Positions 1 through 64,000 of a stretch of DNA of 64,000 bases are shown one piece after another (within the stretch, counting starts at the first letter, position 1; every line of letters starts with the position of its first letter). The stretch spans positions 8,172-72,171 of the forward strand of contig JBKOXA010000074.1 in the NCBI GenBank assembly GCA_046724685.1. The letters are read 5' to 3'. Below the pieces are notes generated by a model. It had not been told where the DNA came from and did not search any database. It saw nothing but the letters and a program-made list of their open reading frames with translations. A program made the position numbers and the translations under genes. The stretch comes from Acidobacteriota bacterium. Its GTDB lineage: Bacteria > Acidobacteriota > Terriglobia > Acidiferrales > UBA7541.

Positions 1-783
1 CGCTCCGGACTTCAGCACGTCGTTCGCGAAAATCGGCATGAACACCGAATATTGCAATCCCAACAGACTCAGCATGCTCAGCAACAGTAAGGCTGAGCGT
101 GTCGGTCGGTCGCCCATGGCGTACCGGAAGCCCTGCAAAAGGCTCTGCAGCGGTGATTCCGTGCTGGGCTTACGCTCGACCGTCTGAATCCTCATCGCCA
201 GCAACGCCAGAATGACCGCGAAAAAACTCAATCCGTTCAAAAAGAAGCACCAGCCTTCGCCAATCCATGCAATCGCGAATCCCGCAATTGCTGGCCCCAC
301 CACACGCGCCCCATTGAAAATCGAAGAGTTCAGCGCAATCGCGTTCGGCAAATCTTCCTTTCCCACCATCTCCACAAAAAATGCCTGCCGAATTGGAACG
401 TCAAACGCGTTCACGATTCCCACCAAAAGAGTGATGGTGATCAGAGACCATTCACCGATGTGGTGCGTCAGCGTCAGCCCGGCCAGAATGAACGCCAGCA
501 CCATGGAGATGCTCTGCGTGACGATAACCCCGCGATGCCGGCTATAGCGGTCTCCGACATACCCGCCGACCGACGCCAGGACCAGCATCGGAATCTGGTT
601 GGCAAATCCAAAAATACCCAATAGTGCCGCTGAATGCGTTAGGTCATAGACCAGCCACAACTGCGCGGTCGTCTGCATCCACGTTCCGATCAACGAAACG
701 AGCTGCCCCACCATGAATAATTGGAAATTCCGATGTTTGAGTGCGCGAAAGCGCGTGGTCACGACGGAACTCTTCTTCTCCAC
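1..783 (-). CDS. MFS transporter (DUF894/MFS_3-like), 3' end runs off the window
   Basis: Not in the ORF track because it has no stop in the window. Manual translation gives RFRALKHRNFQLFMVGQLVSLIGTWMQTTAQLWLVYDLTHSAALLG...GGYVGDRYSRHR and, at the window edge, VFMPIFANDVL. These are typical MFS_3 N-terminal and loop motifs. The start is GTG at 783 or 762. Confidence 0.85.
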   Translation of the reverse strand, partial: MEKKSSVVTTRFRALKHRNFQLFMVGQLVSLIGTWMQTTAQLWLVYDLTHSAALLGIFGFANQIPMLVLASVGGYVGDRYSRHRGVIVTQSISMVLAFILAGLTLTHHIGEWSLITITLLVGIVNAFDVPIRQAFFVEMVGKEDLPNAIALNSSIFNGARVVGPAIAGFAIAWIGEGWCFFLNGLSFFAVILALLAMRIQTVERKPSTESPLQSLLQGFRYAMGDRPTRSALLLLSMLSLLGLQYSVFMPIFANDVLKSGA

Positions 784-939
784 CTACAAGGTTTCAGGGT
801 TGGTACGTAGAAACCATGGCAGGAATTCGCTGCTGCCAATCTCGGCAAGTCGCGATGCATGGACACAGCTACATTGTCCACGCTTCGCTGCGCTGCGAAA
901 ACATCCAAATTGTCATTGAGCGATTTTCGTGTTTCGAAA

Positions 940-1932
940 TTACTGGTCATTGCCAGGTGGATCAGGTGCTCCGCCCACATGAAGGTGGCTCAAATCGTGC
1001 AGCGTGGCCTTGTCCTCTTCGCTCATGCCACGCGTAAAGTTCGGGTCACTCAGCCTCTGCTTGCGCGCGTACTCCGGCATATTCTGCAGCACGCCGAGCT
1101 TCTGCTGAATCACCTGCTGGCGCTCCCAGGGAATCTGTTTCCATCTCGGGAGCACCTGGCTCTTTACGTAATCGCGTTGTTCTGGCGTCATCCGCCGCCA
1201 TGTATCTTCTTTCGCCCGCAAATCCGCGCGCTGTTGCCCATTCATTCGGTCCCACTGGTTGAATTGCTGGCGGATGCGATTCTGCTGCTCCGGTGCCAGA
1301 TTTTGAAACGACCTGCTGCTGTCCAATACGCGTTCCCGCTGTTGCGGCGTCAAATCACGCATGCGATCCACGAACGGACGTGGCGCGCCGACGCCAACCT
1401 GCTGCCTGGGCCGCATGGTTGCCCTAGGCGGGCGGTCGTCGTTCGCGCCGTTGTCGGTCGCACGGTTGCCATATGGAGAGCCGCCGCTCGGCCGGTTGTT
1501 GAAATTATTCCGGTTGTCGACAACACCTCGGTTGTAATCGTTCGAACGACCGGTCCCAGCCGCTGAAGGCGGGCGATTGTCATTTCTGTTGGACAGGCTG
1601 TCGGCCCGATTTCCGCCTGGCCGATTCGCCGGCCGGCTGGATTGCGGCTCCGTTTGCCGCGAAGGTGGACGATTCGCGCCCTGGCGATCCGCGTTCTGAC
1701 TACCTGCGCCCGGCTGCTGCCTCGTCGCCCCTTGCGTTGACGACCGAGGAGCTGGCGGCCGCTGAGTTGCCGGTCGCGGGGGCGTCGGCTTCGGCGGCGC
1801 ATTCTGTTGCTTCTGCGGTGGACGATCCTGGGGCTGCTGCTGCGCCCACACCTCGCCGCCACCAGCAGCGCACATCACCGAAAAGCCAATCAGCGCCAGC
1901 GCCATCCATCCGATTTGGAGTCGCTTCGTCAT
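940..1932 (-). CDS. DUF3106-like exported protein with a long low-complexity linker
   Basis: Signal peptide, then a Q/P/R/N-rich disordered stretch, then repeated [WF]xx[ML][TS]PEQ[RQ]-type helices. It lies downstream of an ECF sigma/anti-sigma pair. Confidence 0.75.
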   Translation of the reverse strand: MTKRLQIGWMALALIGFSVMCAAGGGEVWAQQQPQDRPPQKQQNAPPKPTPPRPATQRPPAPRSSTQGATRQQPGAGSQNADRQGANRPPSRQTEPQSSRPANRPGGNRADSLSNRNDNRPPSAAGTGRSNDYNRGVVDNRNNFNNRPSGGSPYGNRATDNGANDDRPPRATMRPRQQVGVGAPRPFVDRMRDLTPQQRERVLDSSRSFQNLAPEQQNRIRQQFNQWDRMNGQQRADLRAKEDTWRRMTPEQRDYVKSQVLPRWKQIPWERQQVIQQKLGVLQNMPEYARKQRLSDPNFTRGMSEEDKATLHDLSHLHVGGAPDPPGNDQ

Positions 1933-1951
1933 TCTTCTTTACGCTTTCTGG

Positions 1952-2422
1952 TTACATCTGCTGATCGGTATCGTCATCCACCGGTGCCGGCAATTCTTTC
2001 AACGGTTCAAAATTCGCCAGCGTGTCGTGATCTTCCATCACCGAAATGTCCTGGATCACTCCTGCGTTCGCATCCTCAGCGCTAATGGGCAGCGGCGGTT
2101 GCGACCCGTATTCCACCCACACAATCGCCGCCAACAGCATCGAAGCCGCTAATGCGATGCGCGGTGACGGCTTGATCCATGCCCACCAACCCTGTTTCAC
2201 CGGCTCCGCAGCCACTCGCGCACGCACCCGCACATCAAACGCCGGTGACGGCTCGACCATCGGGAGTTCATCTAGCAGTTCGCTCACCGAGCGAAACTCA
2301 TTCGCACGCACGCGGCACGCAGCGCACCCGGCGAGATGCTTTTCCATCTCCGCCCGCTCGCTATCCTTCAGCCGCCCATCCACGTACGCCAGAATACGGC
2401 TCTCCATCTTTGTGCAGCTCAT
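1952..2422 (-). CDS. Zinc-binding anti-sigma factor (ZAS, zf-HC2) with one TM helix
   Basis: HLAGCAAC (HxxxCxxC) motif and one TM segment. The likely start is MSCTKME at 2422, preceded by GGAGAAGGA. Confidence 0.85.
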   Translation of the reverse strand: MSCTKMESRILAYVDGRLKDSERAEMEKHLAGCAACRVRANEFRSVSELLDELPMVEPSPAFDVRVRARVAAEPVKQGWWAWIKPSPRIALAASMLLAAIVWVEYGSQPPLPISAEDANAGVIQDISVMEDHDTLANFEPLKELPAPVDDDTDQQM

Positions 2423-2466
2423 CTTGCCCGTCCTTCTCCCAAACCGTTCCAAATCTCCTGCCACCG

Positions 2467-3081
2467 TTACTTCCCAGCTTCCCGGCTCTGCCTTACCAAT
2501 GGCGCCAATTCCACTCGCAACATTTCGTACGCCCGAAACAGCAGCGATTTCAGCGCACTTTCCGAACAGCTCAGAATCTTCGCAATCTCCGAGTAATCCA
2601 GCTCCTGATACTTGTGCAGCAGCACCGCCGCCCGCTGCTTTTCCGGCAATTTTTCGATCGCGTGCCGGATCATCATTTTCCGCGATTCCTCCACCAACTC
2701 CTGCTCGATGGTCGGATGCTTGTCCGCCACTTCAAACGGCCTTTCGTCTCCGTCCTCGGCGTCCGCTGTCACTGGAGCGTCGATCGACATCTCCAGCTTC
2801 TGGTATCGGTGGTCGCGCAACGAGTTCAGCGCAAGGTTGGTTGCAATTCGGAAAAGCCAGGTAGTGAACTTTGCGCTCGGCACGTACTCTTCCCGCGCGC
2901 GATACACTCGAAGGAAAACTTCCTGGGCCAGGTCTTCCGCCTGTTCCCGATTCCGAACCATCCGGTACAGGAAATTGACCAGCGGCGTCCGATAGCGCCG
3001 CAGGAGAAGTTCAAACGACTGTTCGTCGCCCGCCTTCACGTCCAGCATTAGTTGGACGTCGGTCCTGGTCATTGCGACCAC
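2467..3081 (-). CDS. ECF RNA polymerase sigma factor
   Basis: Region 2 (AEDLAQEVFLRVY, FTTWLFRIATN) and region 4 (LPEKQRAAVLLHKYQELDYSEIAKIL). Confidence 0.92.
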   Translation of the reverse strand: MVAMTRTDVQLMLDVKAGDEQSFELLLRRYRTPLVNFLYRMVRNREQAEDLAQEVFLRVYRAREEYVPSAKFTTWLFRIATNLALNSLRDHRYQKLEMSIDAPVTADAEDGDERPFEVADKHPTIEQELVEESRKMMIRHAIEKLPEKQRAAVLLHKYQELDYSEIAKILSCSESALKSLLFRAYEMLRVELAPLVRQSREAGK

Positions 3082-3244
3082 ACCGTATCTAACACACGTA
3101 ATCTCATAAAGTTGCAGGTTGAATTTATCCGGCGTTTAAGCGCCAAGGCACGCATTCTGTGGACCTTAATCACCGCTCCTCGGTTACTCTACACCCTTGG
3201 CTGCGAACATCCACCGGGAATCAACAGCGCCGCCGCCGGACCGC

Positions 3245-3988
3245 CTATATGCCCACTAACTTATGCAATATCAATAGCATAGCGACCCCAGCGAAGACCA
3301 AAACCGCCATCCGCCAGTTCGGCTCGCGATTCACCTCCGGCAACAGGTCGGTCCCCGCCACATACAGTGTCACGCCGCCCGCCAGCGGCAGCGCGTACTG
3401 CAGTTGTCCTTGAAATACGCTCGTAAGCGCCACGCCCAGGAGCGTAGCCCCACCCAGGGTCCCCGCCGCGCGAATCGCGCTCTTCCGGCTTTCCCCGCTT
3501 GCCAGCACCATGGACGCGACCGTAAAGCCCTCCGGCAATTTGTGCAAAAAAACCGCGATAAAGACCACCACCCCAAGCCAGGTCGAAACCAGAAACCCCG
3601 CAGCAATTGCCACACCGTCAAAAAATGCGTGTATGGCCAACCCCAGCAGCACCGCTCGGCGAACGTTATGCTTTGAAACCTTCTCCTCATGGGTTTCTTC
3701 GCCAAAATGAAAGTGAGGGGCAACGATGTGTTCGAAAAGATGAATCAGGAAAAATCCGGCTAGCACATACAAGAACGCATCCTGCCCTGCCAGCCTCACC
3801 GATTCCGGGATCATTTCGATCAATGCCACAGCCAGCATGTAGCCCGCGCCCAGCGCCAGAAAATATTGCAGAAACCGCCGCGGCCAGTCCTTGCGAACCA
3901 CAAAGTAACCGCCCAGCAGGTTTCCGCCCGCGGCCACCAGCCCCAGGACCGCCGCCAACGCTATCCTTACTGCCTCCTGGTTTTCCAT
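3245..3988 (-). CDS. ZIP family divalent metal transporter
   Basis: His-rich loop HFHFGEETH, HAFFDG and HKLPEG signature motifs, multiple TM helices. Confidence 0.9.
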   Translation of the reverse strand: MENQEAVRIALAAVLGLVAAGGNLLGGYFVVRKDWPRRFLQYFLALGAGYMLAVALIEMIPESVRLAGQDAFLYVLAGFFLIHLFEHIVAPHFHFGEETHEEKVSKHNVRRAVLLGLAIHAFFDGVAIAAGFLVSTWLGVVVFIAVFLHKLPEGFTVASMVLASGESRKSAIRAAGTLGGATLLGVALTSVFQGQLQYALPLAGGVTLYVAGTDLLPEVNREPNWRMAVLVFAGVAMLLILHKLVGI

Positions 3989-4160
3989 CTAGCCTGTTGC
4001 GGCGCTCCCCGTCTCTACTCCACTGCTAATGCCGAAGCCTAGGGGCCGGACCCTGGCCCCTCTTTGGACTCGTGGGGCGGGTCTTTCCTTTTCCTCTCTG
4101 CGTCCTCGGCGTCTCCGCGTTATCTGGGTCCTTACTTCATTAACCTAACCGTTTCTTCTC

Positions 4161-5231
4161 TCAACCCGAGTGCCTGAACAAAATCACATCGCCTTCCTCT
4201 ACGACGTACTCTTTCCCTTCCAGCCGCACCTGCGCCTTTTCCCGCGCAGCTCCCAAACTTCCGGCTGCCAGCAGGTCATGCCACCGCACCACTTCCGCGC
4301 GAATAAATCCCTTTTCGATGTCGCTATGAATTGCGCCCGCCGCCTTCACCGCGCTCGTTCCCTTGTGAATTGTCCACGCGCGCACTTCCGGCTCGCCCGC
4401 GGTAAAAAACGACGTCAGCCCCATCAAATCGTACGTAGCGCGAATCAACCGGTTCAGCCCCGGCTCTTTTAATCCATACGATGCCAGCAACTCCACCGCT
4501 TCCTTCTCTTCCATTTCAGCCAGTTCGGCTTCCAACCGTCCGCACACCGCCACCACCGCAGTATTCGGACGTCCTTGCAGCGCGCCCAATTTGTGCCGCT
4601 CTACCGCGGTATCCAACTCCCCAGCCTCCTCATCGCCCAAATTCAGCACATACAGCATCGGCCGCTGCGACAAGAACAAAAATCCGCCGATCGGTTTCCG
4701 CTCTTCCGGGGTCAGCGCCAACTCCCGCAGCGGCTTTTCGGCCTCCAGATGCGCCTTACATTTCTCGAGAACTGTTTTCTCAAGCTCAAATTGCTTGTCG
4801 GCCTTCTTCTTCAAATCCTTTTCCAGCCGCTCCAGGCGCTTATCAATCTGCTCGTGGTCAGAAAGAATCAGCTCCAGCTCCAAATTCGTTGCATCGCGCA
4901 GAGGATCAACGGTTCCCTCCGCATGGGCCACACTCGGATCCTCGAACACGCGGATCACGTGCGCAATCGCGTCCACCTCGCGCAGCGAAGCCAGCGAATC
5001 CCGCATCCGCTCCTTCTGCATTCCGCCAAGATCGACGTACTGCACGGTTGCGTAGGTAATTTTCTTGGGGTTATAAAGCTTGGCCAGCTCTGCCAGCCGC
5101 GGCTCCGGCACTTTCGCCACGCCCACTCGTGTCTCCTGCCCACCCTTCGGCAAATCCAAATGGGCCTTGGTCAAGATCCGGAACAGCGTCGTCTTACCGA
5201 CCTGCGGTAGTCCAATAATTCCTGTTTGCAT
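4161..5231 (-). CDS. ychF: Redox-regulated ATPase YchF (Obg family)
   Basis: GIIGLPQVGKTTLF P-loop; C-terminal TGS domain FFTAGEPEVRAWT...IHSDIEKGFIRAEV...EGKEYVVEEGDV. Confidence 0.95.
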   Translation of the reverse strand: MQTGIIGLPQVGKTTLFRILTKAHLDLPKGGQETRVGVAKVPEPRLAELAKLYNPKKITYATVQYVDLGGMQKERMRDSLASLREVDAIAHVIRVFEDPSVAHAEGTVDPLRDATNLELELILSDHEQIDKRLERLEKDLKKKADKQFELEKTVLEKCKAHLEAEKPLRELALTPEERKPIGGFLFLSQRPMLYVLNLGDEEAGELDTAVERHKLGALQGRPNTAVVAVCGRLEAELAEMEEKEAVELLASYGLKEPGLNRLIRATYDLMGLTSFFTAGEPEVRAWTIHKGTSAVKAAGAIHSDIEKGFIRAEVVRWHDLLAAGSLGAAREKAQVRLEGKEYVVEEGDVILFRHSG

Positions 5232-5611
5232 AAACCCGGAAGTTTAGCACACCCGCCCCGACACTCATTGGAGCGCCCGATTCGCATTCACAGAGTATCG
5301 GCAGCATTGATCCTAATTTTATCGCGGCTGCTGCACTTCATCTTAGCTACCCGCCTGGACTTTCTTTTTGCAAAAGCGGAATGCTGTAGCGGTGACTTCA
5401 GGTGACTATCTTGGTTTTGCGACGCGACGAGATGCATAAAGCGACACAGCCGAATTCCTGCTTCGGAATTTTGGCGCAAAACTTCCCGTTCAGATCGATC
5501 AGCAGAAGATTTCGTTGGCATTTTGGAGCCCGCTCCGCGCTTCTGGAGCGTGCCCGCACCTCGGGGTCATCTTTTCGTTTTTCTTAAGATCTGCTCTAAT
5601 CTACCAATTCT

Positions 5612-6361
5612 ATGTCTACGGTCTCAGAACTTCCCTTCGATCTCGCCGCTGCAGTCACCCATCTCTCCGGCTGCGATCCCTCGATCGCCCGCCTGGTGCG
5701 AGAAGCAGTTCCTTTCGACCCCAACATCGACCACACGCAATCCCCATATGAAGCGCTGACCGAAGCGATTGTCTATCAATCCATTTCCGGCAAAGCAGCG
5801 GCCACGATCTTCGGGCGTATCAAAAGTCTCAGCGCTTCCGGAGGCGTGCCCACTCCAGAAGAAATGCTGAAACTCAATCCAAAAACCTTAAGGAAGGCCG
5901 GCCTCTCCGGCGCAAAAATTCTGGCCATGAGAGACCTCGCGCAAAAAACCATCGACGGCATGGTCCCCACTCACGAAGAAGCTCTCAAACTATCCGACGA
6001 AGAACTCGTCAAACGTCTCATCTCCGTTCGCGGCATCGGGGTCTGGACGGTAGAAATGTTTTTGATCTTCCGGCTGGGTCGCCCGGACGTTCTCCCCATC
6101 CACGACCTCGGCGTAAAAAAAGGCTGGTCCGTCGCCTACGGCAAGAAACACATGCCCCGCCCGAAAGAACTCCTGGCCTTTGGCGAACGCTGGCGCCCAT
6201 ACCGCACCGTTGCATCCTGGTACCTGTGGCGCGCCTTCGAACGCGCCGGCTACGCCGCCACCAACAAAATTCGCCCGCCTAAACTGAAGCGCAAGCGGAC
6301 CAAAGCCAAACGCGTCAGCGTCAATTCCAGGTCCAAGCGCAGGCATTCCCCCCGCCGCTAA
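5612..6361 (+). CDS. DNA-3-methyladenine glycosylase II (AlkA/HhH-GPD family)
   Basis: AIVYQSISGKAA, HhH motif VRGIGVWTVEMFLIF, LPIHDLG, WRPYRTVASWYLWR. Confidence 0.9.
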   Translation: MSTVSELPFDLAAAVTHLSGCDPSIARLVREAVPFDPNIDHTQSPYEALTEAIVYQSISGKAAATIFGRIKSLSASGGVPTPEEMLKLNPKTLRKAGLSGAKILAMRDLAQKTIDGMVPTHEEALKLSDEELVKRLISVRGIGVWTVEMFLIFRLGRPDVLPIHDLGVKKGWSVAYGKKHMPRPKELLAFGERWRPYRTVASWYLWRAFERAGYAATNKIRPPKLKRKRTKAKRVSVNSRSKRRHSPRR

Positions 6362-6403
6362 CCGTCGCTCGGTCAAGGAGTGTCCGTCGAGGACCCGACG
6401 CTG

Positions 6404-6886
6404 TCATCGCGCGGCGGTCGCTGCTTCCTTCACCATGCAAAAGAGCGCCGCCATCCCCGCCAACAGTACACCGCTCTCGAGCCCCACCGACACGCGGTGC
6501 AGCCGCCTGAATTCCGCCCGCAGCGTTGAGTCCGCGGTTGTCGCCTCGAACGAGCCCATCTGCATACGCAACGCGGCCACCTTCGGACTCACCGCCGCCT
6601 GCGAAATCACGGTCAATAAAATCATCAGCACCACGCACGACGCAGCAGGGGCAACCAGACTCGCCACGCTCCGCGTCCGCAACAACCGCGTCAGCAGAAT
6701 CACCGCGCCACAGGCAATCCCGATATAATGCATCCGCGTCAGCGAAAAGCCCACAATCGCCCCGGCCTGATTACTGCTCGCCAGTACCGAAAACGCGCCC
6801 GGCGCAACCACAAAACTCAAAAAAATATCGCTACCCAGCCAGATACTCAAACCTAGAAACTCAAGTGCACGAAGAACTGTTGACAT
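6404..6886 (-). CDS. DUF4149/TMEM205-like membrane protein
   Basis: IWLGS...FVVAPGAFSVL...AGAIVG and EFRRLHRVSV motifs with about 4 TM helices. Confidence 0.75.
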   Translation of the reverse strand: MSTVLRALEFLGLSIWLGSDIFLSFVVAPGAFSVLASSNQAGAIVGFSLTRMHYIGIACGAVILLTRLLRTRSVASLVAPAASCVVLMILLTVISQAAVSPKVAALRMQMGSFEATTADSTLRAEFRRLHRVSVGLESGVLLAGMAALFCMVKEAATAAR

Positions 6887-6923
6887 GGTGTTGTTTCGCT
6901 AGAATAACAGAGGCAAGGGAAAG

Positions 6924-6999
6924 TGGTGGGCGATAAAGGATTTGAACCTTTGACCTCTCGCGTGTGAGGCGAGCGCTCTAACCGCTGAGCTAATCGCCC
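6924..6999 (-). tRNA. tRNA-Val (anticodon CAC)
   Basis: The reverse complement GGGCGATTAGCTCAGCGGTTAGAGCGCTCGCCTCACACGCGAGAGGTCAAAGGTTCAAATCCTTTATCGCCCACCA folds as a cloverleaf. Anticodon stem CTCGC/GCGAG, loop CT-CAC-AC, encoded CCA. Confidence 0.96.
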
Positions 7000-7101
7000 G
7001 TCTCGAACGGGTGGTCTGCTCCACGATTCGTTTTTCGCGCATCAAATCGAATCGCACTGCAGCTCTTCTTTTGTAACAGGATTATCCGGGGTTTTCAACC
7101 A

Positions 7102-8049
7102 ATGCCGGCCGCCACCTCTCAGGTCGTTTCGCAACTCCAGCGCTCCATCGCGCGCGCCATTTACGGCAAAGAAGAAGCCATCCAGCTCGCGCTGATCACA
7201 TTATTCGCGCGCGGCCATCTGCTCATTGAAGACGTTCCCGGAGTGGGCAAGACCACCCTCGCCCAAGCTCTCGCAAAATCTTTTCACTGCACTTTTCAGC
7301 GCGTGCAATTCACGTCCGATCTCCTGCCCAGCGATGTGCTGGGCGTCAGCGTCTACCAACCCGACGCGCGCGAATTTGAATTTCGCCCGGGCCCACTATT
7401 CGCCAACGTCGTCCTCGCAGACGAAATCAATCGCACCACGCCACGCACGCAATCCGCTCTGCTCGAAGCCATGAACGAAACGCAAGTCACTGTGGATGGG
7501 AAAACACATCCCTTGCCTCAACCCTTCCTCGTAATCGCCACCCAGAATCCCGTCGAGCATCACGGCACGTACCCGCTTCCCGAATCACAGCTGGATCGCT
7601 TTCTGATGCGCATCAAGATGGGTTATCCGTCCCATGAAACCGAGCGCGAAATCCTGCGCCGCCGCGCGTTCGATAATCCGATCGAAAAGCTCGAGCCCGT
7701 AGCCGGCGTCAGCGAAGTACTGGCGATGCAGGAGTCCGTCACGCACGTGAAAGTGGACGCAAGCCTGCACGACTACGCTCTTGAAATCGTGAATCGCACA
7801 CGAAATTCGGATCAGCTCGCGCTAGGCGTCAGCCCGCGCGGGACCTTGATGTTGCAGCGAGCTGCGCAGGCCCGCGCTTTTCTCGAAGGCCGCGACTATT
7901 GCGTGCCCGACGACTTCAAGCAGCTAGCGGTTGCCGTCTTCGCGCATCGCGTCGTGGCCAGTGCCCGTCACGCCTCGCTGCAGAAAAAATCGGAAACGAC
8001 AGAAGCAGCCCTGCGCGAAATCGTGGATTCCGTCCGTGTTCCCGTGTAG
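7102..8049 (+). CDS. MoxR family AAA+ ATPase
   Basis: EDVPGVGKT Walker A, RVQFTSDLLPSD, LADEINR Walker B, IATQNP, LPESQLDRF. Confidence 0.95.
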   Translation: MPAATSQVVSQLQRSIARAIYGKEEAIQLALITLFARGHLLIEDVPGVGKTTLAQALAKSFHCTFQRVQFTSDLLPSDVLGVSVYQPDAREFEFRPGPLFANVVLADEINRTTPRTQSALLEAMNETQVTVDGKTHPLPQPFLVIATQNPVEHHGTYPLPESQLDRFLMRIKMGYPSHETEREILRRRAFDNPIEKLEPVAGVSEVLAMQESVTHVKVDASLHDYALEIVNRTRNSDQLALGVSPRGTLMLQRAAQARAFLEGRDYCVPDDFKQLAVAVFAHRVVASARHASLQKKSETTEAALREIVDSVRVPV

Positions 8050-8055
8050 CTTCAG

Positions 8056-9450
8056 GTGGCCATCTTTGGCCTGTCGATGAATACCGCGTCCAAATTTCTC
8101 TCCACCAAGGGCAACTCCACACTCGCGCAGCTCTGGGCCAGGGCCGACCGGCCGGCGGTCCGAGCTTTCTTTCTTTCCATCACGGCACTCGGGGTCGCCC
8201 TCCTGCTCGCCGTCTATTCGGGCGCGGCCGCGGAACTCGGCAACCTCGGGGTTGCGGCAAGTTCTGCGCTTTTTGCGCTCGCGATCGCCGCGTGGGTCGC
8301 GGTCACGCTTGTGCCCACTCTCGCCAAACGCACGCCGCTGCGCTGGCTGGGCCATAAGGTTGAATACCGCATCAGCAGGGCCGGGTGGATGTATTTCGGG
8401 GCAACTTTGCTCGTGGCACTCGCCGCGCTGAACACCGGGAACAACTTGCTGTTTTTGATTCTTGCGTGCCTGGTGTCCGTGATTCTGATGTCGGGAATCC
8501 TCTCGTCGATCTCGCTGGCAGGCGTCGATCTGCGCATCGAACTTCCCGAACACATCTTCGCCGGACAGACGGTGCGAGCCACGGTCGAATTGATTAACGG
8601 CAAGCTGACACTTCCTTCGTTCGCGCTGCGCGTCGAACCCGTCGTGCCCAAAAATGCGCCCGCGGCCGCCGTGCTGGAAACGCCGGTATTCTTCCCGCAT
8701 CTTCCGCGGCAGCAATGCATGAGGCAAAGCGTGCCGGTCACATTCCTGAAGCGAGGATTGCATGTTCAGGACACTTTCCGGATCGTCACGCGATTTCCCT
8801 TCGGCTTCCTGCAGAAATCGCGCAGCATCACCCTGAAATCGGCGGCTCTCGTTTATCCGAGCGTCGAATCCAATTCCGAACTCAGCGAAATTTTTCCCGG
8901 CATCGAAGGCAGCATCGAGAGCCATAGCAAAGGCCGTGGACAGGATCTGTATTCGTTGCGCGAGTACGTTCCGACGGACAGCGCGAGTCATGTCCACTGG
9001 AAAGCATCCGCCCGCGCGGGCTCGCTGATGGTGCGCGAATTTTCGCGCGAGGACGACTGCCGCGTGCTGCTTGTGCTCGATCCTCATCCTGGCGATTCGT
9101 CCTCAAAGAACGGCGCGACCCTGAACGACCGCTTTGAGCGTGCCGTTACGCTGTGCGCAGGCATCGCCTGGCATTTCTACGAACGCAATGCCTACCTGCA
9201 GTTTCGCAGCGCAGGAATCGAAACCATTCTTGCTCCAGCCGAGGACACCATATTCGCGATTCTGCGGCACCTGGCTTTGGCAGGGGCGCAGCCCGTCGCG
9301 GCACACGACGCGCTTCTGCAGGACTTGGCTGCTTCCCCGGAACTGTTCAAAATCATCGTGACCAGCCGTCCCCGCGGTACAATTCCCGCCGAACTGTGGC
9401 ACTCTTCCTACGTCATCTTCCTGGAATCGCTGGAAGACGTGCGGCAGTAG
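8056..9450 (+). CDS. DUF58 domain membrane protein
   Basis: N-terminal TM helices, ALNTGNNLLFL, LREYVPTDSASHVHWKASAR and VREFSREDD motifs. It follows moxR; the start may be ATG at 8077. Confidence 0.88.
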   Translation: MAIFGLSMNTASKFLSTKGNSTLAQLWARADRPAVRAFFLSITALGVALLLAVYSGAAAELGNLGVAASSALFALAIAAWVAVTLVPTLAKRTPLRWLGHKVEYRISRAGWMYFGATLLVALAALNTGNNLLFLILACLVSVILMSGILSSISLAGVDLRIELPEHIFAGQTVRATVELINGKLTLPSFALRVEPVVPKNAPAAAVLETPVFFPHLPRQQCMRQSVPVTFLKRGLHVQDTFRIVTRFPFGFLQKSRSITLKSAALVYPSVESNSELSEIFPGIEGSIESHSKGRGQDLYSLREYVPTDSASHVHWKASARAGSLMVREFSREDDCRVLLVLDPHPGDSSSKNGATLNDRFERAVTLCAGIAWHFYERNAYLQFRSAGIETILAPAEDTIFAILRHLALAGAQPVAAHDALLQDLAASPELFKIIVTSRPRGTIPAELWHSSYVIFLESLEDVRQ

Positions 9451-9506
9451 AAATAGTTCGCATTGCTTGCAACGTTGGTCTTGGGCGAAGCGATGAAAAT
9501 GCTGAC

Positions 9507-10709
9507 ATGCTGAGTCCATCCGATCCGGGCGCAGGAAGGACCTCAACGATTGCGCCGCAAGAAGTAGTCGTTTCGGGTGAGGAATTGGACAGCGCCAAAC
9601 TGAAACTATTTCGTAAGTCTCTTCTAGACTGGTTCGAGACCTATCAACGCGATCTTCCCTGGCGCAAAAATCGCGATCCATACCGCATATGGATTTCGGA
9701 AATCATGCTGCAGCAGACGCGAGTGAGAACGGTCATTCCTTATTACCAAAAGTTTCTCAGGAGATTCCCCGACGTGCGGACTCTTGCTGCGGCTCCGCAG
9801 GAAGAGGTTCTGCGCCTTTGGTCGGGCCTCGGCTATTACAGCCGGGCGCGAAACCTGCAGCGCGCCGCGCAGCAAATCGTTAGCAAGCATGGCGGCGAAT
9901 TTCCGCACGAAGGTGAAGACGTGCTGGCCCTCGCGGGTATTGGCGAATACACGGCCGCCGCAATCCTCAGCATCGCGTTCGGAGAAAATCACGCCGTGCT
10001 CGACGGAAACGTGGCGCGCGTGGTGTCGCGTCTCGAAGCGATTCGCGGCGATCTGCGCGAACCGTTCCGCTGGCGCAAGCTACAATCCACCGCGGATCAA
10101 TTACTGGCGCGTGATTCTGCCGGCGACTGGAACCAGGCGATGATGGAGCTCGGCGCCACGTTGTGCACGCCGCGCTCGCCGCAATGTCTTCTCTGTCCCG
10201 CAGCACAGTTCTGCAAGGCAAGAAAACTCGGCATCGCCGAGCTACTGCCAGAAAAGCGCAAAAAGCGTGCGATCGTGGCGGTCGAGCTCTGCAGCATCGT
10301 GTTCGTCGATGCCAAAAAGGACTCTCTGCTCTTGCCGCCACCCGCTGTTCTAGCAAAAAGCGCTGCCGACGATCACATTCCCTCATTGGTGGCAAAATTA
10401 TGGCATTTCCCAACCCTGTCCGCGCCCAGGGGCGCGGAGATCGCAGTACGCACGCTTCTGCACTGCGACCTGCGAATTAAACCAACAAAATCGATCCAGC
10501 CGACGCCACTTGAAAGGGTGCGCCACACCGTCACGTATCGAGCGCTCTCGGTCACGCCATTTCTGATTCACGTAAAGCAGCTTCCCAAAATTCCAGGAGC
10601 GAAGCACCTTCCGATAAGCGATGTTCCTTCGATGCCGGTTTCCAATCTCACTCGCAAGATAGCGAAGAGCGCTCTTAAAACTATTTCGGCGCCGAAGATA
10701 AAAGGTTAG
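9507..10709 (+). CDS. mutY: A/G-specific adenine glycosylase MutY
   Basis: RDLPWR, PYRIWISEIMLQQT, WSGLGYYSRARNL, LDGNVARV, and the [4Fe-4S] motif CTPRSPQCLLCPAAQFC. I trimmed the start from the 9153 ORF, which overlaps DUF58. Confidence 0.93.
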   Translation: MLSPSDPGAGRTSTIAPQEVVVSGEELDSAKLKLFRKSLLDWFETYQRDLPWRKNRDPYRIWISEIMLQQTRVRTVIPYYQKFLRRFPDVRTLAAAPQEEVLRLWSGLGYYSRARNLQRAAQQIVSKHGGEFPHEGEDVLALAGIGEYTAAAILSIAFGENHAVLDGNVARVVSRLEAIRGDLREPFRWRKLQSTADQLLARDSAGDWNQAMMELGATLCTPRSPQCLLCPAAQFCKARKLGIAELLPEKRKKRAIVAVELCSIVFVDAKKDSLLLPPPAVLAKSAADDHIPSLVAKLWHFPTLSAPRGAEIAVRTLLHCDLRIKPTKSIQPTPLERVRHTVTYRALSVTPFLIHVKQLPKIPGAKHLPISDVPSMPVSNLTRKIAKSALKTISAPKIKG

Positions 10710-10774
10710 CGGTTATCGTTTGGGACCGCCGACGCCCATCCGCACTGCACGGGTGCTACGATGAAGGTTCCGTT

Positions 10775-13009
10775 ATGGTCGCACGCGTATCAGTTCCGAC
10801 TGCGCCGCCACTCCCCGCAGAGCGCTTCTCTCGCGTTTCCCTTTTTCTATTGCTCCTTACAGCAATTCTCACGCTCATAGGCACCGGAAAAATCGATCTT
10901 CTCACATCGAGCGCGGCAACTCTTGCTCTGCTTTACCGCGCGCGCCGCTGGTGGTACGGCCACGAACCAGAGCTAACCTCTCGAACCGCCACTTTTCTGG
11001 TTCTTTGTTATCTTCTCTTTTTTCCCGCCGACATGTTTTTCCTCTCGCGCGGCCTTGCAGCAAATTCTCCGAACCCGCCTCTTTTTGCTGCCATGATCAG
11101 CGCGGTCCACTTCCTCCTGTTTGTGATGCTGGTACGGCTGTACAGCGCGCGCACGGACCGCGACGCGCATTTTCTGGTCATGCTGGCGTTCGCGGCCGTG
11201 CTGGCTTCCGCCGTGCTCACGGTGGATACGACTTTCCTATTTCTGTTTTTTCTATTTCTTCTGTTCGCAGTCGCTACCTACACAGGGCTTGAGCTGCGTC
11301 GCGGCGCCGCCCACGCCTTGATTCCATCCGCAGCCTCGATGCCGGGCGCGGATAAGAAATTGGCGCGCGCGCTGGGTCTTGCTGCCTTGAGTGTCTCCGT
11401 GGGAGCAATCCTTTTCGGCACAATCTTGTTTTTTCTGCTGCCGCGTGTCAGTGCCGGCTACCTCGGCAAGACAAGTCTGAATCCGACGCTTTTGAGCGGT
11501 TTTTCCGATCAAGTGGAGCTGGGACAAATCGGCGAAATCAAGAGGAGCTCCGCGGTGGTGCTGCGCGTGGAGACCGGCTCGCGCGTGAACTATCCGGCGC
11601 TACGGTGGCGCGGCAACGCTCTGGCCAATTTTGACGGAAGGCGCTGGTCGGCCCTCGCGCGCGAACCGGAAAAACTGGAGGCCAACCCGGACGGCTGGAT
11701 TCCCTTACGCGAAAGGTTTAGATCAGGCGAGATGCGCGGCGAAATTCTGCAGTTCAGGGTGCTGCAGGAGCCGATGGCATCGGATGCGCTGTTTGTCGCC
11801 GGAAATGTCCTGGCGGTACGGGGAAATTTTACGGGCGAGGCCCTCGGTGTAAGCCACCGGAACAGCTACATTTACCGCGATTCAGCCGGTTCGCTGATGA
11901 ATCCGTTCCACAATTATGTTTCCATCCGCTACACGGGGCTCTCGCAACTTCCCGCGCTGGACCGTGCGAAGCTCGCGGCGGCAGGAACCGACTATCCCGC
12001 ATCAATCACCGAACCGTACTTGCAGTTGCCGATAGACATCGACCTGAGAATTTCCGCACTGGCTCGTACAGCGACAGAGGGCCGATCGAATCCCTACGAG
12101 AAAGCCTCGGCGCTCGAAGCGTTTCTGAAAACGCGGTATGCCTATACGCTGAGCCTTAGGGGTAACCCGGGTAAAGATCCGCTGGCGCATTTCCTTTTTG
12201 AGACGCGGGCAGGACACTGCGAGTACTTTGCCTCCTCCATGACGGTAATGCTTCGCACGCTCGGAATTCCTGCCCGCGAGGTTAACGGATTCCTGCCCGG
12301 AGAATTCAACGACCTGGGCGGCGATTACATCGTGCGCGCGAGCGATGCTCACAGCTGGGTGGAGGCATATTTTCCAGGCAGCGGCTGGATCGCATTCGAC
12401 CCAACGCCTGATGCCCCCGTCGCGGCAATTAGTTTTCTGACACGGCTTTCGCAGCTTGCGGATTGGGCGGAGTTGACGTGGAGCGACTGGATCGTCGGCT
12501 ACGACGTCGCGCACCAGGCGGCACTGGCGCAGACTTTCCAGATGCGTTCTCGTAATTGGCGCGAAGTGGGAGCGTCGTGGTTCGCTGAAAAGCAGCGTCA
12601 CATGAAAGACCGGCTGACCGGATGGCAACTCCGTCATGCCAGCTTTTCTCTCGCGCTGCCGGTATTTTTGATGGCGTTGCTACTCGCCTTGCGGTATGGC
12701 TGGGTCGGCTGGCTCCTTCGGCGGATCGAGATGGCGCTTCCGCAAGGGCGGAATGCCGGCGCCAGTGCGCAGATTGCCTCGCGAATGTATGCGGAGATGC
12801 TTCAGGTGATGAGCCGCCACGGATACTCACGCAACGAAACGCAAACACCGTTTGAATTTGCGGCGGACGTCAAAGCGCCATCGCTGAGCTCTTTGGTCGA
12901 AGAGTTCACCCTACTGTATGCCTCCGCGCGTTTTGGCGGCGTGACCTGCGACGTTGCGCGGTTGCAAGAACTCCTCGGGACCATTCGCGCCGATCTGCGC
13001 GCAAGGTAA
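10775..13009 (+). CDS. DUF3488/transglutaminase-like (TgpA-type) membrane protein with a C-terminal DUF4129-like region
   Basis: Multi-TM N-terminus, GFSDQVELG, and the catalytic triad motifs GHCEYFAS (Cys), AHSWVEAY (His) and FDPTP (Asp). Confidence 0.9.
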   Translation: MVARVSVPTAPPLPAERFSRVSLFLLLLTAILTLIGTGKIDLLTSSAATLALLYRARRWWYGHEPELTSRTATFLVLCYLLFFPADMFFLSRGLAANSPNPPLFAAMISAVHFLLFVMLVRLYSARTDRDAHFLVMLAFAAVLASAVLTVDTTFLFLFFLFLLFAVATYTGLELRRGAAHALIPSAASMPGADKKLARALGLAALSVSVGAILFGTILFFLLPRVSAGYLGKTSLNPTLLSGFSDQVELGQIGEIKRSSAVVLRVETGSRVNYPALRWRGNALANFDGRRWSALAREPEKLEANPDGWIPLRERFRSGEMRGEILQFRVLQEPMASDALFVAGNVLAVRGNFTGEALGVSHRNSYIYRDSAGSLMNPFHNYVSIRYTGLSQLPALDRAKLAAAGTDYPASITEPYLQLPIDIDLRISALARTATEGRSNPYEKASALEAFLKTRYAYTLSLRGNPGKDPLAHFLFETRAGHCEYFASSMTVMLRTLGIPAREVNGFLPGEFNDLGGDYIVRASDAHSWVEAYFPGSGWIAFDPTPDAPVAAISFLTRLSQLADWAELTWSDWIVGYDVAHQAALAQTFQMRSRNWREVGASWFAEKQRHMKDRLTGWQLRHASFSLALPVFLMALLLALRYGWVGWLLRRIEMALPQGRNAGASAQIASRMYAEMLQVMSRHGYSRNETQTPFEFAADVKAPSLSSLVEEFTLLYASARFGGVTCDVARLQELLGTIRADLRAR

Positions 13010-13057
13010 TGTGCCGTCAGAGGGGGATTTCCGTCTACAAGGCGCGGGTAGACTGCA

Positions 13058-13066
13058 TGGTACAAT
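13058..13066 (+). promoter_or_regulatory. Putative extended -10 promoter (TGGTACAAT) for the rimO operon
   Basis: TGn-TACAAT about 30 nt upstream of the rimO ATG. Confidence 0.4.
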
Positions 13067-13096
13067 AGAGAATTGCGACAAGGCGCAATTTTCTCC

Positions 13097-14533
13097 ATGC
13101 CGAAGGTCGGATTTGTCAGTTTGGGTTGCCCGAAGAACCTCGTCGACAGCGAGGTGATGATGGGCATTCTTGCGCGCGATGGCTACGAACTAACCGCACG
13201 CGCGGACGAAGCCGACGTCCTGGTCGTGAATACCTGCAGTTTTATCGAACCCGCGCAAAAGGAGTCCGTGGACGCCATTCTGGAAATGGCGGAACACAAA
13301 AAATTCGGAGCCGCCAAGAAACTCATCGTGGCGGGCTGCCTGGTGGAGCGCTATCGCGACCAGATTCTCACACAGGTGCCGGAAGTGGACGCGGTTGTCG
13401 GAACCGGTGAAGTGGAACGAATTCTGGAAGCCGTGCATGGCGACCTGCGCGTTCTTCCCGCCCAACCGCCGGCATTTCTCTATCACGATTTGACGCCGCG
13501 AATTCTGACCACGCCAAAACACGCCGCCTACATAAAAATTGCAGAGGGCTGCGATCATCCCTGCAGTTTTTGCATTATTCCGCAGCTGCGAGGAAAGTTT
13601 CGCAGCCGCCGCTTTGAATCCGTGGTGCGAGAAGCGGAAAACCTAGCGGCAGCGGGAGCACGTGAGATCACACTGATCGGCCAGGACACGACTTCTTACG
13701 GCGAGGATCTTGGCCTGCGCGACGGCTTGGCGCAGCTGCTCGAGGCCCTTGCCGGAGTCGAGGAGCTTCTTTGGGTGCGCTTTCTTTATGCATACCCAAA
13801 TCGCGTTACGCAAAAACTACTGGACACGCTCGCGGCACACCCGCGTTTGGCGAAGTACATGGATATGCCACTGCAGCACGCCAGCCGCAGCGTGCTTGCC
13901 GGCATGAAGCGCGGGTCGCACAGCGAAGCCTTTCTGAAACTGCTGGAACGCATTCGCGCGACGATTCCGGGGGTTGCGCTGCGCACCTCGTTCATCGTGG
14001 GATTTCCCGGTGAAACGGAAACCGATTTTGATGAACTGTGCGATTTCGTTCGCATCAGCCAGTTTGACTGGATGGGAGTCTTCGAATATTCCGATGTGGA
14101 CAATGCGGGTAGTTACGCGCTGGATGAAAAAGTCGAAGCTGATGTTGTCACTGACCGTCGCAACCGCTTGATGGCCATCCAGAAAAAAATATCGCGCGAA
14201 CGATTGAAGAAGTGGAAGGGCCGCACGGAAACGGCCCTGATCGAAGGGCTTTCGAAAGACAACCCGCTGGTCTGGGAAGCGCGGTTGCAAGGCATGGCGC
14301 CAGAAATCGACGGCCGACTGTATCTGACCGACATTCAGCTGGCAGACGGCCGATTCGCGGATACCGGTGACGCCGCCAGGGTGGAAATCACAAAGACGGA
14401 CGCCTACGACATGATTGGGCGAGTGATCGAAACTCTCCCCCGCGCGGAACGGCGCAGGCCCGTCAGCGAACCCCCCGGGCCCGAAAAACTTCATCGCATT
14501 GCGACTGGAGCGCCGCTGCGCGTTTTGGGATAA
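13097..14533 (+). CDS. rimO: Ribosomal protein S12 methylthiotransferase RimO
   Basis: SLGCPKNLVDSEVM, radical SAM motif GCDHPCSFCIIP, C-terminal TRAM-like APEIDG. The start is ATG at 13097. Confidence 0.95.
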   Translation: MPKVGFVSLGCPKNLVDSEVMMGILARDGYELTARADEADVLVVNTCSFIEPAQKESVDAILEMAEHKKFGAAKKLIVAGCLVERYRDQILTQVPEVDAVVGTGEVERILEAVHGDLRVLPAQPPAFLYHDLTPRILTTPKHAAYIKIAEGCDHPCSFCIIPQLRGKFRSRRFESVVREAENLAAAGAREITLIGQDTTSYGEDLGLRDGLAQLLEALAGVEELLWVRFLYAYPNRVTQKLLDTLAAHPRLAKYMDMPLQHASRSVLAGMKRGSHSEAFLKLLERIRATIPGVALRTSFIVGFPGETETDFDELCDFVRISQFDWMGVFEYSDVDNAGSYALDEKVEADVVTDRRNRLMAIQKKISRERLKKWKGRTETALIEGLSKDNPLVWEARLQGMAPEIDGRLYLTDIQLADGRFADTGDAARVEITKTDAYDMIGRVIETLPRAERRRPVSEPPGPEKLHRIATGAPLRVLG

Positions 14534-14542
14534 GCTTGCGAC

Positions 14543-14755
14543 ATGAAACATCGCTGCCCCATCTGCAAAACAGCGACGGACTCGGAGCTCCAGGCAGAGT
14601 TTCCATTTTGCAGCGAGAAATGCCGCCTGCTTGACCTGGGAGCGTGGGCCAGCGAGAAGTACGTGGTTTCCGAGCCGATCTTCGACGAAACGGAAGTCGA
14701 GGACTTAGGCGCAGAGTCTGAGGCAAGAAATAAGCCGAATGACGCCATCCACTGA
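14543..14755 (+). CDS. yacG: DNA gyrase inhibitor YacG (DUF329)
   Basis: CPIC...FPFCSEKCRLLDLGAW zinc motif. Confidence 0.9.
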   Translation: MKHRCPICKTATDSELQAEFPFCSEKCRLLDLGAWASEKYVVSEPIFDETEVEDLGAESEARNKPNDAIH

Positions 14756-15416
14756 AGCTCCAAAGCGAAAGCCGACTCTAGCAATTGCGATTGCTACGGC
14801 GCTTGGCGTGGGCTATATCCCAAAGGCTCCGGGAACATTCGGTTCGCTGGTCGGCATCGTCACTGCCATTCTCACCTCGCTGTTCTTCCTGCGCCCGCAC
14901 AGCTTTCGCGATTTGCTGTCTGAACAACGGCTGGTCGAAGGCACGCTTGTTGACAATCACTTCCTGGTGCCCGGTGCGGACATTCACGACGCAGCGCTGA
15001 TCTTGCCGGTAACGTGCGCGATCCTGCTGGTCCTACTTCTGTCGTTCGTTGGAGTCTGGAGCGCAGGGAAAGCCGCAGCGTTTCTAGGAGTGGAAGATCC
15101 TCAGCATGTGGTAATCGACGAAGTCGCCGGACAGCACATCGCGTTAATCCTGCCGTTGATTCCCATCGCCGTGCCTAACCTTGCGGCGCACATGGACTTT
15201 TCGACCTACGCCATTTTTTCGGCTTTGAGCTTGCTGAATTGGAAGTACCTTCTCACGGGTTTCATCCTGTTCAGGGTGTTCGACATCTGGAAACCCTATC
15301 CCATTCGCCGTCTTGAGAAGCTTCGCGGGGGCTGGGGCATCATGGCGGACGATTGGCTGGCCGGAGTCTACGCTGCCATTCTGCTGAAGGTCGCGATACA
15401 CTTTACCCGGCTATGA
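14739..15416 (+). CDS. pgpA: Phosphatidylglycerophosphatase A
   Basis: GVGYIPKAPGTFGS, DPQHVVIDEVAG, FRVFDIWKPYPI, GGWGIMADDWLAG. Confidence 0.92.
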   Translation: MTPSTEAPKRKPTLAIAIATALGVGYIPKAPGTFGSLVGIVTAILTSLFFLRPHSFRDLLSEQRLVEGTLVDNHFLVPGADIHDAALILPVTCAILLVLLLSFVGVWSAGKAAAFLGVEDPQHVVIDEVAGQHIALILPLIPIAVPNLAAHMDFSTYAIFSALSLLNWKYLLTGFILFRVFDIWKPYPIRRLEKLRGGWGIMADDWLAGVYAAILLKVAIHFTRL

Positions 15417-16462
15417 GATTCGGTTTGGGCGCTTCTTCGGAGAGAAACGGTATTCCCCGCATCGAAAGCGTCGTGCCTGCGGCGGCGATTCCAGGTGGCG
15501 AAGTGGAAATTCGCGGCAGTGGGTTCGCCACACGCACTCAGTTGCGACCAGTGGTCCGTTTTGGCGAAGCCGAAGGGGCCCTAGCGCTGGCAAGCCCGAA
15601 TCGCCTGGTGGCGCGTGTGCCGGAGGGCGCGAGCGGCGGCGCAGTTCGCGTGGCAACGCCAGAGCATGAGAGCCAGCCGTTTCCGATCGCGGTCGGTCTG
15701 CAAATCGCGGACAATCTGCACCCCGTAGCCAGCCCTGCGGTTGACGCGGACGGCAATATTTATGTGACGTTCAGCGGGCCGCGAGGCCAGCGAGTCCCCG
15801 TTTCGCTGTACAGAATTACTTCGAATTTCAGCGTGAAGCCATTTGTAACTTCGCTGACGAACCCAAGCGGGCTGGCGCTTGATCGCAATGGCAACCTCTT
15901 CGTGTCCTGCAGGAACGACGGCACGATCCATCGCGTCGCGGCGGACGGCCGGTGCGAGCAATGGATTGAGGGTATGGGCGTGGCCACTGGTCTGGCATTT
16001 GACCGGGAACAAAACCTGTATGTAGGCGACCGCAGCGGAACGATCTTCAAGATCAGCCCGAGCCGGGAGATTTTCGTGTTTGCGACGCTCGAACCTTCCG
16101 TCGCGGCTTACCATTTGGCATTTCATCCTAGCGGAGAACTCTATGCGACCGGGCCGACGACCTCGAGCTTCGACCGCGTATACCGGATTTCGCAGGGCGG
16201 CGATGTGGCAATATTCTTCCGCGGGCTCGGACGCCCCCAGGGTCTGGCGTTTGATCGGGAGGGAAACCTGTTTGTGGCGGCGTCACTCGGAGGAAGGCGC
16301 GGAATCGTTTGCATTACTCCACGCGGGAGAGCGGAACTTGCACTGGGCGGAGCCGGCATCGTGGGTATGGCGCTACTGCCGTCTGGCCGAGCGATCGTTG
16401 CAACTTCTGGCGCGATTTTCACGCTGGATTGGGACGTTCGCGGGCTGCCACTGCCCGGTTAG
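15413..16462 (+). CDS. IPT/TIG domain plus beta-propeller (NHL/SMP-30-like) protein of unknown function
   Basis: N-terminal PRIESVVPAAAIPGGEVEIRGSGF...VVRFG IPT fold, then repeats of P/A-x-GLAFD-x-x-GNL[FY]V. The ATG at 15413 overlaps the pgpA TGA. Confidence 0.75.
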   Translation: MRFGLGASSERNGIPRIESVVPAAAIPGGEVEIRGSGFATRTQLRPVVRFGEAEGALALASPNRLVARVPEGASGGAVRVATPEHESQPFPIAVGLQIADNLHPVASPAVDADGNIYVTFSGPRGQRVPVSLYRITSNFSVKPFVTSLTNPSGLALDRNGNLFVSCRNDGTIHRVAADGRCEQWIEGMGVATGLAFDREQNLYVGDRSGTIFKISPSREIFVFATLEPSVAAYHLAFHPSGELYATGPTTSSFDRVYRISQGGDVAIFFRGLGRPQGLAFDREGNLFVAASLGGRRGIVCITPRGRAELALGGAGIVGMALLPSGRAIVATSGAIFTLDWDVRGLPLPG

Positions 16463-16604
16463 TTCACTCGCCCAGGACAACATTTTGCGATAATTTCGAT
16501 CGTCTCCTCCTTGCCACATCTCGATTGAACCCTGGCGGCCGTGGCAATCGCGTCCCAAAGGCTAATTGCGCCGGACGAAGGCCTCAGGGTTAGAATAAAT
16601 CACG

Positions 16605-17867
16605 ATGAAAGCAGAAATCATAGCTGTGGGCTCGGAACTATTGACTCCGGACCGGATTGATACCAACTCACTTTTTCTGACGGAAGAACTGAACAAGCTG
16701 GGAATCGAGGTGGTGCGGAAAACCGTGGTGGGCGACGACCGGGGATTGCTGCTCGAGGCGTTTCGCGACGCGGTGAATCGCGTGCCGCTGATTATTTCGT
16801 CCGGTGGACTGGGCCCGACCGAAGACGATTTGACGCGAGAGACCGTTGCGGAATTGCTGGGCCGCAGGCTGGTGCGCAACGACTCTATTGTGCGCGCGAT
16901 TGAAGCGAGGTTTCGTTCCTTTGGGCGGCCGATGCCGGAAACAAACCTGCGGCAAGCCATGGTGCCGGAAGGCAGCGAGCCGCTTGAGAATCCGCGAGGG
17001 ACCGCGCCTGGACTTTGGATAGAGGACGGCGAGCGAATCGTCGTTCTGTTGCCGGGTCCGCCGCGTGAATTGAAGTCTTTGTTTCGCGAGCAGGTTTTGC
17101 CGCGATTGCAGCGCCGCACCCCGCCGGTGCGGATGTTTCATCACGAGTTGCGCGTGACCGGGCTTGGTGAATCGCACGTCGATCACCTAGCAGGTCCTGT
17201 TTACACGAGATACCCCGAAGTGCGAACGACGGTACTGGCTTCACCGGGCGAAGTGCAAATCCATCTTCGGATCTGGACCGAAGATGCCGCCCATGCCGAA
17301 GCCACGTTTACGGACATCGAACGCGGTTTCGATCTTGTGCTCACAGACCGAATCTTTTCGCGCGACGGCTCGCCACTGGAAGTGGTCGTCGCCCGCAACC
17401 TGCTCAAGCAGAATGCAACCATCGCTGCCGCAGAAAGCTGCACTGGCGGACTGTTTGCGGAAAGGTTGACGACAATTGCCGGCAGCTCCGCGTATTTCCT
17501 CGGCGGGGTTGTTTGTTATAGCAATGAAATGAAGACGGCCTGGGCGGACGTGCCGCCGGAGGTGATCGCGGCGAAGGGTGCAGTGAGCAGCGAGGTGGCC
17601 GTCGCTCTTGCCGATGGAATTCGCCGGCGTGTGGGAAGCACGCTGGGAGTTGGTATCACCGGAATCGCCGGACCTGGCGGTGGAAGCGAAGAAAAACCAG
17701 TCGGCACGGTGCATGTCGCCCTGGCCAGCGCGTCGGGAGTCCGCGAACGAGCAGTGCGCCTGCCTGGCGATCGCGAAATGGTGCGGCTCCAGGCTTCGCA
17801 AGCTGCGCTGGATCTGGTGCGCATACATTTTCTCTACAACGGCCAGGCCCCTCCGAAGCGTTCCTGA
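16605..17867 (+). CDS. cinA: Competence/damage-inducible protein CinA (MCD domain plus PncC NMN deamidase domain)
   Basis: VGSELL...IDTNS, SGGLGPTEDDLT, LLPGPPRE, AAESCTGG, GITGIAGPGGGSEEKPVGTV. Confidence 0.95.
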   Translation: MKAEIIAVGSELLTPDRIDTNSLFLTEELNKLGIEVVRKTVVGDDRGLLLEAFRDAVNRVPLIISSGGLGPTEDDLTRETVAELLGRRLVRNDSIVRAIEARFRSFGRPMPETNLRQAMVPEGSEPLENPRGTAPGLWIEDGERIVVLLPGPPRELKSLFREQVLPRLQRRTPPVRMFHHELRVTGLGESHVDHLAGPVYTRYPEVRTTVLASPGEVQIHLRIWTEDAAHAEATFTDIERGFDLVLTDRIFSRDGSPLEVVVARNLLKQNATIAAAESCTGGLFAERLTTIAGSSAYFLGGVVCYSNEMKTAWADVPPEVIAAKGAVSSEVAVALADGIRRRVGSTLGVGITGIAGPGGGSEEKPVGTVHVALASASGVRERAVRLPGDREMVRLQASQAALDLVRIHFLYNGQAPPKRS

Positions 17868-17870
17868 ACG

Positions 17871-18449
17871 ATGCGTCTCTTTGTGGCGTTGTCGATTCCA
17901 GCCACGGTGCTCGAAAATCTTTCGACGCTGATTCGTGAGCTGCGGCGCGCGGATGAACATCCACGATGGGTCAATCCGCAAAATTTGCATGTGACGCTGA
18001 AATTCATCGGCGAGATTCCTGCTGAGAAACTGACGACGATCGGTGACGCGCTTGACCCCGTCCGTTCAGCCCGCAAAGTAAATCTTGAATTTCGCGAAGT
18101 CGGGTTTTTCCCAAACGATCGCAGGCCAAACGTCGCGTGGGTTGGAATCGAGGCATCTGCCAGTCTTGCGCAGCTCGCTGCAGCGATAAATCAAGCACTA
18201 GAAAGGCTCGGTATCCCCGAGGAGAAGAAGGCTTTCGTGCCACATCTGACGATTGCGCGGTTTAAAGAAACGCGCCTTGCGACCGCACTCCAGGCAGAAA
18301 TTGAAAAGTGGAAAGGCCGCAGCTTCGGTAGGCTGAGCACTGGAGAATTTCATTTGGTGGAAAGCAAGCTGAAAAGCTCGGGAGCGGAGTACACTACGCT
18401 GCGATCGTTCCGCTTCGCGCCCGAAGAACCTGAAGGCGGGCAAACGTGA
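17871..18449 (+). CDS. thpR: RNA 2',3'-cyclic phosphodiesterase (2H family)
   Basis: MRLFVAL start and two HxT motifs (LHVTLKF, PHLTIAR). Confidence 0.9.
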   Translation: MRLFVALSIPATVLENLSTLIRELRRADEHPRWVNPQNLHVTLKFIGEIPAEKLTTIGDALDPVRSARKVNLEFREVGFFPNDRRPNVAWVGIEASASLAQLAAAINQALERLGIPEEKKAFVPHLTIARFKETRLATALQAEIEKWKGRSFGRLSTGEFHLVESKLKSSGAEYTTLRSFRFAPEEPEGGQT

Positions 18450-19081
18450 AGTTCATTTCTACCCCTGCAATTCTGTTCATGGTCTCGTACCTGCTGGGAT
18501 CGATCCCGTTTGGGTTGATCCTGGCCAAGCTCTTTGGGGGCACCGATGTGCGAAGAGCGGGAAGCGGAAATATTGGCGCGACAAATGTCGCCAGAGTTGC
18601 CGGGCCGCTGCCGGGCATTCTGACGCTGGTGTTGGATGCCGGGAAAGGTTGGTTCGCGGTCTGGCTTGCAGAGCGCGTGTCGCACGCCGCAGCGGGTATG
18701 ATGATCGTCGCCGGTGTGTTTGCCCTGGTTGGGCATTGTTTTCCGGTGTGGCTGCGGTTTCGCGGAGGCAAAGGCGTTGCAACGGCAGCCGGGATTTTTG
18801 CAGCTCTGTGTCCCGAAGCGTTGCTGGCCGCTCTGATCCTCTTCGCACTGGTCGTATGGTTTTGGCGTTACGTTTCACTCGGTTCGCTGGCGGCCGCCGC
18901 TGCCATTCCTCTCCTTGTGTACTGGTTCTGGGCGCCGCATTTCGCGCCGCCGAACATTGTAACCGGGGGGTCGCTGGCGATCGCCGCCCTAGTCATTTTT
19001 CAGCATCGCGGAAATATCGGAAGGCTGACCCGCGGCGACGAGCCTAAATTTTCCCTAAGCAACAAACGAGACGAGGCGTGA
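18446..19081 (+). CDS. plsY: Glycerol-3-phosphate acyltransferase PlsY
   Basis: YLLGSIPFG, GSGNIGATNVAR, GHCFPVWLRFRGGKGVATAAG, HRGNIGRL. Confidence 0.95.
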   Translation: MKFISTPAILFMVSYLLGSIPFGLILAKLFGGTDVRRAGSGNIGATNVARVAGPLPGILTLVLDAGKGWFAVWLAERVSHAAAGMMIVAGVFALVGHCFPVWLRFRGGKGVATAAGIFAALCPEALLAALILFALVVWFWRYVSLGSLAAAAAIPLLVYWFWAPHFAPPNIVTGGSLAIAALVIFQHRGNIGRLTRGDEPKFSLSNKRDEA

Positions 19082-20118
19082 AGAAAATAGCCATTCTCGG
19101 CGCGGGCAGTTGGGGAACAGCCCTGGCGATGGTCCTGACCCGCAGCCGCCAGCCGCACGAGATTTCCCTGTGGGTTCACGACCGCAAACTCGCGGAAGTT
19201 CTCTGCCGTGAGCGGGAAAACCAAACGTACCTGCCGGGAGAAAGGCTACCGGAAAAGGTAGAAGTCACGAATGACATCGGCGCAGCGATGATTAACGCGC
19301 AGATCGTGGTGGGCGCGATTCCGGCGTCGTATGCCCGCAAAGTTTATGCGTTCGCGAAACCGCACTGGCATTCGGAGATGATTGTGGTCAGCGCGACGAA
19401 GGGGCTGGAGCCAATTTCGCATGCCCGAATGAGCGAAGTGATTCACGACGTGCTCGGCGATGCCGCAGGCGCACGGGTTGCGGTGTTGTCAGGACCTTCT
19501 TTCGCGCTGGAGGTTGCCAAGGGGGAGCCGACCGCCGTCGTGGTCGCGGGCCGTCCGGTCCTCGAATTGACACGCGTTGTGGGCCGGCATTACGCGGATC
19601 CCGCGGGCGAAGTGCAAGCCGAGTTTGCTGGGCCTGCATTCCGTCTCTACACCAACAACGACGTGCTCGGAGTGGAGCTTGCGGGCGCAATGAAAAACGT
19701 GATCGCGATTGCGGCGGGAGTTTGCAGCGGGCTGGGCTTCGGCGCAAATTCGCTCGCAGCACTAATTACGCGTGGGCTGGCAGAAATGGCTCGTCTCGCT
19801 ACAAGGCTGGGCGCGAAACCGGAGACCCTGAGTGGGCTGGCGGGGTTGGGCGACCTAGTCTTGACGTGCACCGGCGCGCTTAGCCGGAATCGGCACATCG
19901 GCATCGAGTTGGGAAAGGGTCGACACCTAAAGGAGATCCTTGCCGAGATGAAAATGGTCGCCGAGGGAGTGGGTACTACAGCAGCGCTGCTCGACCTGGC
20001 GACCGAAGCGAACGTCGAGCTGCCGATCACGGCGCAAGTGAACGCCATCCTGCACGAGGGCAAGTCACCATCCCTTGCCATCCGCGGGGTGATGGAACGC
20101 CCATCGAAGCGCGAATAG
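19078..20118 (+). CDS. gpsA: NAD(P)H-dependent glycerol-3-phosphate dehydrogenase
   Basis: GAGSWGTALA, ATKGLE, LSGPSFA, KNVIAIAAG, GLAGLGDLVLTCTGALSRNR. Confidence 0.95.
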   Translation: MKKIAILGAGSWGTALAMVLTRSRQPHEISLWVHDRKLAEVLCRERENQTYLPGERLPEKVEVTNDIGAAMINAQIVVGAIPASYARKVYAFAKPHWHSEMIVVSATKGLEPISHARMSEVIHDVLGDAAGARVAVLSGPSFALEVAKGEPTAVVVAGRPVLELTRVVGRHYADPAGEVQAEFAGPAFRLYTNNDVLGVELAGAMKNVIAIAAGVCSGLGFGANSLAALITRGLAEMARLATRLGAKPETLSGLAGLGDLVLTCTGALSRNRHIGIELGKGRHLKEILAEMKMVAEGVGTTAALLDLATEANVELPITAQVNAILHEGKSPSLAIRGVMERPSKRE

Positions 20119-20212
20119 ACCTGTACAAATGGACAGGTACGCAAGGGTCAATGCCGAATGCGCACTTCCCTCATTCGCTCTCCGTTTGTAGCGCGGCCGT
20201 TACCGATAAAAT

Positions 20213-22021
20213 GTGTTCTGGAACATGGTGGAGACTTTCACCTCGATTGTGGGAAGGCTGCGCGCCGGTCGCGTGCGGCTGTTATGGCTCGTATTGGGCG
20301 CCATGCTGCTCGTTAGTCCCCTGCCTCTTGTTCTGTATCACCGGCAAGTTCTGAAGCTGAGCCAGGACAAGCTGGTGGACACCGAGCGTGTGCAGCAGAC
20401 GGAGCTCACCCGTTCACTCGCGCAGGAGCTGCAGCAGTTTGAATCCAACGTCACGCAACAACTGACGAGTGATCGGCAGATCCTGGTCCTAACCGACGCG
20501 ATCCAGGACATCGAGGATCCCACGGCGGAGCCGAAAGTTACACGTCTTCTGGAAAATTCCGTCGAGAGCAATCCGTCGACATTTCTTTATCTGACGGCGG
20601 TGGGGAAGACCGGTAAAGGCACCAGCGCGTCGCAGGGAAATTTTCGCGCGGACAAGGATCCTTTCGTCAGCAAGGCGCTGCAGCGTGCTTTCATCACCTG
20701 CATGCAGTCACCACAGCTGGGTTCGGTGAAGTTTCGCAGCGATCCATTGGCGCTCGACCCCGATAACCAGCCGGCCTTCGTGGTCGCCATTCCGCTGACG
20801 GCGAAAGACCAGTTCACGGGGATGATAGCGGCCGTCGTTTCACTGAATCCAATTCAGCATCGGCTGAAAGACGCGAGCGTCCGCGGCCGGAGCGTTTTTG
20901 TGGTCGATCATCAAGGGCACATTGTCGCCCACTGGGACACGCCGAAATTCACACCCGGAGAAGATGTCAGTTCGACATCGACGGTCGTGGCTCGCGTGCG
21001 ATCCCTTCCCCAGGAGCTTCGCAGCACGGAAACGATGCGCTTCTCGGAAAAAGAAGGCAACCGCAAGGTGGAGATGATCGGAACGTACAGCACGTTCCCG
21101 GAAGTGAATTGGGCCGTGATTGCGCAGCGGAGCCTTTCCGAGGCGCGCGCCGACGCCGGGGTTACCGAGCTGAATCGCCAGGCGCTCACGTTCGTAAGCA
21201 TCGTCGTACTGATCGCCATCATCGTCGGTTACTTTTTCGCCGTTGCGATCAGCCAGCCGATTCACGGACTCGCAGCTTCAACGCGCGCCATCAGCCGGGG
21301 TGAATTCCATCAGCGCACCAAAGTACAAGGCGCAACCGAAATCAGCGAGCTCGCCGAAAATTTCAACAAGATGGCCGGCGACATCGAAGAGTACATTGAA
21401 AAACTCAAAGAAGCCGCCGAAGCCAATCGCGAACTCTTTCTTGGTTCGATCCGCATGCTGGCCGCCGCCATCGACGAGAAGGACCCTTACACCCGAGGCC
21501 ATTCCGGGCGTGTAGCCAAATATTCCACGTTGATTGGACGCGAGCTCGGGCTTTCTGAAGAGGAGCTCGACAAGCTGAGGATCGCCGCTTTGCTGCATGA
21601 CGTCGGAAAAATCGGCGTCGACGATCGCGTTTTGAAGAAGCCCGGTGCTTTGACACCCGACGAGTTCGACTTGATGAAGCAGCACACCGTCAAAGGCGCA
21701 AACATCATGCGTCCCGTTTCACAACTGAAGGAGATGCTGCCCGGGATCGAACTTCACCACGAGCATATGGACGGGCACGGCTATCCATATGGCCTCACGG
21801 CAGCAAAGATTCCGCTGATGGCGCGGATCATTGCCGTGGCGGACACGTTGGACGCCATGACCACTAACCGGCCCTATCAGACCGCAATGGATCTGGAATT
21901 TGCGCTCGCGCGCATCAAGACGCTGACGGGCACAAAGTTCGACGCAGTAATTGTCGGGGCTCTGGAAGCCTCCATCACGGGCGGCAAACTCCGGCTGACC
22001 GCCATCGAAGTCCAAGTCTAA
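20213..22021 (+). CDS. Membrane-bound HD-GYP phosphodiesterase with a periplasmic Cache-like sensor and a HAMP domain
   Basis: Two TM helices flank a large extracytoplasmic region. HAMP (EISELAENFNKMA), YTRGHSGRV, LHDVGKIG, HHEHMDGHGYPYGL, IAVADTLDAMTTNRPY. Confidence 0.9.
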   Translation: MFWNMVETFTSIVGRLRAGRVRLLWLVLGAMLLVSPLPLVLYHRQVLKLSQDKLVDTERVQQTELTRSLAQELQQFESNVTQQLTSDRQILVLTDAIQDIEDPTAEPKVTRLLENSVESNPSTFLYLTAVGKTGKGTSASQGNFRADKDPFVSKALQRAFITCMQSPQLGSVKFRSDPLALDPDNQPAFVVAIPLTAKDQFTGMIAAVVSLNPIQHRLKDASVRGRSVFVVDHQGHIVAHWDTPKFTPGEDVSSTSTVVARVRSLPQELRSTETMRFSEKEGNRKVEMIGTYSTFPEVNWAVIAQRSLSEARADAGVTELNRQALTFVSIVVLIAIIVGYFFAVAISQPIHGLAASTRAISRGEFHQRTKVQGATEISELAENFNKMAGDIEEYIEKLKEAAEANRELFLGSIRMLAAAIDEKDPYTRGHSGRVAKYSTLIGRELGLSEEELDKLRIAALLHDVGKIGVDDRVLKKPGALTPDEFDLMKQHTVKGANIMRPVSQLKEMLPGIELHHEHMDGHGYPYGLTAAKIPLMARIIAVADTLDAMTTNRPYQTAMDLEFALARIKTLTGTKFDAVIVGALEASITGGKLRLTAIEVQV

Positions 22022-22109
22022 GCGCGCAGCCCTTACGCAAGGGCCACGGCCTCCGCGTTGCTTGTTCACAACGGCCTCGTCGCTTCATCTGCTACACTTT
22101 TAGCTGAAT

Positions 22110-23075
22110 ATGATTTCACTGTTTGGCAAACCGGAAAAAGCAACGGAGCCCTCGCTGTTGGAGCGCCTGAAGGCTTCGGTCACCAAGACGAAAGAGGCGC
22201 TCGCTGAAACTGTCGACACTGTCTTCCTGGGCCAAAAGCAGATTGATCCTGTGGCACTGAAACATCTGGAAACAGCGTTGCTTTCGGCGGATCTTGGCGT
22301 CAAGACGACGCGGGAAATTCTGGATTCGGTAAAGGAGAAACTGGACCGTAATGCGCTCTCCGATACCTCGCAATTGAAGCGTGAGATCAAGTCGCACGTG
22401 ACACGAATCCTGCAGTCACCGAACGGAACCGGCAAAGAGGCCGGCGGAGCCAACGGCGACAAAGAGCCGCGTGTCGTCTTTATTGTGGGCGTGAACGGCG
22501 CAGGTAAAACCACTAGCATCGGCAAACTTGCCCATCGCATGCGCCAACAGAATCTCAATGTAGTGCTGTGCGCCGCCGACACGTTTCGCGCTGCTGCCAT
22601 CGAACAACTGGAAATTTGGGCACGTCGTAACGGCGTCGAGGTCGTCAAGCAGAAATCCGGATCCGATCCGGCGGCCGTGGTCTTCGATGCAATGGCCGCG
22701 GCAAAGGCCCGCAACGCCGACGTGGTTCTGGTGGACACCGCTGGGCGCCTGCATACAAAATCGAATTTGATGGCGGAGCTCGAAAAGATGAAGCGCACCG
22801 CAGCCAAAGTGATTCCTGGCGCACCGCATGACGTCTTGCTGGTGATGGATGCGACCACCGGGCAAAACGGGCTGGCCCAGGCGCGCGAATTCACCGGCGT
22901 AGTCGGCGTCACGGGAATTGTGCTCACCAAACTCGACGGCACCGCGAAGGGCGGCATCGTGGTCGCGATTTCGCGCGAACTCGGTTTGCCGATTCGCTTT
23001 GTCGGCACCGGCGAGCAAATCGACGACCTGGTTCCGTTCGATGCCGAAACATACGCCGCTTCCCTTTTCAACTAG
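22110..23075 (+). CDS. ftsY: Signal recognition particle receptor FtsY
   Basis: [32 protein letters not shown]. Confidence 0.96.
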
Positions 23076-23078
23076 CTC

Positions 23079-24197
23079 ATGAATGAGCGTGACATTCGCT
23101 TCATGGAGCGCGCGCTCGAACTTGCGCGCAAGGGCGTCGGTCTGGCGAGCCCAAATCCCACCGTCGGCTGCATCATCGTCGGGCAAGGGGTTCACAGCGG
23201 CCAAATTGTCGGCGAAGGGTTTCATCAATATGACAGGCGCAATCACGCGGAAATTGTCGCTCTCGAAACCGCCGGAGAAAGAGCTCGCGGAGCGACAGCC
23301 TACGTCACGCTGGAGCCGTGCAACATCGCAGGGCGGACAGGTCCGTGTACCGAAGCCCTGATGAAGGCAGGGATCGCGCGTGTGGTCGCTGCGACGCAAG
23401 ACCCAAATCCCAAGGTGGCAGGACGTGGATTGGATGCATTGCGCGCCGCGGATATCATCGTTGATTCCGGGATTTGTGAATCCGAAGCGCAGCGCCTGAA
23501 TGACGGATTTGCCTGCTGGATCCGCACGGGCCGGCCGTTCGTCACGTTAAAATCCGCGATGACGCTGGACGGGCAGCTCACAATTGCCAATCAACGCAAA
23601 TCCAAAAAACGCGAATGGATCAGCTCCGAAGACTCCCGCACGGAAGTACAAAGGCTTCGCCACGGTTCGGACGCGCTGCTTACGGGCATCGGCACAATTC
23701 TCGCCGATGATCCGCTTCTCACCGACCGCAGCGGCATGCCGCGCAGGCGCCGTCTTTTGCGCGTCGTCCTCGACTCCAAGCTGCGCCTTTCGCCAAGTTC
23801 GCGAATCGTGAAATCCGCGGACAAGGACCTTCTGGTGTTCACCGCCGCCCCGCTCAAATCCGCGAAGGCTCTCAAACTGCAAGATGAAGGGGTTGAGATC
23901 GTGCAGGTTCGGGCGAAGCTCGGAATGCTTGACCTGAAAATGGTTCTGCGCGAACTCGGCGAGCGGCAGATTCTGAACGTATTGCTTGAAGCGGGGCCAC
24001 GTCTGAATGGCGCAACTCTGTCGGCGCAAGTTGTGGACCGGATATTTTTGTTTTACGCCGCGAAGCTAGCGGGCCACACCACAACTCCGTTCGCAGCGGG
24101 AGCCGCCGCAAGACTGGATTTACGGCAAATGGCGTTTCGCACTTTTGGCCCGGACTTTGCCGTGGATGCCCTGCTCCATAACCATTTCAATGCTTGA
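23079..24197 (+). CDS. ribD: Bifunctional riboflavin deaminase/reductase RibD
   Basis: SPNPTVG, HAE, TLEPC...GPC zinc motifs; KSAMTLDG and GIGTILADDPLLT reductase motifs. Confidence 0.95.
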   Translation: MNERDIRFMERALELARKGVGLASPNPTVGCIIVGQGVHSGQIVGEGFHQYDRRNHAEIVALETAGERARGATAYVTLEPCNIAGRTGPCTEALMKAGIARVVAATQDPNPKVAGRGLDALRAADIIVDSGICESEAQRLNDGFACWIRTGRPFVTLKSAMTLDGQLTIANQRKSKKREWISSEDSRTEVQRLRHGSDALLTGIGTILADDPLLTDRSGMPRRRRLLRVVLDSKLRLSPSSRIVKSADKDLLVFTAAPLKSAKALKLQDEGVEIVQVRAKLGMLDLKMVLRELGERQILNVLLEAGPRLNGATLSAQVVDRIFLFYAAKLAGHTTTPFAAGAAARLDLRQMAFRTFGPDFAVDALLHNHFNA

Positions 24198-24305
24198 CGT
24201 TCCCGGTCCTGGTTGGTGGATTTCCGAAACTTGCGCTAAGCTTTAATGGAAAGCTCTAAGGGCTGACTTCCTCGCATATTCTTCACGATCGTTGAGGTAA
24301 TTCAA

Positions 24306-25796
24306 ATGAGCGCCACAGCAGTTTCAGATATCCGAGTTCCGCATTTCATCGCAGGAGAGTGGGTCAACTCCAATTCGACGGAGTGGCAGGACCTGGTGAA
24401 CCCCGCAACGCACGCGTCGCTCGGAAAGGTTCCTCTGGCCAGCATTGCGGAGGTAAACGCCGCGGTGGAGGCCGCTGCAGCCGCGTTTCCGGATTGGCGC
24501 CGCACTCCGGCCGAGGACCGCATCCAGCCGCTCTTCAAATTGAAGATGCTACTTGAAGAGCACATCGACGAACTCGCGCGCCTGATCACGATCGAAAACG
24601 GAAAAACCTTCGCCGAAGCGAAAGCCGAGCTTCGCCGCGCGATTGAAAACGTCGAGGTGGCGTGCGGCATTCCGATGATGATGCAGGGCTACAACCTTGA
24701 AGACGTCGCGCGCGGCATCGACGAAATCATGATTCGACAGCCTATGGGGGTCGTAGCGGCCATCACCGCCTTCAATTTTCCGGCGATGATTCCTTTCTGG
24801 TTCTTGCCCTACGCGATCGCAACCGGCAACACGATGGTACTGAAGCCAAGCGAGCGTGTACCGCTTACCATGAAGCGCGTGTTTGAGCTGCTGCAGCAAA
24901 TCGGCTTGCCCAAAGGCGTTGTGAACCTGGTGAACGGCGGCAAGGCCGCCGTGGACACGATTTTGGATCATCCGAAGGTTCGAGCAGTCAGCTTCGTCGG
25001 CTCGACGCCGGTTGCGAAATACATTTATGCTCGGGCCACAGCCAGTGGCAAGCGCGCGCAATGCCAGGGTGGAGCGAAAAATCCGGTAATTGTGCTGCCG
25101 GATGCGGATATGACAATGACCACCAACATCATCAGCGACAGCGCATTTGGCTGCGCGGGCCAACGGTGTCTGGCCGTTTCCGTTGCTGTCGCTATCGGTG
25201 ACGCGCAGAAGACTTTTCGCGATGCGATTGCGGAGTCCGCGTCAAAACTTCGGGTCGGCAACGGCCTAGAAGAAGGTGTCCAGATGGGCCCGGTGATCAC
25301 TCCGCAGAGCAAATCGCGGATTGAAACGCTGATCGGCGAGGGTGAAAAGTCAGGCGCAAAGATTTTGGTGGATGGTCGGAACACGAAAATCCAGGGCTAT
25401 GAGGCTGGCAACTTCGTGAAGCCGACGATTCTCGATGGTGTTCCCATCGAGAGCGAACTCGCGCACACGGAAATCTTCGGGCCGGTGCTGAGCCTCGTCC
25501 ACGCCGAGGATTTGGACCAAGCGATGTCGTTCCTAGAAAAGAATCCTTTCGGCAATCAGGCTTCGCTCTTCACTTCCAGCGGCTCGGCTGCGCGCCGCTT
25601 CCGCTATGAGGCGCCAGCCGGAAACATCGGCATCAACATCGGCGTGGCCGCTCCCATGGCATACTTTCCCTTCAGCGGCTGGAAGGACAGCTTTTTCGGC
25701 GACCTGCACGGCCAGGGGCGCGACGCCATCGAGTTCTACACCGACAAAAAAGTTGTGGTCGAGCGCTGGGCGAAAGAACACTCGCGCAAGTTCTAG
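24306..25796 (+). CDS. mmsA: CoA-acylating (methyl)malonate-semialdehyde dehydrogenase
   Basis: [74 protein letters not shown]. Confidence 0.92.
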
Positions 25797-25903
25797 GACC
25801 TAGATCCTATCCGGTTTTTCCCGTCTGCCGGTGCGGCGGTGATGATGATGTGCGTGTGCGTGTGCTCGTAAGTCTTCTGTGATAAAACTCCTCTCTGGTC
25901 ATT

Positions 25904-27232
25904 GTGTCCTCTGAACCCAGCCCTTCTTCGACGAAACCCGCCGCAAAGGCCGGCATTTTTTCGTTCGTTTTCGTAATGTATTCCTACACTACGGGTGGAC
26001 CCTTCGGCCTCGAGGCGCAAGTCACCACTTCCGGCCCCGGCGTCACCCTTCTCTATCACCTGCTGATTCCTTTCTTCTGGTGCATCCCGATTTCTCTCGT
26101 GGCCGCAGAACTCACTACTGCGATGCCTGTGCAGGGCGGCTTCTATCGCTGGGTGCGCGCGGCGTTTGGCGATTTCTGGGGATTTCTCGCCGGCTGGTGG
26201 AACTGGACCGCGTCGTTTCTTCTCGGCAGCGCGTACGCAGTCCTCTTTGCCGACTATCTTTCCCCCTGGTTTCCCGCGCTGCAGGGCTGGCGTCACACGC
26301 TCATCGCGGTTGCACTCGTTGCGCTCATCACCTGGATCAATGTTCGCGGAATTCAGCTCGTTGGACGCATCTCCACGATTCTCGAGATCGCCGTTCTGGT
26401 TCCGATTCTGGCCATGGTCGCAATCGGACTCGCGCACTGGCGTCATAATCCGTTTGTTCCGCTCACGCCACCGCACAGGCCGTGGTACGAAGTCTTCGGC
26501 GTCGGCCTCGCTCTCGGAGTCTGGCTTTACTCCGGGTATGAGCAGCTTTCATCGGTTGCGCAGGAAGTTGAGAATCCGCGTCGCAATTACCCGCTGGCAC
26601 TCGCGATTGTGGTTCCCATGTCCATTGCGGCGTATTTTCTTCCGACGTTTGCGTCGCTCGCGGCCCTCAACAACTGGCAGGACTGGAAGGAGGGTTACTT
26701 CACCACGGCGGCGGGTCTTTTGGGTGGTCCCTTGCTGGGTATTGCCATGACACTCGCGGCGATGATCGCCAACGTTTCGCTGCTGAACGCAACCGTTTTG
26801 GCCACAACGCGCATGCCATTCGCGATGGCGGAAGACGGTTTTCTGCCCGTTCGCCTGACGCACCTACACCAGCGCTACGGAACGCCGGCCGCCGCGATTA
26901 TTGTTTCCGGCCTCGTGTATGCCCTGCTTACGATCCATAATCTCGCGGAGCTTATTACTGTTTACGCGTGGTTGCGGGTGGCCACCACCGTCATGACTGC
27001 GCTTTCGCTCTGGAAGCTCCGCAAAACCCGGCCGTCAATGGAGCGGCCATTTCTGATCCCGGGTGGAAAATTTGGCTTGTTTTATTCGGTCGCCGCGCCT
27101 GTTCTTATGGGAATTGTCGCATTCGCTGGCAGCATTCTGAGTGCTGGCCACTTTGTCCGCGTCTGGGGGCCAGTGGGGATTCTTCTAGGCCCGCTGGCTT
27201 ACTTGTTACTTCGCCGCCGCCTGCCTAGCTGA
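25904..27232 (+). CDS. APC family permease, probably a polyamine transporter (PUT/RMV1-like)
   Basis: About 12 TM helices and the TM1 motif YSYTTGGPFGLE, resembling the GGP[FY]GxE of eukaryote-type polyamine uptake transporters. Confidence 0.8.
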   Translation: MSSEPSPSSTKPAAKAGIFSFVFVMYSYTTGGPFGLEAQVTTSGPGVTLLYHLLIPFFWCIPISLVAAELTTAMPVQGGFYRWVRAAFGDFWGFLAGWWNWTASFLLGSAYAVLFADYLSPWFPALQGWRHTLIAVALVALITWINVRGIQLVGRISTILEIAVLVPILAMVAIGLAHWRHNPFVPLTPPHRPWYEVFGVGLALGVWLYSGYEQLSSVAQEVENPRRNYPLALAIVVPMSIAAYFLPTFASLAALNNWQDWKEGYFTTAAGLLGGPLLGIAMTLAAMIANVSLLNATVLATTRMPFAMAEDGFLPVRLTHLHQRYGTPAAAIIVSGLVYALLTIHNLAELITVYAWLRVATTVMTALSLWKLRKTRPSMERPFLIPGGKFGLFYSVAAPVLMGIVAFAGSILSAGHFVRVWGPVGILLGPLAYLLLRRRLPS

Positions 27233-28520
27233 CCCAATCCAAAAACTTGTACCACGCGCCGGCAAATGGCAAGAACCACGGCTTGCCGTTGTAAAGTCCC
27301 AGCGGCGCACCGGGAAACGGAATTCCCGCAAACGGATTATCATCCTTGCCCGTGAGGATTGCTTCGGCAATCTTTTTTCCGAGCAGGGTCGCCATGGCCA
27401 CACCGTGTCCGGCATAACCCACGGAAAAATACATGCCATCCATTTTCCCTGCATGTGGCATGATGTCGAACGCAAAATCCAGGGTCCCACCCCAAACGAA
27501 CTCGACTCTCGTCTGGCCCAGTTGCGGATAGACTTTGATCATTCCATCGCGCAAGATCCGAGCGCTCTCACGAACCGTGTTTTCGTTCTCCGGGAAAAAT
27601 GCCGCGCGGCCGCCGAATAGCATCCTTTTATCGGGTGTCAGTCGGTAGTAATACAAATAATTCTTCGAATCGTAGATCATACGATTGCGGGGACTCAATT
27701 CCGTGGCAAGTATTTCAGGCAGTATTTGGGTCACAATGATAAAGGAGCCGATTGGGATAATTCTTCGCTGTAGAGATCTTGTGATTCGGCTTGTGTAGCC
27801 GCTCGTAGCGACTAGGATTTCGCGGGCATGCAGCGCGCCACGGGACGTGGTCACGTTCCATCCTGGTCTGCCATCGCGCGATGCACGCTGTAAATCGGTC
27901 ACACATGTTTTTTCGTGAATCTCGGCGCCCGCTCGCGCCGCGGCGAACCCTAGACCCGATACATACCGCGCTGGATTTACTCCCGCGCTGACCTCATCCA
28001 CGATCCCGCCGTGATAAATCGCCGAACCGATCTCGCCGGGCAGGTCGGCTTTTTCGACAATCCGCAGCTTGTGCGCAAATTCGCGCTCAATTGTTTCCGC
28101 ACCGCGACGAAATTCCTCAAAATGTCTTGCCTTACAGGCGACTTCGAGGTGTCCGCATCGCGAAAAATCGCAAGCGATGTTTTCCTCGCGGACAATCGTT
28201 TCGACGAAGTCGATGGACTCAAGCGAAGCCGCGTACATCCGCTGGGTGGCTTCCCGGCCGTATCGCGCAACGAGGGTCGGCGTCCCGAGCTTCAGCCCGC
28301 TCAAAACCATGCCGCCGTTGCGGCAACTTGCGCCCCAGCCCACGTTTTCGGCTTCGAGGACGGCGACCTTTGCGCCACGCTGGGCCAAGGTTCGCGCCGC
28401 AGATAACCCTGTAAACCCACCACCAATGACGGCAACATCTGCAGACTGCGGCAACTCGCGGGGAGGAATCTTTGGCGGTTGAAGAGTGGTCAGCCAGAAA
28501 TTTCTCTGTGCGGGAGTCAT
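27225..28520 (-). CDS. FAD-dependent oxidoreductase, PuuB/gamma-glutamylputrescine oxidase-like (DAO family)
   Basis: [49 protein letters not shown]. Confidence 0.8.
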
Positions 28521-30448
28521 ACCTTGTGGCTGCCCGCAGCACCACGAATCCCTGGCAGCTCCTGCACCGCGCGATACGCTTCGTCAATTGCTGCGTCGGT
28601 GTAGGCTCTGGCTGCCGAATCGGAATTGGCGATCGTGATGTTTCCGAATGGCTTCCGCCCAATCACGTTTGGCCGCGGACCTCCCGGCAAGTCGCGATCC
28701 GAATACCAGTCATATTCATATGCGTAGCCATGGGCCCAGCGATTCACGGTAATCGACTGAACGTCGCGCGCCGCGTCGAAGCCGACATCTCCCAGCATTC
28801 GCTGCAACTGTTCGCGAGTCTTCCGTTCAATAGCTTCGAACGTTGTGCTCAGCAATTCATAGCGTCCCGCTCGGTATTGGTCTTGCCGCGGCGCACCCGG
28901 ACTGCAGGGGGCTCGCAGCATGAACAACACAGCAGGTTCTTCCGGCTTGCTTGGAAACTTGTATTGGCCGATGCTGACCGGAAAATCCAGTGCCACGAGT
29001 GAGTGATATCCGCCGGGCGCAATGATCTGGTGAATACCCAGCGTCGCGAAAGGTTTCCAATTGCGGATCGCAACATGGGTGTAGAGGAACGGCGCCTTCA
29101 CAGAGTAATGCAACGCCTTCTTCTGCGTTTCAGGTAGCTCGGGACACAAGTACGGCACCATCGCGTTGTAGCAAGCCAGCACGCAGTGGCGTGCATTTGC
29201 TCGCTTCAACTTTCCTTCGCGCACGTATGCCACACGAACCACGGGTGGAGCTCCAGCCCCATGATTGTGCTTTGCATTCACCACCGTACTGCCGAGCCGT
29301 ATGCGCACTGCGCTCCCCTCGACGTCGAGCTTGCTGTAATCCGCCTTTGCAGTGACGACGTCTTCCATGGTGCTCCCCGGAACGCTTCCGGGGACCAGTT
29401 GACGAACCAGGAGGCGAGCAATCGTCGCGTTTCCGTCCGGGAAGTGAAAAATATACGGCTCGCCTCTTTCCGGATCGCCCAGGCCCAATCCGTCGAAAGC
29501 TGCGTAGGAAAACGAACCGTAGTCGTCCGGATTCTCGTAGCAGGCGAACGCGGAGATCGCTTCAATCCCGACGGCAAACAGGTCGTGCGAATATTTCTGG
29601 AAAAAGGCCAGCGATTCGGGCAACGCTCCGCAATACCTGATCAGAAAATCCGCGTAGCTGACGGTTTTGAGGAAGGCAATTTTCTGCGCTCTGGTTTTTC
29701 CCGCCAGATAGTCCTTTTTCTGCGTATAGAGCCGGGCGATGTCTTTCCGCGCGGCGGCGGAAAGGGGCGCTTTTGCAAGAAAGTCCGCCCACGGTGTCGA
29801 ACCCACCCCTGGCACCAATTTGTCCTCGCCGAACGTTTCTTTGTCGAAGAAGCAGGCAGTGCCGAGGTTCGCGTAAAGTCTCTGATCGTAAGCCTGATAG
29901 AACTTCTCGACGTCGATGCCCAAGTCTTTCAGCAAAGCCTTCGCCACGTTGCTGTACTCGCCCGGGCTTTCGATCGCCTGCGCGCCGCCATTCGCAAGCA
30001 GCAGCCTTCCGCTGACTTCAAATTCATTTCGCCGCGCGTGCCCGCCGAAATCATCGTGATTGTCGAGGATCAGAATGCGCGGGTGTTTGCCAACGGATTT
30101 CCGATAAAAATACGCAGCTGCCAAACCGCTGATTCCGGCTCCGACCACAATAAGGTCATACGATTCCGCATCGTCCTCGACCGTTCCAAGCGCCTCCCAC
30201 GATTTTCCATCCCGCAACTTGTGCGCAGTTTCAAAAACCCGATTCTGGTCGCCGCGCAACCCGGTGAGCGCCGGCGGATACGCCGGCCGCTCACTGCCGC
30301 CCGTTTCCCCACCCGGGGCCCGCAGACCGAGCGTGGCGCCCTCCAACGCAGCAGCGCCCACCGCCATCGCCGCCCCGTCCAGAAAGTCACGGCGGGTGAT
30401 TTTGCGATGCATTCCGAGTTCCCGATCTCGCGAGTCTTCGGCCATCAA
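28517..30448 (-). CDS. Tat-exported flavoprotein, spermidine dehydrogenase (SpdH)-like
   Basis: TRRDFL twin-arginine motif, [15 protein letters not shown] motif, [44 protein letters not shown]. Confidence 0.78.
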
Positions 30449-31422
30449 TGAAACGCTGCCCCCAGCATGTCAATCATCAGGCGCACGGCAGTTTGCGCCG
30501 TGCGGCCGCTCGGGTCCCTGTAAGGATTCACCTCGACCACATCGAATCCCACAAGTTTTCCCTTTGCCGTGACACCCTTCAACAGCTCATCCAACTCACG
30601 AAAACTCAGGCCGTCTGGCTCCAGTGTTCCAGTTCCAGGTGCAAGTGTAGGATCCATGACATCGACGTCGAGGGAGATATAAATATTTTCGCTCGCAGGA
30701 ACCTGCGATAGCGCCCAATCCACGCCCTTCGCGTGAATTTGCTCGGAAGTCACAATCGCGGAGTGAATTTTTCGCGCATTGCCGATCGCTTCGGGATCAT
30801 TGGCGAGCCCGCGCATTCCGAGCTGCACAACCTTCTTCACATGCCGGAGTTTCGCTGCTCGGTTCACCCACGACGCATGGTCGAGGTTCCCGGGCTCACC
30901 GGTCCACGTGTCCAAGTGCGCGTCGAAATGAATCAGCGTCACATCCTTGTCGAGCGCTCGAACCACAGGAAAGGTGACGCTGTGATCGCCACCAAGGACA
31001 ATGGGAAACGCTGATTTCTCGATGATTTTCTTAACGGCGGCGGTGATCTTGTCGTCGGTCTGCGCCGGCACAGTCGGAAACACCAGAACGTCGCCGACAT
31101 CGGCCCAACGCTTGCCCTTCAGAACGGTTCGATCGCCGTCAATGTAGTAAAAGCCTTCGGTCAGATCGTGATTGTATTCTTGCGAACTTTCGCGCAAGTC
31201 TCGCGGGCCATAGCGTTCGCCGGGCTGGCCCCAAGTGCCTTCGTCGAACGGAATACCGAGAACGGCAAAATCGGCTTTCAAATCGTCGAGGTTTGTAACG
31301 TACGGCGCGCCGAGGAAGGTCCGTATTCCGACGAACGTCGGTTGCGATTGCCTGCTTGCGCCTGCGGACGAAAGAGTTATTGGCAGGCTCAAGGCGATGA
31401 GCGTCAGCACAAATCGTCGCAT
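30445..31422 (-). CDS. Agmatinase/ureohydrolase family protein with an N-terminal signal peptide
   Basis: [25 protein letters not shown] and VEVNP Mn-binding motifs. The N-terminus [22 protein letters not shown] looks like a Sec signal. Confidence 0.85.
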
Positions 31423-31566
31423 AAGGGAGTTCCTCTGGGCGTAATGTTACTAAATTTCAGTAAGGTTTTAGTAGCCGTCGCAATGGGACGGACTCGGTTT
31501 CTCGCTAAGGGCGTGATTGGGTCCAGACCCGCAAATGGGCTATCGTAAGAGTGGAGAGCTCACGGC

Positions 31567-32214
31567 ATGTTTACTGGCATCATCGAGCATCTCGGTACGA
31601 TTTCTCGCTTCGAAACGACTTCGAGTGACGGCAAACTCATCGTTCACGCGCCTTCGCTGGCGCGGCAGCTCGCAGTCTCCGCCAGCATCGCGGTTAATGG
31701 CTGCTGTCTGACGGTGGTTCATCATGATAACGAGAACTTTTCGGCTGATCTCTCGGGCGAAACACTTGCCAAGACGTCTTTTGCTTCTCTCAAGGCGGGA
31801 GTGCGGGTGAACCTCGAACAGCCTCTTACGGCAGGACGGGAATTTGGCGGTCATTTTGTGCTCGGCCATGTGGATGGCACGGCGCGAGTCGTTCACCTCA
31901 ACCCTGAAGGTGATAGCTGGCGTTATGGTGTGGAAATTCCACCGGATTTGGCGCGTTACGTAGTCTCGAAGGGCTCCATCACGATTGACGGAATCAGCCT
32001 CACTGTGGCCCGCTGGCAAGATCGGATTGCGGAAATCGCGGTGATTCCCTACACCTACGAACACACGAATATCCGCGATCGTGTTCCCGGCGATCAGGTC
32101 AATCTGGAGGCCGATATTTTGGGAAAATATATCGAGCGCTATCTGGGCCAGCGCGAATGGTCAATCGATTCGAGGCACCTTGGCGTGGACGACCTCATCC
32201 GCCAGGGCTTTTGA
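31567..32214 (+). CDS. ribE: Riboflavin synthase (alpha chain)
   Basis: MFTGII start, SIAVNGCCLTV, VNLEQPL, GGHFVLGHVDG, GSITIDGISLTV, VNLEADILGKY. Confidence 0.96.
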   Translation: MFTGIIEHLGTISRFETTSSDGKLIVHAPSLARQLAVSASIAVNGCCLTVVHHDNENFSADLSGETLAKTSFASLKAGVRVNLEQPLTAGREFGGHFVLGHVDGTARVVHLNPEGDSWRYGVEIPPDLARYVVSKGSITIDGISLTVARWQDRIAEIAVIPYTYEHTNIRDRVPGDQVNLEADILGKYIERYLGQREWSIDSRHLGVDDLIRQGF

Positions 32215-32239
32215 TCGTTGTCGAGTCCGGCGCGTTTCG

Positions 32240-33676
32240 CTAAGCGACCTCTCGCCGCCGTTGCCTTGCACCTCGAAAATACAAAATCAAACCTAACGCC
32301 ACGGCCGCAAGGGTGGTGCCAATCACTTTGGTTACAAACAGCTGGCGATTCGATGAATCGCCTGGCGGAAAAATCGACACGATGATGGACAACAATGTTA
32401 CGGAAAACGCCAGAATGCAGGCAATCCAGACGCCGACCTTACCGCCAGGGATCAGGACGGCCTGAGGATTTTCACTGCGATCGGGGCGTCCCGCAAGTTT
32501 GATGGCCGCGGCGAACATGTACAGGAACGGGATAAAATAAAGAATGATGGTTATATCGATGACAATCTGATAGGCGCCGCGGGTAGTTTCGTTGACTTGG
32601 CTGAGCAGCAACACCAGCGCCGAGGCGACAGCTTGTACGATGATGGAAATATACGGCGTGCGCCATCGCGGGTGAACTTTTCCAAATGCTTTCGGCAAAT
32701 ATCTGTCGATTCCGACAACGAACGGTACGCGCGCTATTCCAGCGACGGTACTTCCAACGCCACCAGCGTTGCCGACCGTAACCAAGCAGGCAGCGAGCAC
32801 CCCGACAAAGCCGATCTTCAGCGCAACGGAACCGACCGTAATTGCGTGGAAAACACCGCTCTTAGGATCAACATCAACGGAGGGAACGAGCGAGAGAACG
32901 GAGAACGTTCCAACAATATACATCGCGGCGATCAGGGCGGCGGCGGTCAATGCCGCCCGAGGCAGCGTTCTTCGCGGGTCGCGGATCTCGCCGCTCATCG
33001 CGGATACCAATTCGAGTCCAGTGAACGCAAATGCGATCTGAGACCAGAAATTTACTGTGTCCCAGTTCCAGACAGGCATCATATTCGTCCAGGTAAAGTG
33101 CGTGGCCGAGCCGTGCTCGAGCCACAACACGCCGGCGAGACCCACGAGAATCAACAAGGGCAGATACGTGGAAACACCCCCTGCGTTTTGCAGCCATTTG
33201 CCGATGTTGAGGCCGATGATATTCAGTATCACCGCCACAAACAGCAATCCGAGGGAGCCTGCGAGCAGAAATGTCCTGTCCTGCGACAACTCGACGCCTT
33301 TGTGACCGATAACGTAGGCGCTCATCGAAGTGCTGGCCAGCAACAAACCGGGAAAATAAAAGATCGTATAGATCCAATAGGTCCATCCGGCAACAAATCC
33401 GTGAAAATCACCAAACGCCTCTTTGGACCATACGTACAAGCCGCCTTCCTCCGGAAAACGCGAGGACAATTCATTGATAACCAACGCCATGGGCACAAAG
33501 AAAAGAACTGCAGCAAGAACCCACAAACTGATTGAGGGCGTGCCATTGTGCGCCGCAGCTGCAATCCAGCGCGGACCGAGCACAGTTGCAATATTGAAGA
33601 GGAGCACGTCCCAGAAACCCATTTCGCGGCGAAGTTGACTGCGCGGATCGGACGAGCCGACCGAGGACTGGCTCAC
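32240..33676 (-). CDS. APC family amino acid/polyamine permease
   Basis: About 12 TM helices, ELSSRFPEEGGLYVW, FAFTGLELVS, FGKVHPRWRTP. Confidence 0.88.
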   Translation of the reverse strand: MSQSSVGSSDPRSQLRREMGFWDVLLFNIATVLGPRWIAAAAHNGTPSISLWVLAAVLFFVPMALVINELSSRFPEEGGLYVWSKEAFGDFHGFVAGWTYWIYTIFYFPGLLLASTSMSAYVIGHKGVELSQDRTFLLAGSLGLLFVAVILNIIGLNIGKWLQNAGGVSTYLPLLILVGLAGVLWLEHGSATHFTWTNMMPVWNWDTVNFWSQIAFAFTGLELVSAMSGEIRDPRRTLPRAALTAAALIAAMYIVGTFSVLSLVPSVDVDPKSGVFHAITVGSVALKIGFVGVLAACLVTVGNAGGVGSTVAGIARVPFVVGIDRYLPKAFGKVHPRWRTPYISIIVQAVASALVLLLSQVNETTRGAYQIVIDITIILYFIPFLYMFAAAIKLAGRPDRSENPQAVLIPGGKVGVWIACILAFSVTLLSIIVSIFPPGDSSNRQLFVTKVIGTTLAAVALGLILYFRGARQRRREVA

Positions 33677-34482
33677 AGGACCACGTCCATCGCGGGGATC
33701 AATTGGTCCTGCATGCGGAAATTGTGAAAGAAGAGATCGGGCGAGTTTTCAAATTCCGTCCACGAGGAGAACACGCTAGCCTCGCCCTCCTGGAGGAAAA
33801 CGATGGTGTCGGCCAATTTTTTCGCGAGGTGGGTGTCGTGGGTAACGACGATCGAAGTTTTGTGGAATTTTTCCTTCAGCCGCAAAATCAGGTCGCCCAT
33901 GTGCGCGGCCATAATCGGGTCGACCATGGTGGTCGGCTCGTCGTACAGAATCGCTTCGGGATTCTGCGCGAGAGCCCGCGCGATCGCCACAGCCCGTTTC
34001 GTTCCCGTGGACAATTCGCTCGGCACTTTGTCCAAAACATCGTCCACCTCCAACTCCTTGGCGAGTTTGTCGGTGTACGCCTCGACATCGGCGTCGGTAA
34101 CTCCGGGCTGGTCCCTCAGCGGAAACGCAATGTTGTCGCGGACCGTCAGGGAATCGAAGAGCGCGCCGGACTGGAACACCATCGTCACCTTTCGCCGCAC
34201 CCCGTAGAACTCCTGCTCGGAGTAACTTGTGACGTCCACACCATCAACGAAAACCTGGCCGGAGTCTGCGCGCAGAAATCCCATGATGTGCTTCAGCGAG
34301 ACGGATTTTCCCACGCCACTTCGCCCCATGATTACGCAAGTCTCTCCGCGCTTTACGGCAAAGCTTACTTGCTTGAGCACCGGTCGCTCGTCGAAGGCTT
34401 TTGAAACCTGGCGGAATTCAAAGTAATTGACGGAATTTCCCCCCGTCGCGCCCGGCAGATTCGTGGTCGACGTCTCGCTCAC
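33673..34482 (-). CDS. ABC transporter ATP-binding protein (MlaF/Ttg2A-like)
   Basis: Walker A GRSGVGKS, Q-loop VFQSGALFDSLTV, signature LSTGT, Walker B ILYDEP, VTHD. The probable start is GTG at 34482. Confidence 0.88.
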   Translation of the reverse strand: MSETSTTNLPGATGGNSVNYFEFRQVSKAFDERPVLKQVSFAVKRGETCVIMGRSGVGKSVSLKHIMGFLRADSGQVFVDGVDVTSYSEQEFYGVRRKVTMVFQSGALFDSLTVRDNIAFPLRDQPGVTDADVEAYTDKLAKELEVDDVLDKVPSELSTGTKRAVAIARALAQNPEAILYDEPTTMVDPIMAAHMGDLILRLKEKFHKTSIVVTHDTHLAKKLADTIVFLQEGEASVFSSWTEFENSPDLFFHNFRMQDQLIPAMDVVL

Positions 34483-35128
34483 CTTTTCCCCGTTCCCAGG
34501 CCCGCAGCGCAACCTCGTAATCCTGCGGCGTATTCATATTCCAGAAAAGTTGTCCCGCGCTATCAAACCGTTTCCAGTGCTTCTCGTCAAGGACTTCCGT
34601 GTGCAAGTGCTGCATGGCGTCGGCCACTTTGCGCACACCTTCGTTGAATGCGGCTTGCAGCGGAGCCGCGGCCGAGGTACGCCAGCAGGCGCACAACGGC
34701 TCCAGCCCGTGCGCAGAGCGTGGAACGATGACGTCCCCATCGCATGCTTGTGCTCGTTCGCAGAGATACGCAAGCCATTCGCGAGTCAGAAAGGGCATGT
34801 CACAGCTTACGATCAGATTCCGCTCGAGCCCGCTTCCGGATTCTTCGGTTGCTTTCAGCGCTGTGATGATTCCGCCAAGAGGGCCTTCGTCAGGCCAACG
34901 ATCCTCCACAACGGAAACATCAACGTCGCTGTAGCGGCCGCGAGGTGCAATCACACATACAGAACCGGTCGCCGTTTGGACGAATCCGCAGATCCGGGAC
35001 AATAGGCTCTTTCCGTCAAATTCGACCAGCGCCTTGTCTGTTCCAAATCTCCGGCTTGCGCCTCCAGCCATGACGTAGCCGGCGACTTTACTCTCGATGA
35101 TTTTGTTTTTTCCTACATCCAGATTCAT
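34418..35128 (-). CDS. mobA: Molybdenum cofactor guanylyltransferase
   Basis: MAGGASRRFGTDKA, GPLGGI, VSCDMPFL, LEPLCACW, WNMNTPQDY. I trimmed the start to ATG at 35128. Confidence 0.9.
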   Translation of the reverse strand: MNLDVGKNKIIESKVAGYVMAGGASRRFGTDKALVEFDGKSLLSRICGFVQTATGSVCVIAPRGRYSDVDVSVVEDRWPDEGPLGGIITALKATEESGSGLERNLIVSCDMPFLTREWLAYLCERAQACDGDVIVPRSAHGLEPLCACWRTSAAAPLQAAFNEGVRKVADAMQHLHTEVLDEKHWKRFDSAGQLFWNMNTPQDYEVALRAWERGKGERDVDHESAGRDGGKFRQLL

Positions 35129-35136
35129 CGGCTTCG

Positions 35137-36543
35137 CTACTCTTCGCTTGAATCCTGCAATTCTCTGCCGGCCCTGCGGATGCCAAGCTCGCGCAATTTT
35201 TCCTGCAAGCTCTGCCGGTGCAGGCCAATGGTTGCGGCGGTACGCGAAACATTCCACCGGTGCGAAACGAGTTCCTTGGTGATCCAGGCGACTTCGAATT
35301 TTCGCTTGGCCTCGCGAAAGTCCCGTTCACTCAAGCCGGCATCGACTCCGTTCGCGCCGGCCTTGCCCGTCAGTTGTTGACCGCTGACGACCTCACCAGG
35401 CAAATCGGTTGGAAGAATTTCCTCCTCGCGGCACATCACCACACTGCTTTCGAGCGCGTTCTTCAGTTCGCGGACATTTCCCGGCCAGTCATAGGCTTCG
35501 AGCGCGGCCAGCGCGGCCTTGTTTAGCCGCGCCGAACGGCCGATCCGTGCTCCGTGCATTTTCAAGAACGCATCGGCAAGCACGCCGATGTCGCGTTTGT
35601 GCGACCGGAGCGGCGGCAATTCAATCGTCACGACACGCAACCTGTAAAAGAGATCGTCGCGAAATTTTCCGCTTCGTATTTCAGCAGGCAAATCGCGATG
35701 CGTCGCGCTGATCACCCGCACATCGACGGGAATCGTTTGCGAACCGCCTAGCCGCTCAATCGTTCGATTTTCCAGAGCGCGCAGCACTTTTGCCTGAGTC
35801 ACAGGATTCATGTCGCCGATTTCGTCCAGAAACAGGGTGCCGCCGTGCGCCTGCTCGAATTTTCCCCTTCTTTGCTGCGCCGCGCCGGTGAACGCACCGC
35901 GCTCATACCCAAAAAGTTCCGACTCAATTAACGTCTCTGGCAACGCGGCGCAATTCACCGCGACAAAGGGTTTTCCGGAGCGCGGAGAGCGGGCGTGAAT
36001 CTCCTGCGCCAGCAAGTCCTTGCCGGTGCCGCTTTCGCCGAGGATGAGCACGGTGGAATCCGTCGGCGCAACGCGATCGGCAATCTCGAACGCGCGGCGC
36101 ATCTCCTCCGACCGTCCGATCATTCCACCGAACTGCCCCTCCGTGGCGAGCTGCCGACGCAACGAATCGTTTTCCTGCTCCAGTGAAACCAGCTTCAATA
36201 GATTCGCGACTCTTTGCCGCAATTCGTCCAGTTCAAATCCCTTCACCAGGTAGTCGGCTGCCCCGAGCCTAAGCGCGTCGACAGCGGTCTTGGCGGCATC
36301 CAGTGCCGAAATCATCAGAACCGGGATGTTGTTTCCCTGCTCCCGCACCCATTTCAGGAACGACAATCCATCTTGCCCGGGAAGCACCACATCCAGCAGC
36401 ACCAGATCAGGCTTTTCCGTGAGCAAGGCATCGCGGGCCGCTTCGGCGGAGTCGGCTTCCGCAATGCGATATTTCGATTCGAGTGCCCGCCGCAATCCGT
36501 AGCGTGCCGCCGGTTCGTCGTCCACAATCAGAATCGTCTTCAT
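35137..36543 (-). CDS. Sigma-54-dependent response regulator (NtrC family)
   Basis: Receiver domain (LIVDDE, LLDVVLP), [30 protein letters not shown], and a Fis-type HTH. The start is MKTIL at 36543. Confidence 0.95.
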
Positions 36544-38513
36544 TTTGCTTCCTCTCGCGCCGCATCTCTCAACAACGGAAGCCACACCGAGAACCTTGTT
36601 CCACCTCCGTCGGTCACAGGGCTCTCTAGTTCAAGCGTTCCGCCGGCCTCAGCTACGCGCCGTGCCACTATGGCCAGCCCGAGTCCCGTCCCTTGCGTCT
36701 TGGTCGTAAAGAACGGCTGCAAGACCTTTTCACGCAATTCGGGTGGAATTCCATTGCCGTCGTCGTCTACGCGAAGGAGCGCCTTGCCGTCCTGCCGTGC
36801 TGCGCTGACTCGCACATGCCCGTCTGCAGTGGCCGCTTCGAGACTGTTCAGAATCAGGTTGGAGAGAATCTCGCTCACTGTTTCTCTTCCCGCAACCACG
36901 TGAGCGGCTCCATCCGACCAAGTCTCAAGCTGAATTCCCTTACGCTCCGCTTCGCGGCGCAATACTTCAGTTACTTCCTTAATGACCTCGGTGACATCGC
37001 ATCCCGCGCTTGTTTCCCCCAAGACGGCGGGCCGGCTGAATTGCAAAAGTTGGCCCAGCTTGCCGGAGAGGCGTGAAATTTCGGCCAAAACCATTTGGCT
37101 TTCGGACTTCAGCGAGTCCGGCATTTCGGGACTTTCCAGTTGAAGCTGCAGAATCGTCTTGATCGAACCCAGCGGATTCTTGAGATTGTGGGAAATGCTC
37201 GCGGCCATCTGGCCCAGCGCCGCCAGGCGCTCCCGTTCCGCCAGTTCCCTTTCCAAACGCACTTTCTCCTCGATCGCCTGGCATAAATCGAGTGCGCCCG
37301 GCAGCTGCCCGCACAAGTATTCCAGTGCCACCCGCGTTTCCCCCGAAAGCATGGCACCATGCGTCTTTACCTCAAGGATGCCCAGGGTCTGCCCTGCCTG
37401 GTGTACGCGGAATTTATTCTCAGAATCGGCGGACTCGCCTTCGGCCGCGACGGGCTCAGAGTTAAGCAATGAAAGTTTGACGTCGGCCAGTTCCAGTTGT
37501 TCTTTGACCCGAGTTTGAACGAAGCTATGCAATTTCGCCGGGTCACCTAACCGCGCCACCTGCTGGATTGCGCCCATTGTTCTGTGGGCTCGGTTGATTT
37601 CACCTTGTGCTGTGGCACGAAGGAGCCTGCTGACAAACCTCTGTAGCGGCTCAAAAAATGCGACCAGAACAAAAACAAGTATGGCCGCGGTAGCCTCGGG
37701 TGGAAGAACGGGCTCCAGCCACACGCTCATCCGCCGGATTACGCTCAGATAGAGAAGCGCTAGAAATGTAACAAATACGGCGTAAACCAAATTCCTCTGG
37801 CGTCCGATCTGCAGAAAATTGTGTTTTTCGACGTAGTAGACCAGCGCTCCGAACGGGAGGATCGGGTGTAGAGCCAGCATTGTGCCCAATTCAGCCCGAT
37901 CAACGCCTCCAGCTCGAAGATGTACATCAAAGACTAGAAAAGCACCCACAGCCAACCACACGGCCGCCCATTGGTGGAAGCGCCGCTGCGCCTTAACCGA
38001 GGCGGCCTTGAAGAAACGAAGTTGCCACCAAGAGCAAGCCACCAGAGCCGCCAAAAGCCAAGTCTTGTAGTCCTTTCCGAAGATGTTGATCGGTGTAAAA
38101 AAATCGAAGGGGCTCTCTCGGACGAGGTGGCGCGTATGGAGCGCCACGAAAACCAAGGGAAGATACGCGGCTACCAACCAAGCGGTTTTGGCTGCGCGGC
38201 CAGGAATGAGAACCCGATCTTTCGCGTACTCGACATGAAGGTGCAAAAGCAAAGCTGGCATTGTCCATAGCGCGAGAACCAGTAGCAGCTGTGAAAAGGT
38301 CTCCAGAAGGACGGGAGGCTGTGAGTAATAGATTTGTGCGTTGAGGGCGAGGAGCGAGCCGCTGTAGAAGAAAAAGAGGGCGAGGCAGAGGAAAAAGAAC
38401 ACGCGCTCGAAGTTGCGTTGGCGACGGTAGCCGAGAATGACCACCATCCAGAAAAGCATGAGAAGTGTTCCGGCAGTAAAGCCGATGAGGCGGAAATAGA
38501 CGAGGAATTGCAC
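36540..38513 (-). CDS. Sensor histidine kinase with a multi-TM (about 7-8) N-terminal domain
   Basis: H-box ISHNLKNPL, N-box SNLILNSLEA, DDGNGIP, FFTTKTQGTGLGL. It overlaps the RR start by 4 nt. Confidence 0.92.
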   Translation of the reverse strand: MQFLVYFRLIGFTAGTLLMLFWMVVILGYRRQRNFERVFFFLCLALFFFYSGSLLALNAQIYYSQPPVLLETFSQLLLVLALWTMPALLLHLHVEYAKDRVLIPGRAAKTAWLVAAYLPLVFVALHTRHLVRESPFDFFTPINIFGKDYKTWLLAALVACSWWQLRFFKAASVKAQRRFHQWAAVWLAVGAFLVFDVHLRAGGVDRAELGTMLALHPILPFGALVYYVEKHNFLQIGRQRNLVYAVFVTFLALLYLSVIRRMSVWLEPVLPPEATAAILVFVLVAFFEPLQRFVSRLLRATAQGEINRAHRTMGAIQQVARLGDPAKLHSFVQTRVKEQLELADVKLSLLNSEPVAAEGESADSENKFRVHQAGQTLGILEVKTHGAMLSGETRVALEYLCGQLPGALDLCQAIEEKVRLERELAERERLAALGQMAASISHNLKNPLGSIKTILQLQLESPEMPDSLKSESQMVLAEISRLSGKLGQLLQFSRPAVLGETSAGCDVTEVIKEVTEVLRREAERKGIQLETWSDGAAHVVAGRETVSEILSNLILNSLEAATADGHVRVSAARQDGKALLRVDDDGNGIPPELREKVLQPFFTTKTQGTGLGLAIVARRVAEAGGTLELESPVTDGGGTRFSVWLPLLRDAAREEAK

Positions 38514-38550
38514 TGGAGAGCCTCTGTTGAATTCTACAGCTGGAGCTCAG

Positions 38551-38566
38551 AGCACGGCAATTGCCA
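38551..38566 (-). promoter_or_regulatory. Putative sigma-54 (-24/-12) promoter for the HK-RR operon
   Basis: The minus strand reads TGGCAA-TTGCC-GTGCT, with GG and GC at canonical spacing, 38 nt upstream of the HK start. Confidence 0.5.
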
Positions 38567-38676
38567 AGTGCAAGATTCTTCCGACACAAGTGTAATATAC
38601 TGAAAATAATAGCTTTACTGGCTCAAAATGCGAGTTTAATCGCCTGTTAAAATCCGCGGAATTGTCGGCGGACGGC

Positions 38677-38704
38677 TTGACTTGAAGGGTTGATTTGTTA
38701 TATT
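38677..38704 (+). promoter_or_regulatory. Sigma70-type promoter of groESL
   Basis: TTGACT-N16-TATATT directly abutting the CIRCE. Confidence 0.6.
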
Positions 38705-38729
38705 AGCAGTCGGCCGTGAGGAGTGCTAA
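38703..38729 (+). promoter_or_regulatory. CIRCE element (HrcA operator)
   Basis: TTAGCAGTC-ggccgtgag-GAGTGCTAA, one mismatch to TTAGCACTC-N9-GAGTGCTAA, upstream of groES. Confidence 0.93.
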
Positions 38730-38848
38730 CGACCCTCCCATCTGGCTCGAAGGCGTTTTTTCGGGCTTGTAAGTACAAACCTTGTTTTTCGGTTTGTAAG
38801 TGCAAACCACAGTTCACCTGCAAGTTCACTAATGGAGGTTTTGCGAAG

Positions 38849-39163
38849 ATGGCAGTCAATCTGACACCGCTTCACGATCGTGTGATCGTAAAGCGCATCG
38901 AGGAAAAAGAAACCGTGAAGGGCGGCATCATCATCCCGGACTCGGCGAAAGAGAAGCCGCAGGAAGGCGAAGTGATTGCTGTCGGCGCGGGCCGGCGGGA
39001 AAAGGGCGAATTGATCCCGCTTGACGTCAAGCCCGGGGATCGCGTTCTGTTTGGCAAGTATGGAGGAACGGAAATCAAGCTGGAAGGTGAGGAATACCTG
39101 ATTCTCCGTGAAGAAGAGATCCTAGCCAAGCTGAGCGGTGCCGCTAAGGCCGCCAAGAAGTAA
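38849..39163 (+). CDS. groES: Co-chaperonin GroES
   Basis: [50 protein letters not shown] before ATG at 38849. Confidence 0.97.
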
Positions 39164-39211
39164 GAAGTCGAGGTTAAGAAACAGGTAAGAATTGATTTCA
39201 GGAGGAAATGA

Positions 39212-40852
<1,641 letters not shown>

Positions 40853-40895
40853 GGCACTAAGAAGCATATCCAGCCAGCCCACTATCTCAATCCAC

Positions 40896-40928
40896 AGGGC
40901 GTCACGGTTACCGCGTGGCGCCCTTTTT
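40896..40928 (+). terminator. Rho-independent terminator of groESL
   Basis: GC-rich stem AGGGCGTCACG/CGTGGCGCCCT followed by a T run. Confidence 0.75.
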
Positions 40929-41313
40929 GTTTACCGCCGAAACGTTGGAATCCCTGTCAGCACCACGGGCCTTTGCGCAGGCTCATTGTCGTTCGCTGAG
41001 GCGTCCCACGCCGCATCCTAAGGGCGTGGATTCTGAGGATCACCGGAGCGGCGGTCATCGGTGCGGTCACCATTTCACGCAATGAAGATCTTTCTTCCAG
41101 GACTCTCGTAACTCGGACGAGACCTGAGCAGGGGTTCCCCCTTCCGGGCGCGGTTCAGCCTCTTCTCCGGCGGGCCACGGGATCGAAGTTTGCGCGGCAT
41201 TCGCGGGTTTTTGCGATTACCCCGCTGTTGGTATTGGCGAAACTCCCCCCAGCAAGGAAGCGGTGCGGCCGAGAGACGACGCCGCTTTCGATAAGTGACA
41301 AGCGCGGAGGATA

Positions 41314-42192
41314 TTACTGTTTTGCTTTCTTGTCTTCCGTCGCGGCCTTGGCCGCCATGGTTGCCGCCGATTTCGGCTTCCAGAAGTCAGGGTCGGACTT
41401 GATCCACTCGTCCTCCACATAGCTCATCTTCGGGTTGTAAGCAAACAGTTGCGACTGGCTGGAATCCACGGAAGCTCCGAAAAGCTCGTCCATTTTTTTC
41501 CTCCCCTCTTCACCCATCGTCGTGGCAAGTTGCTTTTCCATCATGAAGCCGCGGTCGACTTCGGCGAGGGTCTTGCGGGCCGTTAGCAGCAGGAATGTGC
41601 CGTTGTCACCGCCAAAAGCCAGCTCGAACATTCCCCAATGAGCCTCGGGATCGGCCTTTCCGTACGCTTCCTTGGCCATCTTGACCAGCTCTTGCCACTC
41701 CTTGCTCTTTCCGCCACGAACGTGAAAGACCGTGACGTCCAAAAACCGAGTATGGGAGATGTCCGACAATGGCCTGAGACTCATCTCTTCGCGGAAATAG
41801 AAAACCGCCTGATCGATGTCGTCGAGCAATTCGCCGTCGGCAGCGCCGGCGCGGTCGAGGCTGGCCGCCAAGACGGCATTCTTTGCGATACTTTGATTGT
41901 CTTTTTCCCACGCCTCAAAGGACTCGTAGCGCGTCAGGAACAAAGCTCGCTGCTTTCCTGTCAGTGAGGTCATACCGATGTAGTGCGTGGGCCACTTAGC
42001 GCGAGCCATGGCTTGCACGAAGGCGCTTTCTGCCTTGTCGTGCACCGTCCCGGCCCTTCCGGGCTTGGTGTATTCGCGAGTGATTTGTAGAACCTTGGGA
42101 ATCGAGCTGCTGGGCTTTTCCTGTGCAGCTGTTATGCAGGTACAACAGGCGATGAATGATAAGCCGATGAGCGTAGTACGGAATGTGTTCAT
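41314..42192 (-). CDS. Exported hypothetical protein with two NIPSNAP/dimeric alpha-beta barrel-like halves
   Basis: Signal peptide ending ITAA-QE and internally duplicated patterns (QITREYTKPGR / DVTVFHVRGGK). Confidence 0.65.
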   Translation of the reverse strand: MNTFRTTLIGLSFIACCTCITAAQEKPSSSIPKVLQITREYTKPGRAGTVHDKAESAFVQAMARAKWPTHYIGMTSLTGKQRALFLTRYESFEAWEKDNQSIAKNAVLAASLDRAGAADGELLDDIDQAVFYFREEMSLRPLSDISHTRFLDVTVFHVRGGKSKEWQELVKMAKEAYGKADPEAHWGMFELAFGGDNGTFLLLTARKTLAEVDRGFMMEKQLATTMGEEGRKKMDELFGASVDSSQSQLFAYNPKMSYVEDEWIKSDPDFWKPKSAATMAAKAATEDKKAKQ

Positions 42193-42447
42193 GGAAGCAA
42201 ACCTCCATTTGAGATTGGACCGAGATACAGGAAGGGCCTGACGTGCTCCGGGCCGGATTTATGCGCCATTGTTACCTGGACCAAAACCTGTCCTAAGACC
42301 GACGGAAAACCAGGATGGATACGAAATTTGACGGAAGCCTACGCGAGGTACGCGGTCACGTCAAGGGCGAGGCGCGTGAAAGCGGGCGGCTTCCCTTCCC
42401 TGACAGCCTCGCGATATCATTAGGCGAAGTGTTCACGGATTGCTTCC

Positions 42448-43632
42448 ATGACCAATTTCAGCGCATCGCCTTTTTGTTCCGTTGAAGAAGCAGTCGAAGA
42501 GATTCGCAACGGCCGGATGATCGTCCTCGTCGACGACGAAGATCGCGAGAACGAAGGCGATCTGACCATGGCCGCCGAAAAAATTACGCCGGAAGCCATC
42601 AACTTCATGGCCAAGCACGGGCGTGGACTCATCTGCCTGACACTCACCGAACAGCGCTGTGATGAGCTCCATCTCCCGCTGATGTCGCCGATTAACACGT
42701 CCGTTCATGGCACGGCGTTCTGCGAAGCGATTGATGCGCGCGTTGGCGTAACTACGGGCATTAGCGCTTCGGACCGGGCCATAACTGTTCTTACTGCCAT
42801 TGACCCAAAAACCAAGCCACAGGACCTCGCCCGCCCTGGTCACTTATTTCCATTACGCGCGCGCAATGGCGGGGTTCTCGTGCGCGCGGGACAGACCGAA
42901 GCGAGCGTGGATGTCTCGCGCATCGCTGGACTCAACGATTCGGGCGTCATCTGCGAAATTATGAATGAAGACGGCACGATGTCTCGAGTGACGCAGCTCA
43001 TCGAATTTTGCCGCGAACACAACTTGAAAATGCTCACAGTCGCTGAGCTTATCCGCTACCGCATGCAGCATGAACGGTATGTTCGCCGCATCGCGGAAAC
43101 TGTGTTGCCCACCCGATTCGGTGACTTCCGCATGATTGCTTACGCCAGCGACGTGGATCACGATCAGCATGTTGCGCTCGTTCGAGGCGATCTCGATGGC
43201 GCGGAACCCGCACTGGTGCGAGTCCACTCCCACTGTCTGACCGGCGATGTTTTCGGATCAGCGGCTTGCGATTGTCACGAACTGGTTGCGCGCTCGCTTG
43301 CCGCGATCGCGGAGAAAGACCGTGGCGTTTTCCTCTATCTGCATCACACCGGCCGCGGCTTTGGTATCGAAGCGTCGGAAGAGCCCGGCATTCTTCCGCA
43401 GATTCATATTCACGCCCGGGGCCAGCTTGATCGCTCGCCTGCCCGCCAGCGGCTTGTTCAGCATGAAAGCGGCATCGGCGCGCAAATCCTGATCGATCTC
43501 GGATTGAAGGACATTCGCGTGCTCACCAACCATCCGAAGAAAGTCGTGGCCCTAGAAGGGTACGGCATCCGCATTTCCGACCAGGTACCCCTCCGTATCG
43601 AGCACCCAAAAGAAACTCATCAGCTCTTGTGA
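42448..43632 (+). CDS. ribB: 3,4-dihydroxy-2-butanone-4-phosphate synthase fused to a degenerate GTP cyclohydrolase II domain (RibBA/RibBX-like)
   Basis: RibB motifs [12 protein letters not shown] and [10 protein letters not shown]. The GCHII-like domain has [10 protein letters not shown]...CDC but lacks the EGR, AY and DxR catalytic segments. Confidence 0.88.
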
Positions 43633-43659
43633 GGTTTGCGTCTCAAGGAGAAGGATCTG

Positions 43660-43862
43660 CAGGCCGGCATTTGGCTTTGTTGTCGCCGGCTTTCGAGCCG
43701 TAACCGGCTTGCCGACCGTAAGGTGCTTGCGCACCTTTCCATGCGCTTCGGTCCCATTCCCTTGATCGCGCAGACATCGTCCACGCTATTGAACGGGCCA
43801 TACGACTTGCGCATTTCGTCTGCCGTTGCCGGACCAATTCCGGGACCTGCCGCGGCGCACAA
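43660..43862 (-). pseudogene. Decayed ComEA-like helix-hairpin-helix gene
   Basis: PGIGPATA...MRKSYGPFNSVDD..AIKGMGPKR HhH motifs. A frameshift near 43736 continues as RKHLTVGKP, and no signal peptide or 5' half is visible. Confidence 0.7.
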
Positions 43863-43905
43863 CGGGGTTGCTGGGTTCGGGTCGTGCTACGGGCGCGACG
43901 AGGAC

Positions 43906-45279
43906 CTAAGGCTTCCGATTCCCCTTGGCGTCATGAATTTCCAGTTCACCGAACAAAGCGGCTTGCGATTCGATCTGATTGCGATCGCCGACCACGACAA
44001 TTTGCATGTTTGCGGAGTCAAAGTAAGTTCTAGCAATGTTCAAAATATCTTCCGGCTTAAGCGCGCGCACCTTTTCGCGGTACGTTTCAAGATAATCGTC
44101 TGGCAATTCGTTGAGCGCAAGGGTGGAGACTTGCGAAAGCAGCCCGCTCTGCGTAGCGAGCCCCATGGAGAAAACACCGGTCAAATAATTCTGAGCGTCG
44201 AGCAATTCCGCTTCCGGAACCGGCACGGACCGCAACTTGTCAATTTCATAAAATATTTCCGTAAGCGAGGCAGCGACCACATCATTCCGCACGGCGGCTG
44301 AAACGGAAAAGTATCCGTGCTGTCGCATGGGACTTACGCTGCTTCGGGGGCTGTACGTATAACCCTTGTCCTCACGGATATTCATCACGAGGCGGGAATT
44401 GAATGCTCCACCATAAATACTGTTCGTAAGACCCAGCTTGATCCAGTCCGGATGTTTACGCGTGATGGCGTGGCAACCGCACAGAATTTGCGTTTGCACT
44501 GAACCGGGCAGGTCCACCAGGTACACGCGTCTGCCTTTTGGGAGCGGAGGCTTCGCGCTCTCGTGCGTCGCGGGCTTCCTGCCACGCCAGTCGCCGAACA
44601 CGTTTTCGGCGCTCTCTTGCATCGAGGCGGAGTCGAAGTCGCCGACGAGAATCAGGATGGCGTCTTCCGGCGTGTAGAAATCGCGATACACAGACTGCAA
44701 CTCTTCGCGTGTGTAGGCTGCGACCTGCGCTTCACTGGGTGAAATCTGTGCGTAGGGATGATCTCCAAAGAGAACTTTGCGGAGGCGTTCGCTTGCGAGG
44801 AATCCTGGCTGCGTGCGCTCCAGCTTCACTTCTTCCATTTTTTGGCGGCGCTCACGCTCGAATTCCATGACAGGGAACGTGGCTTCACGGGCAAGTTCGT
44901 TGACGAGCTGCAGAAGCGGTTCGGCCTGGTCGCTCAGGCCGGCAAAAGAAATCCAGCTGTTGTCCTGGCCTGCGCTGACTGAGAGATCGGCGCCGAGTCC
45001 GCGAAGGCGTTCTTCGATTTCGCGGTTTGTGTGTTTTGCCGTGCCGGTACGCACCATGGTCGCAGCCATTTCGGCGAGCGCGGTGCCGCGCGCTGCAGCA
45101 GCTGCGTTGCCTGACCGGAAATACAATTCGCCGTGAAATTTGGGTACGGTGTGCGACTCGAGAAGAATCAGTTCTAGCCCGTTCACCAGCCTCATTTTCG
45201 TTCGTTTTGGCCAGCGAACTTCGCGCTCCGGCGCGAGAGCAGGGACAGCGCTTTTGGGCCGTTGCGCTTGGGTAGCCAT
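43906..45279 (-). CDS. M16 family (pitrilysin-like) non-catalytic subunit
   Basis: M16 fold motifs (NSIYGGAFNSRLVMNIREDKGYTYS) but no HxxEH. Confidence 0.85.
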   Translation of the reverse strand: MATQAQRPKSAVPALAPEREVRWPKRTKMRLVNGLELILLESHTVPKFHGELYFRSGNAAAAARGTALAEMAATMVRTGTAKHTNREIEERLRGLGADLSVSAGQDNSWISFAGLSDQAEPLLQLVNELAREATFPVMEFERERRQKMEEVKLERTQPGFLASERLRKVLFGDHPYAQISPSEAQVAAYTREELQSVYRDFYTPEDAILILVGDFDSASMQESAENVFGDWRGRKPATHESAKPPLPKGRRVYLVDLPGSVQTQILCGCHAITRKHPDWIKLGLTNSIYGGAFNSRLVMNIREDKGYTYSPRSSVSPMRQHGYFSVSAAVRNDVVAASLTEIFYEIDKLRSVPVPEAELLDAQNYLTGVFSMGLATQSGLLSQVSTLALNELPDDYLETYREKVRALKPEDILNIARTYFDSANMQIVVVGDRNQIESQAALFGELEIHDAKGNRKP

Positions 45280-46610
45280 TACGCCGCCACCTCCGCCGGT
45301 TTGGCATGGGGCTTTCGGAAAACGATAGCGCGATTCTGCGGCTGCAAAAAGGAACGCGCGGCTTCCTGGACTTGTTCTGTAGTCACCGCGAGGAATCCGT
45401 CCAAGATCGTGTTGACGAGTTGTGCCTCTCCGTCAAACAACGTGAAGCACGCTAGCAGGTGCATCAAGCCGAATTTCGGCATGTGGCCGCCGCGACCCCC
45501 CTCCAGAGTTGCAAAGTAATCCGAGCACCACTTCACTTTGATCTGCGCGAGCTCGTTTGCGGTGATTCCCTTTTCCTGAATTTCGCGGATGATCTGATCA
45601 AAGGCACCGAGAGTCTCCTCGCTTGAGACCTCCGGTTTATGGAAAATTCGAGTGGTCATCTGGGTGGGCCCATCGTAGCCGAAAAGATCGTCAACGCCGC
45701 CGTCAGCTTCGACAGCCAGCTGCTTTTCGAGCACCAGGTCGCGATACACGCGCCCGGCGCGCCCGCCGTGGAGCACTTGATCGAGTAAGGCCATGGCGCA
45801 CCATTCAGCAGTGCGACGCTGCGGCATCAAATAGCCGATGGCCATCGCTGGCAGGGTGCCAAATTGCTCCACGACTTCCCCACGGCGCTCCTCCGTTTGT
45901 TTCGGCTCGGCAGCATCAGCAAACTTGGGCGGCTGGCCCGCCGGGATATTTCCAAAGTATTTTTCCACCAAGGCAAACCCGTCCGTGAAATTCACATCAC
46001 CGAGAATCAAAAGCACTGCGTTGTTAGGAATGTAGTACGTGCGAAAGAACGTCTGGACATCGGCCAGGCTCGCCGCATCCAGGTCGGCGAAGTCACCGTA
46101 AAAATTATGCGCATTGGCCCAATTGCGGAAAGCGACCGGGGGCATATCGAGCCAGGGAAAGCCGCCGTACGGCTGATTCATCACATTGACGCGGACTTCT
46201 TCCTTTACCACATCGCGCTGGTTGCGAAGATTTTCTTCGTCAACTTTGAGGGCGCGCATGCGATCGGCTTCAAGCCAGAGAACGCGCTCGAGGGCGTTCG
46301 ACGGCACAGCCTCGAAATAATTGGTGACATCGTGCATCGTTGAGCCGTTCAGCACTCCGCCGCTGGAGTTGACCAGCTTAATGTGCTGCATCTTTGGAGC
46401 GTTTTCTGAGCCCTGAAACATCATGTGTTCGAAAAGATGCGCGAAACCGCTGCGTCCCCGCGGCTCCAGTCGAAAGCCGATTTTGTAGTAGACGCCCACG
46501 GTAACCACCGGTGCGGTGGAGTCGGGCGCGACCACGACACGCAATCCGTTTGCGAGAGTCTTGTGTTCGATGGGAATCTGCAGTGGCTTCACGTGCTTGC
46601 CCTCCGGCAT
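45279..46610 (-). CDS. M16 family zinc peptidase, catalytic subunit
   Basis: RSGFAHLFEHMMFQGS (HxxEH), NGST, LWLEADRM, VVKEEVR. Confidence 0.9.
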   Translation of the reverse strand: MPEGKHVKPLQIPIEHKTLANGLRVVVAPDSTAPVVTVGVYYKIGFRLEPRGRSGFAHLFEHMMFQGSENAPKMQHIKLVNSSGGVLNGSTMHDVTNYFEAVPSNALERVLWLEADRMRALKVDEENLRNQRDVVKEEVRVNVMNQPYGGFPWLDMPPVAFRNWANAHNFYGDFADLDAASLADVQTFFRTYYIPNNAVLLILGDVNFTDGFALVEKYFGNIPAGQPPKFADAAEPKQTEERRGEVVEQFGTLPAMAIGYLMPQRRTAEWCAMALLDQVLHGGRAGRVYRDLVLEKQLAVEADGGVDDLFGYDGPTQMTTRIFHKPEVSSEETLGAFDQIIREIQEKGITANELAQIKVKWCSDYFATLEGGRGGHMPKFGLMHLLACFTLFDGEAQLVNTILDGFLAVTTEQVQEAARSFLQPQNRAIVFRKPHAKPAEVAA

Positions 46611-46633
46611 TGGATTGTGAACCAGACTTTTGA

Positions 46634-47485
46634 TTAAATCCTCGAAAGCTCGCCGATTGCGGCATCTGCGTCACGCGCGAGCACGCGCGCGGCTAGACGG
46701 TTCACCGCCCGGTACGCGTCCAGATATTCTAGCCCAGCCGATTTCAGCGCGACCTCGTGCATGGCGATCACGTTGTAATCGCCGCGGGCAAGTGGACCCG
46801 TCCAAGCCGCACGTGGCCCGACCCGTTCGAGGTTTTCAATCACCTGGCGGGTAAGGGGCAGGAGTGCTCTCAAAGCCTCCCGGCGTTTCATCCCCAGAGA
46901 CACGAAAATCTGAACAGCCGCCTCCTCCAGCGCCAGCATGTGGCCGGCCGCTAGCACTGCCGCGGCGTGATACAGGGGCTTTGTTGCCGCTTTTAGCAAC
47001 ACGGGTTGCCCGCCAAAAGCTCGCGTCATGGCTCGCGCGACACGGATTGCTCGAGAACTTCCTTCGATGACAAATATTCGTCCATCCAGCGCGGGCACTC
47101 CGATGCCGCTGAATGTCTGGAGCGGATGAATTGATCCGACCGCAGCGCCCAAGACATGCAAGCGGGCAAGAACCTCGGAGTTGAGTGCGCCGCTCGTGTG
47201 CAGCACTGTTTTCGCATGCCATTCTGACTCTTCAAATGAGGATAAGCGCGTGACGATTTCACTGATCGAGGACTCCGGGACAGCGATCAGGACAATAGGA
47301 GCGGCAAGAACGCTGCGTGACAATTCCGCGTGGCCGGAACCGCCGCCGATGGAACGGACCGCGCGACGCGCCGTCGCTTCGCTTCGCGTGACCACCGAGT
47401 GAATCTTCCAGCCCTGCTCGCGCAGCCGCCGGCCCAACGCGCGGCCAATTCGTCCTCCACCAACGATGGAAATTCCTGATTTCAT
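46634..47485 (-). CDS. Rossmann-like plus DUF2520 domain oxidoreductase-like protein
   Basis: VGGGRIG, LHTSGA, SIHPLQTF, YHAAAVLA, TGPLARGD. I trimmed the start to ATG at 47485. Confidence 0.85.
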   Translation of the reverse strand: MKSGISIVGGGRIGRALGRRLREQGWKIHSVVTRSEATARRAVRSIGGGSGHAELSRSVLAAPIVLIAVPESSISEIVTRLSSFEESEWHAKTVLHTSGALNSEVLARLHVLGAAVGSIHPLQTFSGIGVPALDGRIFVIEGSSRAIRVARAMTRAFGGQPVLLKAATKPLYHAAAVLAAGHMLALEEAAVQIFVSLGMKRREALRALLPLTRQVIENLERVGPRAAWTGPLARGDYNVIAMHEVALKSAGLEYLDAYRAVNRLAARVLARDADAAIGELSRI

Positions 47486-47528
47486 CTCTGTGTTAGGATA
47501 CCGTGTTGGTACCTTCGAACACCAATTC

Positions 47529-48683
47529 ATGCACTTCGTCGCCTTGCTTTTCTTCGGATTGATATTGACCTTCTGGATAGCACACGGACTGCGCGTAGCA
47601 GTGGGTGCGCTGCAGCTTCCCTGGCTCAAGGACTACGTGGCTGCGAAAGACGCAGGCTGTCCGACTGTCTCGCTGATGTTCGCGGCACGCGATGAAGAGG
47701 AGAAATTGCCGCTGGCGCTCGAAACGCTGCGGGGAATCGACTATCCAGGACTGGAAATCATCGCGGTCAATGACCGCTCGTCCGATGGCACTGCACAAAT
47801 TCTGAGTGACGCCGCGCGGCGCGATCCACGATTGAAAGTTGTGAATGTCAAGACACTTCCGGCCGGCTGGCTCGGTAAGCCACACGCTCTGCAGCGCGCC
47901 TATGAAGCATCGAGCGGCGAGTGGCTATTGTTCACCGACGCGGATGTGCGCTTTCGTGCTGATGCGATACGGCGGGCGGTGGCGCTTGCGAAAGCGAAAC
48001 AATTTGACCATCTAACGCTGATGAGCGACGTGGAAATGCACGGATTTTGGGAAAAGGTCATTTTGACCTTTTTCGGCCTGGGCTTTCACCTGGCGACGAA
48101 TCCTCGCGCCGTTTCCGATCCTCGGTCACGGGCCTACATCGGCATCGGCGCATTTCAGTTGGTGAAGCGTGTAGCGTACGAAGCGAGCGGCACGCATCGG
48201 CGGCTGTCCCTGGAAGTCGTGGACGACATGAAACTGGGAAAAATCGTGAAGCAAGCGGGATTTCGATCGGGAGCCGGCATTGCACAGAAGTTCGTAACCG
48301 TTCGGTGGCACGCAGGAGTTGGAAACATCGCTCGCGGAGTGACCAAAAACTTTTTCGCAGCCGCGGAATTCAAGCTGCCGGTTGTCGCGTTTCAGCTTGT
48401 GGGGCTTTTCTGTGTGAACGTCCTTCCGTTTCTATTGCTGCCGTTCGTGCATGGATGGACGCTGGCGCTTGCGATTGGCAGCGCCCTGATTGCCACGGGA
48501 TTCCATGCGGGAACCGCGATGGTAATGCGCGCTTCCCCTCTTTACGCGCTAACGCATCCAATCGGTGCAGCGATATTTGGCTACATGCTGTTGCGCTCGA
48601 CGGTGGTAACGATCTTGCAAGGCGGCATCGTATGGCGCGAGACGTTCTATCCACTCGAACAATTGCGCCGCGGGGTCGTCTGA
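47529..48683 (+). CDS. Membrane-anchored GT2 glycosyltransferase (HpnB/CrtQ-like)
   Basis: AARDEE, VNDRSSDGT, GWLGKPHAL, FTDADV, EVVDDMKLG, and TM helices at both ends. I trimmed the start to ATG at 47529. Confidence 0.85.
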   Translation: MHFVALLFFGLILTFWIAHGLRVAVGALQLPWLKDYVAAKDAGCPTVSLMFAARDEEEKLPLALETLRGIDYPGLEIIAVNDRSSDGTAQILSDAARRDPRLKVVNVKTLPAGWLGKPHALQRAYEASSGEWLLFTDADVRFRADAIRRAVALAKAKQFDHLTLMSDVEMHGFWEKVILTFFGLGFHLATNPRAVSDPRSRAYIGIGAFQLVKRVAYEASGTHRRLSLEVVDDMKLGKIVKQAGFRSGAGIAQKFVTVRWHAGVGNIARGVTKNFFAAAEFKLPVVAFQLVGLFCVNVLPFLLLPFVHGWTLALAIGSALIATGFHAGTAMVMRASPLYALTHPIGAAIFGYMLLRSTVVTILQGGIVWRETFYPLEQLRRGVV

Positions 48684-48692
48684 CCACTGCCG

Positions 48693-50738
48693 TCAACTTG
48701 CGGAAGTTTCGTTACCGGCCGGTTCGCGGCCGAACACACCTGCCAAATCCTGATTTTTGATGGAACGAATGCGGTCACGGAGTTGCGCGGCTTTTTCGAA
48801 TTCAAATTTCTTCGCAGCTTCGCGCATCTGTGCTTCGAGTTTGCTGAGAAGTTCAGCAACCTCGGTTTCCGTGCGGGCCGCGGCGACAGCAGCGTCGAGT
48901 TCTCCAGCCTCGAGCGGAATCGAAACGTAGTCCGCTTCGACGATTCTCGCCAAATCCATATCCACGCCCTTGACGATCGATTGCGGGATGATTCCGTTTT
49001 CTTTGTTATAAGCGACCTGCTTTTCGCGGCGCCGGTTGGTCTCTGCGATGGCCTCGTTCATGGAACGCGTTCGTGTGTCCGCATAGAGAATGGCGCGCCC
49101 CTCGACGTGGCGCGCACAACGTCCGATCGTCTGGATGAGCGAGGTCGTACTACGGAGAAACCCTTCTTTGTCGGCGTCGAGGACCGCAACGAGCGAAACC
49201 TCCGGCAGGTCAAGGCCTTCGCGCAGGAGATTGATACCAATGAGAACGTCAAATTCGCCGCGGCGGAGATCGCGCAGGATCTTGATGCGGTCGAGCGTCT
49301 CGACTTCGGAGTGCAGATAGCGGCAACGAACGCCGATTTCTGTGAAGTATTCGCTGAGATCTTCGGCCATGCGCTTGGTAAGAGTCGTGACCAGGACCCG
49401 CTCGTCCTTTTCTGAGCGAATGCGAATTTCTTCGAGCAGGTCATCTACCTGGCCTTTGACGGGACGAATTTCGATTTCAGGATCGACAAGACCAGTGGGG
49501 CGAATCACCTGTTCTACAAATACTCCGCCGGATTTCGTGAGCTCATAGGGGCCGGGCGTTGCGGAAACATAGACGATCTGGTTTGTGCGATTTTCGAATT
49601 CTTCGAAGGTCAGGGGCCGATTATCGAGGGCCGACGGCATACGGAATCCGTAATTTACCAGAGTTTCCTTTCGAGCGCGGTCGCCATGATACATGCCGCG
49701 AACCTGCGGCACCGTCTGGTGCGATTCGTCAATGAAGAGCAGATAATCCTGCGGAACATAATCGAGAAGCGTCGGTGGCGCTTCGCCAGGCAGACGGCCA
49801 CTCAAATGGCGGGAGTAGTTTTCAATCCCATGGCAGTAGCCGATGGTGCGCATCATTTCGATGTCGAAGAGCGTGCGCTGGGTGAGGCGTTGCGCCTCGA
49901 CAAATTTCCCCTGCTTTTCAAGCTCCTTTTTCCACCATCCGAGTTCTTCCTGAATAGTGACAATGGCACGCTCGCGCTGGTCCTGTGGCATCACGTAATG
50001 GGTTTTCGGATAGACAGGCACCCGCGGCAAGTCCTGCTGCCCGGGCCGGACTTCTCCAGTCAGCGGATCGATTTGCCTGAGGACGTCAATCTGGTCGCCC
50101 CACATTTCGATGCGATAGGCCTGATCTTCGTACGTTGGATAAATTTCCAGAATATCGCCGCGGACGCGGAATGTACCTCGGCGCAGATCCTCGCTGCGCT
50201 CGTACTGGATATCGACGAAGCGGCGCAGCAACGCTTCGCGCGTTGTCTGATGACCCTTTTCCAGCATCACCAGCATGCCATAGTAAGCTTCGGGCGAGCC
50301 GAGGCCGTAGATGCAACTGACCGAGGCAACGATGACAACGTCGCGGCGTTCAAAGAGCGAACGCGTTGCGCTCATGCGAAGCTTATCCAGCTCGTCATTG
50401 ATGGTGGCTTCTTTTTCGATATAGACATCTGCGGCGGGAACGTAAGCTTCCGGCTGGTAAAAATCGTAGTAACTGACGAAGTACTCGACTGCATTCTCGG
50501 GAAAGAAGGCCTTGAACTCGTGATAAAGCTGCGCGGCGAGAGTTTTGTTGTGTGCGAGGACGAGCGCGGGCCTGTTCGAAGCTTCGATGAGCTTGGCCAT
50601 CGCGAACGTCTTGCCGGATCCGGTCACGCCGAGCAGAACCTGGTGCTTTTCGCCAGCTTCGACACCGCGAATAAGCTGCTCGATTGCGGCGGGCTGATCA
50701 CCGCGAGGCTGATAAGCACTCCTGAGCTTGAAGGTCAT
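48693..50738 (-). CDS. uvrB: Excinuclease ABC subunit UvrB
   Basis: [54 protein letters not shown]. The start is MTFKL at 50738. Confidence 0.97.
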
Positions 50739-50853
50739 AAGAGCAGCTCCTGCCGGTCCAGAGAGGTGCGCACAAACTTCCATTATAGCGCGTATGGCAA
50801 GCTCGCCTTTTGCTTGCCGTTAATCCTGCGGGTCGCCTTTCCGATTTCCACGT

Positions 50854-51807
50854 TCACTCCCCGCCGTGCGGAGAATCGGGAAGCAGAAAGATTTCCGACT
50901 GACTCTTGGCTGCGAGGTTGTAGTGAACCTGATTTGAACCATCGGCAAGGGCAACGACCGCGTCCATGGACTGCTGTGCATCCTCGCTGGAGCGAACGAG
51001 AAGTCCGGTGACACGCGAGAGGTAGAGAATCGTTTCATTTTGCCCGGCGGCCGTGCCGCGAGTCCTCAAATCGCGAAGCTTGTAGTCCTCGGGCGTGGAG
51101 TTCTTGGGAGAAGACGCTTGGCGCAGGTTGGACCGCACCAGGATAACGGCGCACATTTGCCCGTCGGCAGACGGTTTAGCTCGGCTTGATGCCGACGGAT
51201 CGCTGAAGCGGCAAGGCTCATCGCGGACATATTGATACTTTTTCGTCCATGATAACCCGGCGATCGGAGACGGAGTTGCTTCCAGTTCAACGCCTTCCCA
51301 TTTTTGGCCAGTGCTGACACCGCCCTTCGGAAAGGTCATGGAAGCGGTGAATCGCCCGAGCCAATCGTTCCAGGCAAATTGTTGCGCGGGAGAGAGTTGG
51401 TCCATTCCTTTGAACCGCGATGCGGTGCCATCGGCCGCAATCGAGACTTCGACCACTTTGTCGGCCTTGGGCGCTAGAGATGATTGCGAATCCGAAGCCT
51501 GGGGTGATACGGGTGATGGATTTCGCTCTGAGTAGTAAGTTTTCAGCCGAAATCCGGAAGCATTAGCTTCCACGACTTCCACTTGCAGTAGCCCGGAACC
51601 GTTGAGGTTGCCTGTGGGCGGAAGTTGTGGAGAGGCAAGCCGGCTTTCTGTTCTCATGTTCCGCGAGCTGCGGAAGTCAATCCGGTAAAAGAAAATTTGA
51701 CCGATCCGCACGCGCGGGGCCAACTGCAGCTTTTGGGCAAAAATCGGCGTGACTGCCAGAGAAAGAATAACCGCGTATGCCGGTATGAGGCTGCGAATGC
51801 GCATCAC
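50854..51807 (-). CDS. Exported hypothetical protein (beta-rich)
   Basis: 317 aa ORF with a signal peptide (…LAVTPIFA-QK), in operon orientation, with no recognisable family. Confidence 0.65.
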   Translation of the reverse strand: MMRIRSLIPAYAVILSLAVTPIFAQKLQLAPRVRIGQIFFYRIDFRSSRNMRTESRLASPQLPPTGNLNGSGLLQVEVVEANASGFRLKTYYSERNPSPVSPQASDSQSSLAPKADKVVEVSIAADGTASRFKGMDQLSPAQQFAWNDWLGRFTASMTFPKGGVSTGQKWEGVELEATPSPIAGLSWTKKYQYVRDEPCRFSDPSASSRAKPSADGQMCAVILVRSNLRQASSPKNSTPEDYKLRDLRTRGTAAGQNETILYLSRVTGLLVRSSEDAQQSMDAVVALADGSNQVHYNLAAKSQSEIFLLPDSPHGGE

Positions 51808-51874
51808 GTCGTCCGTTCACTTCCGCCCGACGGAGCCTCGGCCGCACTTTGCTTCATATGGGAATCGCCATGTG

Positions 51875-54007
51875 TCAGTGCCCGGCTGGAGCAGCCAACG
51901 TGCGGTCAAAAAAATCGCTCGCCGCGTGATATGCCTTTAGCCAGGAGCCGTGCAGCAGAAAATCGTGGATTTCGTCGGGAAAGACGAGTTGTTCGATGTG
52001 AACGTTGCGCTCGCGGAGCCGTGCGACCAGATCTACAGTCTGCGCGAAATAAACGTTGCGATCGTCGTCGCCATGAATGAACAGCACGGGCGATTTCCAT
52101 CGGTCAACGGAAGTGACTGGAGAAGAGTCGCGCGCAAGTTTCGTCAGTTCGGGCGAAATGTTTTTTCCTTCCCAGTTGTCGGTAGGCCAATCATGGACGC
52201 CGTGCAGATCAACACCTGCCGCAAAAAGATCGGAGTTTCGAGCGAGGCCCAGTGCAGTGAGGTAACCACCGTAACTTCCGCCCCACAAACCGATGCGCGC
52301 GGGATTCACGTCGTCGCGCGACTGCAGATACTTCCCGGCGGCGACCACGTCCTGATATTCGCTGGCCCCTCGGCCGGCGCGGCCCGGAGCTTCGCGGAAA
52401 CCTCGGCCATAACCGATGCCGCTGCGGTAGTTCACGGAAAGAACCACATAGCCACGGCTCGCGAGATACTGGTTCATCCCGTAGGAATTTGAGTAGTAAT
52501 ACATGTAGTGCCAGCCGAGCAGCATCTGGCGCATCGAGCCGCCGTGAAAAAACAGAATGCCGGGCCGCTTCTCGCCGGGCCTAAGATCTTTGGGAACAAA
52601 AAGCTGGCCGTGAATGTCGAGACCGTCCGACGATTTGAAAACAACTTGTCGCGGTACAACAAGCTTGTCGGCAGGAAAATCGACAGGCCACGAATCCGTC
52701 GCGAGAGGTTGCGGCGCCCCTCGAGGATCATTGGCTCGTCTCACGAATAGCCTCGCGGCATGCTCCGCATCGGAACCGATGTATACAACGGAATCTGTGC
52801 CAGGGACAGCCGTAGCAGCCCACTCAATCCCTTGTCCGCTGCTCACTTGCTGCAGAGCTTCGCCGGATACGCTCACGCTCCATACGTGTCGTCGGTCGAT
52901 GTCGTTGCAATTCGAATTGAATAAGATGCTTTTCTTGTCGGCGCTCAATGACCATTGTTCGAACTCGCAAGGACCCGGCGTCAGAAGCTTTGGCGTTCCG
53001 CCCGCGAGCGGGAGGGAATAGAGATGCTGCCAGCCATCTTGTTCGCCTGCGAAGACGATGCGCTGGTCGGCGGTCCAATGGAATAAACCCCCACCGGTGT
53101 CGCGGGCCATGTAGGGAAATGAATCTTGAAGTTCCTTACCGCTGCGCCAGACTTCCTTCGCGTCCCATGTCGAGTCACCAGCCACCAAAATGGCCCAGGG
53201 GCGTGGGCGATCTGGCTCAATGAAGTAGCCCTCCGGAGTATCACGCGGAACTGCGGGCCGTCGAACGAAAGCAAGCTGCTTTCCATCAACGGACCATTCA
53301 GGGTTCGAATCGCTGTCCACGCTTGGCGCGACGAAGCGTACCGTCTTCGTTCCCACGTCGTAGATGCCTATGAAGCTGTGATCACCGCGTACTGAAACGA
53401 AAGCCAGCTTGCCGCCGTCGGGCGACCATCGCGGATCAGAGTTCGTTCCGCGAGCAACAAGTTGTACCGGCTTCTCCCTACCGTCCAAAGAGGCCAGCCA
53501 CAATTCACCATCACGAGAATAAACGCAAATTCCCCTGCTAGAAATTCGCGCACCGTGGCCTGTGTCAATTTTCTGCGGATTTCCCCCGCGCCACAGAATT
53601 TGAAAGACGGCTTGTTCCTGGCCGGCCGGATTGCTGGTGGGATTGGGCGACTGGCCGGCAGGATTCTTCCCTGCTCCACGCGTGTACGCAATTGTGTTGG
53701 CATCGGCTGAAAACTCGAGGGACGAAAGTTCCTGCCCATCTTCTTCCATGTAAGAGGTGAGCCGGCGGGCTTTGAAATCCGGGGCTTCGGCGACGTAGAT
53801 GTTTCGCTTGCCCTTTTCGTCCAACACCCATGCGATCCGCGGGATTGACTTCGCTGCGGTCAAATCGCTGGGGAAAGGAGCGCTCAACACTTGTTCCAGC
53901 GTGAACGATTGCTGCCCCTGACCGGACGAGGTAGGAACCGGGAGCACCACTAACAGCCCGTAGATCGATGCTATGGCAAGGGTCTTAGCGCGCGAGTGCT
54001 TTTGCAT
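51875..54007 (-). CDS. Exported S9 family (prolyl oligopeptidase/DPP-IV-like) peptidase
   Basis: Signal peptide, TolB-like propeller repeats, GLWGGSYGG nucleophile, HGDDDRNV and EIHDF. Confidence 0.92.
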   Translation of the reverse strand: MQKHSRAKTLAIASIYGLLVVLPVPTSSGQGQQSFTLEQVLSAPFPSDLTAAKSIPRIAWVLDEKGKRNIYVAEAPDFKARRLTSYMEEDGQELSSLEFSADANTIAYTRGAGKNPAGQSPNPTSNPAGQEQAVFQILWRGGNPQKIDTGHGARISSRGICVYSRDGELWLASLDGREKPVQLVARGTNSDPRWSPDGGKLAFVSVRGDHSFIGIYDVGTKTVRFVAPSVDSDSNPEWSVDGKQLAFVRRPAVPRDTPEGYFIEPDRPRPWAILVAGDSTWDAKEVWRSGKELQDSFPYMARDTGGGLFHWTADQRIVFAGEQDGWQHLYSLPLAGGTPKLLTPGPCEFEQWSLSADKKSILFNSNCNDIDRRHVWSVSVSGEALQQVSSGQGIEWAATAVPGTDSVVYIGSDAEHAARLFVRRANDPRGAPQPLATDSWPVDFPADKLVVPRQVVFKSSDGLDIHGQLFVPKDLRPGEKRPGILFFHGGSMRQMLLGWHYMYYYSNSYGMNQYLASRGYVVLSVNYRSGIGYGRGFREAPGRAGRGASEYQDVVAAGKYLQSRDDVNPARIGLWGGSYGGYLTALGLARNSDLFAAGVDLHGVHDWPTDNWEGKNISPELTKLARDSSPVTSVDRWKSPVLFIHGDDDRNVYFAQTVDLVARLRERNVHIEQLVFPDEIHDFLLHGSWLKAYHAASDFFDRTLAAPAGH

Positions 54008-54016
54008 CTTGCTCCT

Positions 54017-56659
54017 TCAATCCCCCGGCTGTTGTGCTGTGGCTCGTTCGAGGGAAACCTTTGGTTCGGCCAGCGGACCAGAAATCTGCATAAAGCGGAC
54101 AGTGTTCTCAGCTCGCGCGTCGCGGCCGGTAGCGTGGCTCTCAGCAGTGAGGTCTGTATCTTCCGAAAAGCTGACGCTGCCTTTCAGCAGAAATTCGCCA
54201 GAGGGTGAAGCCAGGCGCAAACTGTTCAAATCAAACCCGCCCTCGCTCAGGTGAAAGATTCCCGAACCGGCCGCCCAATGCGACGTGCCGGTCTTCCACT
54301 CGCCGAGCGCCATCGTTCCCGCGATGTCCCATCCGCGCAGTTCGACATTGGCCAGCCGAATTTCACCCTTGCCATCAAGACTTTCAAGGAGCGCATCGCG
54401 CCCAATCCCTGCGGCGCGAAGCTCGAGAGCGCCGGAAGCTGTGCCCGCCAGATGGTCGGACAACTGCGCGAGCCATGGCGTTTGCGCAATCGAAATTCGC
54501 TCGAACGATGCGGCAATTTCATATCGCGGCTTTGCAGAAAATACCGCTTCGAAGTCGCCTCTAACCTCGCCTCCCGACCATTGCGCCTGGATGTACCGCA
54601 AATTCAGGTTTAGCGCGTCGAGCTTCGTCTGGGCGTGAAATTGCTTCAACTTGATTTTTTCAATTGTCAGTTCATCTACGCGCAGATCTCCCGATGCGCG
54701 AATTCGTCGCAACACCACGCTCGGCGGTTCGGCATTCGCAGTTCCGCCGAGCCCCTTCGGCAGCAAGCGCTGCAGCCAGCCCGGCCGTGCGCGCGGACCG
54801 ATCCAGCGATCGAGCTCTCCCGCATCAAGATGATCCGCTTGCAATTGGAAAGTCCACGGAGCAATTTCGGCTTCGCCAAAATCAGTGGCCAGTGTTCTCG
54901 GCTGTTCCACCGACCCCGTCCAATTTGCTCCAAAAGCTCCAACTTTCGTCAGCGTGAATTTTCGTGCCGCATTGCGCCACTCGCCACGAAGGCTTTCCAG
55001 CAGAACCGGTCGGTTCAGTCCTGCAACTTGAAGCGTGGCTTGAGTGAGGTCAGCATGTCCGCTCCATGCGGGTGTGCTGTTCGGGCTCCACTCCCAATGC
55101 AAGTCGGCAGAAGCTCGGCCCTTCAGCTCCCAGCCATTTTGTAACCGACGTCCAAAAGCGGCCGTGGCAGCGAAAACGTCCTGCACGCGCGGCGACTGCC
55201 CTTCGATATGAATGCTTCCGGCTTTCGTATCGAAATCGTGAAGGAGCGAAATGCTGATCGTGGCCGCGTTCCCTTCAAGAGGGTTCGCTGGCAGAGAAGT
55301 GTCTTCCGAAATTGTGCGGGCCGAAGGAACGCTTACAAGGAAAGGCTCAACAACCAATTTTCGTTTCTGTGTGCCCCCGCGGATCGCTCGCGCTTCTACC
55401 GGTGCAGCGAAACCCGGAATCCTCCAGCGTCCGCCCGGGCTGGAAAAAGCAGCGTCGCTAAGTGCAAGAGGCCAGCCGCGAAAACTGGCGGCGCCCGTGA
55501 AATACTGTTCGCCGCGGATTTCGTCCGCGACCTCAGGGCGAAATGCGCGATACCACTCGAGTAGGTCGGCCGCTTGAACGCCCGCAGAGTCGATGCGAAC
55601 TTCCACGCCCGATTCAGCACGGCTGTTTAACGAAGCAGTCCCACGCAGATTCGAACGCGGAGTCTCTACAACAAATTCATCGGCGCTGACTGTGCCCGCG
55701 CCCGGATTCCAGCGCCCGCTTACGCGAATGCCTGCGCGGGGATTATCATTTCGCTCGCTCAAGTCCCAGCGGTGAATTTCCGAGACGCGCGCCCGCACAG
55801 AAAACTGCCAGTCGCCAGGCGCAGCATTCGTTGCGCTGATGGCTGAGGCGCCGCTTTCCATAGTGCCTTCCATGCCAAGCAGTCCGCGCACGCCGAAATC
55901 GCGTCCGCCAATCAGCCGAAAGACATCCGCCAACGAACTTTTCTCCCATCTCACTTGGAAGCGCGCCGGCTGCAAGCGCGCCGATGTGCCGGCAACATCG
56001 CCGCGAACTCTCACCGTTCCCGCGAGCTGAAGCGGAACTCCGCTTCGCCAGGGTTCCGCATTCAAGTCCAGACGCCAGCGCCCGAGTGCAGTCTGCTCCA
56101 CGCTTCCTTCCACCTGAATGAATGCAAAGGATGCTTTGTCGTCGCCAATCTTGAAATTGACGCGTCCGTCGCTGATGTCAATTTTCTGCAGGCGATATGC
56201 CGACACAACACGTCCGGCTGAGCCTGCCGACTGTGCTCCGGGCGGCGCCGTACTCGCCGTCGCAGGCAGCCAGCTTTCCAGGTTCCAACGTCCTTCCCGG
56301 TTGCGCGCGAGGATCAGGCTTGGACGCTCGAGCTGCAGCGTGCCAAGTTCGAACCGCCCGCGCATAAGTCCGATCCAGCGCAAACCCGCCGAGAGCCGGT
56401 CGGCGCGCAGAAAATATTCCTGACCAAACGAGGGGTCTTCGCCGACGCTGATCCCGTAAGCATCCAGCTGTGGGCTTGGAAAAAGAGTCGCGGAGTATTC
56501 GCGCACGTCTACAGAGCGCCCGAACGAGCTCTCAAGGCGCCGCGTCAGGAACGCATGCACGCGCGCAGCGCGTACGAGCCACGAGGCAGCCGCCTGCGCC
56601 ACAATCAGTGCCAGCAGGAGTACGAGCAGCGGCCTCCACCATTTGCGCAGCCTGTTCAC
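54017..56659 (-). CDS. AsmA family protein
   Basis: N-terminal TM anchor, ISVGEDPSFGQEYFLRADRL, LERPSLILARNREGRWNLESW, and a long beta-rich repeat body. Confidence 0.8.
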   Translation of the reverse strand: MNRLRKWWRPLLVLLLALIVAQAAASWLVRAARVHAFLTRRLESSFGRSVDVREYSATLFPSPQLDAYGISVGEDPSFGQEYFLRADRLSAGLRWIGLMRGRFELGTLQLERPSLILARNREGRWNLESWLPATASTAPPGAQSAGSAGRVVSAYRLQKIDISDGRVNFKIGDDKASFAFIQVEGSVEQTALGRWRLDLNAEPWRSGVPLQLAGTVRVRGDVAGTSARLQPARFQVRWEKSSLADVFRLIGGRDFGVRGLLGMEGTMESGASAISATNAAPGDWQFSVRARVSEIHRWDLSERNDNPRAGIRVSGRWNPGAGTVSADEFVVETPRSNLRGTASLNSRAESGVEVRIDSAGVQAADLLEWYRAFRPEVADEIRGEQYFTGAASFRGWPLALSDAAFSSPGGRWRIPGFAAPVEARAIRGGTQKRKLVVEPFLVSVPSARTISEDTSLPANPLEGNAATISISLLHDFDTKAGSIHIEGQSPRVQDVFAATAAFGRRLQNGWELKGRASADLHWEWSPNSTPAWSGHADLTQATLQVAGLNRPVLLESLRGEWRNAARKFTLTKVGAFGANWTGSVEQPRTLATDFGEAEIAPWTFQLQADHLDAGELDRWIGPRARPGWLQRLLPKGLGGTANAEPPSVVLRRIRASGDLRVDELTIEKIKLKQFHAQTKLDALNLNLRYIQAQWSGGEVRGDFEAVFSAKPRYEIAASFERISIAQTPWLAQLSDHLAGTASGALELRAAGIGRDALLESLDGKGEIRLANVELRGWDIAGTMALGEWKTGTSHWAAGSGIFHLSEGGFDLNSLRLASPSGEFLLKGSVSFSEDTDLTAESHATGRDARAENTVRFMQISGPLAEPKVSLERATAQQPGD

Positions 56660-56768
56660 TTGGATCTTACCAAAGCGGTATCCAGCCGATCGACGCCGCA
56701 GAATTTTCGCAGAGTTGGCACTAAATTGGTAGCATCGCGAAGCGCTTATCCATCCTCAAAAGTCTGGC

Positions 56769-57557
56769 CTAGTGAACAGTATGGAGCATGCGGCTCCAAC
56801 GAGTGCGGGCTGGCAGATGGGCCAGTGTGTCAAAGACACCCTTCAGACGCTGAGCGAACGTCGATTCTCCGTAATCGGCAAAGGTCGCATTTACCGACCA
56901 ATAGATCAGGAACGGCCGACCCATGATCGCTGTACGGTCCACAAATCCCCAGTATCGGCTATCGAGGCTGTGATCGCGGTTGTCGCCCATGGCAAAGTAA
57001 CGTCCCGGCGGGACGACGAGTTCATCGCCCCGCACATGCTTGCGAATTTCACGCGCCCATTCCGGTTCGACCGGTGAACTGTAGAGCGGATTGCCGGGAG
57101 GCGGAAATGCATAGTTCAGTGGGTCGTAACCGGCGGCTGGGTCGTGCACGACGTACGGTTCATTCAATGCCTTGCCGTTGATGTACACCTGCTGATCAAC
57201 GATTTTCAACCGGTCTCCCGGAAGCCCGATCACCCGCTTCACAAAATGCTGATGATCGGCGTAGGGAAACTTGAAAACGATGATGTCGCCGCGCTGGAGG
57301 ACTCGATAAGGAAGAAATTTTTCATACCAGGCGCCCGTGCCGCCAAAAACAAATTTGTTTACCAGCAAATGGTCGCCGACGAGCAACGTCTTTTCCATGG
57401 AAGGAGAAGGAATCTTAAAAGCCTGCACGATGAAACTGGTTCCAAACAGCGCAAGGATCACCGTAACGAGCAAGGATTCCAGATACTCCGGAATGGTCGT
57501 AGTTTGGCGGTGCGAGTGTTGCGCAGGCGTTTGCCCCGGTGTGTCGTGGTCCGTCAT
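56769..57557 (-). CDS. lepB: Signal peptidase I
   Basis: IPSPSMEKTLLVGDHLLVNK (Ser), FVKRVIGLPGD (Lys), MGDNRDHSLDSRYWGFV. Confidence 0.95.
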   Translation of the reverse strand: MTDHDTPGQTPAQHSHRQTTTIPEYLESLLVTVILALFGTSFIVQAFKIPSPSMEKTLLVGDHLLVNKFVFGGTGAWYEKFLPYRVLQRGDIIVFKFPYADHQHFVKRVIGLPGDRLKIVDQQVYINGKALNEPYVVHDPAAGYDPLNYAFPPPGNPLYSSPVEPEWAREIRKHVRGDELVVPPGRYFAMGDNRDHSLDSRYWGFVDRTAIMGRPFLIYWSVNATFADYGESTFAQRLKGVFDTLAHLPARTRWSRMLHTVH

Positions 57558-57563
57558 CCAGGA

Positions 57564-58304
57564 TCAATCTCTCGCAGCCGCTTGCGCCAGACGCTCGAGT
57601 GCGCCACGCGCGGCCTTTTGCTCGGCCTCTTTTTTGGTGCTTCCGCCGCCGGTCGCCAGGCATTCGCCCAGCGACCATACTTCAACATGAAACAATTTTT
57701 GGTGATCGGGACCTTCTTCGCGTGCCAAACGATACTCAGCAGGCGGGCGGCCTCGACCTTGCAAGAGCTCCTGCAAGGCTGACTTGCCATCCGAATCCGC
57801 GATGTGCGCGCCGCCGCCCTCAAGAGCAAATTCGAAAAGCACGTGCCGAAGCAGCTCCCGTGCAACTTCCAATCCCGAATCAAGAAAGATCGCGCCGACC
57901 ACTGCTTCCAGAGCGTCGGCGACGATCGCGGCCTTCTCACGTCCGCCCGTCTTTTCCTCGCCACGGCCAAGCCGCAAGAATTCGCCGATTCCGAGCCGCC
58001 GCGCTGCTTCCTCGAGAGCCTGCGCGTTTACTAAATATGCCCGGCTTCGTGACAACTGACCTTCGCTCCAGTCCGGAAACTTGCTTACCAGATACTCGCT
58101 GGCAAGAAGGTCCAGAACCGCGTCGCCCAGAAATTCCAATCTTTCATTGTCCTGGATCGACCCGGAGCTCGCGCCCGCTGATTCGGCCGCGGCGCGCAAC
58201 TCCGGAATCGCGGAGCTGTGAGTCAGTGCCGTGACAAGCAGGTGGGGCTCGCGAAAGCGGTAACCCAATCGCCCCTGAAGCTCATCATCTTGGTTTTGCG
58301 TCAT
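57564..58304 (-). CDS. rnc: Ribonuclease III
   Basis: ALTHSS, NERLEFLGDAVL, ADALEAVVGAIFLD, and a dsRBD (KSALQE...GPDH...KKEAEQKAA). Confidence 0.96.
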   Translation of the reverse strand: MTQNQDDELQGRLGYRFREPHLLVTALTHSSAIPELRAAAESAGASSGSIQDNERLEFLGDAVLDLLASEYLVSKFPDWSEGQLSRSRAYLVNAQALEEAARRLGIGEFLRLGRGEEKTGGREKAAIVADALEAVVGAIFLDSGLEVARELLRHVLFEFALEGGGAHIADSDGKSALQELLQGRGRPPAEYRLAREEGPDHQKLFHVEVWSLGECLATGGGSTKKEAEQKAARGALERLAQAAARD

Positions 58305-58326
58305 ACGCGGCCAGATGCGGATTACT

Positions 58327-59214
58327 TTACTTCGGCGCGCTCAGTTGCGTTGAACTCTGCTTCTTCGCTTCATCCGCGCCGTTCTTGCATACCGTTTGCA
58401 GCTTACCCGGGATTGCTGCACACTTCGTAAAAACGTTGGCCGCCTCATCGAAGTGCGACGTTTTCTGATTGGCCATCGCCAGCAAATACAAATTGACCGG
58501 GTCCGGCGTCGGATTTGGATCAATCTTCACGGATTGTTCAAGCTCCGGGATCGCTTCTGTATACTTTCCGCGCCGAAAATAGACCAGTCCAAGGCCGCTA
58601 TGCGCCATTGTCAGGGTTTCGTTCTTTGCCGCAACGAAATTCTGGTCGGCCATTCCCTCCGGTTTCGGAATCGTCGGCGTAATTTCAATCGCACGCTTGG
58701 CGTAGGTTTCCGCCTTGGCTAGCCGTTTTTCCGGTTCCGGAGTGCTTGCACTCATGGCGCGGGGAAGTGTCTGACTCAAAATAGCCATAGTCTGCACGTC
58801 ATCGGGCTTCAATGCGACTTCCGTCTCGCCCACTTCGAAGGCCTTTTCCGTATTGCCGCTCTGGATGTATGCGACTACAAGGGCCGAGTACACGGTCGGG
58901 CGATACTTGCTCTCTGGATATTTTTTCAGGAAATCTTCACCCGCTTCGATCTTTTTGGGAAGATCGGCGGACGGCATAGTTTGAAACGCTTTGACTGCGG
59001 CGTCCTCTTCCGCGCTCGCGGGTGGGCTGGGCACGCTGAGCGTGCTTCCGGACTCTGCAGGTTTCTGATCCTTGTTTGTGGTCGTTGGTTGCTGACCCGG
59101 CTGGTTTTGGGCTCCTTGGCCATTCTGGCTACCGCGCGCGAACGACAGGGACGCCGCCGCCAGACATCCGGCCAGCAAAACCATTGTCAGGCCGCTGTTC
59201 TTACCGCTCATCAC
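58327..59214 (-). CDS. Exported TPR protein
   Basis: Signal peptide, Q-rich linker, helical TPR-like repeats (AHSGLGLVYFRRGKYTEAIPELEQSVKIDP). Confidence 0.8.
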   Translation of the reverse strand: MMSGKNSGLTMVLLAGCLAAASLSFARGSQNGQGAQNQPGQQPTTTNKDQKPAESGSTLSVPSPPASAEEDAAVKAFQTMPSADLPKKIEAGEDFLKKYPESKYRPTVYSALVVAYIQSGNTEKAFEVGETEVALKPDDVQTMAILSQTLPRAMSASTPEPEKRLAKAETYAKRAIEITPTIPKPEGMADQNFVAAKNETLTMAHSGLGLVYFRRGKYTEAIPELEQSVKIDPNPTPDPVNLYLLAMANQKTSHFDEAANVFTKCAAIPGKLQTVCKNGADEAKKQSSTQLSAPK

Positions 59215-59318
59215 CCTTCTCCTTTGTGGCGATTGGACATTCTCTGGCTGGTGTCTACAACTTCATCATACACACTTTCGATGTGGCGGGGACACTGCCA
59301 GGCTTGAGTTCAGCCCGC

Positions 59319-60893
59319 CTACGGGTGTTCCGGGCTGCCGGCCTTGCTCATGGCGGTCAGCGCTTTCATCGCCGCCTGCTTGGCCTTTTCCGGCGCGCCT
59401 TCAACTGCCAGCGCCGCCTCGAATTCTGACTTCGCCCGATCCAGCTGACCTTCGATATCGTAAATCGTTCCAAGGTGCACATGCGACCAGGAGAGAACCA
59501 TGGGGTCTTCCATCGCAGCGTGTTCTCCGGTCGTCAAGCGTCCAAAAACGTCCTTAGCGCGCGGACCATCCTGCTCCATCATCGCCACGACCCCGAGGCC
59601 GAACCATGCTCGCGGCTGATCCGGATATTTCACCAGCACTCGCTGAAAAGAGGCCGCCGCTGCTCGAGGATTCTTCTCCGCGATGCGCCGCTCGCCTTCG
59701 GTGAGCGCGGCAATGGCCTCCGGATCGTTTGGAATGGTTGTCGGCGCGCTAGTTCTGCGGCGCGCCAATATTTCCGTTTCCGTAGCTCCCGTTTTCCCTT
59801 CCTGCGGAGCGAATTTGATGCTCGCGACTCTCTTCTGCTCCGCCCCCACGTCGACCGATCGCAGCAAATCCGGAAAATAGAGCTTCATCCCCGGCTCGGA
59901 TTGCTCAAACTTTGCGAGCGCGGTAACGAGCGGCCGAACGAGGACGTAACCGTCAGCATCGGCAATATTCATCGCTGCCTCGCGCTCGCCGGGTGACATC
60001 CGTTTCAATTTCAGCTCAACGGCGCGCACCGTGCATTCTGCAACGTACGACGGAAAATCGTCCTTCAAGTCTGGCGCAAGTCTCGGCGCGCTGGCCGCCG
60101 CTTCAAACAGTGGCCGTTTCACCGCCACTACGTGCGAATACCGGAGAGGTAAAGGGTCCAGCAGGAAATGCAGAAAAGCATGGCGCACCGTATCCAGGGG
60201 AAGCTGCCCTGCGCCGCTCACTACCAGCGAATAATGATCGCCAAAATTCCGCACGTTGGTGATCCGGCCCACCAGTGGCTCCACGACAATCGTAAACGAC
60301 CGCGGGCTTGTCGGCTCGAGGATTTCCCGCAAGTATCCCGTTGCTATGAAGACCACCTGTGACACCGAGTCGTGCATCTCCTCGATCTCGCGGCTGTAAA
60401 CTGGCTGTACTTGCTTCCAGAGTTCCCCGATTTTCTGCTCCTTGTAGTAATTCGAAAGAATTTCTTGAAACCCCTCCAGCGCAATCACGTCAGGAGGCAA
60501 TTCATCGCGTCGCAGAATCGGCTCGAACTTTGGTGCCGGGCCGCTGATCAGGCCAAACCAGATGTAGCGCGAAAGCATCTGGCCGGCGTCTGCCAGTTCG
60601 TGTTGTTTGTAGAAATTGCGCAGAGTATCGACTGCTGGCCCTTGCTGGTGCTGTAGACGTTCCCGCAACTGCGCGCGCATCGGCGACCAGTTCGCCGCGC
60701 TCACGTCCGCTTCAAAGCCAGAGGCCAGGAGCGCGCACATTGTCGTAAACATCGCCTCCGAGCCGTCCACGGTGACCGTGGTCACGGGCGCCGCTTGCAT
60801 TTTCGGGGGCGGCGGATTCTGGCTGCGGCCGGATGCCGGCAGCGCGACGGTTCCGCACAGAAGAATGGCTGATGTTAAAAGAATTTTTTTCAT
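59319..60893 (-). CDS. Exported protein with a degenerate zincin-like domain and C-terminal TPRs
   Basis: Signal peptide, HAFLH motif with a downstream ECxVRAVE, and C-terminal TPR motifs. Confidence 0.75.
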   Translation of the reverse strand: MKKILLTSAILLCGTVALPASGRSQNPPPPKMQAAPVTTVTVDGSEAMFTTMCALLASGFEADVSAANWSPMRAQLRERLQHQQGPAVDTLRNFYKQHELADAGQMLSRYIWFGLISGPAPKFEPILRRDELPPDVIALEGFQEILSNYYKEQKIGELWKQVQPVYSREIEEMHDSVSQVVFIATGYLREILEPTSPRSFTIVVEPLVGRITNVRNFGDHYSLVVSGAGQLPLDTVRHAFLHFLLDPLPLRYSHVVAVKRPLFEAAASAPRLAPDLKDDFPSYVAECTVRAVELKLKRMSPGEREAAMNIADADGYVLVRPLVTALAKFEQSEPGMKLYFPDLLRSVDVGAEQKRVASIKFAPQEGKTGATETEILARRRTSAPTTIPNDPEAIAALTEGERRIAEKNPRAAAASFQRVLVKYPDQPRAWFGLGVVAMMEQDGPRAKDVFGRLTTGEHAAMEDPMVLSWSHVHLGTIYDIEGQLDRAKSEFEAALAVEGAPEKAKQAAMKALTAMSKAGSPEHP

Positions 60894-61105
60894 TCGGTTG
60901 GTCGCAAGATTCTGCCTTTGTCATTCCCGGTTTCCGCGCGAACGGCCGGCGCGCGCCGCATTTCAATCTACAAGTGCCTCATATTCGAGTCAAGAAATGG
61001 CCCGGAGAGTTCGGCGCCCGCAGCCCTCGCCACAACCCTTGCCAAGAGGCAGCGCATCTACTTACAGTGAAGATGCTTCAGCGCCTCGGCAGGATGGCTC
61101 GACAC

Positions 61106-62446
61106 ATGCACCCAAGGTTTTGCTCAACCGTCGCATTCTCCGGCCTCCTCGCACTTCTCATGGCCACTTCGGTACATGCTCAGCTGGAAGGCGACACTCC
61201 GCCGCCCAAGGGACTCAGCGAGGCTCAGCCCGCCGCTAAAGCGCAATCTCCCGCTTCCGCATCCACTCCGCTGGGAATGAAACGCGTATCCAAGGACTTC
61301 AGCCTAAAAGGCGAGTCCTCTTGGACCGACACCGGGATCGAGGTTCAGCCCGGAGACCATATTTTGGTCAGTGCTCAAGGCACAATGCGCTACGCGGACG
61401 CAAAGGAAGACAACGGCCCCGACGGGCTTACGCGCGGATTCAAAGATCTCTTGCGCATTCTTCCGTTAAACGCTGCCGGACGAGGCTCATTGATTGGCCG
61501 CGTCGGCGACGCCGATGTGGCCCAGCCGTTTCTGATTGGCACCTCCCGCGATTCGGTCACTCCGGTCGCAGGCCGTCTGAGTTTGGGCATCAATCAGGCC
61601 AAGAATGAGGCGGGTGACGGCTCCTACAGGGTCCACGTCGACGTCTACGCCGCCGACTCTGCCTCTGGTAGAAACATCACTGTCGCAAAATCGGTGACCG
61701 CGTTACCAGGCATTGATAATTCGCTCTTTGCAAAGATCCCGCGTCGCGTCGCGGACAAAGAGGGCAATCCCGGCGACATGGTGAATTTTCTGATTCTCGG
61801 GTCAGAAGCCGCGATGCAGCGGGTGTTCACCGCCGCCGGCTGGGTCAAGGTCGATGCAGACGTAAAGGGCACGCTGCTTCACGGACTCATCGTCAGCCTC
61901 TCGAAAGAATCTTACCTCACCATGCCCATGAGCCAGCTTTATCTCTTTGGCCGACCGCAGGATTACGGCTGGGCACATGCCGAGCCGATCAGCGTCGTCG
62001 CTTCGCGCAATCACCTACGCATCTGGAAGGCGCCGTTTACCGTGAACGGCGAAATGCTTTGGGTCGGCGCCGCAACGCACGATATTGGTTTCGAGCGAGA
62101 CGAGCGCAACAATGGCGTGACTCACAAAATTGATCCAGACATCGATTTGGAGCGCGATTATGTCCAAAAGACGCTAATCAGCACCGGACTCGTCGCCGAA
62201 GTTTCTCATTTTCTCCCTGAAAATCCGATGAAGGAAGCAAGGACCGCGACCGGCGGTTCGTTCCATTCCAGCGGACAAGTCCTCATCCTTAGGCTCGCGG
62301 AATCCGCCAAGGATCTTACGCTAATCTTCATCGAGGCAGTTCAGTTGGCGACTGCAATTCACTTTGATTGTGGGAATGCGTCCGTCACCTCGCGCAGCGT
62401 TGCTCTCGACAGATTGCTTCCGGTAACGAGTAACACAATGTTGTGA
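61106..62446 (+). CDS. Exported lectin-like plus LssY C-terminal domain protein
   Basis: Signal peptide from ATG at 61106. WTDTGIEVQPGD...GSLIGRVG...GRLSLGIN (LecA/PA-IL-like), then GDMVNFLILGS...SQLYLFGRPQD...RNHLRIW...WVGAATHDIG...THKIDPDIDLERD (LssY_C-like). Confidence 0.7.
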   Translation: MHPRFCSTVAFSGLLALLMATSVHAQLEGDTPPPKGLSEAQPAAKAQSPASASTPLGMKRVSKDFSLKGESSWTDTGIEVQPGDHILVSAQGTMRYADAKEDNGPDGLTRGFKDLLRILPLNAAGRGSLIGRVGDADVAQPFLIGTSRDSVTPVAGRLSLGINQAKNEAGDGSYRVHVDVYAADSASGRNITVAKSVTALPGIDNSLFAKIPRRVADKEGNPGDMVNFLILGSEAAMQRVFTAAGWVKVDADVKGTLLHGLIVSLSKESYLTMPMSQLYLFGRPQDYGWAHAEPISVVASRNHLRIWKAPFTVNGEMLWVGAATHDIGFERDERNNGVTHKIDPDIDLERDYVQKTLISTGLVAEVSHFLPENPMKEARTATGGSFHSSGQVLILRLAESAKDLTLIFIEAVQLATAIHFDCGNASVTSRSVALDRLLPVTSNTML

Positions 62447-63327
62447 CTCTCGTCCTTCGACTTCAGAAAGGCTGCGGTCGCTGCCGCCCCAGCCGGTTCC
62501 GCCACCACATGCTCGTTGATCAAGAGATGGCCAATGGCCTTGAGCATCTCTTTTTCGCCCACCAGCACCACTTCATCGACCCATGCGCGGATGGCATCTA
62601 CATTCGCCGCCACCGGCGTCCGTGTCGCCAGGCCGTCCGCGATCGTGTCGCACGTTTCGGTTTCGATTGCGCGCCCTTCCTTCCACGAGAGGTAGTACGA
62701 GGGCGCGCGCTCGCTCTGGACGCCAACCACTCTCATGTTGCTTGAAAGCTGTTTCGCAGCCCTGGCAACTCCACGGATCAGCGCCGTGTCTCCGATCGGC
62801 ACATAAATGGCGTCCGCTTGAGGCAACTGCTCGATGATCTCGCACGCAATCGTCCCGGGCCCGATTGGAATGTCTGGATCCGTAGCGTCATTCAGAAAAA
62901 ATGCTCCGTGCCTTCTCGCATAGTCCGCCGCTGCCTTAAACGCCGCCGCCAAGTCCGCGCTTCCCTCTTCAACCGCCTCGGCTCCCAGCCCTACGATATT
63001 CGCGCGCTTTATCGGATTGCACTTCTCAGGCAGAAAAATCCGCGCTTTCACACCAAGCAACTGCGCCGAGTATGCCACCGCGGCTCCGTGATTTCCCGTG
63101 CTTGAGGCAACTACTTCGCGAACATTCCTGCGCTGCATTTCTAGCCCCAGCGCATAGAGCGCTCCACGCACTTTGAACGAGCCCGTCGGCAACTCGTTCT
63201 CGAGTTTCAAATAAACACTTTGTTCGCGCGGTTTGCTCAGCGAGGCGGATCTGACCAATCGCGTTTGCGGCAAATATTTCGAGAGAAACTCGCGTGCATT
63301 CTGGAAGGCCGGATCCAGCATGGTCAC
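62359..63327 (-). CDS. PLP-dependent threonine/serine dehydratase family enzyme
   Basis: KLENELPTGSFKVRGA (PLP Lys), SSTGNHG, TIADGLA, AEPAGAAA, VTGSN. Confidence 0.9.
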   Translation of the reverse strand: MTMLDPAFQNAREFLSKYLPQTRLVRSASLSKPREQSVYLKLENELPTGSFKVRGALYALGLEMQRRNVREVVASSTGNHGAAVAYSAQLLGVKARIFLPEKCNPIKRANIVGLGAEAVEEGSADLAAAFKAAADYARRHGAFFLNDATDPDIPIGPGTIACEIIEQLPQADAIYVPIGDTALIRGVARAAKQLSSNMRVVGVQSERAPSYYLSWKEGRAIETETCDTIADGLATRTPVAANVDAIRAWVDEVVLVGEKEMLKAIGHLLINEHVVAEPAGAAATAAFLKSKDESHNIVLLVTGSNLSRATLREVTDAFPQSK

Positions 63328-64000
63328 GAATTGTGCAGGTTCGAACCGGCCATATCCTTCTCAGGATACATTTCCTCGAATTCGGCTTCTCCGTGAAGCA
63401 TCGCCAGGTCCGGATCGCGCCGCGCGTGGCTGACATCGCGGAAGCCCGCTTCCCACGCCTTTCTCAGTGCCGAGAGTGCTTCCGCTTTCCTGCTCAGCAT
63501 CGCGTACAGGCACGCAGCGTTGTAGAGAATCGATGCCTCGTTCGCACGCAGCGTCATCGCCAGATTCAATTCCTTCAGCGCATCGTCAACGCGTCCGATT
63601 TCAGCATAGTCGCTTCCCAGAAGAATTCGCGCCCGCGCATCTTCCGGCACGTGCTTCAAATGATTTTCAAGCGCGCTCATCCTCCGCTGCTGCAGGTTCA
63701 GGTAAGCTTCGCGTTTCCCAATCGCTCCCAGCGAATTCGCGATCGGCACGTACACGTTGTAATCCTCGCCGCTCGCTTCGAGCGCCGTTTCCATCACGTC
63801 GACGACTTCCTGAAATCTTCCCGCGGAAAACAGTGCCCGGCATAAAAGATAAAACGCGCCCTCGCAATCGCGCTTCCGCTCAATCGCTTTGCGCACCATG
63901 CGCACTGCCTCGTCATGTAGGTCGGTCGCATACAGCACCCACGCCTGGCTCACCTGCACTTCAGGCAAGTCCCACCGCAGGTTGACGGCGTGGCCCGAAG
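63324..64000 (-). CDS. C-terminal TPR region of a larger protein (possibly a kinase/TolB-N fusion); 5' end outside the window
   Basis: Tandem TPRs ending in ILYNAACLYAMLSRKAEALSALRKAWEAGF...ARRDPDLAMLH. The frame appears open to the window edge. Confidence 0.7.
   Translation of the reverse strand, partial: SGHAVNLRWDLPEVQVSQAWVLYATDLHDEAVRMVRKAIERKRDCEGAFYLLCRALFSAGRFQEVVDVMETALEASGEDYNVYVPIANSLGAIGKREAYLNLQQRRMSALENHLKHVPEDARARILLGSDYAEIGRVDDALKELNLAMTLRANEASILYNAACLYAMLSRKAEALSALRKAWEAGFRDVSHARRDPDLAMLHGEAEFEEMYPEKDMAGSNLHNS

Follow-up and report, generated by a model that had tools for sequence, protein, structure and literature searches.

A block of five genes in Acidobacteriota bacterium GCA_046724685.1 centres on the gene for a full-length and, judging from its residues, cofactor-competent homologue of SpdH, the spermidine dehydrogenase of Pseudomonas aeruginosa; the protein carries a Tat signal. 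Its gene is translationally coupled to that of a FAD oxidase, and in one sublineage a ureohydrolase gene lies immediately upstream of it. The locus, gathered in a small group of soil Acidobacteria, combines enzyme types already known in a new way and does not amount to a new kind of system. We hold the chances to be about even that its genes serve polyamine catabolism as a cluster particular to the lineage, with a periplasmic spermidine dehydrogenase at the core, the substrates of which we infer. The newer element at the locus is an Acidobacteria-specific clade of predicted exported ureohydrolases that are usually solitary.

The window, that is, the whole stretch of DNA analysed, spans 64,000 nt, and an earlier sequence-only reading had placed five adjacent genes at 24306-31422. 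All five open reading frames were found exactly there. Families were assigned by Pfam, NCBIfam and PDB searches, a check that the same reading had proposed, and its families mostly held, with the permease, a generic APC transporter, as the exception. The block and the genes that border its slot are as follows.

23079-24197, plus strand: ribD (Pfam RibD_C and deaminase domains), the left edge of the slot.
24306-25796, plus strand: CoA-acylating (methyl)malonate-semialdehyde dehydrogenase (MMSDH) of the MmsA/BauC/IolA type, 496 aa, with a GQRC catalytic-Cys motif.
25904-27232, plus strand: APC-superfamily permease, 442 aa (AA_permease_2, 169 bits); its pairing with the oxidase is conserved throughout Acidobacteria.
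27225-28520, minus strand: cytoplasmic DAO-family FAD amine oxidoreductase of the PuuB/AmaA/Pbf-like subfamily (the oxidase), 431 aa (Pfam DAO, 216 bits); a core gene.
28517-30448, minus strand: predicted Tat-exported FAD/haem-b SpdH homologue, 643 aa; a core gene.
30445-31422, minus strand: arginase/agmatinase-family ureohydrolase with a Sec signal peptide, 325 aa (Pfam Arginase, 241 bits); an accessory front-end gene.
31567-32214, plus strand: ribE, riboflavin synthase (Pfam Lum_binding, twice), the right edge of the slot.

The first three genes had been described as overlapping by 4 nt each. This holds for SpdH and the oxidase, whose stop and start share ATGA; the ureohydrolase/SpdH junction reads TTGATG and gives a 4-nt overlap with a TTG start or a 1-nt overlap (TGATG) with an ATG start, the likelier of the two. 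Since the permease and oxidase genes converge, overlapping by 8 nt, the block comprises two converging units rather than one operon, and the position of MMSDH and the permease on the strand opposite to SpdH and the oxidase counts against the reading as a cluster. Scans for sigma-70 promoters and terminators gave no excess over shuffled sequence, and the sigma-54 -24/-12 pattern was not enriched (86 matches against 78 expected); one such site with a single mismatch is located 146 nt before the start of MMSDH. An Rfam scan of the whole window returned one tRNA only, and no riboswitch close to either the block or the rib genes. A recent foreign island was ruled out, as GC content is flat at 0.55-0.60 over the block and the block is common to about 20 related loci.

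The proposal of a Tat-exported, SpdH-like flavoprotein stands. The protein matches PDB entry 7D9F at 519.6 bits (E 1e-154; residues 17-631 against chain residues 3-619), its Tat motif ITRRDFL lines up with ISRRDFL of P. aeruginosa SpdH (PaSpdH), and it carries a ten-residue FAD fingerprint. Its H76 (FETAHKL) and H573 (NRWAHGY) align with His54 and His562, the axial haem b ligands of PaSpdH (PMC12564564), and these two histidines are kept in 68/68 and 67/68 SpdH homologues. An SpdH step outside the cytoplasm had been called unusual; it is instead the norm of the family, given that the twin-arginine pair is present in all 65 aligned full-length homologues, that PA3713, the P. aeruginosa SpdH, is an experimentally validated Tat substrate (PMC6085387), and that a periplasmic location has been proposed for SpdH together with a role in norspermidine formation (PMC11107197).

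The ureohydrolase was likewise correctly read as an arginase-family enzyme with predicted export. It keeps all the binuclear-metal ligand motifs (GGDHS, FDAHLD and SLDVDVMDP, aligned with 1WOG, GpuA and GbuA), and an N-terminal segment of 22 residues, divided from the following S, precedes the conserved mature start. All members of its clade have divergent signal peptides followed by a conserved PTFVG(V/I)RTF, and no signal peptide was seen in alignments of the relatives 1WOG, SpeB, GbuA, GpuA and GdmH or of relatives from other phyla. A literature search for exported or periplasmic ureohydrolases returned nothing relevant. The protein scores 158.3 bits against the TIGR01230 agmatinase equivalog, under the cut-off of 174.3, and 192 against NF002564, for which the cut-off is 302. 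Its best PDB match is 1WOG, the Deinococcus radiodurans agmatinase (180 bits), and GbuA and GpuA give 123-128 bits. In the tree, too, 1WOG is the nearest solved relative (support 96/90), and the window enzyme, which belongs to a separate, long-stemmed clade (support 100/99) found here only in Acidobacteria-type contigs, groups with it and not with GbuA or GpuA. An identity with GdmH, the Sll1077-type guanidine hydrolase, was ruled out: the score is 149 bits against 180 for 1WOG, and the tree puts Sll1077 and 9FEK across the root split from the window enzyme. Urea scavenging as the purpose of the enzyme is weakened by the 94%-complete genome, which shows urease only as a 28-bit partial match; no urea carboxylase above cut-off was found in it.

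The ureohydrolase gene is present in 3 of the 15 evaluable species loci, and in three metagenome contigs besides. Its clade is otherwise mostly solitary, in unrelated gene contexts, and it has been joined to SpdH genes twice independently, once in the subclade of the window and once in locus L076, where it follows two Tat-SpdH paralogues, with a gene for a TonB-dependent outer-membrane protein upstream and one for an exported amidohydrolase next. Because the ureohydrolase is thus an accessory, the conserved system comprises four genes or fewer, not the five that had been claimed.

The description of the oxidase as PuuB-like and cytoplasmic holds at the level of the subfamily. The protein is 31% identical to Escherichia coli PuuB over 413 residues (189 bits), and no signal peptide was found in its sequence. 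It reaches 182 bits on the AmaA (pipecolate oxidase) model and 168 bits on TIGR03329, for which the cut-off is 633; both values are far under cut-off, and the PuuB, AmaA and TIGR03329 scores are equally good. That it works as PuuB does is unlikely, since the 94%-complete genome has a single glutamine-synthetase-family (Gln-synt_C) gene and no PuuA paralogue, and the Puu-type gamma-glutamyl route was rejected as unlikely on the same ground.

The MmsA-like dehydrogenase passes a curated threshold, with 581.5 bits against the TIGR01722 cut-off of 448.5 and a match over model positions 1-477 of 477. It is the sole close copy in the genome, where the next best is 34% identical, and as such would also serve valine catabolism. 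The permease fared differently: it had been taken for a PUT-like transporter, yet over 286 residues it shares just 21% identity with PuuP of E. coli, its best NCBIfam match is TIGR00909 (148 bits against a cut-off of 557), and no equivalog comes near its cut-off. We therefore rejected a PuuP/PUT-type putrescine permease.

Co-occurrence of the five genes, another proposed check, was followed across about 20 related loci, of which 19 class A loci were examined and 15 species loci were evaluable for the ureohydrolase. Part of the set proved stable. The SpdH and oxidase pair is constant in 19/19 class A loci, with the oxidase directly 3' of SpdH in every one, and MMSDH is present in all 19 and nearly constant across the related loci as a whole. 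The permease is intact in 11 of the 19 (window excluded) with a remnant in one more, about 60%. A class-III, GABA-transaminase-like aminotransferase lies between the permease and MMSDH in three loci (L001, L002 and L004); some loci do without the permease, some without the aminotransferase and some without the ureohydrolase. Pairing an aminotransferase with an MMSDH is the classic arrangement for turning beta-alanine into malonate semialdehyde. The statement that the block lacks a PuuA-like glutamylase and an aminotransferase is true of the window, but as close relatives carry an aminotransferase in the block, its absence is particular to this genome.

We propose that the periplasmic SpdH would cleave spermidine, spermine or norspermidine-type polyamines to 1,3-diaminopropane and an amino-aldehyde, one product of which the APC permease, where present, would bring in. 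The FAD oxidase may then deaminate a C3 amine without gamma-glutamylation, forming 3-aminopropanal from diaminopropane or malonate semialdehyde from beta-alanine, and so replace or supplement a transaminase, and MMSDH would convert malonate semialdehyde to acetyl-CoA. The exported ureohydrolase, where present, could strip the amidino group from a periplasmic guanidino-amine, with agmatine or N1-aminopropylagmatine as leading candidates, and would broaden the range of usable polyamines. It counts against this scheme that the block contains no aldehyde dehydrogenase that would act on 3-aminopropanal or 4-aminobutanal.

The best-surviving rival, which we consider rather unlikely, holds that these are neighbours without a common pathway, gathered in a permissive ribD-ribE slot. 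SpdH would be a stand-alone periplasmic polyamine dehydrogenase, the ureohydrolase a stand-alone exported guanidino hydrolase, the oxidase and permease an independent unit that imports and oxidises another amine or amino acid, and MMSDH an enzyme of valine, beta-alanine or inositol catabolism. Several observations suit this rival. Elsewhere in Acidobacteria SpdH homologues, like the ureohydrolases, are mostly solitary, for example at murG-ftsW or next to beta-ketoadipate genes, so SpdH needs no dedicated partner. In SpdH-less Acidobacteria the permease orthologue converges on the oxidase orthologue in 59/72 loci. The class A oxidases are nested orthologues of oxidases that work without SpdH and do not evolve obviously faster than these; the substrate of the oxidase may be unrelated to SpdH products. 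In the one sister genome read, the ribD-ribE gap is filled by a different, NodB-like gene. The two converging transcription units fit this rival as well.

Other observations are harder to reconcile with chance neighbours. Three independent relocations reached the same 7-kb slot. In SpdH-less Acidobacteria the oxidase and permease orthologues sit with a sarcosine-oxidase-like gene. Only class A loci have MMSDH next to ribD; in 26 genomes of the same genus it lies away from ribD, most commonly beside glucokinase and Rieske oxygenase genes. In three of the five sister genomes checked ribD and ribE are about 1.2 kb apart, and ribE adjoins the block in those class A loci that extend so far. Each gene of the block has another location in sister genomes, which means that the block came together within a single lineage. 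The ATGA couples the SpdH stop to the oxidase start, and three loci have gained an aminotransferase gene between those of the permease and MMSDH. In locus L067 the genes for SpdH, oxidase, permease and MMSDH have all been disrupted, whereas APC2, ribE, ribD and ftsY remain intact; the frameshifts, however, could be long-read assembly errors. Assembly within one lineage and this joint decay beside intact flanks argue for a shared function. The pathway originally envisaged, from polyamine through C3 amine to malonate semialdehyde, draws support from the lineage-specific clustering and the joint decay of four genes.

The polyamine-catabolic reading could be extended to a periplasmic disassembly line of soil Acidobacteria for guanidino- or acyl-modified polyamines, with a cytoplasmic PuuB-like FAD enzyme feeding MMSDH, which we regard as distinctly unlikely. 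N1-aminopropylagmatine or plant hydroxycinnamoyl-agmatine or -spermidine conjugates would be processed in turn by exported ureohydrolases and by SpdH paralogues that leave the cytoplasm through Tat, the exported amidohydrolase and TonB-dependent outer-membrane importer of L076 would also take part, and the PuuB-like enzyme would be a transaminase-independent oxidase of diaminopropane or beta-alanine.

A very unlikely alternative is an oxidative route for arginine or agmatine in place of spermidine catabolism, similar to the pathways of cyanobacteria and pseudomonads that pair an arginine oxidase or dehydrogenase with a guanidinobutyrase. Here the ureohydrolase would be a guanidinobutyrase, agmatinase or arginase, the SpdH-like protein would oxidise a guanidino-amine, for example agmatine to 4-guanidinobutanal, and the cytoplasmic oxidase would take the resulting amino compound. 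The start-stop coupling of ureohydrolase and SpdH, the ureohydrolase score under the agmatinase cut-off with its relatedness to GbuA and GpuA, and the published statement that SpdH homologues of under 50% identity have no known substrates (PMC12564564) all favour it, but in 12 of the 15 evaluable species loci SpdH, oxidase and MMSDH occur with no ureohydrolase, the ureohydrolase groups with the D. radiodurans agmatinase, and MMSDH suits C3 units, not the C4 units derived from guanidinobutyrate. Highly improbable, too, is a non-catabolic role, speculated for P. aeruginosa, in which SpdH would shorten polyamines in the periplasm, whether these come from outside or from the cell itself, so as to detoxify them or to supply diaminopropane or norspermidine to the envelope and its neighbours only clear by-products: the proposed norspermidine role (PMC11107197), the SpdH genes within the dcw cell-wall cluster of many Terriglobia and the genome's Spermine_synth-domain genes, all atypical fusions, fit it, but the association of SpdH with an MMSDH that forms acetyl-CoA, with an aminotransferase and with a permease speaks for the assimilation of carbon and nitrogen.

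Soil and plant litter contain abundant polyamines and guanidino compounds, metabolites rich in nitrogen, and the use of these by the dominant, poorly cultured Acidobacteria is largely obscure. The locus offers three testable leads: a set of SpdH partners (oxidase, permease, MMSDH) that could complete a poorly defined route to central metabolism without gamma-glutamylation, a large clade of predicted exported enzymes of the arginase fold, a class generally regarded as cytoplasmic, and a widespread acidobacterial oxidase-permease module. These overturn no current knowledge; what they would add for known enzyme families is a further compartment and a gene order of a new kind.

Among known systems, P. 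aeruginosa SpdH (PA3713; PDB 7D9F-7D9J; EC 1.5.99.6) resembles the window protein in its 520-bit full-length homology, Tat signal, haem histidines and FAD fingerprint, and both are expected to be periplasmic (PMC6085387, PMC11107197). The window differs in the start-stop junction that links SpdH to a PuuB-like oxidase and, in a sublineage, to an exported ureohydrolase. We know of no report that Pseudomonas spdH clusters with an oxidase, MMSDH or ureohydrolase. The beta-alanine/diaminopropane branch of P. aeruginosa reportedly consists of the BauA transaminase and the BauC malonate-semialdehyde dehydrogenase, as Yao and colleagues are said to have described in 2011. The window shares with it a true MMSDH linked to polyamine-cleaving genes, and three relatives add the class-III aminotransferase, but the window and most relatives have a FAD oxidase in place of a transaminase in the block, in a genome without a gamma-glutamylpolyamine synthetase. 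The E. coli Puu pathway (PuuP-PuuA-PuuB-PuuC-PuuD) is alike in that its PuuB is 31% identical to the window oxidase, and differs in that the window genome has no PuuA paralogue, the permease is distant from PuuP, and the block lacks PuuC and PuuD; Puu begins with cytoplasmic glutamylation, whereas our proposal would begin with periplasmic C-N cleavage. The FAD oxidoreductases PbfB, PbfC and PbfD of aminophosphonate catabolism, DAO-family and PuuB-related as is the window oxidase, deaminate an omega-amino compound and can replace the pathway transaminase, as PbfD2 does on 2-aminoethylphosphonate, although Pbf enzymes did not oxidise beta-alanine (PMC10590968). With the window oxidase so far below the TIGR03329 cut-off and no phosphonatase genes nearby, the analogy is one of logic only. 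Finally, the ureohydrolase shares the arginase fold and all the binuclear-metal ligand motifs with D. radiodurans agmatinase 1WOG, SpeB, GbuA, GpuA and GdmH, and differs from them in its score below the agmatinase cut-off and in its separate clade with predicted Sec signal peptides.

The five open reading frames that the sequence-only reading had proposed as a periplasm-initiated polyamine/guanidino catabolic system were located exactly where it placed them; the block is bounded by ribD and ribE:

24306-25796, + strand: CoA-acylating (methyl)malonate-semialdehyde dehydrogenase (MMSDH); TIGR01722, 581.5 bits against a cut-off of 448.5
25904-27232, + strand: APC-superfamily permease, no specific assignment; best match TIGR00909, 148 against a cut-off of 557
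27225-28520, - strand: cytoplasmic DAO-family flavoprotein oxidase; 31% identity to E. coli PuuB, 189 bits
28517-30448, - strand: homologue of spermidine dehydrogenase (SpdH); whole-length match to the P. aeruginosa enzyme, PDB 7D9F, 519.6 bits, E 1e-154
30445-31422, - strand: arginase-fold ureohydrolase with a complete set of metal-ligand motifs; nearest D. radiodurans agmatinase 1WOG, 180 bits

These matches bear out an MmsA-like dehydrogenase, which exceeds the curated cut-off for its model, and an SpdH-like Tat flavoprotein, whose full-length match is joined by a motif, ITRRDFL, that aligns to ISRRDFL of P. aeruginosa SpdH (PaSpdH, PA3713). They do not bear out a PUT-like permease, given the low score against even its best model and 21% identity to E. 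coli PuuP. Two assignments stood in part. The ureohydrolase has the metal motifs, nearest relative and signal peptide signature of an exported agmatinase-family enzyme but falls under the agmatinase equivalog cut-off (158 versus 174); the oxidase is cytoplasmic and resembles PuuB, but its AmaA and TIGR03329 model scores are about equal to each other and to the PuuB match, all far under cut-off. Of the 4-nt overlaps described for the first three genes, that between the SpdH stop and oxidase start (ATGA) is present, but the ureohydrolase stop and SpdH start form TTGATG, which gives 4 nt with a TTG start and 1 nt with the likelier ATG. The permease and oxidase genes are convergent and overlap by 8 nt. 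On the strength of these junctions, the block consists of two converging units, ribD-MMSDH-permease and ureohydrolase-SpdH-oxidase.

The five-gene "system" is looser than claimed. Judged by the presence of each gene across 16 species-representative loci and 3 metagenome contigs sharing the arrangement, the conserved system is SpdH, oxidase and MMSDH, usually with the permease, and the ureohydrolase an extra that one sublineage carries. The oxidase directly follows SpdH in all 19 loci (class A), as MMSDH adjoins ribD, though broken in one of them (L067); the permease gene is whole in 11 of these 19 loci, and L067 keeps a remnant of it. The ureohydrolase was found in 3 of 15 evaluable species loci (the window, L010 and, as a fragment at a contig end, L005) and on metagenome contigs L271, L274 (GCA_037025185.1) and L280. 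The lack of an aminotransferase in the block holds for the window, but a GABA-transaminase-like class-III enzyme is encoded between permease and MMSDH in L001, L002 and L004 only. Separately, five contigs with this acidobacterial block or its oxidase (L004, L007, L010, L201 and L219; 70-80% identity) bear the labels Dongiaceae, Dormiibacterota, Eisenbacteria, Gammaproteobacteria or Verrucomicrobiia; they are probably mis-binned or mislabelled MAGs.

Among 68 full-length SpdH homologues, drawn from 74 loci, the RR pair is kept in all 65 that cover the position, and the histidines equivalent to the PaSpdH haem-b ligands His54 and His562 (PMC12564564) are present in 68/68 and 67/68. Because the RR pair is family-wide, Tat export of PA3713 has been validated by experiment (PMC6085387) and a published proposal puts SpdH in the periplasm (PMC11107197), periplasmic SpdH is the family norm and no peculiarity of the window locus, contrary to the suggestion that an extracytoplasmic step is unusual here. 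Close relatives of the ureohydrolase each carry a different hydrophobic N-terminal peptide, with an AxA-like end just before a conserved PTFVG(V/I)RTF. In the window enzyme, a leader of 22 residues stands before the S at which the mature protein would begin. Genuine signal peptides typically vary in sequence while the start of the mature protein is conserved, and the ureohydrolase is predicted on this pattern to be Sec-exported. Of the 120 nearest protein clusters, 108 passed a simple screen for an extension containing a hydrophobic core, the failures being mostly truncated gene calls.

Only six close ureohydrolase relatives occur in the species-representative collection (L010, L075-L079), the next being at most 37% identical; more than 120 metagenomic clusters reach at least 73% identity. 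In a maximum-likelihood tree all the exported enzymes group together (100/99) behind a long stem branch. Their sister is 1WOG (96/90, a placement open to long-branch effects), and SpeB, GbuA, GpuA and the guanidine hydrolase Sll1077 fall outside the group; the SpdH-linked enzymes form a derived subclade within it (97/99). Enzymes at 73-80% identity lie in unrelated contexts (loci L075 and L077-L079, clusters P0058, P0088, P0094 and P0096). A separate, second ureohydrolase-SpdH linkage is found at L076:56-9763, where genes for a TonB-dependent outer-membrane protein, two Tat-SpdH paralogues, a Sec-ureohydrolase and a Sec-exported Amidohydro_3 protein follow one another on one strand (gaps of 104, 11, 41 and 78 nt); its gene content suggests a locus for the use of some modified polyamine. 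The unrelated contexts, derived subclade and second linkage indicate that the ureohydrolase normally works alone and was recruited beside SpdH genes at least twice. One of the solitary exported enzymes, P0058 (77% identical; L276:6107-12235), is encoded immediately after the gene for a DtxR/MntR-type metal-dependent repressor, an adjacency that hints at Mn-dependent regulation; on its other side are an M23 peptidase, two aldehyde dehydrogenases and a BKACE-family gene.

Distant SpdH homologues (at most 64% identity) are mostly solitary. Many Terriglobia MAGs carry such a lone Tat-SpdH gene within the dcw cell-division/cell-wall cluster, where it separates murG from ftsW and is read from the opposite strand (L012, L013, L016, L018 and similar, SpdH at about 8001-9900); another group adjoins beta-ketoadipate-pathway genes, and tandem paralogues stand by TonB-dependent-receptor-like outer-membrane proteins in L025, L042 and L076.

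Genome-level checks covered the window genome, which is 94% complete. It contains a single Gln-synt_C gene and no PuuA paralogue, so the missing PuuA-like glutamylase is missing genome-wide and PuuB's job on gamma-glutamylated amines is ruled out for the oxidase. Since the genome yielded no urease past a 28-bit partial match and no urea carboxylase scoring over cut-off, urea-nitrogen harvest is no obvious purpose for the ureohydrolase; amine unmasking is more likely. The aminotransferase found inside the block of L001, L002 and L004 also lacks an orthologue in this genome, where the closest sequences are 38-40% identical and lie on other contigs. Its contig C67 (about 5349-12471) carries an aldehyde dehydrogenase, class-III aminotransferase, aldehyde dehydrogenase, APC permease and aminotransferase, a second amine-catabolism-like cluster that could be a source of the steps missing in the block.

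Alongside the observed identities, export signals, cofactor ligands, coupling, conservation pattern and PuuA absence, we propose that periplasmic SpdH would cleave spermidine, spermine or norspermidine-type polyamines, the APC permease, where present, would import a product, the FAD oxidase would oxidatively deaminate a C3 amine (1,3-diaminopropane or beta-alanine), and MMSDH would convert malonate semialdehyde to acetyl-CoA. The ureohydrolase, where present, may turn periplasmic agmatine or N1-aminopropylagmatine, its candidate substrates, into putrescine or spermidine. A related FAD oxidase, PbfD2, replaces a transaminase on an omega-amine in aminophosphonate catabolism, but the Pbf oxidases did not accept beta-alanine, so the precedent is an analogy only (PMC10590968).

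The block was put together from separate places, not inherited whole. At least 72 other acidobacterial species have an oxidase orthologue (about 70% identity) but no SpdH. Ahead of the oxidase gene they have a second DAO-family gene, of sarcosine-oxidase-like type, and in 59 of 72 loci a convergent permease orthologue follows. The window genome has no orthologue of this second flavoprotein, and SpdH takes its position. The oxidases of class A loci group together inside the wider orthologue set, and their branches show no clear acceleration. The proposed pathway is weakest in that the oxidase-permease pair seems to have kept the function it has in SpdH-less lineages, so its substrate may be unrelated to SpdH products; this is the leading rival. 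In the same GTDB genus, 26 other genomes carry MMSDH (about 71% identical) away from ribD, most often next to glucokinase and Rieske oxygenase genes. In 3 of 5 sister genomes checked, ftsY-ribD and ribE lie about 1.2 kb apart; in the one of these that was read, a NodB/polysaccharide-deacetylase-like gene (L268:2681-3955, -) takes the place of the block, so the contents of the ribD-ribE gap differ between genomes. Three independent relocations into one 7-kb slot are a positive argument for shared function. Joint decay at L067:8001-13142 is a second: SpdH has 3 frameshifts, the oxidase 1, and MMSDH 3 and a stop, and the permease is reduced to residues 293-442. On the flanks, APC2, ribE, ribD and ftsY are undamaged. 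The MAG was built from long reads, so errors are possible, and the damage is either coordinated pseudogenisation or a local assembly error.

The three-gene module of sarcosine-oxidase-like DAO gene, PuuB-like oxidase orthologue and convergent downstream APC permease orthologue recurs in at least 48 acidobacterial species (L163-L234, e.g. L169:4836-8713). To the right of the block, window positions 31567-36585 hold ribE, a second APC permease, an ABC ATPase, a MobA-like NTP transferase and a sigma-54 response regulator:

32240-33676, - strand: second APC permease
35137-36585, - strand: sigma-54 response regulator

This run is kept beside the block in class A loci that reach that far, and on metagenome contigs a histidine kinase gene follows it. 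At 24146-24160 (+), within the ribD 3' end and 146 nt upstream of the MMSDH start, TGGCCCGGACTTTGC has one mismatch to the sigma-54 -24/-12 consensus; the pattern is not enriched in the window.

By sequence, each block protein belongs to or resembles a known family, and the clade of exported ureohydrolases is what is most original about the locus. In the Pseudomonas branch, spermidine passes through diaminopropane and beta-alanine to malonate semialdehyde, and the overall logic of the block resembles it. The block differs in its gene arrangement, in having an FAD oxidase rather than glutamylation or transamination, in the exported arginase-fold enzyme of one sublineage, and in its confinement to a subclade of soil Acidobacteria.

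What the first reader, a model, noticed from the sequence alone, without database searches (positions are those of the whole stretch)
30445..31422. Ureohydrolase with a cleavable Sec signal peptide
Agmatinases and arginases are normally cytoplasmic Mn enzymes. This one starts [22 protein letters not shown]|SRQSQ and keeps all the metal-binding motifs. A periplasmic guanidino hydrolase releasing urea outside the cell would be unusual, and its substrate (agmatine, guanidinobutyrate, guanidine, or a xenobiotic such as metformin or guanylurea) is open.
Basis: partly seen in the sequence, partly recalled or inferred. Interest (0 to 1): 0.65.

Follow-up and report, generated by a model that had tools for sequence, protein, structure and literature searches.

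The report
Exported agmatinase-like enzyme in Acidobacteria
A soil Acidobacterium carries an intact agmatinase-type urea-releasing enzyme with a conserved export signal, so it most likely works outside the cytoplasm, where no enzyme of this family has been characterised, and here it heads an operon with an exported polyamine dehydrogenase.

Summary
Window 30445-31422 (minus strand) is a 325-aa ureohydrolase (PF00491, E 2e-71). All six metal ligands and the catalytic His are present, and a Shine-Dalgarno site precedes the ATG.

Residues 1-22 form a Sec-type signal: MRR, a hydrophobic core, then AGA|S. Comparative evidence supports export:
- 106 of 110 orthologues have a signal-like N-terminus that varies in sequence and ends just before a conserved mature N-terminus.
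- Only 7 of 110 contain an RR pair, so the signal is Sec-type, not Tat.
- The mature part lacks cysteine in 109 of 110, against a mean of 3.4 Cys in signal-less relatives.
- The signal-bearing clade is monophyletic and almost entirely Terriglobia.

The clade is patchy: 11 of 60 genomes in the genus and about 3 of 400 in the phylum sample.

The closest structure is the Deinococcus agmatinase 1WOG. Active-site loops resemble agmatinases rather than guanidino-acid hydrolases.

In this genome the gene heads an operon with a Tat-exported SpdH homologue (E 1e-154) and a PuuB-like oxidase. Sister genomes have the same operon without it.

No urease was found, so the amine product is probably the useful one.

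Verdict: a new exported variant of a known family. Substrate and metal remain untested. The scan has noted signal-bearing ureohydrolases on other DNA.

The parts
31430..31435 (-). Shine-Dalgarno-like GAGGAA, 7 nt upstream of the ATG
   Evidence: Read directly.
31357..31422 (-). Signal peptide, residues 1-22: n-region MRR, h-region [14 protein letters not shown], c-region SSAGA. Predicted signal peptidase I cut after AGA.
   Evidence: AF2 gives a lone low-confidence helix detached from the fold.
30448..31356 (-). Mature ureohydrolase domain, residues 23-325, no cysteine
   Evidence: PF00491 E 2.2e-71. AF2 pLDDT 93.5. Foldseek best hit 1WOG, TM 0.92.
30979..30993 (-). GGDHS motif (metal ligand H147)
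30910..30924 (-). DAHLD motif (metal ligands D167, H169, D171), followed by the T172-W173 ... D181-H182 loop A
30652..30669 (-). DVDVMD motif (metal ligands D252, D254)
28517..30448 (-). Operon partner: spermidine dehydrogenase (SpdH) homologue with Tat motif TRRDFL (30380-30397). The ORF overlaps the ureohydrolase stop, but the true start may be Met13 (ATG 30412), leaving a 32-nt gap.
   Evidence: PDB 7D9F E 1e-154. Tat motif in 29 of 30 genus orthologues.
27225..28520 (-). Third operon gene: cytoplasmic FAD oxidoreductase of the PuuB type. Its ATGA overlaps the SpdH stop.
   Evidence: PF01266 E 1e-63. 31% identity to E. coli PuuB, E 5e-60.
25904..27232 (+). Convergent APC-family amino acid/amine permease
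   Evidence: PF13520 E 2e-49. Weak similarity to PuuP.
24306..25796 (+). MmsA-family CoA-acylating (methyl)malonate-semialdehyde dehydrogenase
   Evidence: TIGR01722, 581 bits against a cut-off of 448.

Best explanation
The gene encodes a catalytically competent binuclear-metal ureohydrolase of the agmatinase branch. It is made with a Sec signal peptide, cut after Ala22, and folds and takes up its metal in the periplasm (or beyond) of a diderm Acidobacterium. There it hydrolyses an external guanidino compound, most likely agmatine or a closely related guanidino-amine, to urea plus the free amine.

In this genome and its closest relative, the gene was added to the head of an older operon. That operon encodes a Tat-exported spermidine dehydrogenase homologue and a cytoplasmic PuuB-like oxidase. 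An APC permease and an MmsA-type dehydrogenase lie next to it. Together they form a front end outside the cytoplasm that converts agmatine and polyamines into simple amines or aminoaldehydes, which are then imported and oxidised.

Urea is probably a by-product, because no urease or urea carboxylase was found.

Shown here: the ORF, the signal features and their conservation, intact catalytic residues, the fold, operon structure and synteny. Inferred: actual export and cleavage, the substrate, the metal, and the pathway link.
For: Signal peptide:
- The n/h/c architecture with AGA|S and the SD site are present.
- 106 of 110 orthologues keep signal properties while the sequence varies, and only 7 of 110 contain RR.
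- The mature part has no Cys in 109 of 110, against a mean of 3.4 in 88 signal-less relatives.
- The signal-bearing clade is monophyletic, SH-aLRT 100.
- AF2 leaves residues 1 to about 25 outside a confident fold (pLDDT 93.5).

Enzyme:
- PF00491 matches and the ligands are invariant.
- The catalytic His182 aligns with E. coli SpeB His163, and T172-W173 aligns with T154-Y155 (residue roles from PMC8125230).
- The best sequence and structure match is the D. radiodurans agmatinase 1WOG.
- The carboxylate-capping Arg72 of GbuA aligns with an invariant Tyr83 (role from PMC9772407).

Pathway:
- SpdH homologue, E 1e-154, with TRRDFL. The Tat motif is in 29 of 30 genus orthologues. The Tat signal of P. 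aeruginosa SpdH is noted in PMC11107197.
- PuuB-like oxidase and MmsA-family dehydrogenase.
- G461, G427 and G436 have ribE|SpdH-DAO without the ureohydrolase. G000 and G421 have it inserted between ribE and SpdH.

Nitrogen context:
- No urease, urea carboxylase or SpeA scored over cut-off in the 94%-complete genome.
- The only other intact ureohydrolase is a true cytoplasmic arginase.
Against: - No experimental evidence of export, cleavage, activity or metal content exists, and SignalP was not run.
- The protein scores below NCBIfam's agmatinase cut-offs (158 against 174, and 192 against 302).
- Many clade-specific residues lie near the active site: Y93 for a conserved D, W185 for P, L267 for P. 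The substrate may therefore not be agmatine.
- The link to SpdH is seen in only 2 or 3 of about 66 loci. Elsewhere the gene sits beside unrelated housekeeping genes, so the pathway link is lineage-specific at best.
- A Sec route means folding outside the cytoplasm, where Mn competes poorly with Zn and Cu (MncA/CucA paradigm, PMC4192464). No TerC-type Mn-loading protein was found.
- TatC was not found in this assembly. It is present in 17 of 21 relatives, and at least 20 canonical Tat signals occur in the genome, so this is probably an assembly gap.
Confidence: 0.55

Rival explanations
1. The enzyme is exported, but the operon link is incidental. It is a stand-alone scavenger of some external guanidino compound, and its position upstream of SpdH in this lineage reflects a neutral insertion into a promoter-proximal site, not a shared pathway.
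For: Of about 66 clade loci, only L004/G421 (and partial L037) share the SpdH-DAO neighbours. Other loci sit next to unrelated genes such as a glycogen debranching enzyme, catalase, ArgRS, an M17 peptidase and methylmalonyl-CoA mutase. SpdH homologues are near-universal in the genus (55 of 61), while the ureohydrolase is in 11 of 60.
Against: The gene is on the same strand and tightly spaced (overlap or 32 nt), with no terminator-like site between the two genes. Both products carry export signals. All five neighbouring genes fit amine catabolism.
Confidence: 0.25
2. It is an exported guanidino-acid hydrolase (4-guanidinobutyrate, 3-guanidinopropionate or taurocyamine) that yields GABA or beta-alanine plus urea outside the cell.
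For: GpuA and GbuA are good structural matches (TM about 0.8). A GadC-like Gln/GABA antiporter homologue lies at 32240-33676, and an MmsA-type dehydrogenase suited to beta-alanine breakdown is adjacent.
Against: The Arg that caps the carboxylate in GbuA (R72) and in human GDAH (R105) aligns with an invariant Tyr (PMC9772407). The residues after DAHxD are T-W, as in agmatinases (T-Y), not V/T-N-D as in GbuA and GpuA. 1WOG is clearly the closest structure.
Confidence: 0.12
3. It is a Ni-dependent hydrolase of guanidine, or of a xenobiotic such as metformin.
For: The guanidinases 7ESR and 9FEK are the second-best matches (E 1e-42 and 1e-36, TM 0.84-0.85).
Against: No guanidine riboswitch or any other Rfam element lies upstream. 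Identity is only 31-33%. Known Ni loading of these enzymes depends on cytoplasmic accessory proteins (my knowledge of Funck et al. 2022), which a Sec substrate could not use. Metformin hydrolases are more distant still (25-28% identity).
Confidence: 0.05
4. The protein is not exported. The hydrophobic N-terminus is an uncleaved membrane anchor or a mis-called start, and the enzyme acts at or inside the cytoplasmic membrane.
For: No experimental localisation exists. The window protein has an Arg at +2 after the predicted cut and a Pro in the h-region. No sigma-70-like promoter was detected upstream.
Against: No alternative start codon lies downstream of the hydrophobic stretch and before the conserved core. 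The h-region is about 12 residues, too short for a stable transmembrane helix, and is followed by small -3/-1 residues. The signal pattern is conserved in 106 of 110 orthologues, and the mature part is Cys-free in 109 of 110.
Confidence: 0.07

Closest known systems
Deinococcus radiodurans agmatinase (PDB 1WOG)
   Same: It is the best sequence match (E 5e-52) and best structural match (TM 0.92, rmsd 1.9 A, 36% identity). It has the same six metal ligands and a similar loop B (RGL..DPEA).
   Different: 1WOG has no signal peptide. It has Asn where this protein keeps the catalytic His182. This clade has a longer, aromatic-rich loop (H85 ... F91-Y92-Y93) and no cysteines.
Escherichia coli agmatinase SpeB (PDB 7LOL/7LOX; PMC8125230)
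   Same: The T-aromatic pair after DAHxD (T154-Y155 against T172-W173) and the D-H catalytic pair (D162-H163 against D181-H182) are the same, and it is a binuclear Mn ureohydrolase.
   Different: Identity is 32%. SpeB is cytoplasmic and biosynthetic, paired with speA. This genome has no SpeA over cut-off, and this protein scores below the SpeB family cut-offs.
Pseudomonas aeruginosa spermidine dehydrogenase pathway (SpdH, PDB 7D9F; PMC11107197, PMC9397018)
   Same: The operon partner is a full-length SpdH homologue (E 1e-154) with a twin-arginine signal, like P. aeruginosa SpdH. It represents polyamine cleavage outside the cytoplasm.
   Different: No ureohydrolase is described as part of the Pseudomonas SpdH pathway. 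Here an exported ureohydrolase is placed in front of it.
Ni-dependent guanidine hydrolases (Synechocystis GdmH 7ESR, Nitrospira inopinata guanidinase 9FEK) and metformin hydrolase MfmAB
   Same: They share the superfamily fold and ligand set and rank second in similarity.
   Different: They are cytoplasmic, about 50 residues longer at the N-terminus, Ni-dependent and often riboswitch-controlled. None of these features was seen here.
MncA (Tat) versus CucA (Sec) periplasmic cupins of Synechocystis (PMC4192464)
   Same: They pose the same question: how does an exported protein with Mn-type ligands obtain Mn outside the cytoplasm?
   Different: MncA solves it by folding in the cytoplasm and using Tat. 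This ureohydrolase clade uses Sec, so it must be metallated after export.

Membership tests
Ureohydrolase superfamily (arginase fold, PF00491) | Profile match over the curated cut-off | tested here: met
   241 bits against a cut-off of 22, covering profile positions 1-279 of 280.
Ureohydrolase superfamily (arginase fold, PF00491) | Six binuclear-metal ligands (H, D, H, D, D, D in GGDHS, DAHxD, DxDxxD) | tested here: met
   H147, D167, H169, D171, D252 and D254 are invariant in the clade.
Ureohydrolase superfamily (arginase fold, PF00491) | Alpha/beta arginase fold | tested here: met
   AF2 pLDDT 93.5, pTM 0.90. The top 50 Foldseek PDB hits are all ureohydrolases.
Agmatinase SpeB (TIGR01230 equivalog; NF002564 subfamily) | Score over the curated family cut-off | tested here: not met
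   158.3 against 174.3, and 192.4 against 302. These are the top-ranking families, but the scores are below threshold.
Agmatinase SpeB (TIGR01230 equivalog; NF002564 subfamily) | Agmatine-specific hydrolysis to putrescine and urea | not testable with these tools
   Only loop residues could be compared: T172-W173 and D181-H182 match the SpeB pattern.
Sec-dependent signal peptide cleaved by signal peptidase I | Positive n-region, 7-15 residue hydrophobic core, small residues at -3 and -1 | tested here: met
   The sequence reads MRR / [14 protein letters not shown] / A-G-A|S. 106 of 110 orthologues meet the n+h rule, with AxG, AxA, LxA or VxA before the conserved Gln.
Sec-dependent signal peptide cleaved by signal peptidase I | Actual translocation and cleavage | not testable with these tools
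   Indirect support only: a Cys-free mature part in 109 of 110 orthologues and an N-terminal helix detached from the fold.
Twin-arginine (Tat) signal peptide | Conserved S/T-R-R-x-F-L-K motif | tested here: not met
   The window protein has RR, but only 7 of 110 orthologues do. The close relatives P0004 and P0006 lack it.
Guanidino-acid hydrolases (GbuA, GpuA, human GDAH) | Arg from the neighbouring subunit capping the substrate carboxylate (GbuA R72) | tested here: not met
   The phmmer alignment puts an invariant Tyr83 opposite R72, and there is no Arg at residues 81-85. This is a loop region, so the alignment is approximate.
Ni-dependent guanidine hydrolase (GdmH type) | Guanidine riboswitch control and cytoplasmic Ni-loading accessory proteins | tested here: not met
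   No Rfam match with E below 0.7 in 22000-34000. Accessory genes were not searched for.

The most novel reading that the evidence does not exclude
The clade is a Sec-exported binuclear-metal hydrolase that is metallated outside the cytoplasm, either with Mn against the Irving-Williams order or with a different metal. Its true substrate is a guanidino-polyamine such as N1-aminopropylagmatine or arcaine. With the Tat-exported SpdH homologue, it would then form a previously undescribed periplasmic pathway that dismantles guanidino-polyamines before uptake.
Probability: 0.15. Interest if true: 0.75.

Novelty: new variant of a known kind. Interest (0 to 1): 0.55.

Why it matters
All characterised bacterial agmatinases, arginases, guanidino-acid hydrolases and guanidinases act in the cytoplasm.

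A conserved exported clade would have several consequences:
- Some soil Acidobacteria would remove the guanidino group from external compounds before uptake and release urea into the soil solution. That matters for nitrogen cross-feeding to urease-positive neighbours.
- It offers a natural test of how a Mn-type binuclear site is filled after Sec export. The known periplasmic Mn protein MncA avoids this problem by using Tat.
- The recruitment of the gene in front of a Tat-exported spermidine dehydrogenase operon suggests polyamine catabolism can begin in the periplasm with more than one enzyme.
- The mature enzyme is cysteine-free and adapted to life outside the cell, so it could be a robust biocatalyst or a urea-releasing reporter.

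Tried and rejected
1. A conserved neighbourhood for the whole clade. I clustered the neighbours of 54 loci and no partner recurred in more than 12 loci. The recurring ones are unrelated housekeeping genes.
2. Riboswitch or other RNA control upstream. None was found.
3. Sigma-70 promoter or intrinsic terminator calls. These were uninformative, with no promoter hit upstream of the gene.
4. Urea use. There is no urease and no urea carboxylase over cut-off. In the genus, urease is in 6 of 60 genomes and in none of the 12 ureohydrolase-positive ones. The expected overlap is only about 1, so this is not significant.
5. A TerC-type Mn-loading protein (PMC10120614). Not found.
6. TatC was not found in the assembly. 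I do not read this as absence, because relatives have it and the genome encodes many Tat signals.
7. Base composition. The block shows no GC anomaly.
8. The first AF2 run on 13 near-identical sequences gave pLDDT 69.5 and was replaced by a run on 104 sequences.
10. Genomic context of the three other exported clusters (P0121, P0142, P0180). I did not look this up, because those proteins come from a search whose results the look-up tool does not accept.
11. The Streptomyces vesicle agmatinase (PMC4476819) has no predicted signal peptide, so it is not a precedent.
Full report
**1. Observation**

The ORF at 30445-31422 on the minus strand encodes 325 aa. The ATG at 31422 is preceded by GAGGAA (31435-31430) with a 7-nt spacer.

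The only other start codons before the conserved core are GTG at codon 5 and TTG at codon 11. Both lie inside the signal. The next one is at codon 47, which would remove conserved core residues. A start downstream of the hydrophobic stretch is therefore excluded.

Pfam Arginase (PF00491) matches residues 50-320 at E 2.2e-71. GGDHS, DAHLD and DVDVMD are intact, and the six ligands are invariant in the clade.

**2. Is the signal real?**

SignalP was not on hand, so I used comparative tests.

- **Conserved properties, variable sequence.** The 120 closest homologues (73-100% identity) have N-termini that differ freely in sequence but keep the n/h/c pattern. All converge on the same mature start, Q-(S/A)-(Q/V)-P-T-F-V-G. 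Of 110 full-length members, 106 have a K/R n-region plus an 8-residue window with mean hydropathy of at least 2.0. The residues at -3/-1 before the conserved Gln are mostly AxG, AxA, LxA or VxA.
- **Sec, not Tat.** Only 7 of 110 contain an RR pair.
- **Cysteine loss.** The mature part contains no cysteine in 109 of 110 members. By contrast, 88 signal-less relatives average 3.4 Cys and only 7 have none. This is the expected mark of a protein that folds in an oxidising compartment.
- **Single origin.** In a library clustered at 50% identity, similarity falls from 57% (P0121, also signal-bearing) to 46% or less for proteins without any signal. In a quick ML tree the signal-bearing sequences form one clade (SH-aLRT 100, stem 0.49). 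A Tat-type relative (P0142) and a lipobox-type relative (P0180) fall elsewhere, which suggests independent gains. The careful tree search did not finish, so this is the quick tree.
- **Structure.** AF2 with a 104-sequence alignment gives pLDDT 93.5 and pTM 0.90. Residues 1 to about 25 form a low-confidence helix outside the fold.

**3. What enzyme is it?**

The best solved relative by sequence is the Deinococcus radiodurans agmatinase 1WOG (E 5e-52). It is also the best by structure (TM 0.92, rmsd 1.9 A). Next come the Ni-dependent guanidinases 7ESR and 9FEK, then GpuA, GbuA and metformin hydrolase.

NCBIfam ranks the agmatinase families first, but the scores are below their cut-offs. I therefore do not file the protein as SpeB.

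Alignment with E. coli SpeB, read against PMC8125230, shows two matches:
- The T-aromatic pair after DAHxD: T154-Y155 in SpeB, T172-W173 here.
- The D-H pair with the catalytic His: D162-H163 in SpeB, D181-H182 here.

The Arg that caps the substrate carboxylate in GbuA (R72; PMC9772407) aligns with an invariant Tyr83. These features favour a cationic tail such as agmatine over a guanidino acid.

The clade also has its own invariant residues near the site: W64, H85, Y93 where relatives have Asp, W185 where relatives have Pro, L267 where relatives have Pro, and R302. A related but different guanidino-amine therefore remains possible. No riboswitch lies upstream.

**4. Surroundings**

The next gene (28517-30448) is a full-length homologue of P. 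aeruginosa spermidine dehydrogenase SpdH (7D9F, E 1e-154). It carries a TRRDFL Tat motif, and the motif is present in 29 of 30 orthologues in the genus. PMC11107197 notes the same Tat signal in the Pseudomonas enzyme.

The SpdH ORF overlaps the ureohydrolase stop. However, the alignment with the Pseudomonas protein suggests its real start may be Met13 (ATG 30412), which would leave a 32-nt gap.

The third gene (27225-28520) overlaps the SpdH stop by ATGA. It is 31% identical to E. coli PuuB (E 5e-60).

Convergent to these are an APC permease and an MmsA-family dehydrogenase (581 bits against a cut-off of 448). The whole block lies between ribD and ribE.

**5. Distribution and history**

A scan of one genome per species found about 66 loci with 54-87% identity. 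All are metagenome-assembled genomes and nearly all are Terriglobia.

| Sample | Feature | Count |
|---|---|---|
| Own genus | ureohydrolase orthologue | 11 of 60 |
| Phylum | orthologue at 60% identity or more | about 3 of 400 |
| Own genus | SpdH homologue, often 2-6 copies | 55 of 61 |

The neighbourhood is not conserved. Only L004/G421 (87% identity) and the partial L037 share this block.

Three sister genomes (G461, G427, G436) have ribE followed directly by SpdH-DAO. G000 and G421 have the ureohydrolase between ribE and SpdH. The gene is therefore an add-on to an older operon, or it was lost three times.

**6. Physiology**

The 94%-complete genome gave the following results.

| Searched for | Result |
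|---|---|
| Urease | none over cut-off |
| Urea carboxylase | none over cut-off |
| SpeA | none over cut-off |
| TerC | not found |
| Other PF00491 genes | a true cytoplasmic arginase, and an arginase-like protein with altered ligands |

In the genus, none of the 12 ureohydrolase-positive genomes has urease. The numbers are too small to be significant.

The likely benefit is therefore the amine product, with urea released outside.

TatC was not found in this assembly. Relatives have it, and the genome encodes at least 20 canonical Tat signals, so I read this as an assembly gap.

**7. Open problem: the metal**

A Sec substrate folds after export, where Mn competes poorly with Zn and Cu. The periplasmic Mn protein MncA uses Tat for this reason (PMC4192464). 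In Bacillus, TerC proteins load Mn onto Sec-exported enzymes (PMC10120614). How this enzyme obtains its metal, and which metal it uses, is unknown.

**8. Literature and earlier notes**

Searches for agmatinase or ureohydrolase together with signal peptide or periplasm, and for six explicit phrases, found no characterised exported bacterial ureohydrolase. The library does not cover most subscription journals.

Earlier first-reader notes of this scan describe the same block on this window. They also describe signal-bearing ureohydrolases in other genomes, which I did not check.

**9. Verdict**

This is a new exported variant of a known enzyme family. The substrate is plausible but untested, and the pathway link is specific to this lineage.

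Noticed in passing
L003:1393-2379 (-), which is G000 contig C78: A third arginase-family paralogue (328 aa; TIGR01229 144 bits, below cut-off) has altered metal ligands: GGDCA instead of GGDHS, and DRDAD instead of DAHxD. It may be a pseudo-enzyme or use a different metal or chemistry.
   Followed up: partly
window 23079-24197 and 31567-32214; loci L112, L114, L115: ribD and ribE are separated by the 7.3-kb amine-catabolic block. In three sister genomes ribE is directly followed by SpdH-DAO without the ureohydrolase, so the block was built in steps.
   Followed up: partly
genus genomes G401-G467: SpdH-like dehydrogenases are present in 55 of 61 genomes of the genus, with up to 6 copies per genome and some tandem pairs (for example G436 C27, G427 C21, G459 C110). 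This is a large, unstudied expansion of a family characterised in very few organisms.
   Followed up: no
window 30410-30448: The peptide D-R-E-L-G-M just upstream of the Tat motif is conserved in almost all 30 genus orthologues. The Pseudomonas alignment suggests translation may start at that Met. The conservation could reflect a ribosome-binding region or a translated leader.
   Followed up: no
whole genome G000: No TatC match was found in the 94%-complete assembly, although more than 20 ORFs carry canonical twin-arginine signals and 17 of 21 relatives have TatC. This is probably an assembly gap.
   Followed up: partly
window 27225-27232: The convergent APC permease and PuuB-like genes overlap by 8 nt at their 3' ends, leaving no room for separate terminators.
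   Followed up: no
window 32240-33676 (-): A second APC transporter, just beyond ribE, is most similar to the GadC-type glutamine/GABA antiporter family (209 bits, below cut-off). It could exchange an amine product of the block.
   Followed up: no

Follow-up and report, generated by a model that had tools for sequence, protein, structure and literature searches.

A RibB fusion gene outside the riboflavin operons

The window, i.e., the whole 64-kb stretch of DNA that was analysed, belongs to a genome of 3.79 Mb (114 contigs, 94% complete) and carries on its forward strand a gene (42448..43632) whose product of 394 amino acids joins two domains, as judged from the open reading frame listing, the translation, and matches to Pfam and NCBIfam. 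We refer to it as the ribBX-like gene. Residues 13-204 (42484..43059, forward strand) form a DHBP synthase (RibB) domain (PF00926, 276.5 bits). Residues 214-381 (43087..43590, forward strand) form a domain derived from GTP cyclohydrolase II (GCHII), here called the X domain, which matches GTP_cyclohydro2 (PF00925) from position 2 to 165 of the 165-position profile at 159.5 bits (gathering score 23.3). Alignment delimited two further features on the same strand within this domain, namely a retained zinc-site block (R258-V-H260-S-H262-C263-L-T-G266-D267 ... C274-D-C276; 43219..43275) and a His-rich segment that replaces catalytic sequence (residues 301-345; 43348..43482). The TGA stop codon (43630..43632, forward strand) lies about 11 residues before the point at which the canonical YLxTKxxKMGH tail would start.

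Curated models separate the two halves of the protein. The RibB model TIGR00506 was passed (242 bits, cut-off 177.45) and is the only domain model whose NCBIfam cut-off the fusion protein clears. The X domain stayed below both RibA models, TIGR00505 (121 vs 205.85) and NF001591 (120 vs 148), and every bifunctional RibBA equivalog was under cut-off for the fusion protein, the best being NF006803 and NF006806 (468 vs 569; 475.7 vs 764). The comparison to a RibA profile that the preliminary description of this DNA had proposed thus places the X domain beneath the curated limits for RibA and RibBA alike. Meanwhile, the RibB motif residues are invariant across a 68-sequence alignment. Database labels of close homologues are mixed: JGI names them bifunctional RibBA, and one is named DHBP synthase alone by NCBI.

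The ribBX-like gene is monocistronic, since the flanking genes on both sides have the opposite orientation, and it stands outside any rib operon. Two other riboflavin genes occur in the window on the forward strand: ribD (deaminase/reductase; 23079..24197; Pfam RibD_C and dCMP_cyt_deam_1), about 18 kb upstream and not part of its operon, and ribE (riboflavin synthase; 31567..32214; two Pfam Lum_binding repeats), about 10 kb upstream. No FMN riboswitch was found, either in the 64-kb window or in the whole genome, which makes control at the level of the enzyme plausible. A scan for promoters and terminators around the gene returned nothing convincing on the forward strand. An alignment of the 250 nt upstream in nine close relatives, whose starts are perhaps out of register (39% column identity), contained no conserved box, such as a Zur box, that would tie the gene to zinc.

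Residues lost and retained in the GCHII-derived domain

We aligned the X domain with E. coli RibA (L004:4571-5161, minus strand, from an annotated K-12 record) and, for its own genus and order, with 34 stand-alone RibAs and 37 fusions. In canonical GCHII, Tyr105 is said to hydrogen-bond the zinc-activated water for ring opening, and Ren and colleagues reportedly described this in 2005 together with a role of Arg128. According to a review (PMC10366380), three cysteines bind the catalytic zinc, and Arg128 touches the alpha-phosphate and has been linked to the release of pyrophosphate. The zinc triad is intact in the fusion protein, Cys263, Cys274, and Cys276 (C-x10-C-D-C) being the equivalents of E. 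coli Cys54, Cys65, and Cys67. The zinc-site block also covers the equivalents of R49, H51, G57, and D58, and further on N150, P152, and K154 are kept. Much of the remainder of the active site is different. Relative to E. coli RibA (whose numbering comes first), the changes include E53 to H262, Q91 to H300, and E92 to T301; K101 to S310 and Y105 to G314, where the NKIRAY segment is replaced; D126 to V337, R128 to H339, and Y130 to S341, where DERD becomes VQHE; and N151 to H362 and R168 to Q379. The domain also contains a 3-residue insertion (Q318-I-H320) after E. coli position 108. The protein ends before the Y182-L-x-T-K186-x-x-K189-M-G-H192 tail, and no such sequence occurs downstream of the TGA stop in any frame.

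All of the substitutions named in the preliminary description are therefore confirmed. It had proposed a RibB fused to an apparently dead GCHII that keeps its zinc cysteines, and had pointed to QEGR becoming HTGR, to the replacement of NKIRAY, to DERD becoming VQHE, and to the missing YLxTKxxKMGH; each of these changes was seen in the alignment to E. coli RibA, and the early stop leaves no room for the tail. The three cysteines are present, and their retention turned out to extend to the X-type fusions sampled across the class. The substitution of HSEC by HSHC is likewise real (E53 to H262), but its value as a sign of lost activity did not survive: position 53 is Q (HSQC) in all 34 stand-alone RibAs of the genus and order, this genome's own included, so that E53 to H does not count as evidence of inactivity and was dropped.

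A wider reference was obtained from an exhaustive C-terminal-domain search of 1.84 billion cluster representatives combined with a table of key residues. The near-invariant signature of canonical GCHII that emerged comprises R49, H51, C54, C65, C67, E92, R94, K101, Y105, D113, N118, D126, R128, Y130, N150-151, K154, Y182, K186, K189, and H192. Canonical proteins of many phyla carry 18-19 of the 19 signature residues scored, and the X domain carries 7. Together with the scores below the TIGR00505 and NF001591 cut-offs, this indicates that the X domain almost certainly no longer has GCHII activity.

The same pattern holds for the group as a whole. The pool comprised 139 canonical and 103 cysteine-retaining X-type domains, all of them non-redundant. 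Canonical domains have 59 positions with a conservation of 90% or more, of which the X-type has lost 39 and kept 20 (G16, F18, A34, G38, L47, R49, H51, C54, G57, D58, C65, C67, G84, Y88, G95, A134, L137, L140, N150, and P152); because the two groups were defined partly by residues scored here, the informative positions are those outside the definition, namely Q70, I96, Q108, T114, V115, A117, L121, and G122 among the lost and R49, H51, G57, D58, and N150 among the kept. X-type domains are also enriched in histidine, with 7.3 per domain core compared to 2.7 in canonical ones (2.7-fold). The replaced loop holds some of the additional histidines (QIHIH, VHHHDH), and further ones are H53, H90/91, and H151. 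At positions 92, 96, and 151, the new residues T92, F96, and H151 are common to about 75-80% of X-type domains.

Structure prediction is in line with a preserved two-domain fold. An AlphaFold2 model of the fusion, built from the 68-sequence alignment, had a mean pLDDT of 86 and a pTM of 0.77; its weak part is the region of residues ~301-345, where pLDDT falls below 50 at 325-340. The best sequence match in the PDB was M. tuberculosis RibA2 (4i14, E 4.7e-105), with 6mnz next to it among the best matches. Foldseek likewise placed 4i14 first and also returned 6mnz (E 1.3e-37), titled as the two-domain RibBX of Acinetobacter baumannii, and 2bz0 (E 3.8e-14). The X domain on its own aligned to E. 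coli RibA (PDB 2bz0/2bz1) with an E-value of 1.3e-29, and it scored 143 bits against canonical 4i14 compared to 42 bits against the X domain of 6mnz. The fusion thus shares its two-domain architecture and fold with M. tuberculosis RibA2 (Rv1415), including the N-terminal half of the GCHII domain with its zinc site. It differs from RibBA proteins of this type in that E92, K101, Y105, D126, R128, Y130, N151, R168, and the tail are missing. Compared to E. coli RibA, the X domain shares the zinc triad and seven further residues named above (R49 to K154), but Y105, R128, and 37 more conserved positions are lost and the chain is truncated before Y182.

Companion ribA genes, distribution, and constraint

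Loss of GCHII activity from the fusion would require another ribA or an alternative first step of the pathway outside the window, as the preliminary description had foreseen, and a genome search found a second ribA. PF00925 has exactly two matches in the genome, the fusion and a gene on contig C81 (G000:C81:7346-7852; L001:1444-2088). The latter encodes a stand-alone RibA of about 215 amino acids with 19 of 19 signature residues, including the motifs NKLRAY, DARD, and YLQTKKKKMGH, and it passes NF001591 (247 vs 148) and TIGR00505 (227 vs 206). The fusion is the only match to PF00926, so that it contains the only DHBP synthase domain found. With ribH on contig C65, all of ribA, ribB, ribD, ribE, and ribH were found, scattered over the genome. 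We postulate that the ribBX-like gene supplies the organism's DHBP synthase, i.e., the ribulose-5-phosphate branch of riboflavin synthesis, and that the pyrimidine precursor would be made by the canonical RibA encoded on the other contig and no longer by the X domain.

This pairing is typical of the lineage. The X domain is 84-89% identical to named Acidobacteriota (subdivision 2, Ca. Acidoferrum/Acidoferrales, class Terriglobia), and among 41 relatives from the genus and order (a tally that takes in one unpublished genome, G031, by count alone), nearly all combine a single stand-alone RibA of 195-221 bits with a single fusion of 151-178 bits. A survey of 91 genomes assigned to the class Terriglobia by record labels, each at least 90% complete, found at least two GCHII genes in 77; among the rows listed, these were a stand-alone RibA and a lower-scoring fusion. 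Eight genomes had a single GCHII gene, in each case a high-scoring canonical RibBA (405-430 amino acids, 238-245 bits; families f7, f10, and f13), and six, all of family f7, had none. If the unpublished genomes G110 and G126, which likewise enter by count alone, are left out, 76 genomes have at least two GCHII genes and 7 have one. A low-scoring fusion was the sole GCHII gene in none of the 91 genomes. All ten further fusions fetched from the survey were X-type (6-10 of 19 residues, Cys triad kept), and all seven single-copy fusions fetched were canonical (19 of 19). The pairing of an X-type fusion with a stand-alone RibA holds for most Terriglobia families, and the genomes with canonical RibBA lack a second copy.

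At a broader scale, 80 named loci displayed a clean split between the X-type and the canonical state by record label, with two exceptions. The X-type state (6-9 of 19 residues, full Cys triad) occurred in nearly all records labelled Terriglobia, Acidobacteriaceae, Terriglobales, Bryobacteraceae, Solibacteraceae, Sulfotelmatobacter, or Acidoferrales. It also occurred in records labelled Dormiibacterota and Verrucomicrobiia, both of which belong to the window's genus, and in one record labelled Eisenbacteria (L121), a label we take as given. The canonical state (18-19 of 19) was found in Vicinamibacterales, in L138 (labelled only Acidobacteriota), and in all other phyla among the 80 loci. The zinc-site block with its Cys triad is invariant in every complete X-type fusion sampled from the genus, order, and class, with the exception of L041, in which a gap of 8 residues spans the last two cysteines. 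The residues of the block are invariant in the 68-sequence alignment as well. The tail is missing from all complete X-type fusions and present in complete canonical sequences.

The distribution bears on whether the fusion could be a working bifunctional RibBA with a divergent GCHII active site, next to which the stand-alone RibA would be redundant. The end-to-end match of the Pfam GCHII model, the presence of the zinc ligands, R49, and K154, and the bifunctional label given by JGI to close homologues speak in its favour. Nevertheless, 12 of the 19 residues of a signature that is near-invariant across phyla are missing, Y105, R128, D126, E92, and K101 are gone along with the tail, and the protein fails every curated RibBA and RibA cut-off, while the NCBI label of a close homologue is DHBP synthase alone. 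In the class survey, canonical RibBA is sometimes the sole GCHII gene, but the low-scoring fusion never is. Moreover, the RibBX of Aeromonas salmonicida, with 4 of 16 active-site residues left, can replace RibB but not RibA in complementation tests (PMC10012899). We consider a bifunctional enzyme very improbable and favour the reading in which the X domain has lost GCHII activity and kept its metal site.

Lost catalytic residues do not mean that the domain is decaying. Nei-Gojobori estimates on 22 genus-level genes gave dN/dS values of 0.05 for the RibB domain, 0.073 for the whole X domain, 0.072 for its zinc half, 0.085 for the replaced segment, and 0.082 for the C-terminal part of the X domain, compared to 0.074 for the stand-alone RibAs of these genomes, all of them approximate because dS was 1.3-1.9 and thus near saturation. 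The X domain is as tightly constrained as an essential enzyme and hence is no decaying remnant; a dN/dS of about 0.07, equal to that of stand-alone RibA, indicates that it is functional. A functionless remnant carried along with an essential RibB would account for the many lost catalytic residues and for a replaced segment that varies between families and is modelled with low confidence. It is hardly compatible with dN/dS values that lie at 0.07-0.09 throughout the domain and match those of RibA, with a domain that runs to full length, uninterrupted by stops or frameshifts, in all X-type fusions fetched from the class, or with a Cys triad and some 20 other positions that remain at least 90% conserved despite 50% overall divergence, and we give it next to no credence. 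A domain kept by selection for a function other than GCHII catalysis is the reading with which we proceed.

The features shared by X-type domains also suggest how they arose. Terriglobia X-types without exception lack K101, Y105, and the tail and share three replacements: position 53 is H or R, position 92 is T or S, and position 168 is Q. Position 151 is H or R in all but one of them. Other positions are specific to families. R128 is H in the window's genus and R in most other X-type families, R94 is kept in the window's genus but replaced by P in its sister families, N118, R128, and Y130 persist in family f6, and the replaced segment differs between families. Shared losses combined with family-specific positions fit one ancestral inactivation followed by lineage-specific drift. 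To keep the columns of the trait itself out of the phylogeny, a tree of RibB only (198 columns) was used. On this tree, which is poorly resolved at depth, the placement of 57 Terriglobia X-type fusions in one clade was not rejected (p-AU 0.58), with a likelihood 3.6 units better than that of the free search. P0163 was nested among the X-types of Bryobacterales. The only Cys-less members of the tree were two representatives, P0243 and P0192, the former of which was absent from the final AU test. A single origin of the Terriglobia X-type fusions thus agrees with these data, although the poor resolution of the deep branches of the RibB-only tree keeps it short of proof.

Relation to RibBX proteins and possible function of the X domain

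Fusions of this general kind are known from Proteobacteria as RibBX, and that of Shewanella oneidensis is reportedly the subject of a 2013 paper by Brutinel and colleagues in J Bacteriol. The proteobacterial proteins (from Shewanella, Aeromonas, Rhodopseudomonas, and Acinetobacter) are similar to the acidobacterial fusion in that RibB is joined to a GCHII homologue devoid of catalytic residues, a loss from which inactivity is deduced in the present case. In both, a separate ribA supplies GCHII, the domain is kept by selection, and the protein is often misannotated as bifunctional RibBA. The fold of 6mnz is likewise that of the acidobacterial protein. However, 6mnz has no cysteine at the triad positions, all three of which are present in the acidobacterial fusion, and described RibBX proteins are without zinc-binding residues (PMC10012899). 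The acidobacterial fusion also differs in its phylum (Acidobacteriota, class Terriglobia), in being monocistronic, in the deletion of the tail, and in its His-rich replaced loop. The resemblance to RibBX that the preliminary description had noted is thus upheld for the intact RibB, the loss of GCHII residues, and the separate ribA, but it does not extend to the loss of zinc ligands, and the retained ligands and the other phylum set the fusion apart from described RibBX. As the X domain resembles canonical GCHII far more than the X domain of 6mnz and the described RibBX proteins are proteobacterial, we think it likely that the X-type domain arose independently of proteobacterial RibBX. Our literature search returned nothing that ties RibBA or GCHII to Acidobacteria. 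The RibBX arrangement is known; what appears to be new is a zinc site kept throughout a class in a presumably dead domain, outside of Proteobacteria.

What is known of RibBX provides a guide to function. In S. oneidensis, RibX regulates or scaffolds RibB, as far as the account cited in PMC10012899 goes, and in Rhodopseudomonas palustris single substitutions in RibX change the phenotype (bioRxiv 10.1101/2025.05.05.652280). By analogy with these two systems, the X domain would be a regulatory or scaffolding module for the RibB domain to which it is attached. We consider it probable that it is a RibBX-like pseudoenzyme domain of this kind, in which GCHII activity has been lost and the metal site has been kept. 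The cysteines are not needed for the fold, judging from 6mnz, yet they are invariant at about 50% divergence of the X domain while 39 other conserved positions have changed, from which we infer that the metal site is functional; simple structural retention offers no obvious explanation for cysteines that are dispensable in 6mnz and invariant in the families sampled here. The site would be formed by the Cys triad with the surrounding R49, H51, G57, D58, N150, and P152 and the histidines that were gained, and the X domain would presumably bind zinc. It may act as a metal or redox sensor or be part of a ligand-binding pocket, in either case tuning the output of the DHBP synthase. A regulatory or Zn-sensing function is consistent with the strong purifying selection and the enrichment in histidine.

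Some points run counter to this reading. The Cys triad could persist merely for local stability in this lineage, and the replaced segment, with its low model confidence and its variation between families, may be a flexible linker without a specific ligand.

A more specific version is that the Cys triad and the acquired H262, H300, H320/H322, H339, and H362 constitute a working sensor that couples the level of zinc or redox state, or that of guanine nucleotides or pyrimidine intermediates, to DHBP synthase output. We regard this as tentative and rather doubtful. If true, a dead enzyme would have been turned into an allosteric regulator of flavin synthesis, within a class of soil bacteria of which at least this genome is without an FMN riboswitch.

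The conserved metal site could also be explained by a new zinc-dependent catalysis in the X domain, such as a different hydrolytic step on perhaps a purine nucleotide or a pathway intermediate. The Cys triad, R49, H51, G57, D58, N150, and P152 are each retained by 90% or more of X-type domains, T92, F96, and H151 are shared by about 75-80% of them rather than drifting, and the constraint on the X domain equals that on RibA. Minor changes in Streptomyces GCHII paralogues are said to be enough to shift the product, as Spoonamore and colleagues reportedly found in 2006. For the E. coli enzyme, the review PMC10366380 relates, citing Kaiser et al. 2002, that pyrophosphate release can do without the zinc that ring opening uses. 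On the other hand, 39 of 59 conserved positions have been lost, among them the entire tail and Y105, the residue that holds the zinc-bound water in position. The segment facing the former active site is variable between families and predicted to be poorly ordered, which would be odd for a catalytic pocket. Furthermore, the pathway has no missing step for such an enzyme to fill, as ribA, ribD, ribE, ribH, and ribB are all present. A newly gained catalysis therefore seems unlikely to us, and a pseudoenzyme domain that acts on the attached RibB remains the reading we prefer.

These findings would have implications for the understanding of RibBX proteins beyond this genome. They show that the loss of catalytic residues from GCHII domains of RibBA fusions is not confined to Proteobacteria, and that another set of residues can survive it: the X-type lineage of Terriglobia has lost catalytic residues but still has its metal site and some of what was the substrate pocket. 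RibBX domains modulate RibB, and this lineage is a natural intermediate form, and a tractable one for asking what RibX senses. The arrangement itself is familiar and no new kind of system; the class-wide zinc site in a predicted dead domain is the one feature that specialists might follow up. There is also a consequence for annotation, as bifunctional RibBA labels on such fusions would lead pathway reconstructions of soil Acidobacteria to assign the start of riboflavin synthesis to the wrong gene.

Fusions with a degenerate GCHII domain

Degenerate GTP cyclohydrolase II (GCHII) domains that retain the zinc cysteines were also observed in four further full-length fusions, represented by the cluster proteins P0179, P0214, P0251, and P0255. 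In the tree built from the RibB domain only, these four proteins adjoined canonical RibBAs, either from Gemmatimonadaceae or from Desulfobacterota-like genomes, on long branches that make their placements unsure. Their position beside canonical RibBAs hints that the GCHII domain of such fusions degenerated repeatedly and independently.

Among the close relatives of the ribBX-like gene, two loci carried X domains with 84-86% identity to that of the query. These were deposited under the titles 'Candidatus Dormiibacterota' (L077, DATMMW010000011.1) and 'Verrucomicrobiia' (L079, DATMKS010000051.1). Their positions match contigs G020:C11 and G022:C51, respectively, both of which come from genomes assigned to the genus of the window, and the NCBI taxon labels of these two records appear to be wrong.

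GCHII gene content of Terriglobia genomes

In the survey of the class Terriglobia, no GCHII match was found within family f7 in 6 of the 11 genomes that are at least 95% complete (G053, G061, G070, G079, G102, and G114), and the remaining five high-quality genomes each encoded a single canonical RibBA. The six genomes without a match may belong to riboflavin auxotrophs, or to organisms that make use of a different first step.

Meanwhile, members of family f6 displayed a third GCHII gene, which carries the full canonical signature (19/19 residues) at loci L166 (G125:C21) and L167 (G052:C7) and was also detected by the survey in G101, G107, G119, G094, and G086. The open frame of this gene is longer (313-350 aa trimmed, 490-540 aa from stop to stop), and thus it has an extra region outside the GCHII domain.

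Three GCHII genes were also present in G014, a genome of the same genus as the window, namely an X-type fusion, a stand-alone RibA, and a canonical RibBA. The latter (L028, G014:C149:23400-25300) is a 423-aa frame with a score of 254 bits and a 19/19 signature, and this extra copy may derive from horizontal acquisition or from bin contamination.

Gene neighborhood and layout of the riboflavin pathway

The ribBX-like gene (42448..43632, forward strand) is divergent from a 292-aa ORF (41314..42192, reverse strand), which displayed a hydrophobic, signal-peptide-like N-terminus and gave no hit in Pfam at E <= 0.001. A search for FMN riboswitches (RF00050) across the whole G000 genome (94% complete), including the window, detected none. 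The riboflavin genes of this genome are dispersed: ribD, ribE, and ribBX lie 8-10 kb apart in the window, and outside of it, ribH is located on contig C65 and ribA on contig C81.
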